In this document: positions 1 to 64,000 of the stretch, piece after piece
Layout: each line of letters begins with the position of its first letter
How positions within the stretch are numbered: the stretch's first letter is position 1
NCBI GenBank assembly: GCA_965285935.1
Contig: OZ260665.1
Location: 59,520,001 to 59,584,000 of the forward strand
Direction of reading: 5' to 3'
Source of the DNA: Ophelia neglecta
Lineage: Eukaryota
DNA length: 64,000 nt
The notes under the pieces: model-generated
Database searches by the model: none
The model's input: only the letters and a program-made list of their open reading frames with translations
Told to the model about the DNA's origin: nothing
Translations under genes and position numbers: made by a program

Positions 1-3000
1 CATGGTAAAGCTAGGGAAAAATGTCCATGTTCTATTTGCTTAGTGGGTCCAGGTAAGAAGTTTAGATAGAGATCCAGACAAGTATTTCAAAGAATTTATA
101 AACCCATATACACCAATGGTACTCCCGTGTGGCTTGATACGATTGCAACTTGCAATGGAGTCATTAATTGACGCAATTTTACTTATTATTATGTATGGCG
201 AATTAGCAATTCTGTGATATTAATATCCGCTGTACGGATTGACTATGAAAATTGTCGGCGTCCTATATACCTGATGTGAGAAACGAGGGTGTAGGTCAGA
301 CACATTTATACTTGAACTGTGAAGGTCTTGTTGACATGAAGCACACAAAGATTACCAAGAATTCGATGAACATGTGACGTGTAGCCTGGACAGAGTTACT
401 ATGAATTCTTCTTCCGTGAGGTGGAATATCCATACAAGGAGGTAAACGTTTTAGTCAGTTGGGAATAAAAGAGGGTAAGCAAGGTTACCACACACACGCT
501 ATTGGCCAATATGACGTCAATTGAAACAAATGAACTGCACATTGGAACACGTTATCAGCAAATACCCAAAACTAGGAGCCGCTGTTCATCCTAGCAGAAG
601 TGCATTAATACCAGTGTATGTTTGTTTGCCCTTTGCATATTCTGTTGTCGAGTATTTTTTCTATATAGTTGTTTACGAGCCGCCATTTTCGATTCTAAGG
701 TGCATTTACATACGTTAAAGCACATGCATATAGTTAGGAAAAGGAAGCTTTGTGCTTTCTTCTGTTTTCATTAGAGCAGAAGGGGTTTTTCATTAGGAAC
801 TCACTAAAGCATAATACCAGATTTAATGTAGGCATATATTAGCTCAAAAAAACTGACAGAAACCTGTCATTGAAGCCAGTGAGTATTTTATTGTGAATGC
901 GAATATATCAACTAGGGCAAAATAAAAGATTAACGTTGACGACACCTTAATTTCCAATCCCACACAAATTAATTTTTCAAGCACCTTAATCCATTGATGC
1001 TATGCCTTGTTTGTTCATATTATTTTTCATAAAACTTATAGGAAATAATCAGCTCTTAGAAGGTCATGCCTACTCTATGCAGCTAACAAAATCAATTGAA
1101 TGGAGCTTTTTAATACAACATTCGATGTGAGTTCATTACACAGTTAAGTCAAATGAAAGCGAACTGATAACCACTGACTAAACTGTAAATATGATTAAGT
1201 AAACCAAAATTAATCAATGGGTCTGATATATACTTCATGGCTGAATTTTTATTTGGTTGGGACTTGTTTTACTCGACCGTTTGACTAACAAGAATAATGT
1301 CACCAAGTCATCAATCACCCACCAATGCTTTTTGAAAATAAAGTTTATAATCAACATCACAGCTAGACTTGATAACGCATGGGCAGTGAGTTTTGAGTTA
1401 TAAGCTAGAAAAGCCAACTATCTTTTTGTCGGAACAAATAAGTCCAACGTTCTTTTCCTGGGATCTCTTCATGCGGAAAAGCCGTCTTTACATAGGCTAT
1501 AACATTTGTGCTAATATGTGAGTACTGTCAAAAAATAAACTGATACTTGAATGTGAATGGATACTTATCTGAAAGGCATGCCGTTTTTGTTTTTTTTTGA
1601 CGCCTGGCCGATAAATAACTAGTAATTATAAATAAACATGTTATTATGTTGCAATAATCCATGGATTACCTGCTGCGAACAGCCCCTCAAAAAAAAACGC
1701 GCTTCGCCAACTGCAAATTAACTTCCTGTACACGGAATGTAAAAATATAGATAAAAAATACATAAGGGAACTCTTGAAATTGTCTTCTTCGAATCATCTA
1801 GTTCGAAGACGACTCAGCATGGCAACTGCTCCCAAGTTATTTAATTATAATTATGAGTACTGTTTTTTACGTGTTTTTCTTTTAATTATCAAATAATCTA
1901 TTCTACAATTATAAGGAGCCTGAATGGTAAAAAGTAAAATCATGTTTGCTTTGTTCCGACTTCATGGAATAAAACGTTCTCTAATACGTTTTTACCATGA
2001 CAACCAGACACAGAAGTTTGTCTTCACAGGCGTGATAAAGCGTCAATGGATCATCCTTGCACACTATTGCCTTTATCTCAATTTCGACAAAAGACACGCG
2101 TGTCAAATCACCACAGCATTTCTGACATTATATCAGGAGACGGGAGATATATCCGATTTCTTATGATCTTTTATAACGCGGTCTCCACGCAAAGCCTCAT
2201 TTTTAACTTTAACACAATTTTATGGCTGGCTCGGCTATTTATATGCAATCTGTTTGCTTATGCATGCTTATATCTTCAACTGCAACACAGTTAATTTTGT
2301 CGAACCAACTTGAATGAGAAAATAACAACTTACAATTAGTTGCCCTTTTACTAGCTTCTTAATGCGCATCTCCCTTTGTTTCTTTTCTCGTGCGTCTTAA
2401 TTATACACTCGGTCCCTTGTTCTTTTCGTTCTTGATTTACCGAACACAACATAAATGTTAACTATTCTAAAGAAAGATATAATAGAAATTCGTGAATGGT
2501 TGTTTAGGTTTATAAATTCATTTATTTCATTTAAAGCCATTGGGTCCATCCCTTTGATTATGGTGTAGTTCTCAGAGCTTTTCCGTTGAAACGAGGACAA
2601 GATATCTGCAGGCAAGCAAGACTAATGGCAAGAAGGTCAGCAGCAGAGCGATGAAGCTGCTCTGCAGAAATAACATGGCATACCAAACACTGACGAATAG
2701 CAGTACACTGTATAATGAATCCGGGTGGGTCGAGGAAAAGGGGAGAGTACATTCATCAAACCGAAACTACCACCATCATTTGACAATATCATTACTGGAT
2801 ATGTGCGTAGAAACACATATTTTGTTCAGCATTCTTACTTTATCTTAGATTGAAATGAGGGTGCCGCTTTAATCTTGTAATTAACTTTAAAACTATTCTT
2901 CGTATTTTTAGGAATATATATTATGGTAGGGTAGAAATATCAAAATTGATGAACACCGCAGTCGATAGAGTCATGGGTTTTTACTTATTCAAATGACGTT

Positions 3001-6000
3001 TACAAGCTTAGGCATTTGTTCAAAAATACTCGAGTTTCAATCGGAATGCACAGAGATTATTACTGATCTGATCTTTATAACGACTATAATCTCTTTTATT
3101 TTGTGTTTGACTAAGGGCAAACGCTGCTTCAAGACATTGCTGGGAGCCAATTGTGGTCACCGAAGAAAGCTTCCTTTACTTTCTATGACTGATGGTGAAA
3201 TACTAATTGTCTCGGGCTAAGACTCACGAAAGACATTGTGTACCCGTATATTGGACAGAGAATACTGTTCCCTAAAACAGTGAACAGGCCGTATGAGTAG
3301 AATATAAAGTCAATTTAAGACCCTCCAGTTGACAAACCATAGTGCCTGACAAACGTTTGGTTTAGCCGAGTAATGACTAAAGGTTGTGTTTACCTTTTCC
3401 TTTCTTGGTAATCTTTAAATATGGATGATATAAAGTTTAAAACAACAGCATTGACAAAAGCTCAAATATAACAATCACCGCATACTGTTATATGGCACAG
3501 GCACATCGACAATGAATTTGATTTTCTTGTTGTTGTGTGGGGTGAGGTGTTGGATAAACTATAATCTGCTTCCCTGACAGATAAATTGCATTGTGGGGAA
3601 TCAAATGCACAAAAGTAGCAGGGCTTAACTTTTTTATCCGACGAAAGCTTGGTGTTTTCACACCCATCAGTCCAGTAAATGAAGAAGCTAAGTTATATCA
3701 CCCGGTTTCACAGATTCTTTTAAAACCTAGATGAATGCTACATCTTAAACGCTCAGATAATTATTATGAATGCCACTACCCAGACACGGCGCATCACGCA
3801 GGTATGTCTGATTTGTCATACAAAAAGCTCGCTGCCGGCCCAATTCCGGCAATCGTGAGTCACAAGACCAAATCTGAAGCATGAAATGCCGGTGTACATT
3901 GAATTCAGGAACAAGTGAAAACTTAAAATGAAAATACCACTATAATTTTCCCGAGTTTTGCGTTCAAATGAATATGCATAATGTAGTTTGCTCTATTACG
4001 CCAAAGGGTACGCCTACATTTGTTCTAATTGATGAAGTGATGATTCACTCTGATTGAAAAATGTCTATCCTAATAATATTATGTCTGAGGCTGCAATAAG
4101 CTACTATGACATGTATACACACATAAAAGCACAACTGTATATATATGAAACTACACATGAAGATATAGATAAATGATTAACGCATTGAAAAAGCAAGCTT
4201 TTCAATACATCTGCTTCAACATATCCGATGTACAATTGGTCGACCCTTTGATATTATGTCCTGCGGGCACTTTTAAATAAATCATGTTACTTGCTTGCAA
4301 TATGGTGAAATGCAAATCTTTCGATTCAGAAGATCAGAGAGTTGGAGGTTTTTTAGCTGTAGACCATAGGGAGGCTTTTCGGTGTAGAAGAGTGATGTGG
4401 AAGTGAGAGGGGCAGCAGCCTGTCCTGAGTGACATCGACGCTCGGTGCTCTCCTCTTTATTTGTCGAGTCTCTTGGTAGTAATTGGCGACAAGATTCATT
4501 GGCCCGGCAGATGGATAAGACAAGCTTGGACTATGTGTTCAGTCGGGACGAAGGATGTGAAGGAAAGCCCGCCATGTAAATACATTACAGGGTAGTGCTT
4601 CACAATCATAGATAATAGGGTGGGAAATACCAGCACTTTAGTAGTATCGGTGGCAAAGTAACCCCGTATCATGTTTACTGGCCATTAACGTCTGCTAGAG
4701 GATATTATTAATATTAGAATGACCCATTAGCACCATTTTTTTTTTCTCATACTGACGGACCAGTAAGATGATGACGTGTTTGAGTGCTGTTTATAATAGT
4801 GCACAGACTGCAGGGTATTGCATATTATAGCTTAAGCTCTGGAGGCGTAGAACCATCACAATTGCATAGGCTATATGAATTGATATCGGGGTGTGCATGT
4901 GGAAAGGGCCCGATTGTGTTTTTCTGGCGACACTGAGTCATTGGTAAGAAATCAATCACAGGGTCTTGGGTGATCATGATCTTTCAACATGGAAACGGAA
5001 ACAGGTACTTTCATGCAAACAAATGTGTTAAATTCATCATATTGCATTAAATGACCAATTATGGACGCTATAGCAACCATTTTGCATGCATCACACAATT
5101 ATTTAAGTTTTATCATGATAAACAGAAATAAATGATTTACACCGAAGTTTAGTGATCACATATCAATTATTTAGCCCACAACAAAAGTTTTAACATTCTT
5201 CCTTTTCCCTGAAAACTAGGCAAGAACGGTTTTATCGAGGGAGTTATTGACCTTTGACCCCATGGGTCTGCTAAATCATCTCTGGTGGCAACTTTGACCC
5301 ACCGCAAATTGACAAAAAAAGATTATTTTTACCAAATATTCGGAATAAATTTGACACTTTAAAAATAGAAAATATAGATCAAACTCAGTGAATAAATGTG
5401 CTAAAAGACGAAAAGGGTAAATAATGCTTTTTTCACACTTCCTGTTTGCATTTGTTGAAAAGAATCCAAATGATTTATCCCGTTAAGAACCCTTATCTAA
5501 TCAGCTTTTTTGAGACATGTCATTATGCAATTTAAAGCTCTGAAGCAAATCAGCAGTGTTAAATTAAATAATATTTTAACAAACTGTTAAAATTGTCTTA
5601 CTTCTTTGATGCCGTTTATCCGGGTTAGAGCTGCTATTTCAATCGGGCCCTTGCATGCCCACATTATGTTACCACACGAGTCGACCTTATGACAGAGTAT
5701 TGATATTATAGCAGAAAATGATTACCATTTCAAATCAGGGGTTGTGCGTAGATTTGCATGTACGAGTACACGACCGTTAAATTCATTACAATTAGTAAAT
5801 GAAACTACAGATGGCAAGCTTGAAAGTTAGTATGATTCCAACAGCAAAAAAGAAGGAATATGTTATCAAGATTTACACGACAGGTCTAGTATGCGTTAAA
5901 CAAGATACAGACATAACAATGGGGTAGGGCAAGTAACATTGAAAACAATAGACAATCTATTGTTTTCTTCTGCATGTTGCTTTTCGTCTTTGGTATGCAG

Positions 6001-6263
6001 GGAAATTTTACATCCTTCTCTTATGTTTGATGTGACAATTACGTCTTTAGTCACTAAATTATAAGAGAGCTTAAACCATCTTAGACCATCCAAGGGAACA
6101 TCTCATCTGCGTCCTAAGTTGACCACTGACTTGTTTGTTTTGTGTTCTGACTTCTATCAGGGAAAACTATTTACCACTTCTCAATGTAAGTTAGCCTATA
6201 TCTATTTTATTTTTTCGTTACTTTATTTGCGATACAAGTTTCTGAATAGTTTCGGAGCTGAGG

Positions 6264-6304
6264 ATTGATGTATGTGGGCATGTGGCTGGTGGTTCCTAAT
6301 GATT
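6264..6304 (+). repeat. Interspersed repeat core, copy 1 (inverted copy at 22439-22479)
   Basis: attgatgtatgtgggcatgtggctggtggttcctaatgatt matches the reverse complement of 22439-22479 at 36/41 positions. Confidence 0.75.
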
Positions 6305-9289
6305 CTGGATAAATTTATTGAGCTATTCTTTATTAAAAATTCTGCTTTGTTTGCCGGTTTTAGCCTCCCGTTTTATTTCCTTAGCCGTTTCAACCAAATG
6401 TTTTTCAGCACTTGGTGCCTTGGTGCGGTTCGTTTGTCATTCTTGGCTTTCCGAGCAAAACAATTGACATTAAACCCTATTAAACAGTCAATGCTTCAAT
6501 CTTACCGAGATGGGCCAGACGTCAGCGAAGCACTACTAATCTACTGCTCAGCTGTGATGCGTAATATAATTTGCGTGACCACTTTTAATAAAGCTATTAT
6601 AAAGGCATGGAGTTATGGGCCCCGGGGAATGCCAGCATTCGGGTTGCGTGAAGTGACAGCCATATGACTCTGTCTAGCTGCAAGGGCTCTCTTTTATGAA
6701 AACTTAGGCCTGCCGATAAACTTCACTAAAATTGTAGTAAAAATGCATTTTTTAAAACTGACTTGACATATCGATTTGAGGGGTTTGTTGAGCAAGAGCG
6801 GCTGCTTTTATAACGCTAATTAGAAACGTTGGACTCTTTGAGACACCAATTTATGTTTGATGTCAAAAGTCCACCACCGATACTCAAAAGAAAATTACCA
6901 AATTTAGGTGATTCAATGAGCAAAATAACATGTTCCCTGCTCAAAAAATGCCTTAACCGTATGGAGGATTAAGATCACACAAGAATGAACATATGTTTAG
7001 TTTTTACTGCAATTTATGGTTGTGTGTTTACACAAAATAATTAAAAATGCGCTGTTTATATCTGATGCGGTCAGTACCCACAGTGCTGAATCATTGCCAC
7101 ATTCTAGAAGTTTTTTCATCACCATCGGCTGATATTAATATATTATATAAAGCAACAAAATTTGACTTCTGTACGCGTGTTATTTAAGGCTTGGAGACTA
7201 TGTTGCTCGCTTTTATAACGTTGCCTTAACGAGTTTACGCATATCTACAACGGCATTCAGGCAGGGTCTGACATATTTCATAAGCTCTTCACGATGGTTC
7301 CCAGATGCTAGGAAAACGGATAAGGTGGCTTTTTCAATGTATCAACCAACTACGTTAGAATGATGAGCAACGTCATGTTCGCCAGGAGCATTTACGGGGA
7401 GCTTAAGACTAGCTAACTGTCTTGATATCTATGATTCTCTACCTTCATGAATTATGAATCTTATCTCCTTTTTGGATATCATTCCCTGGTATATTCCGTG
7501 ATTGTCTTGTAACTGTTCATTAACTATTCCAAAATAATTAAGTCCCCGCACGGATCGCAATACTCCGCCATGAAGGCATTCTTTGGCCGAAGAATATTAC
7601 ACTTAAAGCTGCCCATCGGGCTCTTCGCTCGCCAATTCTATGAATTCAAATGGAATAGACGCAATAAACCGTGCTAATATGTGAAGCCAAATGATAAAAT
7701 GGCTTCCCAACGGGTTTTCAATGCCGTGTGCGCGGTGAGGTCTGTTGGACCTTAGGGACGATGACCATGTCTAATGTAGCCTAAAAGCTTTAGGTCGCCG
7801 GTATGTCCCGCGAGCATATATTCAGGACATCGCTTTATGGGACGGTTTCTATGCCCTACTTAGTTGAAAAGAGAGGTTCGCTCAGAGGAAGCGTATGCCA
7901 GGGAGAATGTCCTCTCCCCTGCCGTTTTCCTTTGGATAAACCAGTCTCATTTATAGGCTGCTGAATCCTCTAGCCCTTTCTATGTGTTTGTAATGGATGA
8001 AACGCCCAAATAAGATTGCTTCTTATAGACATCACGAAAAGGAAATAGAAAACCATATACTTGATTGATTAGGTATCGGGGCCCAGAGGATTCGTAAAAT
8101 TACTGGTATAATGGACTAGATAAATCAACTTCCACTTTTTAAAGTTGGGTATGTTTATGCATGTTTTTATATGATAAATACGAGAAAACGATATAATAAT
8201 TGCCAATAATGCAACGTTCTGAGATACTTAGCGGAATTCATTTGAAACAACCTCTGTTTTGTCTCTCTCCTGCATGCTCATCAAGCATTTGCAAACCCAC
8301 AAATTTTTTTTTTGATTAATGTCCAAGGAAAACAATACATAATAACTGTCATTCGCAAAACAAATCTGGGATTTGAAATAAAAACTGTAAAATTGGAAGG
8401 AAACGCATCCGCCAAGCCTTGTGTAGATACGGAGATTTGGCCAGAATCCGGATGTGACAGGAAGTAAAATGGACTGGTTCCTTTTCCAATAGGTTTCAAG
8501 GACACAAATCTTGTAAATTTCCGACCAATCTTCGTCTGCCTTTGCTGAGGCAGGTCTTAAGCCCAAGTTTTGAAAGAAATATAACAAAATGAATAATTAA
8601 TTTGAGCGATATTATTTGATCTTAACACTATTCATTAATTTGTGACATCTAAAAAAATAAGCGCCTTTTATTTAGAACCAAGCATAGCTTTTGATGTTGA
8701 AAGGACATATACCCTGAGATTTTTCAATTCACATTGAAAAATGCAACCTCCTTTTGGTTGATCAGTACAAAGGCTCAATAATTGAAAAAAAATACTGTGG
8801 CTTTAAGTCATATTTTCAATAGTATAGATCTATAGCCTGCATACGCACATGTTAACAACAAAGCTAATCCAAAACGTCGGTGGGGATTTGAATATGGCCC
8901 ATCAAACAGCTCAAATAAAATGATGATTCCCATATGCCAAATCGGTTTAAAAGCCAGACCGCTTCAGCCATTGCAATCTTTTCTATCGACGTAACCATGA
9001 GGATACTTTTCGAGAGGTGCTGCCAATAGCGGAGCTTTTGGGAAATATATATGCATATACTGCGGCTTTTATTGATTTTCTGGATTTGACAAGGCTAAGG
9101 GATAATGTTGCTTTTAGAATAGTGTTCTATTTTTAGCCCGACAGTAGTTAGTTGGGATGGAATTTGGTAGCCTGTGGCGAAAATAACCCGAAATACAGTT
9201 TCACACCTGCCCCCGCCGAAGTGCTCCGTATGCTTTGCCCTGCAGAGCCAAAGAGTGATAAAGGAGCTTTCACTTTAAACTTTCAGCGA

Positions 9290-9314
9290 GGGGCGGGGGG
9301 AAGGGGGTGGGGGG
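9290..9314 (+). other. G-quadruplex-forming motif
   Basis: G4-C-G6-AA-G5-T-G6: four G runs of at least 4 with 1-2 nt loops. Confidence 0.7.
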
Positions 9315-9740
9315 TATGGACATCGGAATTTGAAAGATGCCGGGAGGGAGCGATAAAGAAGTTTTGACTCTGACATCTCTAGTGTAGCCCCGTGAATACA
9401 TTGCACTTACTATCAAGATTTTTGGTACCCGAAAGCCCTTTTTGTTTAATATTTGAAAATACGGGAATGGCTACCCAGTATTGAAACTTAATCATCTTGT
9501 CTTTCAGATAGATTGGAGAAAAAAGTTCCTTTTTGGTCTCAGATTTAAAATAAAATGTTCCAGAAATGACGCAAAATAACCATACTATTTTTGTTGCATT
9601 ACACAGCAACATCGACACTGGCAAGTTGTATCATGGGATTCTAAAACGAACCGAAATATCAGTATTTTCTTTTCTCAAACACTAAACAATAATACATGTA
9701 ATAAATATGTATACCCTGTACATGAACTAAAAAATATATG

Positions 9741-9757
9741 CCCCCCCCCCCCCCCCC
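9741..9757. repeat. Poly-C tract (17 nt); similar tracts at 34906-34920 and 55816-55833
   Basis: Directly visible homopolymers. Confidence 0.9.
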
Positions 9758-12700
9758 AAGACAATAATCATCAGGCGCTCAACACAAATCTCCAGTTCCC
9801 TAACTATTCCTAAGCTAGTAAGGAAATTAATTTTAATGATACGCAGAAAAAAAGAGTTATCGCTACCGGTGAGAAGTAGTCTGACTTACATAAAATTAAA
9901 GAAGAAAGAGAACAGAAAAATGTATGGGGGTTCGTGCATGAATTTATTAAAGAGGATAAAGATATTTTATTTCCTCGAAAGCTCCATAAAGCTTTACTAT
10001 CCAATGAACTGGTCACGCTTTTATAGTGTCTGGACACGTGTATCTGCAACGCATGTTGTTTATAAGCATGCAACTGATAAACAAGGTCCCTAGTTCTAAG
10101 AAGGGCGGATTGGATCACTCAATCCCATTGCAGTCTTTTACTGCGTAGGTGTTCAACAATGGCAACTAGAACCTAAAAATGTCTGAACGAGTCATCGATT
10201 ATGTATGAACTTTCCTCAAGCTTGATGGAGTCCTTCATAGGATTCCACAAGTCCCCATTTTGTGTTATACTTAGAAAAATTGGTGGAATATATAGGCCTA
10301 CTTGAATTTTGAAAATGCCCTTGTTAACAGAGTTCGTTCCCCGAGTCAGTTATTTGGACACCGGCAAGGGCCTGTGTCGTTTGTTAAAACCTGACAATAA
10401 AACACAATAGCTTAGGCTACACACTTCGAAGTACACACCCCGTTTTCTGGGGAAAAAGGAACATAACAATCAAGACATGGAAAAATAACCATTGTACAAG
10501 TGGTGAACAGTTCATCTCTTGCTGCCTCCCTTCTCTTACCCATTTTGAAACCTTTTTCTGCCACGCACGCTTTACTTCGTTCTGCTTCTTGCGCGGTACT
10601 CCCACCTTTGGTGCAATTCGTAAACTCTTTGCTCTTTTCACTTCCAGGTAACTGTTGATCAAAAGCAAAAAGAGTAAGTTGTCAAAGTAAGAGGGACGGG
10701 CAGAAAGAGAGAGGGGGGGGGATGAGTCGGAACACACATTTCGACTGCGTTATAAATTGGATGGTAATACTGGTGTCCCATGATGATGCTTAAAATAGCC
10801 CGTTATTTCAATCAAGGCGATCATGGGCACCACCCATAGTTTCACTATAATCATCCTTTTCAACATTGCAGAAATAGTATGATGAAAAGAGCCATATGTT
10901 TTATTCCGAATGTTTATCGGCAGACGTGTGACGCCACGAACGCGTCAGGGGTACCTGAATCTATTTAACATCCACCTGAAGGCAATACATTTAGGTTTTG
11001 CTAGACCTATGCAACATCGCCAAGTGCTTGAAGTGTGTGATGCAGTTCGTAGCAGTTTATATTATCTGGCACATGCCTATGGGATACCAATTCGATATGC
11101 AGATATTTTTCCTAGCCAACGTTGGGGTAAGTGCTTTAGGAGTGTAAACGGCAATATAACGTCTGATTTACAATCGGGAAAATCCCATAAAGTGAATAAG
11201 CTGAAGCAACATAATCACGTTGCTTTTATCCCAAGTGTTTTCATTGCCTGCTCGGATATAAAACAGCAGTGGAATCATTTTACTTCTGCTCATACTTTTT
11301 TTGTCTAAGTTGAAGTTTTTAGACTATTATGATCCGTTTATACAATGTAATGTAAAATATTGAGGTAGGGTTTAATTCGAATACTTATAAAAACAGATGT
11401 GCAAAAATTACCTTGAATAAGTATGATTTAACACATGTATACACAGGCACTCCCTCGAGTTTATGTACTTGTCTCTATGTGTAGTTTATATACACGTACT
11501 CAGTATATCAAAGTTTAACGGCGTTTTATAATTAAAAGAATGTGTGCTTATGGCTTATGACAGCCCTGGCCACTTCATAGGGTACTTCCAGGTACATAAT
11601 CTGCCATTTTAATTAATATTCCTTCTCACCCAGAAGAGACGATGGCACAAGTCAAATGCGGAACGTGATTTTGAAACTTGCGACGAGGAAGCCTGTTTAA
11701 CGTGTACATGTTTTCTCTGAGATCCTGGCATGAAGCCCAAGTATTAAAGCAATAGAGATAACAATAAACGTTCATAGTGTGTGCAGACACACATTTTCCT
11801 ATACCTACATTAATGTAGTAGACTACATTTTTAAAGCAGACTATACCAACACAATAACAGTCACAGGCGCACACAAACAAACACCACCGGGAACTGTCGC
11901 ACCACCCGCACACAACCAAGCCGGCACACACCCACAATCTATATTTTAAAAAAATTGTAATACAATTTGTATCCACATTCTACTATGTTGTACAATTGTT
12001 GTTTCAAATTCGGAAAAAAAATATAAATTTCCTGCCATTTATAAGCTTATACCATGCATACGACATTAAGCTAATTTTAGGTTCCTGTTAGTGCCATGGC
12101 AACGCTTGAATATGCAAATGACATAGGAAGTGGATGACAAATGGCTGTTTATCCTCTAAATACACAATATGTTTATGTGTTTATTCCATATGTGCAGATA
12201 TATTTTAAGTGTCTGTTAAATTATCTTGCCCGTCCCTACTAATCAGTCCTCTTCAAGGTGCAGTGAAAACCATGTTTCCAAATCGAAAAAATCGTCTAAT
12301 GTGCTTTGAACCAGAATTGGCCTGAGTAAAGGGACCGTGTTCTACGACTCAAACGTGTCAAGTGTTTACTCCTATAGTAGAGATGAATATATTTTATTTA
12401 ACGAAGCATTTGGAACAAACGAGGAACTCACAAAAGCAGTGCATGCGGCATAGAATATATGTATCATTCTATGTATCAGATGCAGATGAGATTATGCCAC
12501 AGTTGTGTTGCGAATGTGATAAATTATTCGAAAAAGAAGTAGGAACTAGGATATTCATTAATCCCAATCTGAAGAGATGCTTTTATTAAGCAAAATCGTA
12601 TTTGCCTTTAGCCAAAATAACTGAACTGGGCTGATTATATAGATACATGCTGTCATAAAGACAAATGGTTTCCTCGTTCAAAAATGCATATCTATAAATA

Positions 12701-15700
12701 AGAACTTTCAAATAATAAGCAAAACTCCTGTATTTAAATATTCCCATGACAATAGGAATTGATTAATATGACGAATTAGTTAATTTGCCCATCGCTAAAC
12801 GAGTTAAATATATAAGTGTTATAGAATTATTAATTATTATAAATAAAGGTTTTTATTAATGTTAATATTTATATTTAAGACATAGCAATAATTTAAGACA
12901 GAAGCCCCGATTGTTCTTATATGCCGCAAAACATTTCATTTTGCAAAGGCGAGAAAAAACTGATAAGAAAATTAGTTTACCTGACTCAAATATATAAACC
13001 ACTGAAATTCGCGCATATATGACAAGTTTCCTTCCTAAAGTGTATCAATAAGCACACCAAGAAGAAAGTTCGGACGATATGTAATAATAAATGTTGGATA
13101 TTTTAATAGATAAAGAACATTTAAAATAAGTAAATTTCAAATACACGGATGAGATATATTCGTGGTAGAATCCTGTAAATATACATATTCTTAATATGAA
13201 AAGACCATTGCATGATGCTCTTAACCAAAAATGACACTTTTTTATCATTTTTTTTCGATAATGTTACCTTGTCTGCAGGGTATACATTCCAATTTTAGAA
13301 GGAATACCTATGCTGAAATTTGAAGACCTGATCGTTTTGAAAAACTTATGCAAGGCAACTGCAGTTTTCCGCCGTTCCGGAAAATATAAGCGAGTCTGAC
13401 AGAACTCGGTTTAGGGATCGTTGTTTAAAGCCTTCCGACCACCAGTTCCGCCAAGACACTGTTGGTTTTAAGGAAATTGGACGCTGGTGGAGGAAACAGA
13501 AAGTAATTTTCCTTATTTGCAGCCAATGGAAGTAGTGGTGATAATCTAATACCTCATCGACAATAGGAGCTGTCAAATTAGTTGTAACACTTCGTGTTCT
13601 CAACGCTAAGCAGACTATAACACCTGTGCATTTATCAGCGTCCGGAAACCAAATAAAATGTTACTGTCTACCTTTGCCTAATACAGAACTACGCATTTTT
13701 GACGCTATGGGCTTTTAGTCAACAAAGCAAGATAAGCGTTAGGAAATGCAAGGCCTAAAAAAGAAAGTCATAATAAAGAGACGGATCGGGTATCTGAATG
13801 ACGTGATATGTGTTCTATGGAAAGTAAACGTTGAATAACAAAATCTTGCGGAAAATGGTAATCGTCCGATTTTTGCATTAACTAAAGTTAAGGGAAGGGT
13901 AAATCTATGGCCATTTCTTCCTACCCGTAATAGTGACCGAAACAGAAACTTCATTGATGATTAAGAAGAAAAAGACCTTTTTAAATCTTAAAATGTTATT
14001 TTGGTGTGGTGCCTACATTGGTAACAATAATCACCCCAGCGCTGCAAATTTCCTGGAATGGTTCTGCTAATGTTGTGGACTAGACATATGCAGAGCTGTC
14101 CCCTGCCAGTAGAAACTGAACAACTAGTAGACTTAGTGATATCATCCCCGACTGGCCCTATTAATAGGACATATATAAAATGTGTAAGTAACGTGATATA
14201 CAAACGGAAAAAACGGCTTAACTTCTCTTTTAAAGAGTTGACACTTGTTTCCATTGACGTCCAAACAAAATAAACTGTATCTACCAATTAAAGGAACGTG
14301 TGAAATTTTGCGAAAAGTCAAAGAAAATTCATTAGAAATGCTGTACATCTAATTTATTGTTCAAAGCCATATGTTCAATAAAAATCAAATGGACATTTCT
14401 ATTTCTATCCTGCGGATATACCTAAAACTTTCGAAACGGGAAATGTAGACGCCAAGATGCGCAGTCTAAAGAAATCCCCCAACAACATCAATTCTTAGTT
14501 ACGCGGTTTTTTCAGTAAAACCAATCCCTGCTAAATGGTGTCTTTATGGCAAACAAATATCGCCAAACTATTGAAATTGCAAGACGATCTGAAAAGAAAT
14601 AAGGATCCAATTACCAGGATTTCCTCACAGAAAGATTCTGCAGCGATGACGCACTTTCCTAGAGATACTTTTTTTGTTGAAAACAAGCTTCTTTGTTGTT
14701 TTCTTCACCACAAAAATTGCAGGAAAAGGAAAACTTTGAATGGATTTTACCAATCCGATATCGCTTTATGAGCTTTAAGAAAAATGATCAGTCAGTTGGC
14801 AAGCCAAATTTGCATTTGCAATTTATTTTGGTCCTGGCAGTTGAGTGTTGTCGCCCACCTACCCTTTTACAATTTAATATTGTATAACTTTAGCAATGTC
14901 AGCTAATTAGCCTTCTTTTTTTCTGGCAAAAAAAACATAAAGGATTAAGCATGTGCGAATATACTCTTAGCTTTGCAAGAAATAAAGATTGGTAAAGTTA
15001 AATACATTGGTTTTGGCACAAATTGGAAATATTCACCCTCTACAGTTAAATTGTCTTTTGCACACCGTATATTATATATAATTGCATTCGATTGTGTGTC
15101 CTGCAAGGAAGACTTTGAAATTGACGGATAAAAGTATGGAATATGTATTATTCATCCCCATCGAAATGTCTTCTGTTGTTAATTCGCATCGGTTTATCGC
15201 CCTTCGTAAATGGGTGAAACTAAGAACTGTAAATCAAATAGGCTTAGTTTTGTCATTAAGTCAAAGTAGTTTGACGTCATTTGTAATACTATTAAGAACC
15301 TGGCTACATACAACGGTTTAGAATGTCAATCTCGTTTAGTGCTCGCCCGCCCTCTTTGCCCGAATCCCATTATACCTTAACCTTCTTACTAGACTGTAAC
15401 AAAATGCGATTTCCACTTTAAGTTTGAGGAAAAAGGTTTGTCTGGTGATGCCTTGGCCTATTTGTTTTTAAACACAATGTTACCTTTATATGTACAGGTA
15501 TTATTTTACGCCATATTATTGAAATGGAAGTTGCAGTTCAAAGAGTAAAGTCGAAGTCCCTTGTAGATGGGGTTCTTGATATCTGTGATCCCTCAACCGA
15601 CCCTCATCCCTTCAAGCCCTAAGTTAGGTGAAACTAATCCATGTATCTATAGGCACTGCAATACTCGACGACAAAATCAATCCAGTTACTTCTGTTTGCC

Positions 15701-18700
15701 AGCTCGGTTGCCTCGATAATTATCGGAGTTAGCGGCTAGTCCAATGCTCTTGGTTTCCACCTTCCTTCTATATACTTAAATCAAAATTACGACTTGCCTT
15801 CTGCCCAAAACGCTTAGAACACCCACTTCGATTTCCCATTTAGCATCACGCATTGAAGATTTATTTCGATTAAGGTGAAAACGTTCCAGGGTACTTTTCT
15901 ACCTTTATGAACAAGAATCTGGTGAGTTCATTCATCAGACAGCATTTGACTCAACCAAACTAAATTACAGGTTTTGGGTTGCTATCGGTTGCGTCCCGGA
16001 ACCAAGACACATTTATTACATTATTATCGACGTAGAACACATAATCTAGTGTTACGATCGGTTTACCCAGCACTGCCCTGAGGATTGCTGACATGGGTGG
16101 TCTCTACATGGCGCCGATCAATGCGAATAAATGGTCCTTTTGTGCAAGCTCTCGGTGTTGGTTATGTTAGGTTTGGTTAAACAACAGGCAGAACTCGCCT
16201 TGGCTTGCCTTAAATTGCTCACATTTCCAGTATAATATTCTTTGTGATAGAACCTCACAATTTCCGGACTCTGGCTATCTCTTAATACATTGTTGGAAGA
16301 AATGAACTGCAAACTACTGATGAAAATTTACGGATGGCTTAAGCTTCAATTTGGTGTCTTTCCAATTCACAGCTTACGAACAACGGCGTCATTCCCAGTC
16401 GCGATTTAGAGATTATATTTGAAAGCGGAAGCACGTGTCTGACAATTTACTTTGACCCTATACATAAGTACAAACTAGTAACAATTAAGTTATTTCAACT
16501 TTAGTTTCCTAATCTACAATCATTATTTCGACATGTTTGGACAACACCGTGCATTGAAATGGCATTCGCTTTTGAATGTGTGGGAAAGGTTTGAGTTCCA
16601 ATAAGAAATATGCTATTAGAATAGCAACGAATAGAAGAACAACTTGTGGAGGGTGTCAACCTTAAAAGGGCATCTCGCGTCTCCTATTTGTGTGTGTTAT
16701 ATTTCAAAATCCTAAAAGTTGAATAATGGTGATATAATTTATGGCTTTAAGTTCCTTTTTAATATTGGTTATTATTGACTTATCTGGACAGAGCTTCAAG
16801 CGTTGTGAGACGGGTAGCTTTAAATAGTAACCACGCCATTGTCGGGTACTCTCGGGGGAGAACGGAACATCTTGAAAGGCCGAGAGATTCTTACCGAGAG
16901 GTTTTACTCACGAAGCCGACAACCACATTACGGTCTTTACACTTATAGTATTATATAGTATCTTAATACTGTCTCCATGGGCGTCAAAGAGCTAGCGTGT
17001 GTCTTAAAATGTTTTCTGACACAGGAGCAAGAATATGCCCTCCTCCCCCACACTCTCCCGTAGTAAATAACAGTCGCTTATTAAAAGCACTGTGATATGG
17101 GGCTTTTTCTATTAAAAGGGAAGTTTTAAAGAATTGTTTATATATATATTTCAGTGGTTCCCTCTCCGAGTTTTATTGGCAAAAAAACTTGTTTCTGGGA
17201 AAGATTGGCTAGTTCGTGTGTCCTATAGCCAAACATATGTGCCTGTATAGTATATGAATTATTATGCAGTATTTGCCATAATTATAAAACAGCCTTCTTT
17301 AATAAGAAAATAATCGGAAAATAATATACCTGAATCATGGTATGGTCCCTTATTTTCTCGCACCGAGAGTCACGCTCGGGAATTACCCTTGATACCTTGT
17401 TCACCAAAAATTCATATACTTCATATACCCACATTCAGGCCGGTTATCACAAGGGTTTAAATTAAAGCTAAAAAAAACCCTTGCATATCAATTCTTGACA
17501 AATAACAAAGTCATTTGCACTTATTAAGTATAATCCAAGGCTTCCTGCCCTTGCACTCGTCTATTTTCCTCGTGTCTAATTGCAGGCTATTGATGTTGAT
17601 TTATTGATCCAGGTTGTACCTGGAGGGAGCCTCCCTTAGATCGTTTTATCTGCAATGCCTGGTAATATGCTTAGCCGACCAGAAAATACATTTTATCTCT
17701 CGGGCATAGTCTCGGGATCCGAAGGCCGTCTCCTCAGCGGACCCCAAACCTCTGTTAATCAGTGGCGTCGTTAGCGGCTGTCTGCTGAATCAACCCGATA
17801 GGGTTAATACGCTGTGTTAAGAACTTAGTTCTTAGACATTGACGTGCAGCCCTGGGGCCTGCACTTCCTGAGCAAATTGGTATGCATGATCTTTTCCTAT
17901 TTCGCGAAAAGGGGGTATTTTTGTTCTCCACTTAGTATGTCTTACCTCTTAAAAATAAGGATAAAATTTGTTTTTTTTAGACAAATTCGCATCCGCTTGC
18001 AGCTTTCAGTTTGTAAATGCATCTTTCTTTTTTACTTGCTTGTAATTACCACTTTCCCGAACTATCCTTATTTTTCATGGAAGCTGCCGTTTCATGCGCG
18101 ACCTCTGGCGGCAATAGCACTTCAGGCTGGTATCCTTCTCGAGACACCGTAAAACTGGGAGTGCGGATTTAGATTAAGATTCTGGAGTAGGAAGGGGACT
18201 CTTCATTAGGTATATACGTATACGAAGTACACATTTATCGGTGACCGATATTGTCCACATGTCCTTACCAATGCCACTGATAAATAGTCACTCACGGTAT
18301 TCTAGTCAATTTATTTGCAGTAGCTGATCGTAGGTTTCCAAATATTTAATATATATATATATGCAACTTAGCACGAGCAAAATACTGGCAGTGTTTATCT
18401 TTATGGTTACAAGTCATTAAACCGATGCAGGCAAAACCTACCCGATAAACTACAACACGTTACTGCGAGCGTTTCTGTTCTCCAGACCAGTCGTACACAT
18501 GCGTACAGGAATGGGATATTATTCAAAGTCACCCCCAAGGAGCAGTTTAGATGCAGCACGAATAGCCTGTTCTTAATGAGGAGGAGGCAGGTGGAGGACC
18601 AGTCGGCGTATTATCGGGCTCGATAATACACAATGATTGGCGATGAGATCCTTGTGCCAATCAGCCGGATGAGACAAACTTGGGTGATGTAAAAAAATCT

Positions 18701-19085
18701 GTTCTACATGTTAAATATGAACTCGGAGAACTTATACCTGAAAAAAATTCTATTCCCTTTTGAGCTAGAAAGGAATTTGCCCGAATGTAAAGACCTCCTC
18801 TTTTAGGAATTTTCCTAGTGGGGAATGCGTGGTGCACTGGGACATCGCTTGCAGGTTGCAGTGACCTAATTAGCAATTTTTTCATGCAGTGCTGCCCCTG
18901 GTAGGTCTTGCAGCTTTTTGGGCAATAATAAAGATGGCGAAGCTTGCCTGTTATTGGCTAAAAAAGACAGAAAACATATCTGGATTGCCTGGACTATTTG
19001 TTAATAGTAAAATAGTTAGCTTATGAATAGTAAACAGTTTGTGAACCGGATGGGTATTGTTTAGAATTGTGTGATTGCGAAAGAG

Positions 19086-19311
19086 ACATGTGGATATTTA
19101 TGGGTTTTTCTGCGGTATACATGTAACTTAATCATGTGACAGAAACAAATAAAATGGCTATTTTTTTTCACAAGCCTCTGGCAATTATATTTTCTGTGCT
19201 GAATTTTTCATATATATTCTACTACTAGACGCCTTAATACATGCGCGTCTAGTAGTTGTATGCCGATTATTGATGGGAATATGTGAAAAACGACTTTGAA
19301 TATCCACACGT
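19086..19311. mobile_element. Possible MITE / foldback element
   Basis: Terminal inverted match acatgtggatatt (19086) versus aatatccacacgt (ends 19311), 12/13 and extendable; internal perfect 12-bp stem actactagacgc/gcgtctagtagt (19221-19256). No TSD established. Confidence 0.4.
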
Positions 19312-22300
19312 TATCTGTGCGTTAAAATTAGCACGAAGACGGGTGGTGCAATGGACATGAAAATTATAGGAAATACAGATGACATATGTGAAAACATCGC
19401 ACCAATGTTTATTAATTTTTTCTTGAAACTAAAGTCTTAATGGGCAAGGATGAAAAATGAAATAAAAATACGAAAATAGGAACGTTGTGCGGAATCATGC
19501 TTCTATTTTTCATATTGACCATGCCAATTCTAGAAACAACCTTTATTATTTTTATCTTGTTTTAAGGAATATCAAAGTACCCAAATACCATATATGATTC
19601 TACAGTTTAATAAATAAATAAAAAAAACTCGAATACTTATTTAGTCGCATCAATTTGAAAACACGCATTTAAATGCCCAAGTGCCGATTTTCCGAACACC
19701 AGGTTCCGAACATCCGATAGCATTCTTGACACATGTAAATCAAGAATAACATTTATTTCAAATTGGTTACAGTTATTATATTTTTGGGATTGCTCTGAAA
19801 AAATCTGAACAATGGGAAAGTGTAAAGGACATTTAAATTTGTTCTTAAAATATTGATTATGTTTCATAAAACCATGATATCATTAGAGTTAATTTTGTGG
19901 TTAAAGACCTTCACATACGGATCCTGCAATTATAAAGCGAAAAACCGTGCTACAAACTGCGTCTCAAAAAAAAATCGGATCATTAAATTAATCGATCGTT
20001 TTATAAGATAGCCGCTTACTTGGTATGGACAAGAGCGTGGACATTTCAAATCAATCACACTATTTCCCATTCGCAGGACATTGGCTCGTTGTGGTAGTCA
20101 ATTCCCTTGCCATTCAGCCGCTGTCTTTTTGTCAAACGACCACTTTCCGGAGCTGTATTCAGCACATTGGGCTTCTTGTTTCTTGCACAAAGACCTGATC
20201 AGTAACATTGTTTTCCCGTGGGATGAAGAACGGGTTACAAGTCTGCCAAACGACAGACATGTGGAAGGAAGTGTTTTCTGTCATGGCTTTTTCTATTGAT
20301 TCTCCTGGCAATAAGACTATTCAGGCGACATACAGTACCACCGAAGGCCTTGATAAGCTGCATCCGCAAGGTTTTGTATACATGAGAATGGCAACATTAA
20401 CATATTATCGCAGACACTGTAGCGTGGATGCTCGCGACAAGAATAAAGTGTGATTGTTCAATGAAATTCTGCCGGAGCAGCCCTGTAAGTGCTACATGCA
20501 CAGTGCATTTCACTAGGAAATAATGATGCATTCGGGGCCCATGTTTAAAGGGTATATGACAGTAATTTTGTAATAGAATTGGATTCATTACTGAGAAAAG
20601 AACCGAAGGGAAGCCACATTCCTGCTTTTTCGTAAGTTTGGTGTGTTAAAGGGCTGACTCGTGCCACTAAGCGGCCATTTATAAATTCAAGCTCAATAGA
20701 AGGACCCGTCTTCTATGAGCTATAGTTGATTGCCTTTCCAGTTATCTTCATGGCATTGACTTTAAAACAGTATTTGCTAATGTTTATCGGGCCACAAATG
20801 AAAAACTTTGAAGTATTCAACATATATAGAAATGAATGTTGATTTTTTTATGCTGGAGTATATGCTATTTATGAGAATCTGTGGTCTCCCTGTGTTGTAA
20901 TTCTTCTATGCACCTGAATTTTGAATAAAATATCAGCAACCTATGAGCTATTTCCTGTAAAGAGGAGACCTGTAATACCTTTTGGCCACAAATCAAAGAG
21001 CATTAGCTTTAATAGCTCGCGCAACGTCAAATAAGATATCTGGACAAGTTTGTTCTCCAAACTACCTACTCGCATTTTCATACCAATAGAAATAAAACCC
21101 CGGAGGAAACAGGTAGGTTGATTGTCTGCAGCAAAGCAGCCATATTAAAGACAGCTGTATAAGGACTTCTAAAGTAGGTCTCAAACGATAGATAGAATCA
21201 CATATTGCTAATATGATGGTATCTTGGTGTCTTTGCCACGTAAAAGAGACAAAACACCCTATTTGTACCTATGCCACAGAATAGCCTCTCGTTTTGGAAC
21301 TTCTGTTATCAGATTCATGGTAGTAGCGCAGAATTGCCACACTGAGACCTTGTTAGATGGCTTCTGAGACTCCCCAGCCTGCCTGCTAGAATCGTCCAAA
21401 CACAATGTCTGAAACCTAATATCAATTGTTTCCCAAATCACGAAAATGGACCTGGATTGGTGTCGTCTGCGGTTTTGTCAAAGGCGCCTAACTGAGCACA
21501 GACGCTGCTGTCTGCCAGGAAGATGCATTTCGTCTAAACCTAATCGCCTATATTGTAAGGGAATTATTCATCAAGTGTCACAATGTATAGCAGGTTGTCA
21601 GCAGGCGTAAGAATATTGCTTATTTCGGTCTAGGTTTGTGTTGTGAAATCATGACCTGAGTCACCGCTGTGAATCCCTTAATTCGAGAGAGAGATCGGAA
21701 CAGAGAGCGAGAGATGTAGAGAGAGTAACTTCTTGGAACATATATTAAAGCGCAACAACACGGCAAGTTCCTAAAACACGGACTTATATTATTACATATT
21801 TCCTTTGTATCTTCTAATACAATATTTGTTTATTTAGAGTATGAGAGTCAAAGGATAAGGGCTCCAGGCTTTCATCAATTTCTGCCATTCAGCGGTTGTT
21901 GGAAGCAACGGACCAACCATTTGATATTGAGAGGGACAGAATGCACATTTGGGAGAAAGAAAACAGCTGTAGTTCCGGAAAAAATAATTTGCTCTTGAAC
22001 AAAGAATACTGCTTTGATAAAAAAAAATACTTGCTCTCGATTGGGACAATAAATGTATTTGTTCTTATAATTTAATCATTGCTAAATATAAAGAGGACGT
22101 AGTTACAGACTATTTACTCCTCTCGTTCGGTAAGAAATACGGCTTATTGAAATGTGACTAACTCAGATCAAGCATCTGCTTGTTTCGAGTCATTCCAACA
22201 TTTTCAGATCACAAGCTTCTTTTTGGCAAAACAAAGTTCTGATTCTTCTTCAAAATACCACCAATTGGGATCTAGGTCATGTTGGTACATACCACGGTAG

Positions 22301-22438
22301 GACAAAGGTAGGATTGATACAGCAAACAATGGTGAGGTGGAGAACAAGTTAGGGCAATGACGCCCATGATAAAACAGCAGGCAGTTATCAAGCCAAGAAA
22401 TGAACAAAATGCGAATGGATACCCGGCAGACAGAGCCA

Positions 22439-22479
22439 AATCATCAGGAACCACCAGCCACACCTCCACACACATCAAT
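22439..22479 (-). repeat. Interspersed repeat core, copy 2
   Basis: 36/41 identity to 6264-6304 in opposite orientation; weaker similarity continues downstream of both copies. Confidence 0.75.
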
Positions 22480-22499
22480 GAAACGAAATGTCAGAAAAT

Positions 22500-23120
22500 A
22501 ACTTAAAAGGATGGTGTATATTGTAAAAGGGACAAAATGGAACAAAGCCTTTTCTGCAGACTGAGAATGGAGGTTGTTGAGAAAAGAGAAGGCGATATTT
22601 ATGTATATATGCTCATTTGGCCTCCGCTTTCCGGAGAGAACAACAGGAGAACAACAAATAAATGTCATAATTATAAGAATAAATCAGGGTATACAAAAGA
22701 AAAGAAAATGAGAGACATAAGGGAAGAACATTGAAGGAAGAGAAATTGAGGAGGAAGCAATATCGACCTTTGATAATCACAAACACAGAGAAAAATTAAT
22801 GTTCAAATTTTAGAAAAATTCTAATCGAATGTGAAAACAGGATAAACAAGAAGGGAAACAAACAGAAAGAGGAAAGGGGAAAAGAGGGGATCGGATTCAA
22901 TACAGAAAACCACGAGGAAACCAAACAAGACGGGAAGCATAAAAGTACAAGGGAGGCACAAGGGAAACCTATCACACACAACGAAGGGTCACGCCCAAAC
23001 AGAAAGGGAAACGAGAGAATCGAAGCTCAATAAAAGAACATATAAAGACAGAAAAAAAAAAATAAAAACCATACGGAGAAAAAGGGAATCTGAGGATTGG
23101 AGGAGACAAAACAGAAAAGG
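22500..23120. repeat. Purine-skewed low-complexity tract (A/G-rich on +)
   Basis: About 600 bp dominated by aaag/gaaa/gggaaa words with few T. Confidence 0.6.
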
Positions 23121-23324
23121 GTCTGTCGCTCAGGAACTTAAAATGTTAGTGTCACGTAAGACGTGGTGCATAAAAGACGGAGGTCCGATCCCATAATGTC
23201 TAACCGAGCGTGGCGCCCTGAGAAGTGACCATGAATAAAATATATAAGTGGTGTTATTTTAATAATCACTCTATTTTATATGTCTAACTAATATTTTATC
23301 TTTTTGTAGTTCTCATTTATTGCC

Positions 23325-23403
23325 TGTTAAGCGCTTTGAGCTTGTTTTATAAAGCGCTATACAAATGTTTCAATAATCAATAATAATAAAAATAATAATA
23401 AAA
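23325..23403 (+). mobile_element. 3' tail of an L2-clade LINE or L2-dependent SINE
   Basis: tgttaagcgctttgag...aaagcgctatacaaat stem-loop followed by an (AAT)n tail, the typical GTAAAGCGCTTTGAG...AAAGCGCTATATAAAT 3' end. Confidence 0.65.
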
Positions 23404-23901
23404 GTGTTGGTGAGAGCTCTGGTGGGCGTCCTATCATACATATATAGTGATATTTCATTAGAAACCTTACATCATAGTTAAGCTTCAAAGTCAAGCATCT
23501 TTATATACATATTCCCTCTCGATAATAATATCCTCGAGGTTATTATCCTCTGTATCTCCATGACAATCCACCCAACAATAGTGGATCATGTAGCTTTCGG
23601 TCGTAAATGCTTCGTTATTCACAAATATAGATTGCGGATACATCCGTCGACAACTGCACGTGGGTGGTTCATAAACATTTGACCTAGTCCTCGGGCATAA
23701 ATTATACGGCTTTCTGCAGGTAGAGATACATACATGACCATGATGAGAACAACGCACATCTCTATTCCTAAATTCTTCTCAGCATTAAGTCACTTGTGTA
23801 ATATTGCAAGCAAATCCCGCTAGTGGTTTAAACCATATTGTACTAACGAAATGCTCGGCAGAAACCAGTAACCCTGAACATGAGACGATGGATGCAATGA
23901 G

Positions 23902-23924
23902 CCCCCACCCCCTCCCCCAACCCC
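23902..23924 (-). other. G-quadruplex-forming motif (C-rich on +)
   Basis: C5-A-C5-T-C5-AA-C4 on the plus strand. Confidence 0.65.
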
Positions 23925-24754
23925 GGGTCTCCTTAACGCCCTAACCCCTTCATTATGGGCCCCTAACCAAAAAGAGAAGTTCTCATAACAAAATCAATAA
24001 ATCTTAATAGAAATATATTGACTGTTCAAATAAGTCAAAACAATACAATAAAGAGAAAATTTTTAGAGAGCCTGGTGAGCGATAAATAGGACCTGTTCGT
24101 GTCTTGGTTCCACTCGAAGGGATAAGCCTAAATGTGGCACCACAACTAGAGATAAATTGAAATGCAGTGGCTGAAAGCGTTTGGCTGATTAGTGAAGGCA
24201 CCAGGAGAAACCGAGCGAGGTCTAGAACGAGTGTCGCCTAGGCGAGTTTTAAATGAATGTTGATGATGGATCCATATCATCATTTGTGGTTCAAGGGCAA
24301 CACTTCTCTTTCAGATTCGAGCGGTGTTTGTCGTCATTCATGTCGTTGGTTATTGTTTTATATGACCGACGTGGGTTTTCAATTCCATATCGACCCCTGT
24401 CTATTTGACTGGCGCTGTCAGAACAACCCTGGTGAAGATTAATGACTTAACGTATGTTTTACAGAACACCCGAATGGCAATATTTGCTTCGATGGGAAGT
24501 TAATTGCACAGATTTCCCGTGGGTTGGTGACTTGTCAAGAGAGTCCTTGTCCGTAAATAATAAAGTCTCGTTGAACCGGTTTGTCTCCGGCATGTTCTGT
24601 CGTTTATGTGCAGTGGAACCATCACTATGTAAGGGCAATGTGGCACATTTAGACTGGTTCTTATTCGTCTGCTTGTGCCTTTAGAATTTGGAAGCCAACC
24701 TGAGGTCTAGTTGACCAAAAACCTCCCGGTGGGGCTTTTTGACTTACATGCAGA

Positions 24755-25232
24755 TAGCTCCAAATTGGATCTCTAATGGGTGTGTATAGTACGGTTGTCA
24801 CCCTTAGAGCTCCAATACGAGCCTATACATTTTCCTACCGAGCTATTCTTCCCGATTCCGTAACCCAAAGATTTCCGCTCCTGTACGCGTCGGGTCGTCT
24901 TTATATGAACATTTTTGAAATCCTTGGGTGCTATTCTTCAAATAATGATAAATCACCGCCATTAATTTGTCGAACTCTGACAAAAAACCGGGTTTATGTA
25001 CGCTATTCAGTACTTCAGTTGTTTTGAAGCAGACTACCAAAATGGTGGTCGACCAATGTCATGTGACCGCTAGCGAGACCTTGCGTGAGATGTAAATAGA
25101 AGCACATGACACCCATGCTGTGACCTCACACTGAACTGCCCTTGAGCGCATTCGCACATGTAATACTACTCAAGAAGACAATCATCTGTTAGCTCCAAAT
25201 TATCTCTTTAATTGGTGTATAGTGCGGTTGTC
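24755..25232. repeat. Pair of ~44-bp imperfect direct repeats (24755-24799, 25190-25232)
   Basis: tagctccaaattggatctctaatgggtgtgtatagtacggttgtc versus tagctccaaattatctctttaattggtgtatagtgcggttgtc. Confidence 0.65.
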
Positions 25233-26632
25233 TCCTCAGACAATGGGAACAATTCATATTACCGCAGTTGACATGCTATACGATCACTCCATTGTGTGGC
25301 GCGTTTTTTTAGGCTTAGCCAATGAAATGTCTTGATTCGGTCACATGAGTTGTACGAGCCTTGTAAGTCATGTGACAAAAAAAATCATGTGATATCATCA
25401 TGGCTGCCACGAGATTACGAGCAGACGGCAAATACTGGTCGTCTAAGGTTGGATTTTTAGAGCATTCAACACCTATTTGGTAGAACCAAACACACGAACA
25501 GACAAAACAAAGGTTAATGTATTTGAAAATAACATTTATTTGCCGGGGAAAACTAATTCATGAAATAATATCTCAGTACATAAATATTGGGGTTCGTGCT
25601 GCAGCTCCAAGGCAATATTGGTAGTTACTTTTGTTTGCCGTTGGTGCTGCAAACTGTAGCTAACATGCAGAGTAATGAACCCAAGTCAAACGTCCTGATA
25701 AAAGAAATACCACGCACGATGGTATAAGTTGATGTCTAGGCACATCCCAGTTGAGACATCTTCGCTCAACAAGGTGGCTTTACTACTGTTTTATAACCTC
25801 TCTCCGCCTCCTGGCTGTGCCATGCATAACCATTCTTGTTCCACTTAGTAGTCCTACCAGCCAATGCTTCACGCGGATATACGCATCATGACCCATTTCT
25901 ATAAACCATTGTAGCCAATCACTTGTCTTTTAAGTGTGGCCAGTTAGTCGACAACACATTTTTTAATGGGATTTGCCGATGAAGTGTGTAAGATTTTCTG
26001 TATTGAAAAACCAACTGCCCTTGTTGAAAATACGTTGTCTGCTCTTTTGACAATTACGTGTTTCTGACCACGAGAACTGGCGGAGGAAATCGCTACATGT
26101 ATCGGCACTTCGCACTTTAATGAAATTCATTGTTGAAGTAATGTGCTTATCCCGGGGAGGTGTTGGTGTGGAGTGGGGGTGCTAAAATATGTCAAGACCA
26201 TCGAATGTGGAATGACATTTTTTACCCGCCATATAATAAAAAATTCAAAAACAGTTGTACAATTTTGCATTTTTTCTTTCTACATTAGTTGGTGATACTT
26301 TTCACCTTAGCTGTAAACTGCGGACGCGAAATTACATCATCTTTTGGGCAATAATTGATGGCACAAATTGCTCATGCGCTCTTTACGCCCACCACAACTT
26401 TTCAAGCGTATTTCCATTTTATAATTTATTGTCAGGTAGATAAAAAAAAAGTATTACTATGGTGGCCAAAAAGGAAGTAATTTTTTAGAGTTATATACTA
26501 CTGGGGCCACCATGGTTATATATATTTTTTTTTTTATATCTCCCTGGTTAAACCAAATTATGTTTGAGAGAATGTCACGACTAGTTTTACAAAAATGCAA
26601 AAATTTGCTATTTGATTAGGGGTGTTTTGTGT

Positions 26633-26690
26633 ATGGTCATTGTCTAATCATGGTCATTATGGTCATTGTCTAATCGTTGTCTAATCATTG
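26633..26690. repeat. Short nested tandem repeat (atggtcatt / tgtctaatc modules)
   Basis: atggtcatt x3 and ttgtctaatc x3, interleaved. Confidence 0.75.
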
Positions 26691-27581
26691 CTCCCACCAT
26701 CTTTATTATATAAGCATTTCTATGTCAAAACCTAGATACCTAATTTCGTAATAAATGGGATTTCCAAGTGCCCGTTCGGAGCTTGGTGATTTAGTGCATT
26801 ATTATGCAGAATAAGAAATTCTCTCGGATTCGTTTATTGTTGTTATTGCCAAAGGCGTTTCCAAATCCATCGTGCCATTAACCAGGTGATTCAATCATTG
26901 CATCATTATGTCGGCTGCATATCACCGTTCCGATCAAGAAGTGGTCGCAGGCGTATACCCGTATGAAGATAACTGGTCTGAGATTTAGATTCCTAGGCTT
27001 TCTTCAGTTAATGGAAATAGTATTTCTGCCAATCTCGCTCAGGATATTTTAAGGCACTTTAATTGTTGTGGTTGGGTAAAAATACTTATTAGTAGCTCTA
27101 ACTTCTAGAGTCTCATCTTAGCAAGAATTTCGAATTAAAACTTCTCTAAAATGAAAGCTAAGTTTACAACCATTGGGTGTAATGATAACATTAGAAAGCC
27201 AGGCCCTTATCATGCTTAGCAATAATTATAATTTCATATTGGGTTATGTGGTTGGTCCTATCGTTTTAATAAGTCAAGTCACCGATTCGGAGAAGAATAG
27301 CTGGAATTAGATTTATCCTCAGAGACCTGCATTTTCTTAACAATAAATGTTTCGTGGAGCTTTGTTGTCCCCTGCCGCCTCCCACACCTCCAGACCTTGT
27401 GGCACAATCAGATCTACAAGTTAGAAGCTTGCTTTTATATCTGGAAAAACTGTGGAATATAAAGGGTTATAATTGTTCTATTTCAAAATTGAATATAAAG
27501 GTTATGCGTTAACATGATTAATTGTTTCTTTGAGTTACTTCAACCTAGTATCATCTGCTTGAGAAGTTACAATATCTTCTT

Positions 27582-28052
27582 ATACATCTTTCAAATTGGA
27601 CCACAGTAGAGCAAGTGTCAAAGGCTTAGTCGTGGGTCCCAACATGTTTTCATATCTCAAATAGAGCACAGTAGGACAAATAGAATAAGTAGAGGCGTCC
27701 AACAACTGTGTCATATCTCACATAGACTGGGGCGCAGTGTGGCAAGCAGAGTAGGTTGAGACGTAGGGCCCAACCATGGTGTCATAGCTCCCATAGGCTA
27801 GGGCGCAGAAAGTCATGTGACAAAGGCTGAGGCGTGGGCTTCGTGTCATATCTCACATAGACTAGAGTGCAGTAGGGCAAGTAGAATAGGTTGTCACGTA
27901 GGGTCCAACCATGGTGTCATATCTCACATAGGCTAGAGCACTTAAGGTCAAGTGACAACGGCTGAGGCGTGGGGTCCTTCCACCGAATCACATCTCTCAT
28001 AGACTGGAGTGCAGTAGGGAAAGTAGAATAGATAGAGGTGTGGGATCCACCC
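27582..28052. repeat. Minisatellite, about 7 copies of a 61-71 bp unit with two alternating variants
   Basis: Anchor tcatatctcacatag (or variant) at 27650, 27711, 27782, 27846, 27917, 27988; bodies alternate between ...gcaagtagaataggttg...agggtccaaccatggtg and ...gtgacaaaggctgaggcgtggg. Confidence 0.9.
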
Positions 28053-28357
28053 ACGTTTGGAGCATGAGATGAGACAACAGATCTGACTACCCGTTTGATT
28101 TCCTCAAAAATGTTTTCCTCAAAAGAGCATGTTAACTATATGCACTATTCTTAGAAGATATATGACGGTTGGATATTTGGAGGACTTGCTATAGTGAGTG
28201 TGGACAACCTTTTCATTGTCGCAGAAATAACGTATGGAATGGTTCGTTAACAGTTGTTTCGACATGTTCCGCAAGGAACTTGTTTGACCAAACATGTTTA
28301 TTTTTTTCTGGGCTGATTTTGATCGTTTTAAGCATCTTGACTTGTTTATACTTTTAG

Positions 28358-28459
28358 ATGATCCTGAATCTGAGCGTCCGCCAGTTTGTTATAACATAGC
28401 CTATCAAGGTCAGGAATCGGGGCGGCAGGATGGAGCAGATACTACTAACTCAATACTCA
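28358..28459 (+). CDS. CACNG5/7-like: Gene A coding exon 2 (102 nt, phase 1-1): second half of extracellular loop 1 with conserved Cys
   Basis: Acceptor cttgtttatacttttag|, donor |gtacgt; encodes DPESERPPVCYNIAYQGQESGRQDGADTTNSIL; final A + GA of the next exon gives R, continuing as RAIRKSS (cf. TARP RAVRASS). Confidence 0.82.
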
Positions 28460-28684
28460 GTACGTATACAAATTTACCAGAACCGTGCCAGTCCTCAAGA
28501 AATTTCGGACACGAAATCATTCGCTTGCGTTCTGCTCAGGCCAATATTGATAATATATATGTTTTCTTAACGTGATGAAAGATTATGTCTACAATTTGAA
28601 TCTAATCGAGTTGAGAATCATAACACTGGAATGAAAATATTTTAATTCCAACAAATTAAAAACTACTTTGTAATTACTGCTCAG

Positions 28685-28819
28685 GAGCTATTCGAAAGTC
28701 TTCACCAGTGTTAGTGGCCAGTTTGTTTTTTCAAATCACGGCCCTTGCTTTAAGTACTGTTGGAAACACCAAGAAGAATGCCAAAACTCTCGTAGGGGCA
28801 GTGTGTTTCATATCTTCAG
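28685..28819 (+). CDS. CACNG5/7-like: Gene A coding exon 3 (135 nt, phase 1-1): TM2 and start of TM3
   Basis: Acceptor tactgctcag|, donor |gtatgt; encodes AIRKSSPVLVASLFFQITALALSTVGNTKKNAKTLVGAVCFISS. Absent from the ORF track; read by hand. Confidence 0.88.
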
Positions 28820-29028
28820 GTATGTCCAAATTATTATTTTTAGTCTTGCCTAATAATATGTCAAGCTAGTTACCAAAGTTTGGGAACTTCCATTTAACTT
28901 CCGGTATGATTTGTATATAATTCTCTTTAAATATGGCCACCAATACAATCACTCAAAGGATGCGTCCATTTATAGTTGTTTATACAATTTAAAATAAAAA
29001 CCCAGTGATTTTCGAACTTAATTTTCAG

Positions 29029-29381
29029 CCCTGATCCTAGCGATAGGCGTTATCTTTTACATATCGGGCGTGAACGACGAGGTGTCACATCGAAAGGAGC
29101 CGAAGGATCCGCAAAATGACAAAGGCAAAACTTTTACATACGAATACGGATGGGCGTTTTTCTTTGCCGGGTCCTCTTTCATGCTGTCGATGATGGCGGC
29201 GGTTTCTAATATATCTCTGTATTTGCGGCGTTATCCCAATCTGGAAGATATGGTTCAAATCATCCCCGGCCTGGACAAACGGGGAGGCTTTGTGAACGTT
29301 TCCGGAACCAGCCGAGCAGTGGAGGAAGAAATGGAGTACAACACGCCGTATGGAGCTCAAAATCCGACCATAATCCTTTGA
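29029..29381 (+). CDS. CACNG5/7-like: Gene A terminal coding exon: TM3 end, loop 2, TM4 and short C-tail
   Basis: Acceptor cttaattttcag|; extends ORF 29070-29381 upstream (LILAIGVIFYISGVNDEV); YISxxNDEVxxR...FxYxYGWxFxFA...L..RY resembles gamma-5/7; TGA at 29379-29381. Confidence 0.92.
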
Positions 29382-30714
29382 AATTAAAATGTGATATTTC
29401 TAACTTGCTCTTACCGGAAGTAGCGACGAGCTACTTCCTTTGAGCCAACTTTGCAGAAATATTCACGTGTTGAGTAGAAATTTACTACTCATTCACCATT
29501 CGTTGCCTGCTGAAAGTACTACTCGGTTACTTCATTCGTCGATTGTAGGAGAAACATACCTTCTGGGAAGAGAATTTATATGATACTACTGGTTTGGGAA
29601 ATATTAAACATAATCTCCTACGAGTGGTATTGAAGTATTTCGCCACACAATGTCCTTACCTCCTTTAGCTTTAAAGAGATCTGTTGAAAATCGACGAAAA
29701 ATGTGTAAACGCTGGTCATAAGAATTTCGTGGATTGCTTATCGTCTGGTATTAGTATTGGAGCAGTTTAGGCAGTTCTTTTTACGAACGGAAGTCTAGTG
29801 TCCTCCTTTACTGTTTAGTCTTCCACTCAGTTTGATCTTCGGTACGCAGTTCGATTGTGTTGAGTGCCCTGACTATCCTCTATAATGTCCATTATTTTTA
29901 AGGTATCAGATTAACTCAGAAAGATAATGAAACTTGTACGGTAGACATATAGTGCATGCGTTTGCTAGCCACAATAAAACATGATGGGCACATAGATAAG
30001 GTTTTTTTAAACCCACTCTTTTAGTAAACTCTATGCATGTTGTATATATTTATCTGAAATATACTCATACTTATATTGTCGACAAATCAACGAATGTACA
30101 GACAATATGACAACTTGCCCTCCAAAGTGTATACATACATAGTCCTGTTTATGTCGGCGTGTTAGCTATATTGGTTTTAGAGAATGTCCTACCATGATTT
30201 TTTCGGGGCATGTTTGATTTGTTTCACTGAGTGCGCATGCGCATGCATATACTTCCTACAATGATGGCATAAGTAATAACCTAAACAGAATTGTATCATA
30301 AAGCTTACAGCGTATATTCAAGACACCTGGGCCCAGGTGTAATGCCTTTCTAATTTAAGGTTAATTTTAATGTTTGAGGAAATTACTGAGATGGACAAGG
30401 TAAAATATACGTTTGACTTAAATTAAATAGCCACTGAAGTGCTTGTCCGGACTGGCATGAAAAATGGGTAACCTCAGTCAAGGCAATTGATCCTCATTTA
30501 GCCTATATATGATTCATCCATATTTATTTTTTATGACAAACTGCTCTTAAGTATTTTTTTAAAATGTTTCAAAAATGTCGGTTTGTTTGTCCCCGTCGTA
30601 AAGTAGTATGTGTCCAAACATAGCGACTAGTCTGTATTGAGAAACCTTGATGCCTTTACATTTTGCCTTTTACATCCACTTGTTGACATTCTGATGTATA
30701 AACCACCTTTCGTA

Positions 30715-30720
30715 AATAAA
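30715..30720 (+). terminator. Candidate polyadenylation signal of gene A (alternative AATAAA at 29973-29978)
   Basis: AATAAA with upstream TGTA and downstream T/GT-rich tract (ttttcatccgggtttttttgc), 1.3 kb after the gene A stop. Confidence 0.4.
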
Positions 30721-30913
30721 CTGATTAAAGTACTTTTCATCCGGGTTTTTTGCTGACAGCTGAATATCAGGGTTGCTTATGTCAATAAGATATGAAATTT
30801 CATGTATGATAATTGTGATAAGCATACTATTTAAGCGTTAGGTATAATATGACGTCGGAGCTTGGAAATCTCTACACAATACTCTTCGTGGGTTAGAAGA
30901 TTGGAACAATGAT

Positions 30914-30919
30914 TTTATT
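30914..30919 (-). terminator. Candidate polyadenylation signal of gene B
   Basis: Minus strand reads ttttgtatAATAAAatc (TGTA just upstream); the first canonical minus-strand AATAAA I found after the gene B stop. A variant TATAAA near 31980 is an alternative. Confidence 0.3.
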
Positions 30920-33705
30920 ATACAAAAGTCCATTACAGGGATATGGTTTGTAATGCTCAATTCATTTCCATAATTCGTCAGTAGCGTTTGCTCACCAAAC
31001 TGCCGTAAAGGTCAGACAATGCATGTCTGGCAGCTTTGGACTGCTACGTCGATATCAACCAACTGCTCTGGAGCAACGCTCGTCATTCGACACTGCTTAT
31101 GTCCCCTCTTCACTTCACTTCACTGTCATGTCCTTGCCCAGTTAGACTTGTCTCCACCAGAGAGCGCTGCTCCTAGACGATGTCTGAAATCTTCATAAAT
31201 GAGCATGAATTATGCGGCCCGGCATCTTTTATGCCGGGAAGGGGGCTTGTAGTGGCAGATTGTGTTGCACACGAGATATGCTAACGTTACATACTGCAAT
31301 TCTCGCCACTCTTCGGGTGGAGATAAATGAATACCGGCCGACTGGCTCATATCAGTGAAAGGTAAAGAATAGGAGCTACTGGGAAAGGTGACAAGGATAG
31401 GTGACAATTGGCAAGTCCGGCTCGGTGATAGATTAGGGAGAAATTGAGCGCTGCCACACAAAAGTCAGCTTCAGTGTTGACCATGAGATCTTTAAGCTTG
31501 ATTTGCCCCTGGTCTACTTTACTGCACAAATAACAGACATCTGCCTTATCGATTTTGTCCATGGATCGACCGAAATAGAACAAATTTGTCGCGTTTGTCC
31601 TTGTAATTCTCACACCAACGACATTCTGTTATAAAAGCTCACAATGGAAAGGCGGGTGCCATTAAACTCCCTTATATTTTGTTCACTCGTTTCCAATACA
31701 GAATAATAATAATCTAACCTATTATGAATATATACTTTATATTTATCTGTGTTTTAGTAAATTTAAAATTATTGTGGCCTCTACCTTATCTCATTTCAAT
31801 TAATGCTGACATTGTTCTTATATGCTCTTTGTTGTGCAAGTTTTTTTTATGAACCAGACAATTGTTTATATTGATATATTCCCCTATAAAAATGGTCTGA
31901 GATGAAATATATCAAGATGTAGAAATCGCTCGGAAAAAGTAATAACGAATGTACTAGTTTAACCAAATCTCATATATTTTATAGAAAATATACATACATG
32001 TACAAGCAAAGTCCATAACCAAAATTAATCTGCATTATTAACCATAAACACATTCTTGCTAGATAATTTACATGTACGGTGGAGTAGGCGTGCGTTTCAC
32101 GCGCTTTATACACATTGCGATTACTCTTACAAGCCGATCGATCAATAACAACACCGAAATTGTAATTTCTGGAACATAAAGAGTTAATAAAACTTTGTTG
32201 GATCAATTGAGAGACTGGAGATACACATGATATGTATGAAATAGAGTCATCAGCAACCGACGAAGTCCGACAAACAACCACTATTGCCTTCCGAACAGTA
32301 GCGTTGTATAACATGGTGGATAAATGTACAGGAAATGATGACGTCACCCCGCTAAAAACAAACCCTGGGTCCCCACGAGGGGTCGGGGCGAGAAAAGGGC
32401 GAAATGTGGATGAGAGCTTATGAAAATGTACAGTGTATAGTGAGAGAGTGATGCCCCCTGGCGAGGGAAGCGGAAGAAGTGAACGTCCCTTTACAGGGTT
32501 AAATAAGAGTAGCGACATCTGTCGAATAAAGAGATGTTTATATAATGTGCAATGTTTTTTCGAGACGCCTCGACAAGCAGTAACGCCCCCTATCACAAAA
32601 ATCATTAATGGAAACTAGTTGATAACAGAGAGAATGAGAGGCAAGGCGGCTCTATCTACATCACGTCAGTCGGAAACAGAGTCGAGGGTGGAAGTAAATA
32701 ACAAATGCATTTAACTGAGACCAGAAACAGTCTTCTAATGATGTGCAATGTACATGTGTACCATATTAGTCAGACTAGACCTCAGCAGGCGAGCAGGCAC
32801 CACGCAAAATCGGCAAGACTTATGTCATAATTAAACAGTTACTAAGACATTAACTTCAGGATACGGGTAACCATCATTGATAAAAAATGCCTGCGAGTAA
32901 ACCTTGAACTTGATCTGGCAAACAGGACTAACACGATGTCTGCACTCAAGGGTTAAACATGGTGTCAGACGAAAATGGATCAAACCTCATCCCTGTTCGG
33001 TAAAGCAATACAATTTGATTCTTATTAATTGATTGATTCGTTGGCTGATTGGTTGAATTGATTGATAGATCTAAGTGATATGCCTTCACATATTAGTGAA
33101 TCACTCAAGGTGGAAGACCACAAAAATGATCCATAGAGCAGGGGCTTGATAACATTAAACCCAGCGCCTCCCCTGCCCTATCAAGTATTGAACGCTCCCT
33201 AAACTTAGCGTGTGGTGCCGCCGTGCGGTGAACGCAGTAACTAGTTAATATCCGTCTGAGAGAACAGACCAATTAAGGCTAACCATTACCTAAAACAAAA
33301 TTCTCTTTTTTCCTAAAAGTAAATGGCAGCTGATCCCAGAGTGACGAACGTCTGCAGTCGCCCGATCGTACCCTATTAGCCACTACAAAGTCACGTGACC
33401 CGAGGATCCTCCAGGCCAAGGCGCAAGTCACGTGAGCGACCAGGGCGTATGGGGTTATCACTGAACATTGCCTTGTGATCAAAAACCACTTGTCGTCTGC
33501 CTATCGTTTCTATTTCGACAGCTAAGATATACTGGTTAGATGATTGCTTAAGCTATCCACGATGGGAATTCCAAATGTGTCACGAATGACGTCATGTCAC
33601 ACAGGATGCACCCTAGACACCGACTCCGGTGTTACTTTACCTCTCAAATTGCAGAGAACTCCCTGTACGACAAATGAGTATTATCCTATGAGTGTTTGGG
33701 GTACT

Positions 33706-34388
33706 CTATACCGGGGTGGTGCGGCGCGCGTACGTGTCCAACGTGTCGGCCGAGCCCCTGTGGTCGTGCATCCCGCGATGATCAGCCATGCTCCGATGGT
33801 CTACCAGGGCCCGAGGGTCTACTCCACGATGGTCGACGACCATGGCCCGAGGATCACCCCCGATACGGTGGTCGGCCATGACACGTGGCTCGGACCGGTG
33901 GTGGTGTCCGGGTCCGCCGCCAGGGTGGTCCTTACACGGGTGGGTGTCGGCCGCCGTGCTAATGGTGTGTCGTGAGGGGTCGCGCGTCAGCGTGTAGTTG
34001 GACATCTCCTTCGAGGTGTCCGACACCGGCGTGTAGGTGTAGTACGTGTCTGAGTGTGAGGGCGAATTGTCGCGAGAGTGCTCTCGGGAACGATCGTGCG
34101 AATGAGACCTGGAACGCCGGTATCGTGCTTGAGGCTGGCGCTCGTTAGCGTCCAACATAGTCAGGCGTTCCTGCTTCTTCCGGTAGGCGTGTTTATGTCG
34201 GCTGATGTATAGGTAGACGGAGAGGACCCCCGTCAGCTCCGACACAATGAAAGAGCTTATAGTCATTATGAAAGAGGTGCCGTACGAATACTGGAATTTA
34301 GGCTTGTCCAACGTTGATTTAGGTTTATTTCCCACCTCCTCAGTTATAGCCCCTATGTATAATATAATCCCCACAAGTGTACACAGCC
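33706..34388 (-). CDS. CACNG2-like: Gene B terminal coding exon: TM3 end, loop 2, TM4, RS-rich tail and PDZ-binding motif RRTTPV
   Basis: Acceptor ttttctcgtttcag| (exon starts at 34388); extends ORF 33706-34374; GC-rich; ends RRTTPV-TAG, as in vertebrate type I TARPs. Confidence 0.95.
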
Positions 34389-37300
34389 CTGAAACGAGAA
34401 AACGACGTCATTATTAACAAAATTCCATTGCAAAACTTTCAACAAAGCATGAGTTTGTTTTTGATACATGTTTAATTAAATCCCATCCGCTCATGTCCCC
34501 ACCCTTCTATACCAGCGCAGCCTGAACAACCGCTGTCACAAGCTATGTTTTCTCAATCCGAGCCAGATCGGCCGACGTCTGAATCTAGAATCAAACACAT
34601 CCTATTTGAAAATAACCCCACTGTTTTTCCCTAAAGCATTAGGCTTCTACGAATCATACGCGTCCATTTATTCTTTTGCTGGAGAGGAGATTATATTAAA
34701 CATTGACGCCTCATTCCGACTCCACAGAGGGGACCTTCATGGAATTACTTTGTTTAACGTAACGACCAAAGTATAACTGTTTATAACGTAACAATAAATA
34801 AAGTCCTTGCACAATTATGTCAGGTCTTACAAATCATTACTGAAGCAAATAAATTTAATTATGGCTGATTTTCCATGTTAGACAACATTATACAATATGT
34901 AACTTCCCCCCCCCCCCCCCACTCCGTGACTCAATACAATTCGATGCTTACAAGGGCTGGCGATTGATGTACTGATGTGTGTGCCCGTGGTTTCTGATAA
35001 CTTGGGATCGATTAATGGACTATTCTACATTACTGACTTGGCTTTGTTTGCTAGGTATCCACACCCGTTTTTTCTCCAAAATTGGGCGTTGAGACTGAAC
35101 TGATCCTACTCAGTGTAGGGGAGGGGGCACTTAATATGCTGACTGCCCTGGTACGTTTTTTTTCTGTGATATGAGTACTAGTTTATGATCAAAGCAAATG
35201 TGACCAACAAAAATAAGTGGCTTTTTACTTTTCCTTAAACATCTATGCATAGGCCAAAAATATGTAGTTTAATTAATTGTCCTTGAAAAAGTAAGCCAAT
35301 GTCACATTCGGGGTCATTGGGTTTTCTAAGTTTCTCTCAATGCAATCATGAAATATCTACTAAAATAAAAAATTGGACTTCATTTCTAAGATACCCAAAG
35401 TTAGTTTTGATGTTACAATAGCACACTACTCGTGCCAGAAAAATAGCAATTTCACGCATTCTAAGTCTATGGAGTCACTTTCCCGTTTTTCTCTTCATTT
35501 CTTTAGTCTCATATAGCCAGCAGTACAGCAACCGTGAGCTGAATGTTGCTTATTTCTTTCATGTAATTATGTCACATCGAAAGCATTGGAACTATTCTTT
35601 TCAAACTTTCCAGCCATCAATACCTAACATTAACGAAATAGTTGAGATTTAGCTTACTGGCAAGACTATGCAGATTAATTGATATTTCGTATTGCAGCGG
35701 CGATGGGGTGGCGATAGAGCTTATTAGTTTAAAACTGAAGTGGTTTAACTAACAGCCACCTAACTAGTAAGCATAAATACGATATATAATTATTAGAACA
35801 CCCAATGAAGGGGAATTAGTTTAGGGGCACAGTCAATTGCTGGGATACTGCTGTCTTTGTAAAATAGGGTTTATGGGCAAAATATTGGCTGTGCACTAAG
35901 GTCTACGTTAAACATGTCCGACCAATGTCCCGTCCTCGAAACGCTTGCCGATCCAATTTGCATTACATCAGTTGCCAAGGAAAAATCACACAAGGGACAA
36001 CAAAGCAGTGTGTTCTAACCCTGGATACATCACTACTTAGCTTGACCATTTTGCATGTCACTTGTGGTCACAGGAGTAAATTATTCAAGAAGTTCTCGTC
36101 GTATATACTTCCCTTAAGGTCTTGAACCCTACGAAGACAGGGAGCTAGTAGTAAGACCTAGTTCCCAGCGATCCAATGGGGTTGGAATAAAGGAGCTAGT
36201 AGTATTTCCAACATGTGTTGTTTCCATATGCCGCCTGTTGTTTTCATGATTTGGGCGCTGTATGCGCAGACTATATAGAACCGAATTTCGGATTTGTTTA
36301 AGGCAAGTACTAATTACCTTACTTCATATTATTATCAATGAGAAGTGTTTTATTAATTCGGGGCTGAATAGTCTGTTACTCATAGATTATATTATAATTG
36401 ATTTTCTCGTTGTTTTTCAAATTGATTATACGCAGGTTTGATTATATCATTTCCTTTAGTTTAAACAACATAAATATATAACTTCTTTTTTTCATAGTCG
36501 TGGGTAAAGTTGTATTGCGCAGCCGAACATTCTTATGCAAAATATTAATGTCTACATTAATAGTAGACCTTATAACAAAAAAAATAATAATAATATAATT
36601 GTTCTTAGTAATAATCATAGAATTGCCATTGTTTGGCCAAGTCGAGGTTGTCGACTTCCGTTAGTCTATAAACATTTTTTACTAAGGAGGGGTGAAGTAC
36701 GGCAGGGATATCTATACCCAACGGAGTGGGGATCGGGAGGCAGCCAATCCAAATAGAGACCGAGGGGTCGATTATACCCATGTTGGACAAAGAGGAGCTT
36801 GCCATACATACTCTACCATTCGAAAAACGTGGAGGACAAAACCAACCACAAATACAAAAAAGGATTTTGCAGTTCTTAGAAACTTTCTCTGTTGAAACCA
36901 AACGACAGATATGCCTACTCTTATTCATGAATATATTCTATGCAGGCTAGAAAGGGCGTCTCGTCCGGCTGTAGATCATATTAGCCCTCCCTCAACAACC
37001 ACTTAACATCCCTCCCGAGACCTACAAACACTGGTTGCTTGGACCCCCTTATCGACTGTAAAATGGTTAAAGAACACAAGTATCGGTCCGAAGAGATGCT
37101 TATACGTTTTTATGTCATTTGCAAAAGTTGCCTTACGGCATTGGTATCAACAAACAAGAAAAAAATGTAAAAGGCGTCCGCCGTTATAACGTCTGACGCG
37201 TTGCGTTAATATCAATACCATTTCCAAAGATTGCACTTTGAGATTAATAGTGCAAGTCTCGTCTGCAAACCCTGGCTCCATGTGTGATAAAGAAGAAGCA

Positions 37301-40300
37301 GGTCCCATCTTGCAACAAAACAGCCTTTTTTGCCTTAGGGTCATTTAGTTTGCACAAAACGGATATTAGTTTCCATTTGTACTGCCAGAACACTTTGAAG
37401 ACACTCGGCGGGGGCGGGGGTAGGATAATATTGTTGTTATCACAATCTAGCGAGTCCAGCGTTAATTGATTGACAGGAGAGAGAAGCGTGCACTTTCAAA
37501 CAATTAGTTTTGAAGGGCTCGGTGTCGTTTTTAGACTAGGATTTCGTGCTGCTCTTGTTGGAGGCAAAGTAAAACTGGTAAACGAATTCCTGATGGTAAC
37601 ATGTCATTAGCACGGGGAGAGATTGTTACTAAGAGTGAGGGGAAGCTAATGTGAAGTGGCACATTATTGGAAGCGAATCTTTTACCGTTGATGCAACTTA
37701 ACGATAGCATTAAGAGGATTTTCTTTCCAATTCGGGAGGTTACGCTTTAGGATGATAGTTTCTGGAAAATATGATGTTTATTAATTGCGGGGCAATGCCA
37801 CGTGAAGCTCGTATTCTGATGGCTAAAAATAGGGATGGACTTTACCATGTATAGTTTGTTTAGATATTGTTCTAATCACAAGTGTTCCCCTTTTCTTTTT
37901 GCCTTGCACTGTCCTTCAAGTAGCAGGTATTTTATTCAAATCCTATAAGACCCTTCATTCACCTCATAAAAAGTTTGCAAATATTGTGTAATGTATAATT
38001 GTTAACATTGGAATATAAGCTGCGGTTTCTCTGCCAACCACTTTAATTTCTACTAATCAAACATATCTTATATTATTTCCAAATGTTTACTGTTAACCAA
38101 TTAGCACGAGGCAAAAAAATATATCCACCCATTAAATATTTCTCCAATATATGTAGTAGCATCTATGCTTTAAGTTTAGCTGAGATTGTGCATTAAATAA
38201 GAACGAACCATATCGCATTTACAAGACGGATAAAACACCCACCCCTACAAACAGGCGGCTTTATTAAATTGTTTATGCTGAAGACGAAACAAGGTTAAAT
38301 GCGAGTACTCGATAACTTCATTTGAGTTTACAAGTAATAAATAATCTATGAACTCGACATAAAGCTGGTAAAAACGAATTCAGAATTAAACTGATATACA
38401 TGAAAGTATGCACGTAGGTCAAATGTGACAACACGATAAAATGCACAGGGTGCATTTTCCAATGGTTTCCCCTGCAGAAAAGGCTGAAATAAAGATGCTT
38501 TTGGCCTAACCCTGAGGGTGAATATTTAGGTCAAACTTGATGACAATATTGGAATCACATCATATATTCTCCTATATGCTCCTAATACTAATTTTAGCTC
38601 TTTCAATAACTGCCATCGTAAAAGAGATAAACTCTGTGTACATGATTCTCCTTTTGCTTTTGCTCTGGCAAGGACAAGCATTTCCTAAAATGTTAATCGA
38701 TTCTTGTTTACGTTCATTTCGGCCCTGCAGGCTGCAATACTACTCTTCGCGCGTTCACAAGGTTTTTATTTTTCTCAACTTAAATAGTTTATGCTACAGG
38801 GTCTTGATATTACAAATCATCGTTTAATTCCATATGGGCAAACTGGTATCTGGGAGTCAATGATCTGTCAAGTTACAGAGGTTGAAATTTCGGCTTTGCC
38901 AGCAGCGGAGGACAGAGCCTATTATATACCGCCTTTCCTTTATTTCACCGAAAAAAAAGGTAAGAAAAAGAACAGGAATATTTTATTAATTACTATCGCA
39001 TACATAATAAAACGTATGATATTTACACATACTCGTCCCACAAGGGTTCAGGAAACAATACATTAAACTAATGGAACTACATACCAATCAAAAATATGGT
39101 AGAATTAACATCGAAAATGGATGAGAACATCTAAAACTTGATTCGATAGCTATTAAACATAAAATGCTTCATTGCACTATGGAGCAAGACCGTGTTCTTC
39201 TTCTAAGACGAACACAATTTGCGACAAGGGACTTTGTGAGTGCATAGAAGTGATTCAAAAGTAGAGGACTCTTTTTGTCTACTGCAGCATCAATAAAACT
39301 GCGATAGTGTTTTTTGCGTAGTCCTGGAATCTTCAAGCCTCCAATGCCATTTGGCAGTGGGCGATTAAATATTTACCAAAGATTGGGCACCCACGTAATG
39401 GGTCAAGATGGAGGATTGTCACTGGCAATGGTAGATACCAGGCGGATGAAAAAACTGCGCCAGTATTCAACCCAAACTGGGAAAGGAAAGCGCTAGCCGT
39501 TATAGTTAATTTATTCGTTATTATTGCAATTAAACTTCAGGTCTGAGTGAAGAGAATATGCAAACATCAGGCGTAAAGTATTTAAATATTAATAGGCATA
39601 TAATATGCTAACACAAAACTAGTGGGTGAAGTTATTCATTTTCTGAATTATTTAATTAATTAATTATTTACTTCACATAATTATAATATATTAAACATGG
39701 AAACAATTTTTTTAACTGTTCAAAAGTTAATCATAGGGCCTACAATTGTTTGTATTTGGGCAATATCCATTTAACTGCATATAAATCAGAACTATCAAGC
39801 TTTGGTTGATCAATTGCAAAATGCTCAAGGGAGTTGTGTGCTATCCACTGAGTAAAGCCCGTTTGTTTATTCCAATTTCAGACTTGGTGGCAAATTATTC
39901 TTAAACAGTGTGTCCTTTCAGTGAAACAGTCGTCCTAAATAGCGATGCCTTCGTTGCAGCTGCTCATTTCAACAATGGATTGCTCCCGTCGCGCGAGCTG
40001 TTCATTTTGGTTCAGTTCCGTGACCTCTCCCAGTCGAAACAGGAAACGAAACAACACCATTTACGTATTCCTGCTCTGGCGTCTGCCGATGAATTCGTTG
40101 TTTAAAATTGACAGATCTCCATTAAGACACTGGCGGATGATAGCAGCGAGCCCTCGTGATTTATGCGAACATCTCTCCGGCACGTGACTAGACTTGGTGA
40201 GGCCGGAAAACAACAGCTCAACAAGAGCGGGATTTGCAGTCGTCTGGTTCGAACGTGAGGCGAGACGAGGTGCGCTCGGAGGATAGCGTGAGGCTATGGG

Positions 40301-40814
40301 TCACAATTTATTGTACAGACAGCCCAAATAGCGATAATGTCACAAACTTGCCATAATATGCGAATGGTGTTTTAGCGTTAAATCGGATCTTTTTAGCTTA
40401 CATAACTAGGGTAAATAGCCTACTTCCCATTTAGAACGAATGGTGAGAGTGACGCTTTAGGTAAATCGCCAGGTTCTGGCAACGGTCAAAACAAAAAAGG
40501 GTGTTATCAATGGATGAACAGTCACCAATGAATAACTAAGATATAAACCCAAGATGATACTATACTCTAATATAATGTCATAGCAATAAATGCTACCCGT
40601 ATAATTAAATTGCGTCACATTAATGGAATGGTTCTTTTCTTACTATCGTGTTTCTTTATAATTATAGCTCTATATAATCGGTCAAATTGTTGACCATGTA
40701 TGAACCAACATAAACAGACGGTTCACTATAAATTAATACAAATGTATTACTTACAGGCAGATCTATCATTATCCCCACGAAATGTTTAAATGAAAGGATG
40801 AAAAGCATACTCAC

Positions 40815-40955
40815 CGCCCACAACAAATAAAATGCCCGCCACAAAGGTCATTATCTTTTTCTTATGATTGCAGTGACCTAGAAAGCAGACTATTTCTCCA
40901 ACCAGCAGAATAAGAAGACTTATCAGCGGAAATAACGTTGAACGCCGCATAGATA
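40815..40955 (-). CDS. CACNG2-like: Gene B coding exon 3 (141 nt, phase 1-1): TM2 and TM3 start
   Basis: Acceptor ttctcctttcattccag|, donor |gtgagt; SMRRSTLFPLISLLILLVGEIVCFLGHCNHKKKIMTFVAGILFVVG lies within ORF 40786-40995 and resembles stargazin [22 protein letters not shown]...IILSAGIFFVSAG. Confidence 0.93.
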
Positions 40956-43900
40956 CTGGAATGAAAGGAGAATTGGGAATCAGTATAGCCACCATACTAC
41001 TTACTACGTTACCTGTGAATACCGATTCATTAAATCAATTAGTTCAAATTTTGTATCAATCAGCTAATGATTAAATGAGTTAATTGCATGTGGTGTGACA
41101 GACATTTTTCTATTTAGTGCAAGAAAAGTCTACCCATGTCGTTTAATGATAATATCTCCATCTTAGTGTTATCGGCGGCTCATAATCTGCCCTGATATGT
41201 GATAAAAAATTGTCACATGCTGTTTTCCCTTTGCATCTGCACTAGATGGCTGCGGATTCGTAAAAAGTATAGCCATACCTAATTGTGCAGATACTCGTGA
41301 ATATGTGAAAGAGGATTGCGGTTTTATATACATATCATTATAAAAACGTGAGTGAATACCAGGCAGATAAAGTCAAATCTGAATATGACAAAACTACATG
41401 TAAATATGATCAAAAGTCCTTCACGATCATGTAATGTACATTCAAGAGAATATCTATAATAAATAAATTATTTAGAGAAGAAATCTTTTAAGAGACCTAT
41501 CTCATATTATCTGCTACAACTTTATAAAACACTGCTAGATATATTTAAATATAACCACGAAACAAATATACCTATATATATATATGTGTAGGTTTAAAAC
41601 CGATATCCGCCATTTAAAAGGTCTATTCGAAACCGGGCCTGACAGTAAAGAAAATGTATATAATCAGTGTTAATTAAAAGCACTCTTAATATGTGCTATG
41701 GTTTAGCTGTGTAGGCCTAGAAGTCAAGACCGCATGCAATCAATAACTGTGATTCTGCGATGATTGCAAATTCTTTCATTTTAGGAATAACTTTACGTTA
41801 CTCACGATATATTACTTGCAAAATATTAATTATGAGTGAAACTTTTTAATATGTAGTCAGGTAACCCAGTTAAAATGTCGTGAAAACAAACAACATTTAA
41901 TTGCCGTTAATGCATAATAAGGTATTCAATCCATCTCCACAAAACATAACACAGCGCTGTGTTATTGCAAAACTGTGATAGCTAATACATCTTATATTTA
42001 TGTCCATATGTACAGCGATAAGACTATAATATTAATAGGTTCGCAATAGACAGCTGAATGGAGAATTTAGTTTTCTGTATGACCACTACCTGTTGCGCTA
42101 TCACAGTAGGATACTAAAACAATGATATTTATCGCCAAATACTCTCTTTCAATTTATCCACATTGAAGAACCTCTCTAGCTATATGTTAATGACATAATT
42201 CTGTCATTTGATATTAGCAGAAACCAACTGTGGGCCTAATTATTTTTATTCCCGAAGTATGACATGGGATGTGAAAATATATCGGTTTCATGATCATTTC
42301 TCTATTGCCTTAAAGCATTATAGGCCCTTCATGTTTTTTACTCTATTATTTACGACTTCTTTGCTGCCGTAGCTCTGTACATGGCTCCTCGATAAAGAAA
42401 ATCACTCCATGTCTCGCCTCGTTTTACAAAAGTATTAGAGAATTGGCATATTTTCTAGCTCAGTAGTAGCCCACATAGCCCAATCAGCAGAGGAAGCTTA
42501 TATAAAACATCGCGTTTCGGATATTCATATATGCAAATCAAAACTTTTATCTCAAAACTGTTTGTGGCTGATATATTAAATGGCAAGAGTAGCGTGATGT
42601 TCATTGAATATTGTCGATAGTTTGGTGGATAGTTAAGAGAATCTTTTACAAATAAGTCCTAGTGACATAACTTGAAATAGGACACACACATCTATTAGTT
42701 TCGGTATCGGAGTTTTCCAACCGGTTCTCTCTCTATGCAATACCATAGCTGTTCTTTCATAAGCGATGGAAAGTTCTTTCAACTTTTGTGACTCTGAAAC
42801 AGCGTCTCCTTCCTCATGACCACGTGACGGAAATGACGACATGATGAATTGGATGTTTGCTTACCCTTGGCTGCATTTGGTTCCCGAATAATTAATATCA
42901 GGCGTGAGTCGAGCCGTGAGCGATAGGGGAGTTATTAAAGAATCATCCCGTGGCTGTAGGGAGGCTAGCTTGGGGAGCGACGGCATCCATCACCACAGTC
43001 CCCGCCACCGGCACATCCCAACAGTCTACCAGGCCGGCCGGCGGGCGGCGGCAACAGCAATAAAACCAAATTCCTGCTTTCAGGTTCAGTCCATCTTTTT
43101 CACAATCTGTCGTTCAGTAAATAAGAAAAAAATCATTCCATCCGAAGGCGCGAAGAGCTGTTGGTTCAGACGCCGCCTTCCCGAAGATTTGCCATTGTCG
43201 AATGCACAATATACGACAGCCTCAAACGCCTGCTCGTTATTGTTTTGTCACACGCGGTTTAGGAATGAACAAATGCTCTGCCCGTTCACCCATTCTCTGC
43301 AATCGTCTGGGCCGCGCAAAGTAGGCATACTGTCAGCTTAATTAGCAGAACCGCTTTATTGGAAAAAAGTACTGCAGGGGCAATACGCTTATTTCTATAG
43401 CGCAGCGAATCAGCACAAGGGAGTATGAAAGCTCGGGACAGTGCCTTTCAATGACCTGGAGTTGCACGTCAGTGAAATGGAAGATGGACGCCGTCGGGAT
43501 CGTAAACGATCACGTGAGGAATGATCCGCCGCAGACGTTCCTCATCAAAACACGATTACAAACCCATTCACGAAATGTGGTCAGCACACTCGACTTCAAT
43601 TCAAGTTAGCTGATAGTAACTGGCCAGAACGAAATGGAGACCCGTTAGATATTGGCTCAATACACTCGCATATTCTCAACTCGAGCAGGCATCTGATATG
43701 ATTCATGGCCACTTTAAAAGTACAAATAAGGAAATCCAATTTTAATTTTTTTTCTTACCAGAGTTACTGAAAACGTTATACATCATTTAGTCGGGCGACA
43801 CGCTGGGCTGGAGTGTAAAACGTATCAATCGAAAACACAGCAGATGGCTGGCGGCCCAGATGAAGAGATATGGAGCAATAGCTCGCCTGTCATCTCTTGT

Positions 43901-45867
43901 TTTGCTCATCTGTTCAATAAAGTTCTTGTAGGAATTGACTCTAGCGAGTTGCCTGTCACACGCACGCGGCCTGGTCTGATTTGGCCTTTTCGACCATTTT
44001 ATGAGAAATCGTGCGCCGGTCTAGTAATAAAGCAATGATTTATTGCAGATAAATGACACCGGAACTTCCTACAGCCAAGAATTTCTAGGACGGACCGAGC
44101 CGGGCGCAGTATGACCGACATGAGAAGATGGGCAATGGCCTCCGACTCTTTCCGAAGCACTTGGGCGTCTGCTTAGGTATCAGGAAATGTATTGTAAATC
44201 TACTGCTCTTGTTATATACGGTCGGACGCAATGTGCAATTAATGTTGGCAAAACAAGAACGTTTTCAAAATGTCAAGGTTGGCTTACACTGCAATGAAGA
44301 TCCAGCTATAAAACAAATTATCACCGTCAATTAGATTAAACATTGGGTGAAGTCTTTCAAATTTTGTCCGTTTTCTTATAAAACGTCTTGTATATGCACG
44401 TTTAGGTTAATATAGGATACTTCTAATCACTTTTCTTCAATCGTTTGTTGTGTTGGTGTTGGAGGGGGATGCTTTTCTTGGCAAGATTAATCCGTAAACG
44501 ACGTGTAGGTAGAATAATACGAATGTGTATTTCTCTCTAATTATTTAAAATTCATAATGTTAGCCTATTCTCTATGGTGACTGCTTACATAATACGTTGA
44601 TAGTGTGTCGATAAGAATAAGAGACATCAGTGAATCTTAACCCAAATTTAAAACATAATCTGTAACGTCACGATTTGCTCCAAAGACCCAAAAATGACTA
44701 GGCATAATAGTGCCATCAACGGGTGATGTATTGCAGTACGCCAAATATACCTATTATAGGCCTACTTGAGAATATACATTTTTCCGTCATATCGTGTGCC
44801 AATATAGCAGTTTTGTAGTCGCAAATTAAGAATGAGACTGATTAAGGCAATGCTTGAATCCACTGAGTCGCCTGGCCTGGCAATTGTGGAAAAAGTGTTG
44901 ATGCCAACTGGACCACCGCATCCGTCTGTAGGTTACCGTGACATTGATATTGTAGTGTCGCACGCCTCCAGACAGACGGAATGATGGCTGGACGTTCTGA
45001 GTAAAGGCCCTGTATCTAATACCTCTGACTACCTGTCACTGATGAAAACTTCCGGTGATCAACTGGTGGAGGTCAAGGAAGGGTAAGCCGAGATGGTCAT
45101 CCTTACTGCTGAATATTGGCCATACTGGAACAAAACGCTCAAAGATCAACAGGCGTGCTACAAAAAAAGGTAATCACTGGTTGGAGACATGTTGGTCTAC
45201 CGAATGACCCGGCCTATCATGCTACATCATATTACAAGTGATATCAATCATTTTCCTTATTCACAGTTAGGGAACTGTTCGCTGATGTTTGTGAGTGTCC
45301 AGCTGATGGTTCCTTCTGATTTCGGACTCATTTCTTCCTATGAATACATTCTTGATCGGTGACTTTGCTTTGCCTCCCGAGTATCTACTCAATTATTCTC
45401 CAGATATGGAAATGAAGCAATTGCTATAATACTGGTGCCTTGTGAACAAAAATGAAAGGAATGCCGTGCCTGGACCAATGATATTTATTGTCCACAAGGA
45501 AAGCGAAGATTGTCTTGCTCCATTACTAGAATAAAATAGGAATGCCAAGCAGCATTGGTCGCCTCCTCTTGACCCATGCTTTGACGATTTTTTGTTCGAC
45601 GAGTAAGACCTGTGATTCAAGGATCCGTGCGCGAATTCCACTTTCTTTAAAGACCATTTTGGAAAACCAAATTTTCAAACAGCAAGTGAACGAGACGGGG
45701 TTTGGATGGCATCTGAACAAATATAACATTTACGGATTCAATATTGTGGCGTTAACACAAGACTTTTAAAGTTTTCACTGAAACCAAGGCCATAGAGTGC
45801 AACTTTAGATGAACAGTCGTGATCCTCTTAGTAAAAGTAGATTATCAAACAATAAACGAAGAATACC

Positions 45868-45904
45868 AGAGAGAGAGAGAGAGAGAGAGAGGTAGAGAGA
45901 GAGA
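45868..45904. repeat. (AG)n microsatellite with one interruption
   Basis: Directly visible agagag...ggtagagagagaga. Confidence 0.9.
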
Positions 45905-47640
45905 TCTTCTCGAGGCTATGTTGTAAACATTTTGGGGGACCGTCGAAAAAGAGACTAGAAATAATATGGACAATTATTACTGAATCATTCCATTATCGTC
46001 TAAGGCGTCTCGTGGATGTCCAACTGACCCTGTTCCATCCTACTACGAGACAAACATATAAACTCCTGATATCAGGAGACAAGTTTATATATTCTGTGTT
46101 AACTACCGGTCGAAAGGTCTTCAACCCGACAACCTGTACCAAAAGGACAACCATGTAGGACGGTAGTTCTCGAGAACAACCAACTTGTGATAGGATTTGA
46201 CGACTCACCTCAGCATTTTAAAGAAGAGAGATAGCATGACATTGGTTAGATATCGCTTTTGCGGCTTCACCGGGGATCAAGAGTGGGTCTTCAAGATTCT
46301 GTTTAAACGATATATAGTATTCCATGGCGGCATTTTTCGAGTAGATGCCGAAAAGACAGGTCCCGTTTGCCTGAAATACGGTATGCATATAGCGATTGCC
46401 AAATCCGCTGACGCTGCTACTCTCCGGACACTTCACATAAACTTGATGAAGAGACTGGCGGAGGGATACAGAATAGAACGCCGCCTCTCCATCATCATTA
46501 AAAATGTAAAATGCTAAATCACACGGTAAGCGGAAGTCAATTCTACGATCAGTACCAATCCATTGAAGGCAAAGCTTCGTCGACCACCCCATACTTGGAA
46601 AATGCTGCAACCTCATTCTTCGTTACCACAGCGCTCTTTTGTGGCGATGATGTCTCATCTCACTGAAAAACGGAAGATGACTTGCTATGGCTTGAAAATG
46701 GCTCTATTTGCATCTGTTTCTCCGGGGTTTTAAAAAAAGAAGCTGTTTGCAGTTATTGAACTAGGTTTTATTTCAAATGGGCTCTGACGGTTTTGTTTTA
46801 TCTGCCGGGTGTCCACTCAACTTTAGATTACTGTTTTGTACAGATTATGACTGATAATCGACGCACTTGTCTTGGAGAAGATGGGTAGTCTTTATACAGC
46901 TAAATTACCGAATACTTTTAATATGGATTAGAAAGTGCATATCATGCGTGTATTCCAGTATGTACAATTTTCGCAATATGGTGCGGGATTGCGGGGGATG
47001 GTTGGTTCGGTTAATACATGAGCCCTATTAGTGTAGCGCTTCGCTTGGTGTTATAAACACATAGGCCGGGGTAACTACCATTGATCGGGTCTGGGGTATG
47101 TGAGTCCGACACGATGGGACGTCAGCCTGTATTAGTCCTCGGCTTTCCATGTACACTCAAGCTAATTACACCCTGCTCGGCCAGCAGCGATAATTAATAT
47201 AGATGGCAACCGCAAGAGGGAGAGCGACGACGAGCAGCAATTGGTACCTGACGTATCTATGGCCAAGCATGCGGTTGCATGATGTGGGAAGAAGGGGGTG
47301 GGATGGGTAGAAACGGTAACAGTCAGGATGATGGGAAGAAGAAAGGGACAGGAGTCTATAGTTATCCCAAATTACTCTGATTAATAAGTTTTAATTACTT
47401 TTTGATTGACTATAGTATTGGAGGGGGAGGGGTCACAGTCGGCCTCAGTTCCTCTCGATAATCAGTATTTTGCATACATTTAGTGCAGAAGGAGAAGGAG
47501 ATGGAAACGTACTCGTTTAGGGGTAGAATCATGTCGAAAGCAAGCCCGATCACACGCGTGTACATATTACCCTTTAGAAAACACACATCACTCCAATGGG
47601 AAGTTAAGGTACATTCAAATATTGCAGTGTCCTTAGTCCT

Positions 47641-47768
47641 CGCAGGTACCCAACCTGCACCCGGATGAAGTGAAGCATTCGGGAGAGAACGATTTGCTTA
47701 GGGTTCTTCGCGGATTCGAACTCATTACCATACGATCAAGAGACGAACGTGAATTTAATACCTCAACC
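47641..47768 (-). mobile_element. Degenerate tRNA-derived SINE fragment
   Basis: Minus strand shows a tRNA-like head with Pol III B-box GAGTTCGAATCC (47712-47723), then ccctaagcaaat...cttcatccgggtgcaggttgggtacc, resembling the CCTTGAGCAAG...CACCCAGGTG...TGGGTACC core of many metazoan SINE2 families (from memory). Confidence 0.55.
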
Positions 47769-48117
47769 CGTTCTAAAGAATCGACTGTATAGAGCGGAAT
47801 AAAGAAGCGGTGAAAGAGAAGGTCTCATTCACAGAGTCACTCTGTTGTAATAGACCCGAGGGGTAAAAACTGCAGACCAAGCAATTTCTGCGACATATAT
47901 GTGGCGTGGAAGAGGCTAAAAATGGCCTCAACTACTCGGTATTACGGGGTTGAAGGGGCAGTTTGGGCTAGAAGATGTACTCAGTTTCTCCTCCGAAGTA
48001 TGTGGTGGATGCGATGGAGGGGCCATCTAGACACGAACGCCTACACTAATAATCTTGTTGATCGATTAACAAAATGTGTAAAAAGTCTCACACGAATCAA
48101 AAATCTAATATACTTAC

Positions 48118-48210
48118 ATAATATAGATTCTGTTGGCCCGAGACCATCCCGGTCCATATGTGTGAAGTAATTAATATAGCTGCAGTTTTTCTTTTTATGG
48201 TGTTCTCCTG
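48118..48210 (-). CDS. CACNG2-like: Gene B coding exon 2 (93 nt, or 90 nt from 48207; phase 1-1): extracellular loop 1 with conserved Cys
   Basis: Minus-strand acceptor gcttgcctttcag|(cag), donor |gtaagta; encodes GEHHKKKNCSYINYFTHMDRDGLGPTESIL (C-x-x-I-x-Y/H-F pattern of TARPs); in frame with the next exon. Not in the ORF track. Confidence 0.88.
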
Positions 48211-51200
48211 CTGAAAGGCAAGCGTAATAACTTTAGTTTAAAATTAACAATGCCAATAACAGCAAGAATTACAACGAATATTTTGGCTTTTACGTATTAT
48301 ATTAGGTGTGATGCTCTCACAGTAATATAAAATATAAGTAAGGGTATTTGAACAGCAGAGTTTTGGTAGATAGTCTTTGCAGTCTTGATAAAAATGTAAA
48401 GTCTCCTTGTAATTACATTATGAACCATACATCAACAAATGCAACATCTTATGATTTATATGTTGTGTGCGAATTTTGTAGAATTGTATGCCTGCATCGT
48501 GGTTCCTCATCATTCTGGTAGAGGTTTTTTTTTATCCCGTATCATAGATCCTTATTTCTTTCGAGATAGATAGCCTAATAAAGGTTTTTCAAAAACCGCA
48601 CGTAATATCTAAAACTGCTTTTTTTATCAAGAAAAATCTATTTTTGTTAATAATGCATTATACATGAAGATTTAAAAAAAAACAGTAGTAAATAAACCAA
48701 ATAATGCTTTCCAGGATTTAGAAATTAATAAATTGGTCAAATAAACTGAAGGCTTTGTTTATGTATGTGAATTTATAATAAGTGTCTACCATTTTGATAT
48801 ATCAAGTAATGTAAGGAGATCTTAAATACTGGAAATTATTAATACTGATGCAAGTGAACAATAGGCGGCCATGATCTATAGAATACAGGCTGTCCTGAAA
48901 GGTAATGACCTGTGATCGCATCATCCAGAGACATGCGCGCGGCATATCCCAATCGCACTCGAGAGTGTCATCGTCCTTGAATATTGCTGAGAGATATTAA
49001 GTCCTTTGTGACGCAAGTTTATGTCCTGTATAACAAACCTCCCCGTCCCCCTTTTACTCAACTTTGCCCCTGCGAGAAGATGATCAAATGAATGGTGAGG
49101 ACATGAAGGAATTGATCAATTTGATTTTCAGTCGAGGGTGTCATGCGAGTTCAAATTTTCGTTTCGTGTCCCGCGAAATGCGAGTTCATTTGCATTTTGA
49201 AAAATAATTCCGTAATTATTTTGCTTGCATATTTAATAAACTTTTGGATTCGAAGAAATCTTTTTTTTTTGTTGCACACCAAATGATCATGCATGACCCA
49301 ACACTAGAAATCAAACGGGACACCCCTAACTGTGAAACTACTTTACATCAATTTGGATGCTTTCGCGAGTTGGTAGTTTATCACCGAAACGTTACAGGTG
49401 TGCGGCCACCAGTCGCTCATGTCACGTTCATTGTGTCTAAGGCGGATTGATCGATGAGCTACGTGTGTATTTGCATGTCAACCTTGATTTTGATTTATCT
49501 TTTAAACTAATTTGACGCGTGTCCTTTCCTGTGGAGAGTACAAGAGCAGCCAGAGTGGTCGCAAGCCATACTACTATGTAAGGCATAGCGTCCATCGTAC
49601 CCTACTGTGACAGTAGCAGTCACCAAGTAAAAAGTACGTCAAATTATAAATAATCCCTGTTGAGTTGAAAGCAGCAATTTTAAAATGTGTCAAAATTTCC
49701 AGCCTTATTTTTATCATGATAAATTAAACATCTCGAGCAATCGTTTGTTATATTTCCTTATATTTCCTAGTAATTTTTGGCAGATATCTACATCAAGCTC
49801 TTCAGAAATTAATATATTTGAGGGCGGACGAATTTTTTATAATTGCTTAAGCGTACCTTTAATGACATGAATCTTTAATTTTCGCTAAATTGATCTGCCC
49901 TGACATCCGTTTCGGACCCGCCCATCCACCTCTTTCCCCCTTCCCTAATGACAAGCACGAAGTGAGCAAATCAGAGACATGAAAAAAACGTCCCCGTTAT
50001 AACCAACGAGCCCCACTAACCACACTGATGATGATGGATCATACTTTCTTAATCCCATGTTGTGATATGCAATGAAATGTTTCTGAATATATATTACTTC
50101 ATAAACATTCAGTCCCCAGATGTACATCACGATGTCACTTAATACATATTCCAATAAGCAATATGTTTCTTCGATTTTGGTGAAATGGATACAATGTAAT
50201 AAACCAAAACACTAGTTTTATCGAGAAATAAATTATTCAATTGTTTCTATGAAATATGGCAATCACATCCATAACCTTTATACATGTCTTTTATATGTAT
50301 TTACATGTATTTTTCAAGGAACCCTGCATAAATGTGCACATGAAAATTCATCGATATCCTCCTTCCAGATACCACAGAAATACTAAAGCGTTTATTCTGA
50401 TGCATCTGGTAAACGCCGAACAATTTGCATAAAGGGTTTGCTGAGTTTACTCTATATTCATTTTTTGGACCCCTTAGAATAGAGATGCAAAGATAGCATT
50501 GCATGTAAATAGTAAATAGCTGTCCTCACCCCATTTTCAGACAAAGTCAGATTTAATCGATAATTTATATTAGCCCACACTGCGGAAATACAGTTGCATT
50601 TCGTCAATGGATTTATCGTTGATAGCAATATTTAGTACATAAACTAGCTTAGCTATTGAGAAAAGCATGGAACGAAAACTACTGATCTTTTATTCTCGGC
50701 CCAATTAGGAGTGTAATTTTGGACCAATCATGAGTTTTCTGAAAATGGCGCATGCATTGTTAGTTATAACAATTTGGTATTTAAGAGTATAAGGAAGAAG
50801 AAAGTAGGTATATCCCCGCATTGATCGTGTTTAAATTTGGCCGAAGGAAATGACCATATTTAATTGTGTCTTATTTCATATGATCATATATCCTTAATAT
50901 GGATCATAATTTCATCTTTGTTTTATGTTGCATTAAACATACATACCATGAATGTATGTTTAATGTAAATCAATAAACAATTATTCAAAGTTAAATTTGA
51001 AGAATACATAAAGCGGTGCATTTTAACAAGAATCCCGATGGTTTGATTGCAAATTGACTAAAAACACTAAACCATGCTATAGGGAGGTTACAGCATTTTC
51101 TTGTGTTGAAACAATGATGTACAACATGTTTTGGTTATCAAACTAGGAAAGAAGAAATTATGAAATTATTACTATTAGTAACAGAAAAATCTAAGTATTT

Positions 51201-54200
51201 GAAAAAGATGATGTGGAGGCTTCTATCATTTACATTAAAAACAATGCCTTGGTTATGACGGATTCTCTCAGCTATCATGAATTCCTATGAAGTCAATTGC
51301 TTGAAATTCATTGTAAGGTTGTTACCTTGAACCTAATTCACTATCCATTATGACAATCATCTCGTTTATATCCTAGCCAGTAAGAAAGATATTTAAATGA
51401 TCAATGAGTTCCTGTAAGAGATGTACATCAGACACACTTGCTAAATCGTTTACACATAAAGGCATAAAACAAGATCCCACGGTGGAGCCTTAATATAAGG
51501 CACCACATATATCATATATGGATAATGACAGGCTCGGCGCCATTACACTTCATACATGATTTTTCTTTAATCGAGGTAACTTTAAGCTCCTATAGGAAGG
51601 GGCTTTCCTGCCATATCCGTCAAGTAATTGGGAAACTAAAATATTGGGTTCGATTGGGTCATTGACAAAGACCTTGAAAAAATGTACAATTAGGCTAATA
51701 CAAGTCACCACTGCCTAATACATATAATGTCAATCACCAATCAGTGCGTAACGTGTCATCAATCACAATATATTCATACAAGCGAACACTGCGGGATTTT
51801 TAAGAAGCCTTAGGGAAAACATTCACTAGCACAATTTGCTACGCATGCATTAGTCGTTTGATAGGGCAGAGCAATGTACTATAAGTTTCTTTGACAATAT
51901 ATCATTAAAAGCTGAGTTATCAAGCATTCCTCTCGTGTCTCTCTTCTTCTTCTTTGTATGCTTTTACTCCTGCGTAATGAGTGAACTTGAGTAAACGTGT
52001 TCATGTCAACTTGTCTCTTAGAAGGAGGCGAGGTTGTTGTTTAGTGTTAATATGGGTATTCTATGTACCAGTACTAGTATATCCAAATTTTACTACTAAA
52101 AAGTTGACAATCTTTGTCTTGCAGTACCTCAACTTCTGTCTTTCCCACTGTTTTGTACCTGTGCCTTTGTTTTCATTATTTGAGCTGCATTACTGGATTC
52201 CTTACTCATTAACCATACTCGTTTACCGTACAAAGTGCATTACTCTTATTTGTGAACGCATGTGCTCTGGTTTTGCAATAGCAGCGTTTAGGTGTTGGCA
52301 TTCTTAAGGTCATTATTAATTTGTCTAATCTGTGTTAATAGAGATTTAAAGCTGACAATAAAACACGTGATCTTCATGTTTCAAATTTAATGCAAATAGG
52401 TTTCTAGAATACTGCAAATGAGTGCATGCTACATCTATTGGAATTGTCTACGAGGCGGCAATGGATTACTTTTCGTATGGCTAAGCACTTCCAATACATA
52501 AATTGTCCTAAAAATAGTATAAATGACCATGACTAACCAGGGTTTAGAAATAACAATTGCTTACATTATAAGTGTACTGGTCTTCCCAGTTGTCTTTTTC
52601 TACTGGACAGGGGTGACATTTAATCCGGCAGAATGTAGAGGGCTGCTTGTCGCAAGAGAATCGCGGCAATAAATAATAGAGAATGGAACGAAAGACGAAT
52701 TTCACTCACACCAAGTGAGACACTAGGGAATTGCTTTGTTTTTCTTCTTTTGCTCGAGGAATAAAATAGCTTTAAACGCCAAATCTCCCACCTACGTGGG
52801 TGGCGCCACGATCTGATATGTCATTGCAAAGCGTTAGCTGTATTTATTACAAGAAATATAACTGTTGGGTTTCGAGGTGGCCGACCAAAAAAAGAAAAAC
52901 AAAGTTCCCAAATCAATAGCCCTATTTATACAGCTTTCGGCCTAGCTAGGTATATAATAGAAGCCCGAAGAGCACCCATGTAGTGTCGAGCCCGATCAAG
53001 GAAGCAAAAACATTAAGTTGGGTAGGCCAGCTAACAAAGCCTTTTGAGTCAGGGAATTCATCTCCTCGGTCTAGAAATCAGATTACTTCTCTCCAGACAC
53101 GGCTTACTCTCGCTCGACGGAAGGGGTCAGTCATCAAACAGCTGAGAACAATAGGTTATCGCTCGCCATTGTCGCCCAGGAAAATGTCTCGCCATTGCTA
53201 TAGTGACCTAGTATGGGATGCTAGTAGTCGTGTAACATCATGGTATAGACTATCTAAACTGTAGCATAATACGGACAATTCAGCCTTCTCAGCGAAGATA
53301 ATATGGTTTCTCTTGTTCATCTATATATCTTCTAAGGGGGAGCGCCGTGTGCTCAGCCCACCCTGCCGTTGAATCATAACTTAGCTCTAATAAGGAAGCA
53401 TAAAGACACTAAAGCAAACCTTCTTGTATCTCAATCGAGCCAGCTTGAAAGAAAATGGCCATTTAGGGCCTTTCATGTTCTTTCACTCATGACCAGTAGT
53501 TCTCGCTGCAATAGTGGCTTCAACGCTGGCTTTTCATGCACCTCTTCTCAGTGCGTGCCAAAAGCGAGAAAAAATAACACGCATTAAGGCAAGGACAAGT
53601 GGAAAATTGGGGACTACAATAGACAAGCAAGATATGGAAGTGTCAAGAAAGAAAACGCGTACTGCAGTCGACGTCCTTGCTAGTGAATGAGTGTTTGACG
53701 CCACATGAGATGGAGTAATCCCGGGAAACGAAGGCAAAGCCGTGCAGTCCCACATAACAGGCTGCTATGGATGGTCTGTTAGCGTTGCGAACAGATTGTG
53801 TAATAGTCAAATGAGTGTTATTTGGCTAGTATCTCCCTCGCAGCCCGACAACCTTCATAAAACAAAGATGTAACAAAATCCCCTCGGATTTGTCCGACAG
53901 AGGGCGACAGTTCCTGAATGCCGAGAGCATCATGTCCCACATGGCACTCAACAGTTCATTTCGGGCGCACAATCTGATCTTCCATGTTTGTACGAGGCAG
54001 TTCGGATCAGAGCCAAACGTTCGCCTGCCTTTGGTTTTAGCAACTGTTTGTTATCCTGTTATGGCAGGAAAACGACTGCCTTGGGATGAAGCAAGCCGGC
54101 CGGCCAAGAATAATCCACAGTCGGTTTATTGTGGCAGATTCCCCAATAAAAACATAGAAAAGCCTGTTTTCTGTAGCAGATTCGTGTAACTAGGCTACTT

Positions 54201-57200
54201 CCGGTTTAGGCATTGTAACTACCCCTGGGACTGGTTACTTTTATTTATTGTGGAAATAAGGGAATGTCAAACCTTAGTCTGGACTAAGCAAAGGATCTTC
54301 TACAAAAATGCATATATTTATTGTCGGTTATGTCGAGCGATTCAGAATGAAATGCAGGGACATGCAGCACGTATGATCTATGCGTTCAGAGAGCTTTTCT
54401 AATTTCCGCTCGCGCCAAGTTAATTTTGGACGACTGAACTGCCGTTATGATTGACATTGGCATTGACTGCAACCCTGATAACCTATCGGAGTGAATCCTA
54501 CTGGCGACATATGCTTCCTTAATAGAAAGAAAAAAAACGTTATCTCTGTTAAGAGTTATCTATAATTGGAGGGTTGGTGTCACGAGGCTACAAGGTCAAA
54601 CTTTGGTGGAATAAAGCACTCTGCGTTCGCTAAATGAGGCAAATGAAACCCTGAGCTTGTTATAGCATGACAATCTCATTGAAGAAGACAGCAGAGTGTA
54701 ATACGAACAGTAAGAGGAAACTAGTAATGATCTTAGAGGCAGAGAAATCGGTTTAAGTGCATCGCGTTGTAAGGCTACGTACGTAGGAATGCACTTCCTG
54801 GAATATTTTTCTTCGGTGACAATTTGACGTGGAAACATTCGGAAGCCATACAGAGTAGTTTCAATAAAACAAGTTTCTGCTTCTGAGTAAGTACGCATGG
54901 TCTGACATTTGTAGGGGTTTTTGATACTTAAAAAATTAATTGCAGTTTCATGCGATTGTAATGTCTGCAATCTGCAGCATGGGCTTGTTTTACGGACGAA
55001 GCTTTTTTTCGGATAGGAACCACAGACACAGGCCCAAAGAATGAACTGTTTTGCCAATATGACAGCAAAATATACTTTCAAGTCACGTGTGACCTTTTTA
55101 CAGTTATGGACATAGCAACATGTCCAGTAACGTAAGTAACAGGGAGGGACCTGGTGCCTCTAAAATAGGCGATCATGAGACTTTCAAGTTGCTATTTTCC
55201 TCTGACGAGTCTGTCAAATTAATGCATAGCATCTGGATTCCCATCACAACTATCAGCCTAATCTTGAGTGTTATCGGAACGCACGTATGATTCGAGATTG
55301 TGTAAATAAAAAATGGTTATTATTAGGCCTAACTGCATAATCTTTGTCTTAATAGAATAGACAGTAAAACACTTTAGTTTGAAGAAAGTAATCATACATT
55401 ACATAATAAACTTTACAAGTTGTAAAAGTATCTGGTGCAACATTAGGTCATGTAGGGAATGAAGAGAACGATATACTATATAAAGGCTGCTGATGACTGC
55501 GAACCGATTTGATGTTTTTTATTAACGATTTGTCTTTGTCTATCAGGTGTTCACTCCCGTTTTCTAAAGCTCAGCTAGCTTCCAGGGAGTAACAGTTAAT
55601 GGAGGCAATTCTAGGGGGAATATTCATAGCCACTGAATATGACCGTAGTCCATGTTTTCCAGAGTTGCAGTGTTGACCGTTTATACTATTTGGCTCTACA
55701 CTCTTCCTTAGCCTTTTATTTTGAGCAGTATAGTCTGATGCCAATGTAGGGTGGCAACTCGGGATAGTCTTTGTGATGATCAATCCATATTATGTAGAAC
55801 GAGGTCCTAATAAATCCCCCCCCCCCCCCCCCCGGAATACATGCATACATACATTTAGGAAGCCTTATATTCTTTTCTGAGAAAAACTAAACTTCAAGGC
55901 GCGAGGTACTGTATTTATTATAACTCGTATACGTATTGGGATATTTATGAGTCTAATTAACTAAGAAAAGAATGACTTGGTAATTTTGTATTTTTAAATC
56001 CAGTTAATTAATATCCTCAAAACATCATCTTAGTATAACGTAATGTGTAGTTTGAAATGAATACAATCTTCACATTTCTTTAAACAAAATTCTCCCAGAA
56101 ATGTTTCGATTATCGAGTAGTTAATCTGTATTAACCAAACATGATTATAAGGGGATGAATTTCCTCATTAACCAGGATATTTACTATCTACGAAAGATAA
56201 GGGAAATTAATTCAGAAATATATACCATTCTCACCCTCTACACTATTTCTGCTTTTATTCATTAATACATACTTTTTACAGGCAAGGCATCAACAATGAC
56301 ATGATTACCTTGTACGCTGTGTTCAAGATTTAATCATGATTTGGTTATTTAGTTCCACTTTTTTTCATCAAACGCACGGATGAGAACGAACGACCGGTCA
56401 TGTACTTGACGCAATTGTTGGCAAGCACCTAAAATCTCCTAATCAATCAGGCTACAATGGATGTCTGAAAATTGTCATTAAGACATCCAGGAAGCAGTTT
56501 TAATGAGTAATACCAAGCCCAGGTTACACGGCACTCACTGGGCACAGGCAGCACGTCTCGTGGCCAACGGTTGTCAAGCATAAACTACTCGTGCTGCAAC
56601 GAAATGTACAGTCATCATCTGGTATTGCAGGACCATATCTATAAACTGTTACTTTTGAATTGCAATCATTAAAGTGTGTTTTATGCATTTTTGCTTGCCT
56701 GCTTATGTGCGATGATGGACTGCGGGTATACGTTCCAGCAGAAGCCAGTGACATTGTGAGTACTGATTCCATAACATTATCAGTAGCTTTTTAATGCGAG
56801 GTTCGAATGCAACATACTAAATTGCGACTTCCCTTTGTAAAATGAGCCTGTATTTGAACGGTTTACAAAGACCTGAATCATATAATATTGTTCTGTATTA
56901 AGTAACAAAGGTAACGTACAACTAACAGTGCAAGGATTATAGAGAAATCTGTCTCAGATACTACAATGCGTGTAAAAACACCAATCTATAAATCCCTGAC
57001 CGTACATGTTCGCCATTTGTAAAATAATCTTTTCCCATAATTATGTCATTTTCAGCAGATCGAGTGTCAGCTTGTCACTGGCCTGAACAGTGATATAGTA
57101 GGCAAAGGCATCAAGGTCAAAGCCTCGTAAATGAGCGGCCTGCTCCAGTCGACACGTCTGGGAAACAGAAAATAACATAATCACTAGGGCCTGTCTTGCT

Positions 57201-60200
57201 CAATAGCGGCAGAGTTTATCTGAAATCGGATCTAGCTCGATCCGCCTGGGTAAAGGCCCTTCCTCAGTGTCCATAATTGGGAAGATTTTAGTCAAAGATC
57301 GGACAATAGTATCGAATGAACTGTGGGAACACGGCCAGCCCGACCTCCTCCCTTTGGGTATCAATGTCAAAGGTCATTCCCACATTGGCTGTTTGACTTT
57401 ACCTCTTTTCTAGACCGTGACCGTGAGACATGCCACAACGGGATGGGCGTCTATAACCATTTTACCATCATCAAATTTTCCAGATGGCTGCCCGAATCAA
57501 TTCGAATATTTGTCAGGCGGGCAAATCTAATAGAGCTGCACTACATCCTATCTGTAGAATATGTTTAAAATTGGATGGGATTTCAAGGCCGTAAGTGCTC
57601 TACGAGGAAAGAGAAGAACATGCGACATAGCGTTGGCCTCTTCCCGCCTTCTTGCTAATGGCGCGCTATTATCCAATAACCCATCTCGCCAGCTCGGCCC
57701 TCCTTGCCCATGATCATCAATACTGTTTGCCCTTCACTCGACCTTTCTCTCTCCGAATTCACTCCACAATACGTTAGGGCTCTTCCAGAAATCATTAAAC
57801 AGGCGGCAAAGACCAAAGCCTTGTCTTCTTAACTTGTCCTGTTGGACTGTGCCTTATAGCTATCGAAGATGGCAGCGTGGCAGTCAAAAGGAGAAGATAC
57901 TGTAGAATGAGGCCATCAGGCCATGTAAGTCAAAATATCACAGGCGTTCTTACATGCTGAGTTCTTGTTTTACTTCACGATATTATATGCTGCCTTTGTT
58001 TGGTATCTAAAAACTAGGAAAACCTGTCACAGTTCCAAACTATACAAATAGTATTAGCAAATTAGCAGAGCACGGTAAATTTAACAAATCTCGGTCACGT
58101 TTAAATCTCGTCCCGGCGGTTTACGGCTAGGTTTTGTAATTCGTGCTGTCGGCAATAGAAAAAAGGTGTATCCGGTTAGCCTCTCAATGTCGAGCTTTTC
58201 TTGAATAGGTTCACCATTAAAAATCTCAGAAATAACGAATAGGTGGATATCCCATTCTTGTTCACTGAATCTGAAAAACAAATTTGCTAATGTAATTTGC
58301 AATTTCCAGCAAAACATTGATTACTGTGTTTCGTTTTTATTATATTCGTCTTATTATTGTTTCTGCTTTCTCCGCTAACTGTCTTCTCTGAGGGTGAAAC
58401 CTCAAGATTTAATAAGGAAGTTCTCAATACTTGAGATACTTTCGGCCTGTGACAGATAAGCCAATGTCACATGTGTTGTTCATAGTCTGCTGCTAATGAT
58501 GATGTGGATTTCGACGTCTTCTGCTGGCAACGAGCGATACTGGCAATAAGAACATGCACTTAGCAAGTCATTGCCCTTTGTGAGGTCAAAAGGAGAGGAG
58601 CATAGGGCGATAATGCAATAGGTACATAAACTCCGAATTTACTCTCGTTTAATGCACAGCGAACAACTTGGGTAGACACTACAATACAAACAGTAGCGCT
58701 GCTTCCAATGGAACTATCGACAGAACAATTTGAGGATTTGATTCTTTTGAGATTACTACGAGCGGCAGCGCCTTCCAAACAAATGAGCTTGAAATTTCAT
58801 CTCAATCACCAGGGTGCTGCTTGTTAAGCCATTTGGAATATGAAACAGCTGAAAACACTTGGGGAAATACAATTTTCTTCGTCTTGAGACCATTATATAG
58901 TATATTATAATTAAAGCTTTAAAAATGGTAGGTTCGGACAACAAACACTTGATTTCCTAGTCAAATTATTTCAAAACATAATTTAATACTTCAAAATTCT
59001 AGTTCACTTAATTCTGGTTTAGTGTTTTGTTATGATACTTTTTAAATACAGCAGCAGCAGAAATCAGGGATATTAAAGTGTGGTGGTTTAACCGCTGTGC
59101 ACTCTATAGCACTGTACGTACCCTTGACTTCCTAGTTCTTTTCTGTTTATAGAAAAAGCTCAACACAGTTTGGAATAACAAACGTGTGTGACATAGCCCA
59201 TCTCTCTTAAATACTGGATGATATAGTAGAGCTGTAATTGCCTATATGTGCAATAAAATGGTGACAGTTGTGTGAGGTCTTATTTCCTAGCGCAAAGCAA
59301 AACACATACAATTAAGTGTATTGTAGCTTAGTGCACTGGAATGTTGCAAAACAAAACACAAACAGACAACTTACATACAATATGACCTACATGCACTAAT
59401 CTATGCAACCCAAAAGATCATTGAGGCAGTTAAATCCATAAAAGTGCTTATTGTGCCAATAAATATCATAAATGTGCTGAAAAGCTTCAAGGTTTGCACA
59501 TTTTAAGTACGCACATTTCAGTTGCCGTATTATATAGATAATGTTTTGAAATTCTGAAAAGCCCCAGGATTTTGCTCTCCATGCTTTTCCTGAGGATCAC
59601 ACGTTTTGATCAATTGAATATCCAACGCGGTTAATAAATGCGCCTAATCCCGGCCTCACCTCTCCTCTTTCTTAAGGTTCAATTTTAAATGTTTTTTTTT
59701 CTTTTTAGGTTAAAAATCAACTACCCCGTATGTGCAGTGATCCATTATAACTTGTCATCTTGATACTGATTTATTTGTTACTCAGGGCTCCAATATTGAG
59801 CTGTCAAAATTGTGGTTATCGATACCCTTAATTGACATGTAGAATAAAAATGTCTAAGGCAATTTCCTCCGTTACTATTCATGGTATATATAAATATGTC
59901 ACTTCTTGTTCCACTCAAGGCTTGTTCTCCAGCACTTGTCAACAAGATGACAGGATTATGCCTCTAGATACATAAAACGTCAAACCAACTGGATCCACAA
60001 TCCAGCCTTCAGTCAACAGAAATGTCTCCAGCCTACAGTCGCCTTTGGACCCAATTGTGCAAGAATGTCTTCTTTGCCCACAAACGCAATGCCTTCGCAT
60101 GCACATTCCACGCATCAATGCAATGATATTCTCATAAATAAACCATGCTGATTTGGCCATGTAAACTCAATTTCAACTGTCTGAGTGCTGCCAGACAAAG

Positions 60201-63200
60201 AAATTCATCATAATCTGGAGACTTAAGACCGTTGGTAAGACCATCTCAATTTCACGTCATCTCTTGAGGGATTCGTTCGTCAATATTACAAAGGAAATAG
60301 TTGAGCGGCTTGAGAGAGATGAGCCGCCTGTTTGTACGATTGTGATGGGTCATTGTCCAGCCAGCTTGTCTCTGTGGTGGCTGCCGGCTGAGGCCTCCCA
60401 AGGCCCTGTATTCCAGAGACGGTACTAACTACCCCGGCCTTCTCAGCCTATTTACACTCCGATTTGTAGCCACGGTTGGGCATTGTGATTAATTTATCTT
60501 TAACATGACGTAAATTTATGGCGGTTCTGGATGTGGGGTGGTCTGGCATACTAAACCACGGTAATATCGTATACATCATTTCACGAGACGGCTTCTACAG
60601 ACATGGGGATTAATGCTCTAGAGATGGACCAAATAGGATATAAATTGACGTGGCAACATTACATGTAGACTACAGTCCTTTAACAAGAATGGATGAAGTT
60701 GTCTTGCAAGTATACGGTTTCCCGCAGATTTCGTCTACTATGCATTATATGCCAGGACCTGCAAAACAAACTTTTTTCAAAAAGTTTAGGACCAATAAAA
60801 GCCTCCGATTCAGGTTACTCCCAAACACACAATGCCTATAAATAGCTTGGAGCATCAACAGATTCCAGTTTAATTTATCTTGATGTATCAGTTTAAATTA
60901 ATAAAATTAAGCAGGCGAGTGCTCACATGAAACTATTTTTTGGCAGAAACGCACACGTGGATGGAAGCGGTTTACCGTGAGTAAATTTCTCATTTAGGGA
61001 GTCAAATGCATGATGGATAGATCTCATTTTGGTTTGGTCCGGAAAAAACTATGTCCAATGCAGTAACACCAATGAATACAAAAAAAAATGTTTTCATATT
61101 TCTGAAAGATCTCGGGAAAAAATCTATTGCTCTACTTTTGCCAGCCTACTTGTCTTCTCCAATCGAGCGACTTTGTTTTGATCGAGTAATGGAATCTCAG
61201 AGATTAAACCATGCATCATCATTTCATGCTCTCCCTTGAAACTATGAAGCTAGTCAAACGTAACAGAATATTCCTGCCCTCTGTCGATATGTTTCCAAGG
61301 TCATAAAATAACGAGTTTATTTTTTTACAATTAATTTGGCGATTGACTGTCAAGGAAAGATGTATAGCTTGGATGCGGCTTAATCATTTCAAATGAGATT
61401 CAAATGAGAAATTCTCTGACATAGGGTTGATGAAATTACTACTTTCTCTAAGCTGTAGTAATTGATCATGCAATAAAACCTCGTGTCTTCGATGAATCAA
61501 TCGAGCGAGTAGTTAAAGCGTTCGTGTTTAAAGTTTGGATTTGCCTAGGTTAATCTCTTTTCATAGCCAGCGAACGGTACCAAGAGGCCGATGAAATTGC
61601 TCGTTCAGCAATCAATACGGATGACTCCGGTGTCGCAAAAACAGCACGAAGAGCAAGGACCTGCTTAGAGAGTCTACCCGAGCGACTCGCATTATACAAA
61701 TGAAGAACTAACAGTCAAAATTGAAGTTTACTTTCCCCCAGAGCGGCGTATTTTGCCTTGTTAGCCTGACACTAATGGTGGATGTGCCTTTGACTGTCGC
61801 CTGTCAAGCCTGCTAATCCTTGCCTCTACAGGCAAGGACAAGAAGGCCTGCTGATGTCTCTCTTCGTCTGCCCTCAACTGGGTCAATCTGACCATTTACC
61901 AACTCCTCCGTTCATAAAGGCCCTACATCTCTTTTATCGAAGGGGATAGTGTAATTCATCAAAAGGAGTAAAATCATAATGTTATCATAAACAGAACCAT
62001 AAATGTATTTTGGATCAGTGGACTTTTCTTCTATCTGGCAGACGACGTATCGTCAGGCTTTGAGGCCACGGCGTGAGGCAATCGGGAAAACAGCGAGGGT
62101 TTTGCAGTAGTGTGATGGTATTGTACTCGGCCGCCTGAGAAATAGTCCCGACCTTCACCATAATCCTTTGATGTTCATAATGCAAGCTTCCAATTAAAAT
62201 TGGACAAATAAAGTAGATGAAGCTTTCCAGCCCAATGAGGTGCACCGTGTAAGCTTTGACGTTTAAAGACTGAGCCAGTACAGTGGGATGGTTGGCGTTC
62301 CCCCGGCCCAGCCAGACAAGAGAAGGATTCAATCGATCCCCGCCACCAGATCGGTCGGCCAGATAGGGTGCAGATTGCAGACAATGTAATTTTATCGAAG
62401 TTGCGTGTAGCAATACAGGGCGGCTGTGCTATATTTCAACGAGTCGGTGTCGGGTGATTTAGACGGCGTGCGAGCGGTAGAAGAGGTCCATCTGCCTGGT
62501 GGCCGGAGAAAGTTTTCTTCATCCCGGACGCACTAGTATCTTTATGGCTGACTTATTACTGTACATCATAGCCTGACCCTATAGCCCTGTCTTGGTCGAG
62601 TCTGGCATGTTTATTTGCGCACTATTTTCCTCGTTCTCCTACGTAACGAGGCCCAGCCCGGCTTTACACGTGGCAGCTTTAAGACCACATAATACCACTT
62701 GGTACGGCTTTAAGTCGGCACTCGATAGTGGACGGTGAAAGAAGGAAACTCAACGATTTGCATGCAAATGCTCCAAACGGATTTGTGAGCCAACATTTAC
62801 GACTATCCAGCCATGTGTACAAGTGGCCCGACGAGAGAGCTGATATTATATTTGATTTTCTCTTCATAATAGAGATGGCAAACCATTCGATGTTCTGGGG
62901 CGAACTAATAAAACGATAATAAACCGGAAGCGATCAACCGGGCTGAATGCTCTACGTTCACAAACCCCATGCAGAAATCAGTAGTGTAGTTTTAATTGGT
63001 ACATTTTGGCTTTTCATAATAACATTTCGGGTAACAATTTCTTCTCGGATGCGAATACTTGGCCATTTTCAATGTTTTTGTTACCGTCTTAGTAATCTAT
63101 TGCAATCGGTAATAGTTTTTATTTTTCTTAATTGATACATTCTCTTAAATGAAATTGTTTTTCCGTTCAGAAATAAGATTCCACCTTCTGAAACGAAGGA

Positions 63201-63695
63201 GTACATAATTGTAGTACAATAACCAACAAATCTGTTTTTTTGTTGCCAGTCATGGAAAGTTTTTTCACAAGAAAAGTGGTTTTGTGGCCAAACTCGCAGT
63301 ATGCCTTCAACTTTTAAAGTCAGAGAACCTGAGAAAATAATCATTATCTTCTCCATATCCCAATCACAGACGAATAAGATTGGTTTATGCGTTTGAGAGC
63401 TCATGTCATATATAAGGCTAATGTATGGCTGACAATAAAGGCCGATCCATAGTCATTTATAATATGAGCACAAGAAATAGATGAAATAAAAGGCTTCTGC
63501 AATTTAGCCGAAAATCATATTCGTTTAGGGCTCCATGAATCAATCATACTGGTAATAGCAATTGTTAATTTGGTCTATGCCGGCGATTATGGCGATCAAC
63601 GTATATTAAGCATGCGAGTGATTAATACACAAGACAGTCGGAAATCGTTGGCTGAAACAGTCCCAATACACTCATACATGGCTGTCCGAGCCCAG

Positions 63696-63839
63696 CCGCT
63701 GTACCCGCTGTACCCGCTGTTCCCGCTGTACCCGCTGTACCCGCTGTACCCGCTGTACCCGCTGTATCCGCTGTACCCGCTGTACGCGCTGTACCCGCTG
63801 TACCCGCTGTTCCCGCTGTACCCGCTGTTCCCGCTGTAC
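63696..63839. repeat. 9-bp tandem repeat (CCGCTGTAC) x16
   Basis: 144 bp = 16 units with a few single-base variants (TTC, TAT, GCG); generates the PLY/SGY/QRV repeat ORFs in the track. Confidence 0.97.
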
Positions 63840-64000
63840 GCAGGTAGAAAGTATATCACTGACGGTGGTCAACTACATGCTGTACAGTAGATTAAAGAAA
63901 AATCATTTAAAATGTGACTTCTAATGTGTTCCCTCTTCAGTCCGGCAGGAGGCATGTTTCCGCAATAATAGGTCTTCATTTGGATAGATATAAATACATT

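What the first reader, a model, noticed from the sequence alone, without database searches (positions are those of the whole stretch)
28358..48210. Linked type II-like and type I-like TARP pair, possibly a pre-vertebrate form of the CACNG cluster, here tail-to-tail
Seen: two divergent CACNG paralogues with homologous phase-1 introns, convergent, stops 4324 bp apart. Gene A loop2/TM4 (YISGVNDEV...YGWAFFFA...LRRY) resembles gamma-5/7; the gene B tail is gamma-2/3/4/8-like. Established: vertebrate type II and type I TARPs are neighbours (CACNG5-CACNG4-CACNG1 beside PRKCA; CACNG7-CACNG8-CACNG6 beside PRKCG) and lie in tandem orientation. Inference: the type I/type II split and their linkage may predate vertebrates, with a local inversion, so this animal would have a two-component AMPA-receptor auxiliary system.
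Basis: partly seen in the sequence, partly recalled or inferred. Interest (0 to 1): 0.82.

Follow-up and report, generated by a model that had tools for sequence, protein, structure and literature searches.

The report
Two neighbouring annelid TARP genes
Two real stargazin-family (TARP) genes lie tail to tail 4.3 kb apart in an annelid-like genome; one is the protostome relative of vertebrate type I TARPs, the other belongs to a known protostome-only TARP lineage rather than clearly to type II, and the tight pairing was not found in the other species checked.

Summary
Gene A (+) and gene B (-) are intact four-exon CACNG/TARP genes. All their introns are phase 1 at matching positions, and their stop codons are 4324 bp apart. 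The given span holds only exons 2-4 of each; both first exons lie outside the window.

Gene B ends in RRTTPV. It groups with Capitella, Octopus, Tubulanus and Lingula proteins as sister to vertebrate type I TARPs (support 99/97; 98/92 without the tail).

Gene A's loop2/TM4 does score best against gamma-7 and gamma-5. But gene B's same region also scores higher against gamma-7 than gamma-2, so this looks like shared ancestral similarity. In all three rooted trees type II groups with type I plus B-like, and the A-like proteins (all protostome) stay outside. AU tests of an A-like + type II clade gave p = 0.14, 0.25 and 0.003.

Linkage: no A-like exon lies within 10 kb of the B-like gene in Capitella, another annelid contig or Tubulanus. 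In Tubulanus the two genes are 2.5 Mb apart on one chromosome. A conventional PKC sits 14 Mb away on the same chromosome.

Two TARP lineages in spiralians are already published and tested in Lingula. Only the adjacency is new. No RNA data were available.

The parts
1..28357 (+). Part of intron 1 of gene A. Exon 1 lies 27.4 kb before the window at G000:C8:59492339-59492558.
   Evidence: The exon 1 candidate was found by a six-frame search of the window's own genome. It reads M...ATDYWLY...HSGLWRAC and ends in a GT donor in phase 1. No ORF of 130 aa or more with family likeness lies in this stretch.
28358..28459 (+). Gene A exon 2 (second half of extracellular loop 1)
   Evidence: AG acceptor, GTACGT donor, phase 1 at both ends. 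Aligns with A-like proteins such as P0093.
28685..28819 (+). Gene A exon 3 (TM2-TM3)
   Evidence: AG acceptor and GTATGT donor, phase 1. Carries the two-residue shorter TM2-TM3 loop shared by all A-like and arthropod rows.
29029..29381 (+). Gene A exon 4 (end of TM3, loop 2 with the NDEV motif, TM4 with YEYGWAF, tail with IIPGL and the end PTIIL, stop)
   Evidence: PDB phmmer best hits are gamma-7 at 3.2e-11 and gamma-5 at 1.4e-9. The exhaustive HMMER search found 252 relatives.
29382..33705 (.). 4324-bp spacer between the two stop codons (may hold both 3' UTRs)
   Evidence: Coordinates. Spanned by one read-derived contig. No exon matching the TTPV-ending tail of the A-like protein P0093 was found here.
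33706..34388 (-). Gene B exon 4 (end of TM3, loop 2 with ITEEV, TM4 with YSYGTSF, long cytoplasmic tail ending RRTTPV, stop)
   Evidence: 72-86% identical to annelid proteins. PDB best hit gamma-2 at 2.9e-18 over residues 2-150.
40815..40955 (-). Gene B exon 3 (TM2-TM3)
   Evidence: tblastn with Capitella P0012 gives 79% identity. Splice sites in phase 1.
48118..48210 (-). Gene B exon 2 (second half of extracellular loop 1)
   Evidence: tblastn with Octopus P0022 and Tubulanus P0027. AG acceptor and GTAAGT donor, phase 1.
48211..64000 (-). Part of intron 1 of gene B. Exon 1 lies 31 kb beyond the window at G000:C8:59614999-59615191.
   Evidence: Own-genome search hit at 8.3e-14 to residues 1-55 of P0012. 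Reading and GT donor.

Best explanation
The locus holds two intact, anciently diverged members of the TARP branch of the CACNG/claudin family in an annelid-like genome. They sit in convergent orientation with 4.3 kb between their stops.

Gene B is the annelid orthologue of the widespread protostome TARP that is sister to vertebrate type I TARPs (gamma-2/3/4/8). It has a four-pass membrane core, a long Arg/Ser-rich tail and a class I PDZ ligand, RRTTPV. I infer that it binds AMPA-type glutamate receptors and anchors them to PDZ scaffolds as stargazin does.

Gene A belongs to the second, protostome-only TARP lineage. Members of this lineage have the NDEV loop-2 motif, a TM2-TM3 loop two residues shorter than in the other groups, and a tail with IIPGL and a hydrophobic end such as TIIL. 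The lineage branches outside type I plus type II. By the match of descriptions it is the lineage that Wang et al. 2026 call protostome-specific, which includes C. elegans STG-2 and Lingula g12410.

A's likeness to gamma-5/7 is mostly retained ancestral sequence. Type II has changed least, and gene B is just as similar to it in the membrane core.

Shown here: gene structures, homology, tree positions, and the genomic distances in the species examined. Inferred: AMPA-receptor modulation, from published tests on what I take to be the Lingula members of both lineages, and that the tight pairing is restricted to this lineage. The pairing could still be an eroded remnant of an old tandem duplication, because both genes share a chromosome in three spiralians.
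For: Gene models with canonical phase-1 splice sites at matching positions.

B-like orthologues ending in RRTTPV occur in Capitella, Ridgeia, Owenia, Octopus and Tubulanus; the Lingula one ends in MTPV.

The type I + B-like clade has support 99/97, 98/92 on the 209 membrane-core columns and 99/95 on the reduced set.

Type II + type I + B-like exclude A-like with support 99/95, 97/78 and 100/99 (same calls). The A-like + type II clade costs 15.0, 9.2 and 17.4 log-likelihood units, with p-AU 0.14, 0.25 and 0.0034.

Every A-like protein that could be named is a protostome: oysters, mussels, scallop, gastropods, Argonauta, Lingula, Tubulanus, Owenia, insects and a nematode.

A-like and arthropod rows share a two-residue shorter TM2-TM3 loop against types I and II, B-like and the outgroup.

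Gene B's loop2/TM4 scores gamma-7 49.6 bits against 40.8 for tail-less gamma-2. Core identity to type II is 35.1% for A and 35.7% for B.

Published trees and oocyte tests describe the same two protostome lineages (PMC13520880; PMC7653359).
Against: The rooting rests on only two related, long-branched outgroup sequences: a TMEM114/gamma-1-like paralogue of this genome and its one database relative. No vertebrate gamma-1/6, TMEM114/235 or GSG1L sequences could be fetched, and no hemichordate sequences or amphioxus type I-like sequences.

Two of the three AU tests do not reject A-like + type II.

A-like proteins occur only in protostomes and type II only in deuterostomes. This complementary distribution is explained most cheaply if they are counterparts: one duplication and no loss, against two duplications and two losses.

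A chance juxtaposition of two paralogues within 4 kb is unlikely in itself.

No RNA run holds the locus, so expression and splicing are unconfirmed.
Confidence: 0.68

Rival explanations
1. Gene A is the protostome counterpart of vertebrate type II TARPs, gene B of type I. Their adjacency is a remnant, with one inversion, of the ancestral tandem pair that became the vertebrate CACNG5-CACNG4 and CACNG7-CACNG8 clusters.
For: A's exon 4 matches gamma-7 and gamma-5 best among solved structures. Vertebrate gamma-5/7, but no intact type I, are among the best 150 of an exhaustive search. A-like proteins are protostome-only and type II deuterostome-only in my sample, which this reading explains with one duplication and no loss. 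AU tests on the full and core alignments do not reject it, with p 0.14 and 0.25. A-like and B-like genes share a chromosome in this genome, Tubulanus and Owenia. The conventional PKC is on the same chromosome. Fused gene models with gamma-7 followed by gamma-8 confirm the vertebrate tandem arrangement.
Against: No tree recovers the clade. Type II joins type I + B-like with 97-100 bootstrap. The AU test rejects the clade at p 0.0034 once long-branch rows are removed. The NDEV-type motif is also nearly present in B-like proteins (ITEEV) and so is probably ancestral. A's tail and its end (PTIIL) are unlike gamma-5/7. Tight adjacency is absent in Capitella, a second annelid contig and Tubulanus. 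The PKC is 14.2 Mb away, and sharing a chromosome has roughly an 11% chance from chromosome size alone. The gamma-1/TMEM114-like paralogue is on another chromosome, C1.
Confidence: 0.22
2. A and B are products of a recent duplication, specific to annelids or lophotrochozoans, that then diverged fast.
For: They are adjacent and share an identical intron-phase pattern.
Against: They are only 30% identical in the membrane core. Each has closer orthologues in molluscs, brachiopods and nemerteans. Arthropods have named A-like proteins, and some unnamed B-like hits have arthropod-looking tails. Holding A-like + B-like together costs 18.6 log-likelihood units, p-AU 0.054. The shared intron pattern is also seen in the Tubulanus B-like and amphioxus type II-like genes.
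Confidence: 0.03
3. One of the two is a non-functional copy, and the pair has no joint role.
For: No RNA run holds the stretch, so transcription is untested.
Against: Both reading frames are open across four exons with canonical splice sites. Conserved motifs are kept: GLWR.C, Y.YG.SF and the end motifs. Both have short terminal branches in the trees, 0.39-0.46 for A and 0.09-0.11 for B.
Confidence: 0.05

Closest known systems
Protostome TARP related to vertebrate type I (Lingula Lin-g21034 lineage of Wang et al. 2026; NCBI's 'gamma-5 subunit-like' of Capitella, Octopus, Tubulanus, Lingula)
   Same: Gene B is 70% identical to the Capitella protein over the aligned columns. It has the same four-exon layout, the ITEEV loop 2, YG[STV]SF at TM4, SRHKHAYRKKQ after TM4, the SPSHSDTYYTYTPVSD and YTL.RDP tail motifs and the end RRTTPV.
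   Different: Gene B carries an extra His/Asp/Arg-rich repeat stretch between the RDP motif and the PDZ ligand. The Capitella, Octopus and Tubulanus proteins lack it.
Vertebrate type I TARPs (stargazin/gamma-2, gamma-3, gamma-4, gamma-8)
   Same: Sister clade of gene B's group (99/97). Shared tail logic and the -TTPV PDZ ligand. PDB match to gamma-2 at 2.9e-18 including the tail.
   Different: Only about 34% identity in the membrane core. Loop 2 is ITEEV rather than NAGD/E, and the TM4 motif lacks the Trp (YGTSF against YGWSF).
Protostome-specific TARP lineage (Lingula Lin-g12410, C. elegans STG-2; TARP-beta of Lottia in Ramos-Vicente and Bayes 2020)
   Same: Gene A groups with Lingula, Owenia, Tubulanus, mollusc, insect and nematode proteins. 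They share NDEV or close variants, the shorter TM2-TM3 loop, a tail with EDM..IIPGL (MVPGA in insects) and, in most spiralian members, a hydrophobic end such as TIIL or TLIL. They take a basal position, as in the published trees.
   Different: That P0089 is Lin-g12410 is inferred from the paper's description, not checked by accession. Monophyly of the whole A-like set is not recovered, though it is not rejected either (p 0.10).
Vertebrate type II TARPs (gamma-5, gamma-7)
   Same: Best structure-database match of gene A's exon 4. Shared YIS..NDEV loop 2 and YGW.F.
   Different: Not a clade with A in any tree. Different C-terminus (TSPC/SSPC against PTIIL). The TM2-TM3 loop is two residues longer in type II.
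Vertebrate CACNG clusters (CACNG5-4-1 near PRKCA; CACNG7-8-6 near PRKCG)
   Same: Two TARP paralogues of different lineages are direct neighbours here. A conventional PKC lies on the same chromosome.
   Different: Convergent rather than tandem. No gamma-1/6-like third member nearby; the closest such paralogue is on C1. The PKC is 14.2 Mb away. The pairing was not seen in the other species checked. The vertebrate arrangement itself is from my own knowledge. It is supported here only by fused gamma-7 + gamma-8 gene models and by a paper that lists PRKCG and CACNG6/7/8 in one chromosome bin.

Membership tests
TARP branch of the CACNG-GSG1 family (claudin superfamily) | Four-pass claudin-type membrane protein, recognisably homologous to TARP gamma subunits | tested here: met
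   Single exons score below Pfam's cut-off (PF00822 and PF13903, E 0.003-0.07). They match solved TARP chains at 3e-11 (A) and 3e-18 (B). Full-length orthologues carry PF00822/PF13903.
TARP branch of the CACNG-GSG1 family (claudin superfamily) | Conserved loop-1 GLWR.C and the Y.YGWSF motif at the start of TM4 (Ramos-Vicente and Bayes 2020) | tested here: met
   A has HSGLWRAC and YEYGWAF. B has TGLWRKC and YSYGTSF. The Trp is replaced in all B-like proteins (motif from PMC7653359).
TARP branch of the CACNG-GSG1 family (claudin superfamily) | Falls inside the TARP clade against a non-TARP family member | tested here: met
   All A-like, B-like, type I and type II rows are separated from the TMEM114/gamma-1-like outgroup pair by a 100/100 branch. 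The outgroup is thin, with only two sequences.
TARP branch of the CACNG-GSG1 family (claudin superfamily) | Binds and modulates AMPA-type glutamate receptors | not testable with these tools
   Published oocyte recordings show this for the two Lingula TARPs (PMC13520880). Their equivalence to the A-like and B-like lineages is inferred.
Type I TARP lineage (gamma-2/3/4/8 and invertebrate relatives) | Clade with vertebrate type I that excludes type II | tested here: met
   Gene B: 99/97, 98/92 without tail columns, 99/95. Gene A: not in this clade.
Type I TARP lineage (gamma-2/3/4/8 and invertebrate relatives) | Cytoplasmic tail with an Arg/Ser-rich stretch, YTL.RDP and a C-terminal -TTPV class I PDZ ligand | tested here: met
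   Gene B's translation ends RRTTPV. The tail aligns with gamma-2 residues up to 287 and adds about 29 bits over tail-less constructs.
Type II TARP lineage (gamma-5/7) | Clade with vertebrate gamma-5/7 (and amphioxus gamma-5-like) | tested here: not met
   Gene A and all A-like rows lie outside type II + type I + B-like (99/95, 97/78, 100/99). AU p for the forced clade is 0.14, 0.25 and 0.0034.
Type II TARP lineage (gamma-5/7) | Loop-2 motif YIS..NDE[VI] | tested here: met
   Present in gene A. It is not diagnostic: B-like proteins have the close variant I[TA][EQS]E[VA], and two further paralogues of this genome also have NDEV.
Type II TARP lineage (gamma-5/7) | Atypical C-terminus (-TSPC / -SSPC) and a YRPHP..YRPRLS tail | tested here: not met
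   Gene A's tail reads EDMVQIIPGL... and ends PTIIL.
Vertebrate-type CACNG gene cluster | Type II, type I and gamma-1/6-type genes as tandem neighbours | tested here: not met
   Only two genes are present and they are convergent. The gamma-1/TMEM114-like paralogue is on contig C1.
Vertebrate-type CACNG gene cluster | Conventional PKC gene beside the cluster | tested here: not met
   The best Pkinase_C and a C1 hit lie at C8:45.227-45.283 Mb. The last exon matches PKC beta at 1.3e-20. This is 14.2 Mb from the pair on the same chromosome.
Vertebrate-type CACNG gene cluster | Adjacency conserved in other phyla | tested here: not met
   No A-like exon within 10 kb 3' of the B-like gene in Capitella, annelid contig L009 or Tubulanus. 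In Tubulanus the pair is 2.5 Mb apart. In Owenia the two are on one chromosome, with accessions about 134 apart. In Lingula they are on different scaffolds. Closer annelids could not be read.

The most novel reading that the evidence does not exclude
The 4.3-kb tail-to-tail pair is a surviving remnant of the tandem duplication in the bilaterian ancestor that produced the TARP lineages. On this reading the A-like lineage is the fast-evolving protostome counterpart of type II. The core of the vertebrate CACNG cluster, and its chromosome-level association with conventional PKC, would then predate the protostome-deuterostome split.
Probability: 0.18. Interest if true: 0.6.

Novelty: new member of a known kind. 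Interest (0 to 1): 0.3.

Why it matters
Whether invertebrate TARPs map onto vertebrate types I and II is an open point. Two published phylogenies left it unresolved (PMC7653359, PMC13520880). This locus gives clean annelid gene models for both protostome TARP lineages. The trees built around it add support for a pre-bilaterian origin of the type I lineage, and they argue that likeness to gamma-5/7 is not evidence of type II orthology. The direct adjacency of the two lineages is, as far as the papers read here go, unreported. If it proved ancestral, it would date the CACNG cluster to before the vertebrates. On present evidence it is a modest, lineage-restricted synteny observation about genes of a known kind.

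Tried and rejected
**Exon 1 search.** A motif scan of the window for first exons (TDYWL, GLWR.C) found none. They turned up only in the own-genome search.

**Word-based protein searches.**
- The search with the gamma-8 part of a fused fish model returned only gamma-8-like rows among its best 120. Gamma-2 and gamma-4 are therefore represented by one model each, and gamma-3 not at all.
- The search for outgroup relatives of the C1 paralogue gave a single protein.
- No vertebrate gamma-1/6, TMEM114/235 or GSG1L sequences, and no hemichordate sequences, could be brought in.
- No fused gamma-8 + gamma-6 model was found that could serve as an outgroup.

**Contig look-ups.**
- The Owenia A-like record was withheld, and the Owenia B-like protein was not on record.
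- The Octopus gene was too long to return DNA.
- The two closest annelid contigs returned no DNA. In one of them a 68-residue ORF lies on the opposite strand about 4.3 kb past the B-like stop. That is where gene A's last exon would be, but it could not be read.
- The contigs of P0072 and P0001 were too short to help.
- The amphioxus type II-like locus has no second TARP within 10 kb.

**RNA evidence.** No RNA run holds the stretch. The read-laying run could only confirm the DNA arrangement.

**Alternative last exon.** I looked for an alternative TTPV-ending last exon of gene A, as the tail of P0093 suggests. None was found.

**Method note.** The joined four-exon proteins were built only inside scripts from the held files, for alignment and trees. 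All database searches were done exon by exon by reference, and no search was made with a joined model.

Full report
**What is there**

The window is G000:C8:59520001-59584000 of a 762-Mb assembly. Its best protein matches are annelid: unnamed annelid-like contigs at 72-86% identity, then Capitella, Ridgeia and Owenia at 71%, 68% and 52%. The window holds no N.

Translation, tblastn with orthologues and inspection of the splice sites give two four-exon genes.
- Gene A (+, 269 aa): exon 2 at 28358-28459, exon 3 at 28685-28819, exon 4 at 29029-29381.
- Gene B (-, 369 aa): exon 2 at 48210-48118, exon 3 at 40955-40815, exon 4 at 34388-33706.

Neither first exon is in the window.

All six introns are phase 1 and sit at the same alignment positions in both genes. 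The stops are 4324 bp apart and convergent. One read-derived contig spans 28900-34500.

**What the two proteins are**

Gene B ends in RRTTPV. It has clear orthologues in Capitella, Ridgeia, Lamellibrachia, Owenia, Octopus, Tubulanus and Lingula. Several unnamed hits with long low-complexity tails look arthropod-like.

Gene A's last exon, searched exhaustively against 1.84 billion representatives, has 252 relatives. Those that could be named are all protostomes: oysters, mussels, scallop, limpets, abalone, Biomphalaria, Argonauta, Lingula, Tubulanus, Owenia, three insects and a filarial nematode. Vertebrate and lamprey gamma-5/7 and an amphioxus gamma-5-like protein come lower in the same list. 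No intact type I protein is among the best 150.

Against solved structures:
- Gene A's exon 4 scores gamma-7 46.8 bits, gamma-5 41.6, gamma-8 33 and gamma-2 29.
- Gene B's exon 4 scores gamma-2 69.9 bits with the tail. Over the membrane part alone it scores gamma-7 49.6 against 40.8 for tail-less gamma-2.

The second figure is a warning, though: the gamma-7-like look of loop 2/TM4 is not special to gene A.

**Phylogeny**

I built the joined A and B proteins inside a script from the held files. I aligned them with:
- 17 A-like proteins, three insect proteins and one nematode protein;
- seven type II proteins (gamma-5 and gamma-7, lamprey, amphioxus);
- six type I proteins (gamma-8, one gamma-4-like, one gamma-2 model cut before an annotation artefact);
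- six B-like proteins.

The outgroup was a TMEM114/gamma-1-like paralogue of this genome on C1 plus its only database relative.

| Data set | Type I + B-like | Type II + type I + B-like, A-like excluded |
|---|---|---|
| 255 columns, LG+C20+F+G4 by PMSF | 99/97 | 99/95 |
| 209 membrane-core columns (no tail) | 98/92 | 97/78 |
| Seven long-branch rows removed | 99/95 | 100/99 |

The A-like rows form an unresolved basal grade next to the outgroup in all three trees.

AU tests of forced clades:

| Forced clade | Data set | Log-likelihood cost | p-AU |
|---|---|---|---|
| A-like + type II | full | 15.0 | 0.14 |
| A-like + type II | membrane core | 9.2 | 0.25 |
| A-like + type II | reduced | 17.4 | 0.0034 |
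| A-like + B-like | membrane core | 18.6 | 0.054 |
| A-like alone | reduced | 4.9 | 0.10 |

The alignment shows a two-residue shorter TM2-TM3 loop shared by the A-like and insect rows only. It also shows NDEV in A-like and type II against the close ITEEV in B-like and NAGD/E in type I.

Core identity of gene A to type II is 35.1%, and of gene B 35.7%. To type I the figures are 29.0% and 34.3%. The type I stem is long, at 1.3-1.5 changes per column. Type II therefore looks like the least changed lineage, and likeness to it is largely ancestral.

**Reading of the trees**

Gene B is the protostome relative of type I. The separation of the type I lineage from type II thus predates the protostome-deuterostome split.

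Gene A is not shown to be type II. It belongs to the lineage that published work treats as protostome-specific and basal. Wang et al. 2026 give a type I branch containing protostome TARPs (support 96.1/56), a deuterostome-only type II branch (82.4/88), and a basal protostome branch containing STG-2 and Lingula g12410 (93.9/74).

Ramos-Vicente and Bayes 2020 could not assign invertebrate TARPs to either type. My trees agree with Wang et al. and give higher support for the first node.

There is a caveat. My outgroup is thin and long-branched. A-like is protostome-only and type II is deuterostome-only, and this complementary distribution is explained most cheaply if they are counterparts. I therefore leave that reading about one chance in five.

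**Linkage**

- **Capitella:** the gene 3' of the B-like gene encodes a product with a weak CARD match. No A-like exon lies in the 10 kb beyond it.
- **A second annelid contig (L009):** its B-like last exon is 71% identical to gene B's (80% in the protein search). There is no A-like exon within 10 kb.
- **Tubulanus:** the B-like gene is at 9.58-9.62 Mb (+) and the A-like gene at 7.06-7.08 Mb (-) of the same 27-Mb chromosome. They are 2.5 Mb apart and point away from each other.
- **Owenia:** both are on the 38.9-Mb chromosome, with accession numbers about 134 apart.
- **Lingula:** they are on different scaffolds.
- **Two closer annelid contigs:** these gave no DNA. One shows a 68-residue ORF on the opposite strand at the expected place, which I could not read.
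- **Amphioxus:** the type II-like gene has no TARP neighbour within 10 kb.

**Conventional PKC and other paralogues**

The conventional PKC of this genome lies at C8:45.227-45.283 Mb. It was identified by a C1 hit, the best Pkinase_C hit, and a last exon matching PKC beta at 1.3e-20. That is the same chromosome but 14.2 Mb away.

The gamma-1/TMEM114-like paralogue is on C1. Two more NDEV-type paralogues are on C9 and C7.

Tight pairing is thus so far peculiar to this genome. Only chromosome-level co-location recurs, and in related spiralians that amounts to roughly one independent observation.

**Function**

This part is inferred. Both proteins are expected to be auxiliary subunits of AMPA-type receptors. 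Gene B has the stargazin-like tail and a class I PDZ ligand. Gene A has a different conserved tail (EDM..IIPGL) and a hydrophobic end.

The two Lingula TARPs both raised currents of Lingula AMPA receptors, by about 5-fold and 15-fold. They had different effects on glutamate potency and on the response to quinoxalinediones. I take them to represent the B-like and A-like lineages. A two-component auxiliary system in spiralians is therefore already known.

No RNA run holds this locus, so expression and splicing here remain untested.

**Verdict**

The genes are real and correctly described. The type I assignment of B is supported. The type II assignment of A and the ancestral-cluster reading are not supported, though they are not excluded. 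I file the locus as a new member of known kinds, with a small new synteny observation.

Noticed in passing
G000:C8:45227106-45283343 (outside the window); L013 368-574 and L014 223-426: A conventional PKC gene whose last exon matches PKC beta at 1.3e-20. About 5 kb upstream lies a second open frame that also matches the Pkinase_C profile. This looks like two alternative C-terminal exons, as in mammalian PKC beta I/II (that comparison is from memory).
   Followed up: partly
L006 350-664 (G000:C9:62534767-62534964) and L007 352-612 (G000:C7:22816651-22816854): Two further CACNG-like last exons, very similar to each other, on two other chromosomes. Both carry the NDEV loop motif but have a short tail without IIPGL. 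They are probably a lineage-specific pair of A-like copies. Their other exons were not modelled.
   Followed up: partly
L008 52-660 (G000:C1:49497551-49498159): A distant family member whose loop 1 to C-terminus is encoded in one 202-residue open frame without introns. Its nearest Atlas clusters are TMEM114, TMEM178 and gamma-1-like. Only one relative was found in the 5.8-billion-protein word search.
   Followed up: partly
window 33754-33930 (-): Gene B's tail holds a His/Asp/Arg-rich repeat stretch (DHR and D/EPR units) between the YTL.RDP motif and RRTTPV. The Capitella, Octopus and Tubulanus orthologues lack it. A 143-residue antisense open frame (33544-33975, +) is probably a by-product of this G+C-rich repeat.
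   Followed up: partly
protein P0093 (JGI transcript-like contig, 1993 bases): This A-like protein is 60% identical to gene A in the membrane core. It diverges right after TM4 (YLRR) and ends in ITTPV instead of IIPGL...TIIL, which suggests an alternative last exon giving a class I PDZ ligand in some A-like genes. No such exon was found downstream of gene A in the window.
   Followed up: yes
proteins P0190 and P0329: A fish gene model fuses the second half of gamma-7 to the first half of gamma-8. A bird model fuses a full gamma-7 to gamma-8. Both are annotation read-throughs that incidentally document the head-to-tail gamma-7/gamma-8 arrangement in vertebrates.
   Followed up: no

Follow-up and report, generated by a model that had tools for sequence, protein, structure and literature searches.

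A protostome TARP-A gene of Ophelia neglecta with a putative homolog of the vertebrate type I TARP tail

The cytoplasmic tail of vertebrate type I TARPs combines Arg-rich, Ser-rich and aromatic motifs with a PDZ ligand, according to the accessible text of PMC11343219. In the available portions of four papers (PMC11343219, PMC9122021, PMC4194045, PMC10528344), the Arg stretch binds acidic lipid and PDZ1 of PSD-95, the terminal TTPV binds PDZ2, CaMKII and PKC phosphorylate nine serines, and PKA phosphorylates Thr321. Ser-to-Asp mutants in one study, as far as its accessible text goes, showed less PSD-95 binding and lower EPSCs, counter to a simple switch, and the direction of the effect is debated. 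The vertebrate segment RIPSYRYR binds Arc (available part of bioRxiv 10.1101/2024.08.04.606518). The Arg/Ser and tyrosine blocks of the tail are described, in the text available, as restricted in their conservation to vertebrate type I TARPs.

The protostome TARP-A family was named by Orvis et al. (2022; PMC9282427), who note in the accessible text a common TTPV and binding to DLG. Its section 7 gives TTPV as family-wide and lists AMPA-receptor regulators among the TARP-A proteins, in Apis, Drosophila and C. elegans. Elsewhere, C. elegans STG-1 is reported to leave receptor surface expression unaltered. The main text of PMC9282427, in the form accessible, has no matches for phosphoryl, serine, arginine or CaMKII and does not mention the RS block, and the two "phosphoryl" matches in its text supplements, likewise as accessible, both concern CAST. 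In Ramos-Vicente and Bayes (2020; PMC7653359; available text), PDZ motifs are given for TARPs of invertebrates, and Capitella is credited with six TARPs. The accessible parts of the two papers differ on affinity: in PMC7653359 the majority of invertebrate TARPs fall with type II, at low support, and a loss of type I outside vertebrates is suggested, whereas PMC9282427 links TARP-A to type I and allows for independent splits. The TTPV PDZ anchor of TARP-A is already published. A full-text literature search, with some key primary papers outside its reach, brought up no earlier account of these Arg/Ser and tyrosine blocks from an invertebrate, and their conservation across annelids and molluscs may be unreported so far.

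The window considered here is the whole stretch of Ophelia neglecta DNA that was analysed, 64,000 nucleotides in length. The original prediction was that positions 34125-33706 encode a near-complete stargazin tail. Minus-strand translation of this interval gives a single open frame that carries all three predicted motifs where they had been placed, and the frame is preceded by a ttcag acceptor at 34389 (minus strand). The features of this exon are as follows.

33706..34388, minus strand: TARP-A exon 4, encoding the second half of TM3, ECL2, TM4, the complete 165-aa cytoplasmic tail and the stop
34123..34140, minus strand: RQPQAR, aligned at the position of the vertebrate Arc-binding RIPSYR, with Ser and Tyr lost
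34125-34060 (34060..34125), minus strand: RYRRSRSHSHDRSREHSRDNSP by translation, the Arg/Ser-rich block ending SRDNSP, counterpart of the stargazin RS domain in the gamma-2 alignment
34027..34044, minus strand: YYTYTP motif, conserved in annelids and molluscs, opposite the F-N-T-L-P stretch of gamma-2
34008-33976, minus strand: EMSNYTLTRDP by translation, corresponding in the gamma-2 alignment to ExSxYTLxRDP of type I TARPs
33940..33984, minus strand: R[DE]xSxxT[IV]xT motif, common to annelids, molluscs and arthropod-like TARPs, with no vertebrate match
33757..33924, minus strand: His/Asp/Arg-rich insertion of ~55 aa, with five xxDHR and two DPRA units in the multiple alignment
33726-33706, minus strand: RRTTPV-stop by translation, a class I PDZ ligand with Thr(-2) in a predicted RRxT site

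The acceptor of exon 4 is an AG at 34390-34389, in phase 1, and the exon begins with a match to the PMP22_Claudin family (Pfam PF00822, E 1.2e-8), in the second half of TM3 and in TM4. A phmmer search of exon 4 against the PDB matched CACNG chains only, with gamma-2 on top (residues 148-287, E 3e-17). The RS, HSRDxSP and ExSxYTLxRDP blocks are in register with gamma-2 in this alignment, and the stargazin motifs that the original prediction had quoted agree with the gamma-2 chain. Going by its sequence, EMSNYTLTRDP is likely one of the type I TARP aromatic motifs. The DHR-rich insertion brings the Ophelia tail to 165 aa (annelid-like median tail 111 aa); no DNA tandem repeat was detected within it, and in a close relative (P0003) the insertion is shorter and DH-rich. 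Three public assemblies from one sample cover exon 4, and the sole listed difference inside it (33970) is synonymous. Spliced joints were absent from three unlabelled runs of one sample, usable solely as a DNA check.

The remaining exons were located by tblastn and by a search of the 762-Mb genome.

40815..40955, minus strand: TARP-A exon 3, TM2 to mid-TM3, 79% to Capitella by tblastn, AG/GT ends, phase 1
48118..48210, minus strand: TARP-A exon 2, second half of ECL1, with an alternative in-frame AG 3 bases further in
G000:C8:59614999-59615191, minus strand: TARP-A exon 1, ~31 kb past the window end, from the genome search

Together the four exons encode 369 aa without internal stops, with GT-AG joints and three phase-1 introns. 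The protein has the hallmarks of the CACNG/TARP family, GLWRKC (the W-LW signature of ECL1) and YSYGTSF (YxYGxSF before TM4), and it ends in the C-terminal TTPV by which TARP-A is recognised; the A and B labels follow our reading of the TTPV criterion in the accessible text of PMC9282427. Its closest named relatives are in Capitella teleta (72%) and Ridgeia piscesae (69%); after these come molluscs, a nemertean and Owenia. The nearest rows in the core tree are Lamellibrachia and Capitella, in an annelid node that is itself poorly supported (86/60), and TARP-A is set apart from the TARP-B clade (100/100). By sequence this is an ordinary gene of a named family, protostome TARP-A. These named matches and tree neighbors bear out the supposed invertebrate origin of the DNA, and a vertebrate origin is ruled out by them; an annelid is the most likely host on these grounds.

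Tails of this kind can look alike for trivial reasons. RS-rich tracts and x-T-x-V ends are common in proteins, so that low-complexity, R/S-rich tails with a common PDZ ligand might resemble each other by chance or convergence. The single-sequence PDB matches leave some room for this: the tail alone (160 aa) against 177,635 PDB sequences gave 10 matches at E<=10, all of them gamma-2 or gamma-3, but these are weak (best E 0.018, range 0.018-0.2). Profile tests were made with tails from which the last six residues, the PDZ ligand, had been removed, and each target was scored against 100 composition-preserving shuffles. With a profile built from 35 vertebrate type I tails the Ophelia tail scored 30.8 bits, and its shuffles -2.4+-2.7 with a maximum of 10.6 (n=100). 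All shuffles were beaten in 69/74 lophotrochozoan tails and in 3/12 of the remaining divergent tails. Conversely, a profile of 73 lophotrochozoan tails, chosen from 83 complete tails by the YxTYTP-type motif, outscored all shuffles for 34 of the 35 vertebrate tails. These vertebrate rows had been retrieved with exon 4 as the query and so lean towards the Ophelia exon, a bias of which the PDB test is free. In the PDB, a profile of 22 lophotrochozoan proteins aligned with gamma-2 and gamma-3 through to their final residue and with gamma-8 as far as residue 319; on full-length gamma-7 (275 aa) the same alignment halts at residue 208. The ordered pattern SR[DE]xS...[ED]xSx[YF]...R[DE], which was written after inspection of the data, occurred in 9 of 100,000 shuffles. 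Motif order and spacing from TM4 are also kept, and the motifs sit on a homologous four-helix core with an identical last-exon boundary. The failure of the shuffles largely refutes convergence, and chance or convergence as the source of the likeness was rejected as very improbable. Judged by these alignments, the Ophelia tail and the tails of vertebrate type I TARPs are homologous.

The likeness to stargazin is partial. The 30-mer ending in SRDNSP has 8 Arg, 6 Ser, four RxxS sites and a net charge of +4, and lies 48 aa after TM4; its gamma-2 counterpart has 8 Arg, 9 Ser, four RxxS sites and a net charge of +6, 52 aa after TM4. Medians were taken over tails with the motif only (141/202 invertebrate, 39/43 vertebrate, the oyster rows being redundant) and are 9 Arg, net +6 and 51 aa from TM4 in invertebrates versus 9 Arg, +7 and 52 aa in vertebrates, with 5 versus 9 Ser and 4 versus 5 RxxS. 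RQPQARYR in Ophelia replaces the vertebrate RIPSYRYR, and PSY/PPY is found in 41/43 vertebrate, 0/28 annelid-like and 1/53 mollusc tails. The set of nine phosphorylatable serines, including S228 in RIPSYR, is absent, with six Ser in the matching 30-mer and RQPQAR in place of the Arc segment. Each entry in the type I feature list of PMC11343219 (accessible text), namely the Arg-rich and Ser-rich motifs, the aromatic motifs and the PDZ ligand, is matched by sequence. Thus, of the "near-complete" stargazin tail that had been predicted, the RS, tyrosine and TTPV motifs stand, and the Arc/S228 segment and the full serine number and charge (6 Ser/+4 vs. 9/+6) do not. It had also been claimed that the ectodomain and transmembrane segments are far more divergent than the tail motifs. 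This did not hold up: core identity is 34-38% over 204 aa to four type I proteins that are complete or almost so, and against six vertebrate rows identity is 52-62% in TM4, 38-48% in a motif block of 50 aa picked by hand and 21-30% over the tail as a whole.

The fewer serines, the lower charge and the missing Arc/S228 segment count against a type I-like mechanism. An alternative is that only the PDZ anchor works as in vertebrates and that the Arg/Ser block is a constitutive basic patch, acting in membrane or PDZ1 binding and in condensates, not a regulated phospho-switch. Arg count and position are better kept than the Ser count (median 5 vs. 9 Ser), mollusc blocks consist of RS/RD/RE repeats with acidic residues, and the vertebrate Arg motif binds PSD-95 PDZ1 directly (in the text available). 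However, the four RxxS serines of the Ophelia block equal the number in gamma-2, the medians are close (4 vs. 5), and a CaMKII gene is present in the host genome. We regard a purely constitutive patch as rather unlikely.

The tail motifs are widespread. They were counted in database proteins with a recognisable C-terminal end plus nine TARP-B tails, using patterns written after data inspection and tail groups assigned manually on the basis of names and of a 60-aa tree, with most rows unnamed. The ordered set was defined as SR[DE]xS, [ED]xSx[YF], R[DE] and [RK][RK]TTPV. So counted, it is present in 33/43 vertebrate type I, 25/28 annelid-like and 49/53 mollusc-clade tails, Aplysia and Octopus among the latter. 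Elsewhere it was found in 2/18 arthropod-like, 0/2 hemichordate, 0/7 xKTT[STF]V, 1/56 divergent lophotrochozoan-like and 0/9 TARP-B tails. The [ED]xSx[YF] motif alone occurs in all 43 vertebrate, 27/28 annelid-like and 51/53 mollusc-clade tails, and the protein ends in RRTTPV in 86/122 and in RKTTPV in 11/122 of the collected proteins. The ordered tail motifs are typical of annelids and molluscs and often eroded elsewhere; they are not a trait special to Ophelia. The original proposal that the phospho-switch and PSD-95 anchoring are retained in this lineage is supported in part, as far as the motifs are kept; the trait is lophotrochozoan-wide in TARP-A.

Two further motifs distinguish the invertebrate tails. 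The Y[YF]TYTP-type motif is present in 26/28 annelid-like, 51/53 mollusc-clade and 0/43 vertebrate tails, and R[DE]xSxxT[IV]xT in 24/28 annelid-like, 43/53 mollusc-clade, 15/18 arthropod-like and 0/43 vertebrate tails. Y[YF]TYTP, which had no place in the original prediction, is the best-conserved invertebrate stretch, and both motifs are better conserved than the RS block. The invariant columns among invertebrate tails are YTYT, SN and TTPV, and the RS block is loose in sequence. By its sequence, the TP of Y[YF]TYTP could be a site for a proline-directed kinase. An unnamed TARP group ending in xKTT[STF]V (P0138, P0140, P0145, P0159, P0183, P0198, P0213) has an RS-like stretch without SRDxS and ExSxY; our guess is that this group is of echinoderm origin.

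A second TARP gene lies in the window, and its short tail (of the 38-aa type) serves as an in-genome negative control for the tail motifs.

28358-28459, plus strand: TARP-B exon 2, for which an acceptor at 28385 also fits
28685-28819, plus strand: TARP-B exon 3, from the gene model
29029..29381, plus strand: TARP-B last exon, with a short tail ending in NPTIIL, no RS block and no TTPV

Exon 1 of TARP-B (L009) is ~27 kb before the window. The two genes are convergent (tail-to-tail), with stop codons 4,324 bp apart. TARP-B falls in a clade with Lottia, Ostrea and Paralvinella proteins (100/100). Three phase-1 intron positions are common to TARP-A and TARP-B; the four-exon structure was dropped as a type I marker since this neighbor has the identical three introns. 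Vertebrate type I and type II genes adjoin each other. The TARP-A/TARP-B pair is possibly a relic of the duplication behind the two TARP types. Conserved adjacency of A and B was not shown in the other lophotrochozoans looked at (Ostrea edulis, Saccostrea, Lottia): the two genes are on the same 94.4-Mb sequence in Ostrea edulis, with accessions ~1,750 apart, and on different scaffolds in Saccostrea and Lottia. The genome has two further, near-identical CACNG-like last exons (L006, G000:C9:62534749-62534976; L008, G000:C7:22816606-22816854). Two tandem arrays were also noted in the window, one of 9 bp in 16 copies (63696-63839) and one of 135/71 bp in 2-3 copies (27708-28031).

The core of TARP-A is harder to assign than its tail. 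Type II was assessed through PDB profile searches only, in which the TARP-A profile scored 176.5 bits on gamma-7, 171 on a gamma-5 chimera and 150 on gamma-2 core constructs; the TARP-A tail was matched by type I only. That the transmembrane core scores higher on type II than on gamma-2 counts against our preferred explanation. It is what would be seen if TARP-A were not a type I ortholog and a single ancestral bilaterian TARP had joined a type II-like core to this tail, which type II and TARP-B then lost independently. The 26-bit excess of gamma-7 over the gamma-2 core fits this history, most of these proteins are named gamma-5/gamma-7-like in RefSeq, and, in the text available, PMC7653359 has most invertebrate TARPs grouping, at low support, with type II and PMC9282427 leaves independent splits possible. 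On the other hand, TARP-B has a far stronger preference for gamma-7 (169 vs. 110 bits on gamma-2), as expected if B pairs with type II. Also, vertebrate type I has a long stem in our core tree (1.86), which can account for the score gap of the TARP-A core; our trees were built without type II rows or an outgroup, and five rows were imperfectly cut at the core end. We consider a single ancestor of this kind a credible possibility that falls short of being probable. Under either orthology reading the type I tail is, from the sequence comparisons, ancestral to protostomes and vertebrates. A type II-leaning core joined to a type I tail may explain both the published disagreement and the gamma-5/gamma-7-like RefSeq names.

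Potential partners of the tail are encoded in the host genome. A DLG gene has an L27 domain and downstream PDZ exons, with PDZ2 at 66.5 bits versus PSD-95, and a CaMKII gene was recognised by its association domain. A search of the host genome for the PDZ_assoc family had no match and is uninformative. Dozens of similar PDZ-domain matches, many with internal stops, cluster at ~4.9-14.4 Mb of G000:C2 and are perhaps an expanded, partly broken gene family.

We think it likely that the annelid TARP-A tail, homologous to type I tails, anchors AMPA-type receptors to DLG via TTPV, probably aided by the Arg/Ser and tyrosine blocks. By analogy with vertebrate work, the four-helix core would bind an AMPA-type receptor, and TTPV would likely enter the PDZ groove of DLG and thereby anchor the receptor. 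The Arg-rich block would probably add a contact with acidic lipid or PDZ1. Phosphorylation of the RxxS serines by CaMKII/PKC, and of Thr(-2) by PKA, might tune both contacts; here the case for and against seems about evenly balanced. The tail module would date from the protostome-deuterostome ancestor. Most annelids and molluscs would have kept it, the arthropod-like and hemichordate proteins would show it in eroded form, and TARP-B and vertebrate type II would lack it. The STG-1 result in C. elegans and the contested direction of the vertebrate serine switch argue against a simple transfer of the mechanism.

The new point is a modest one: most of the annelids and molluscs sampled also retain the Arg/Ser and tyrosine blocks. 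It bears on the published dispute over whether type I was lost outside vertebrates (PMC7653359) or is linked to TARP-A (PMC9282427), both as given in their accessible text, in that the tails of Ophelia and other lophotrochozoans show the type I tail, at least, to be ancestral. Work on plasticity in Aplysia and Octopus gains defined Ser/Arg mutation targets for asking whether CaMKII-driven receptor trapping predates vertebrates. In the most far-reaching version, the whole multivalent tail (Arg/Ser switch, aromatic motif and PDZ ligand) would be a pre-vertebrate, CaMKII-controlled trap for AMPA receptors in annelids and molluscs, including Aplysia and Octopus, TARP-A would be the type I ortholog, and the A/B pair would be a relic of the type I/II tandem duplication. 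We put this forward tentatively and hold the full combination to be doubtful.

Among described systems, the vertebrate type I TARPs (gamma-2/stargazin, gamma-3, gamma-4, gamma-8) share with Ophelia TARP-A the colinear RS block, SRDxSP, ExSxYTLxRD and RRTTPV, with 8 Arg and 4 RxxS ~50 aa from TM4. Unlike type I, the Ophelia protein has 6 rather than 9 Ser, a net charge of +4 rather than +6, no PSY Arc site and no clear counterpart of the distal FLQVHN-type block of vertebrate tails; it adds the YYTYTP and RDxSxxT motifs, and its core is merely 34-38% identical. Type II TARPs (gamma-5, gamma-7) are slightly closer in the TM core by profile score, but have no homology in the tail, where the alignment ends at gamma-7 residue 208 of 275. 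TARP-B differs likewise, as none of its nine tails carries any of the tail motifs. The closest likeness is to protostome TARP-A (Aplysia and Octopus TARP-A, Apis and Drosophila STG1, C. elegans STG-1), with which the Ophelia protein shares the four-helix CACNG core and terminal TTPV. Core identity to annelid and mollusc proteins is 53-74%, and the tail motifs are held in common with TARP-A of Capitella, Owenia, Octopus, Aplysia and Mytilus. The sole difference from other protostome TARP-A proteins is the private, ~55-aa DHR-rich insertion of Ophelia.
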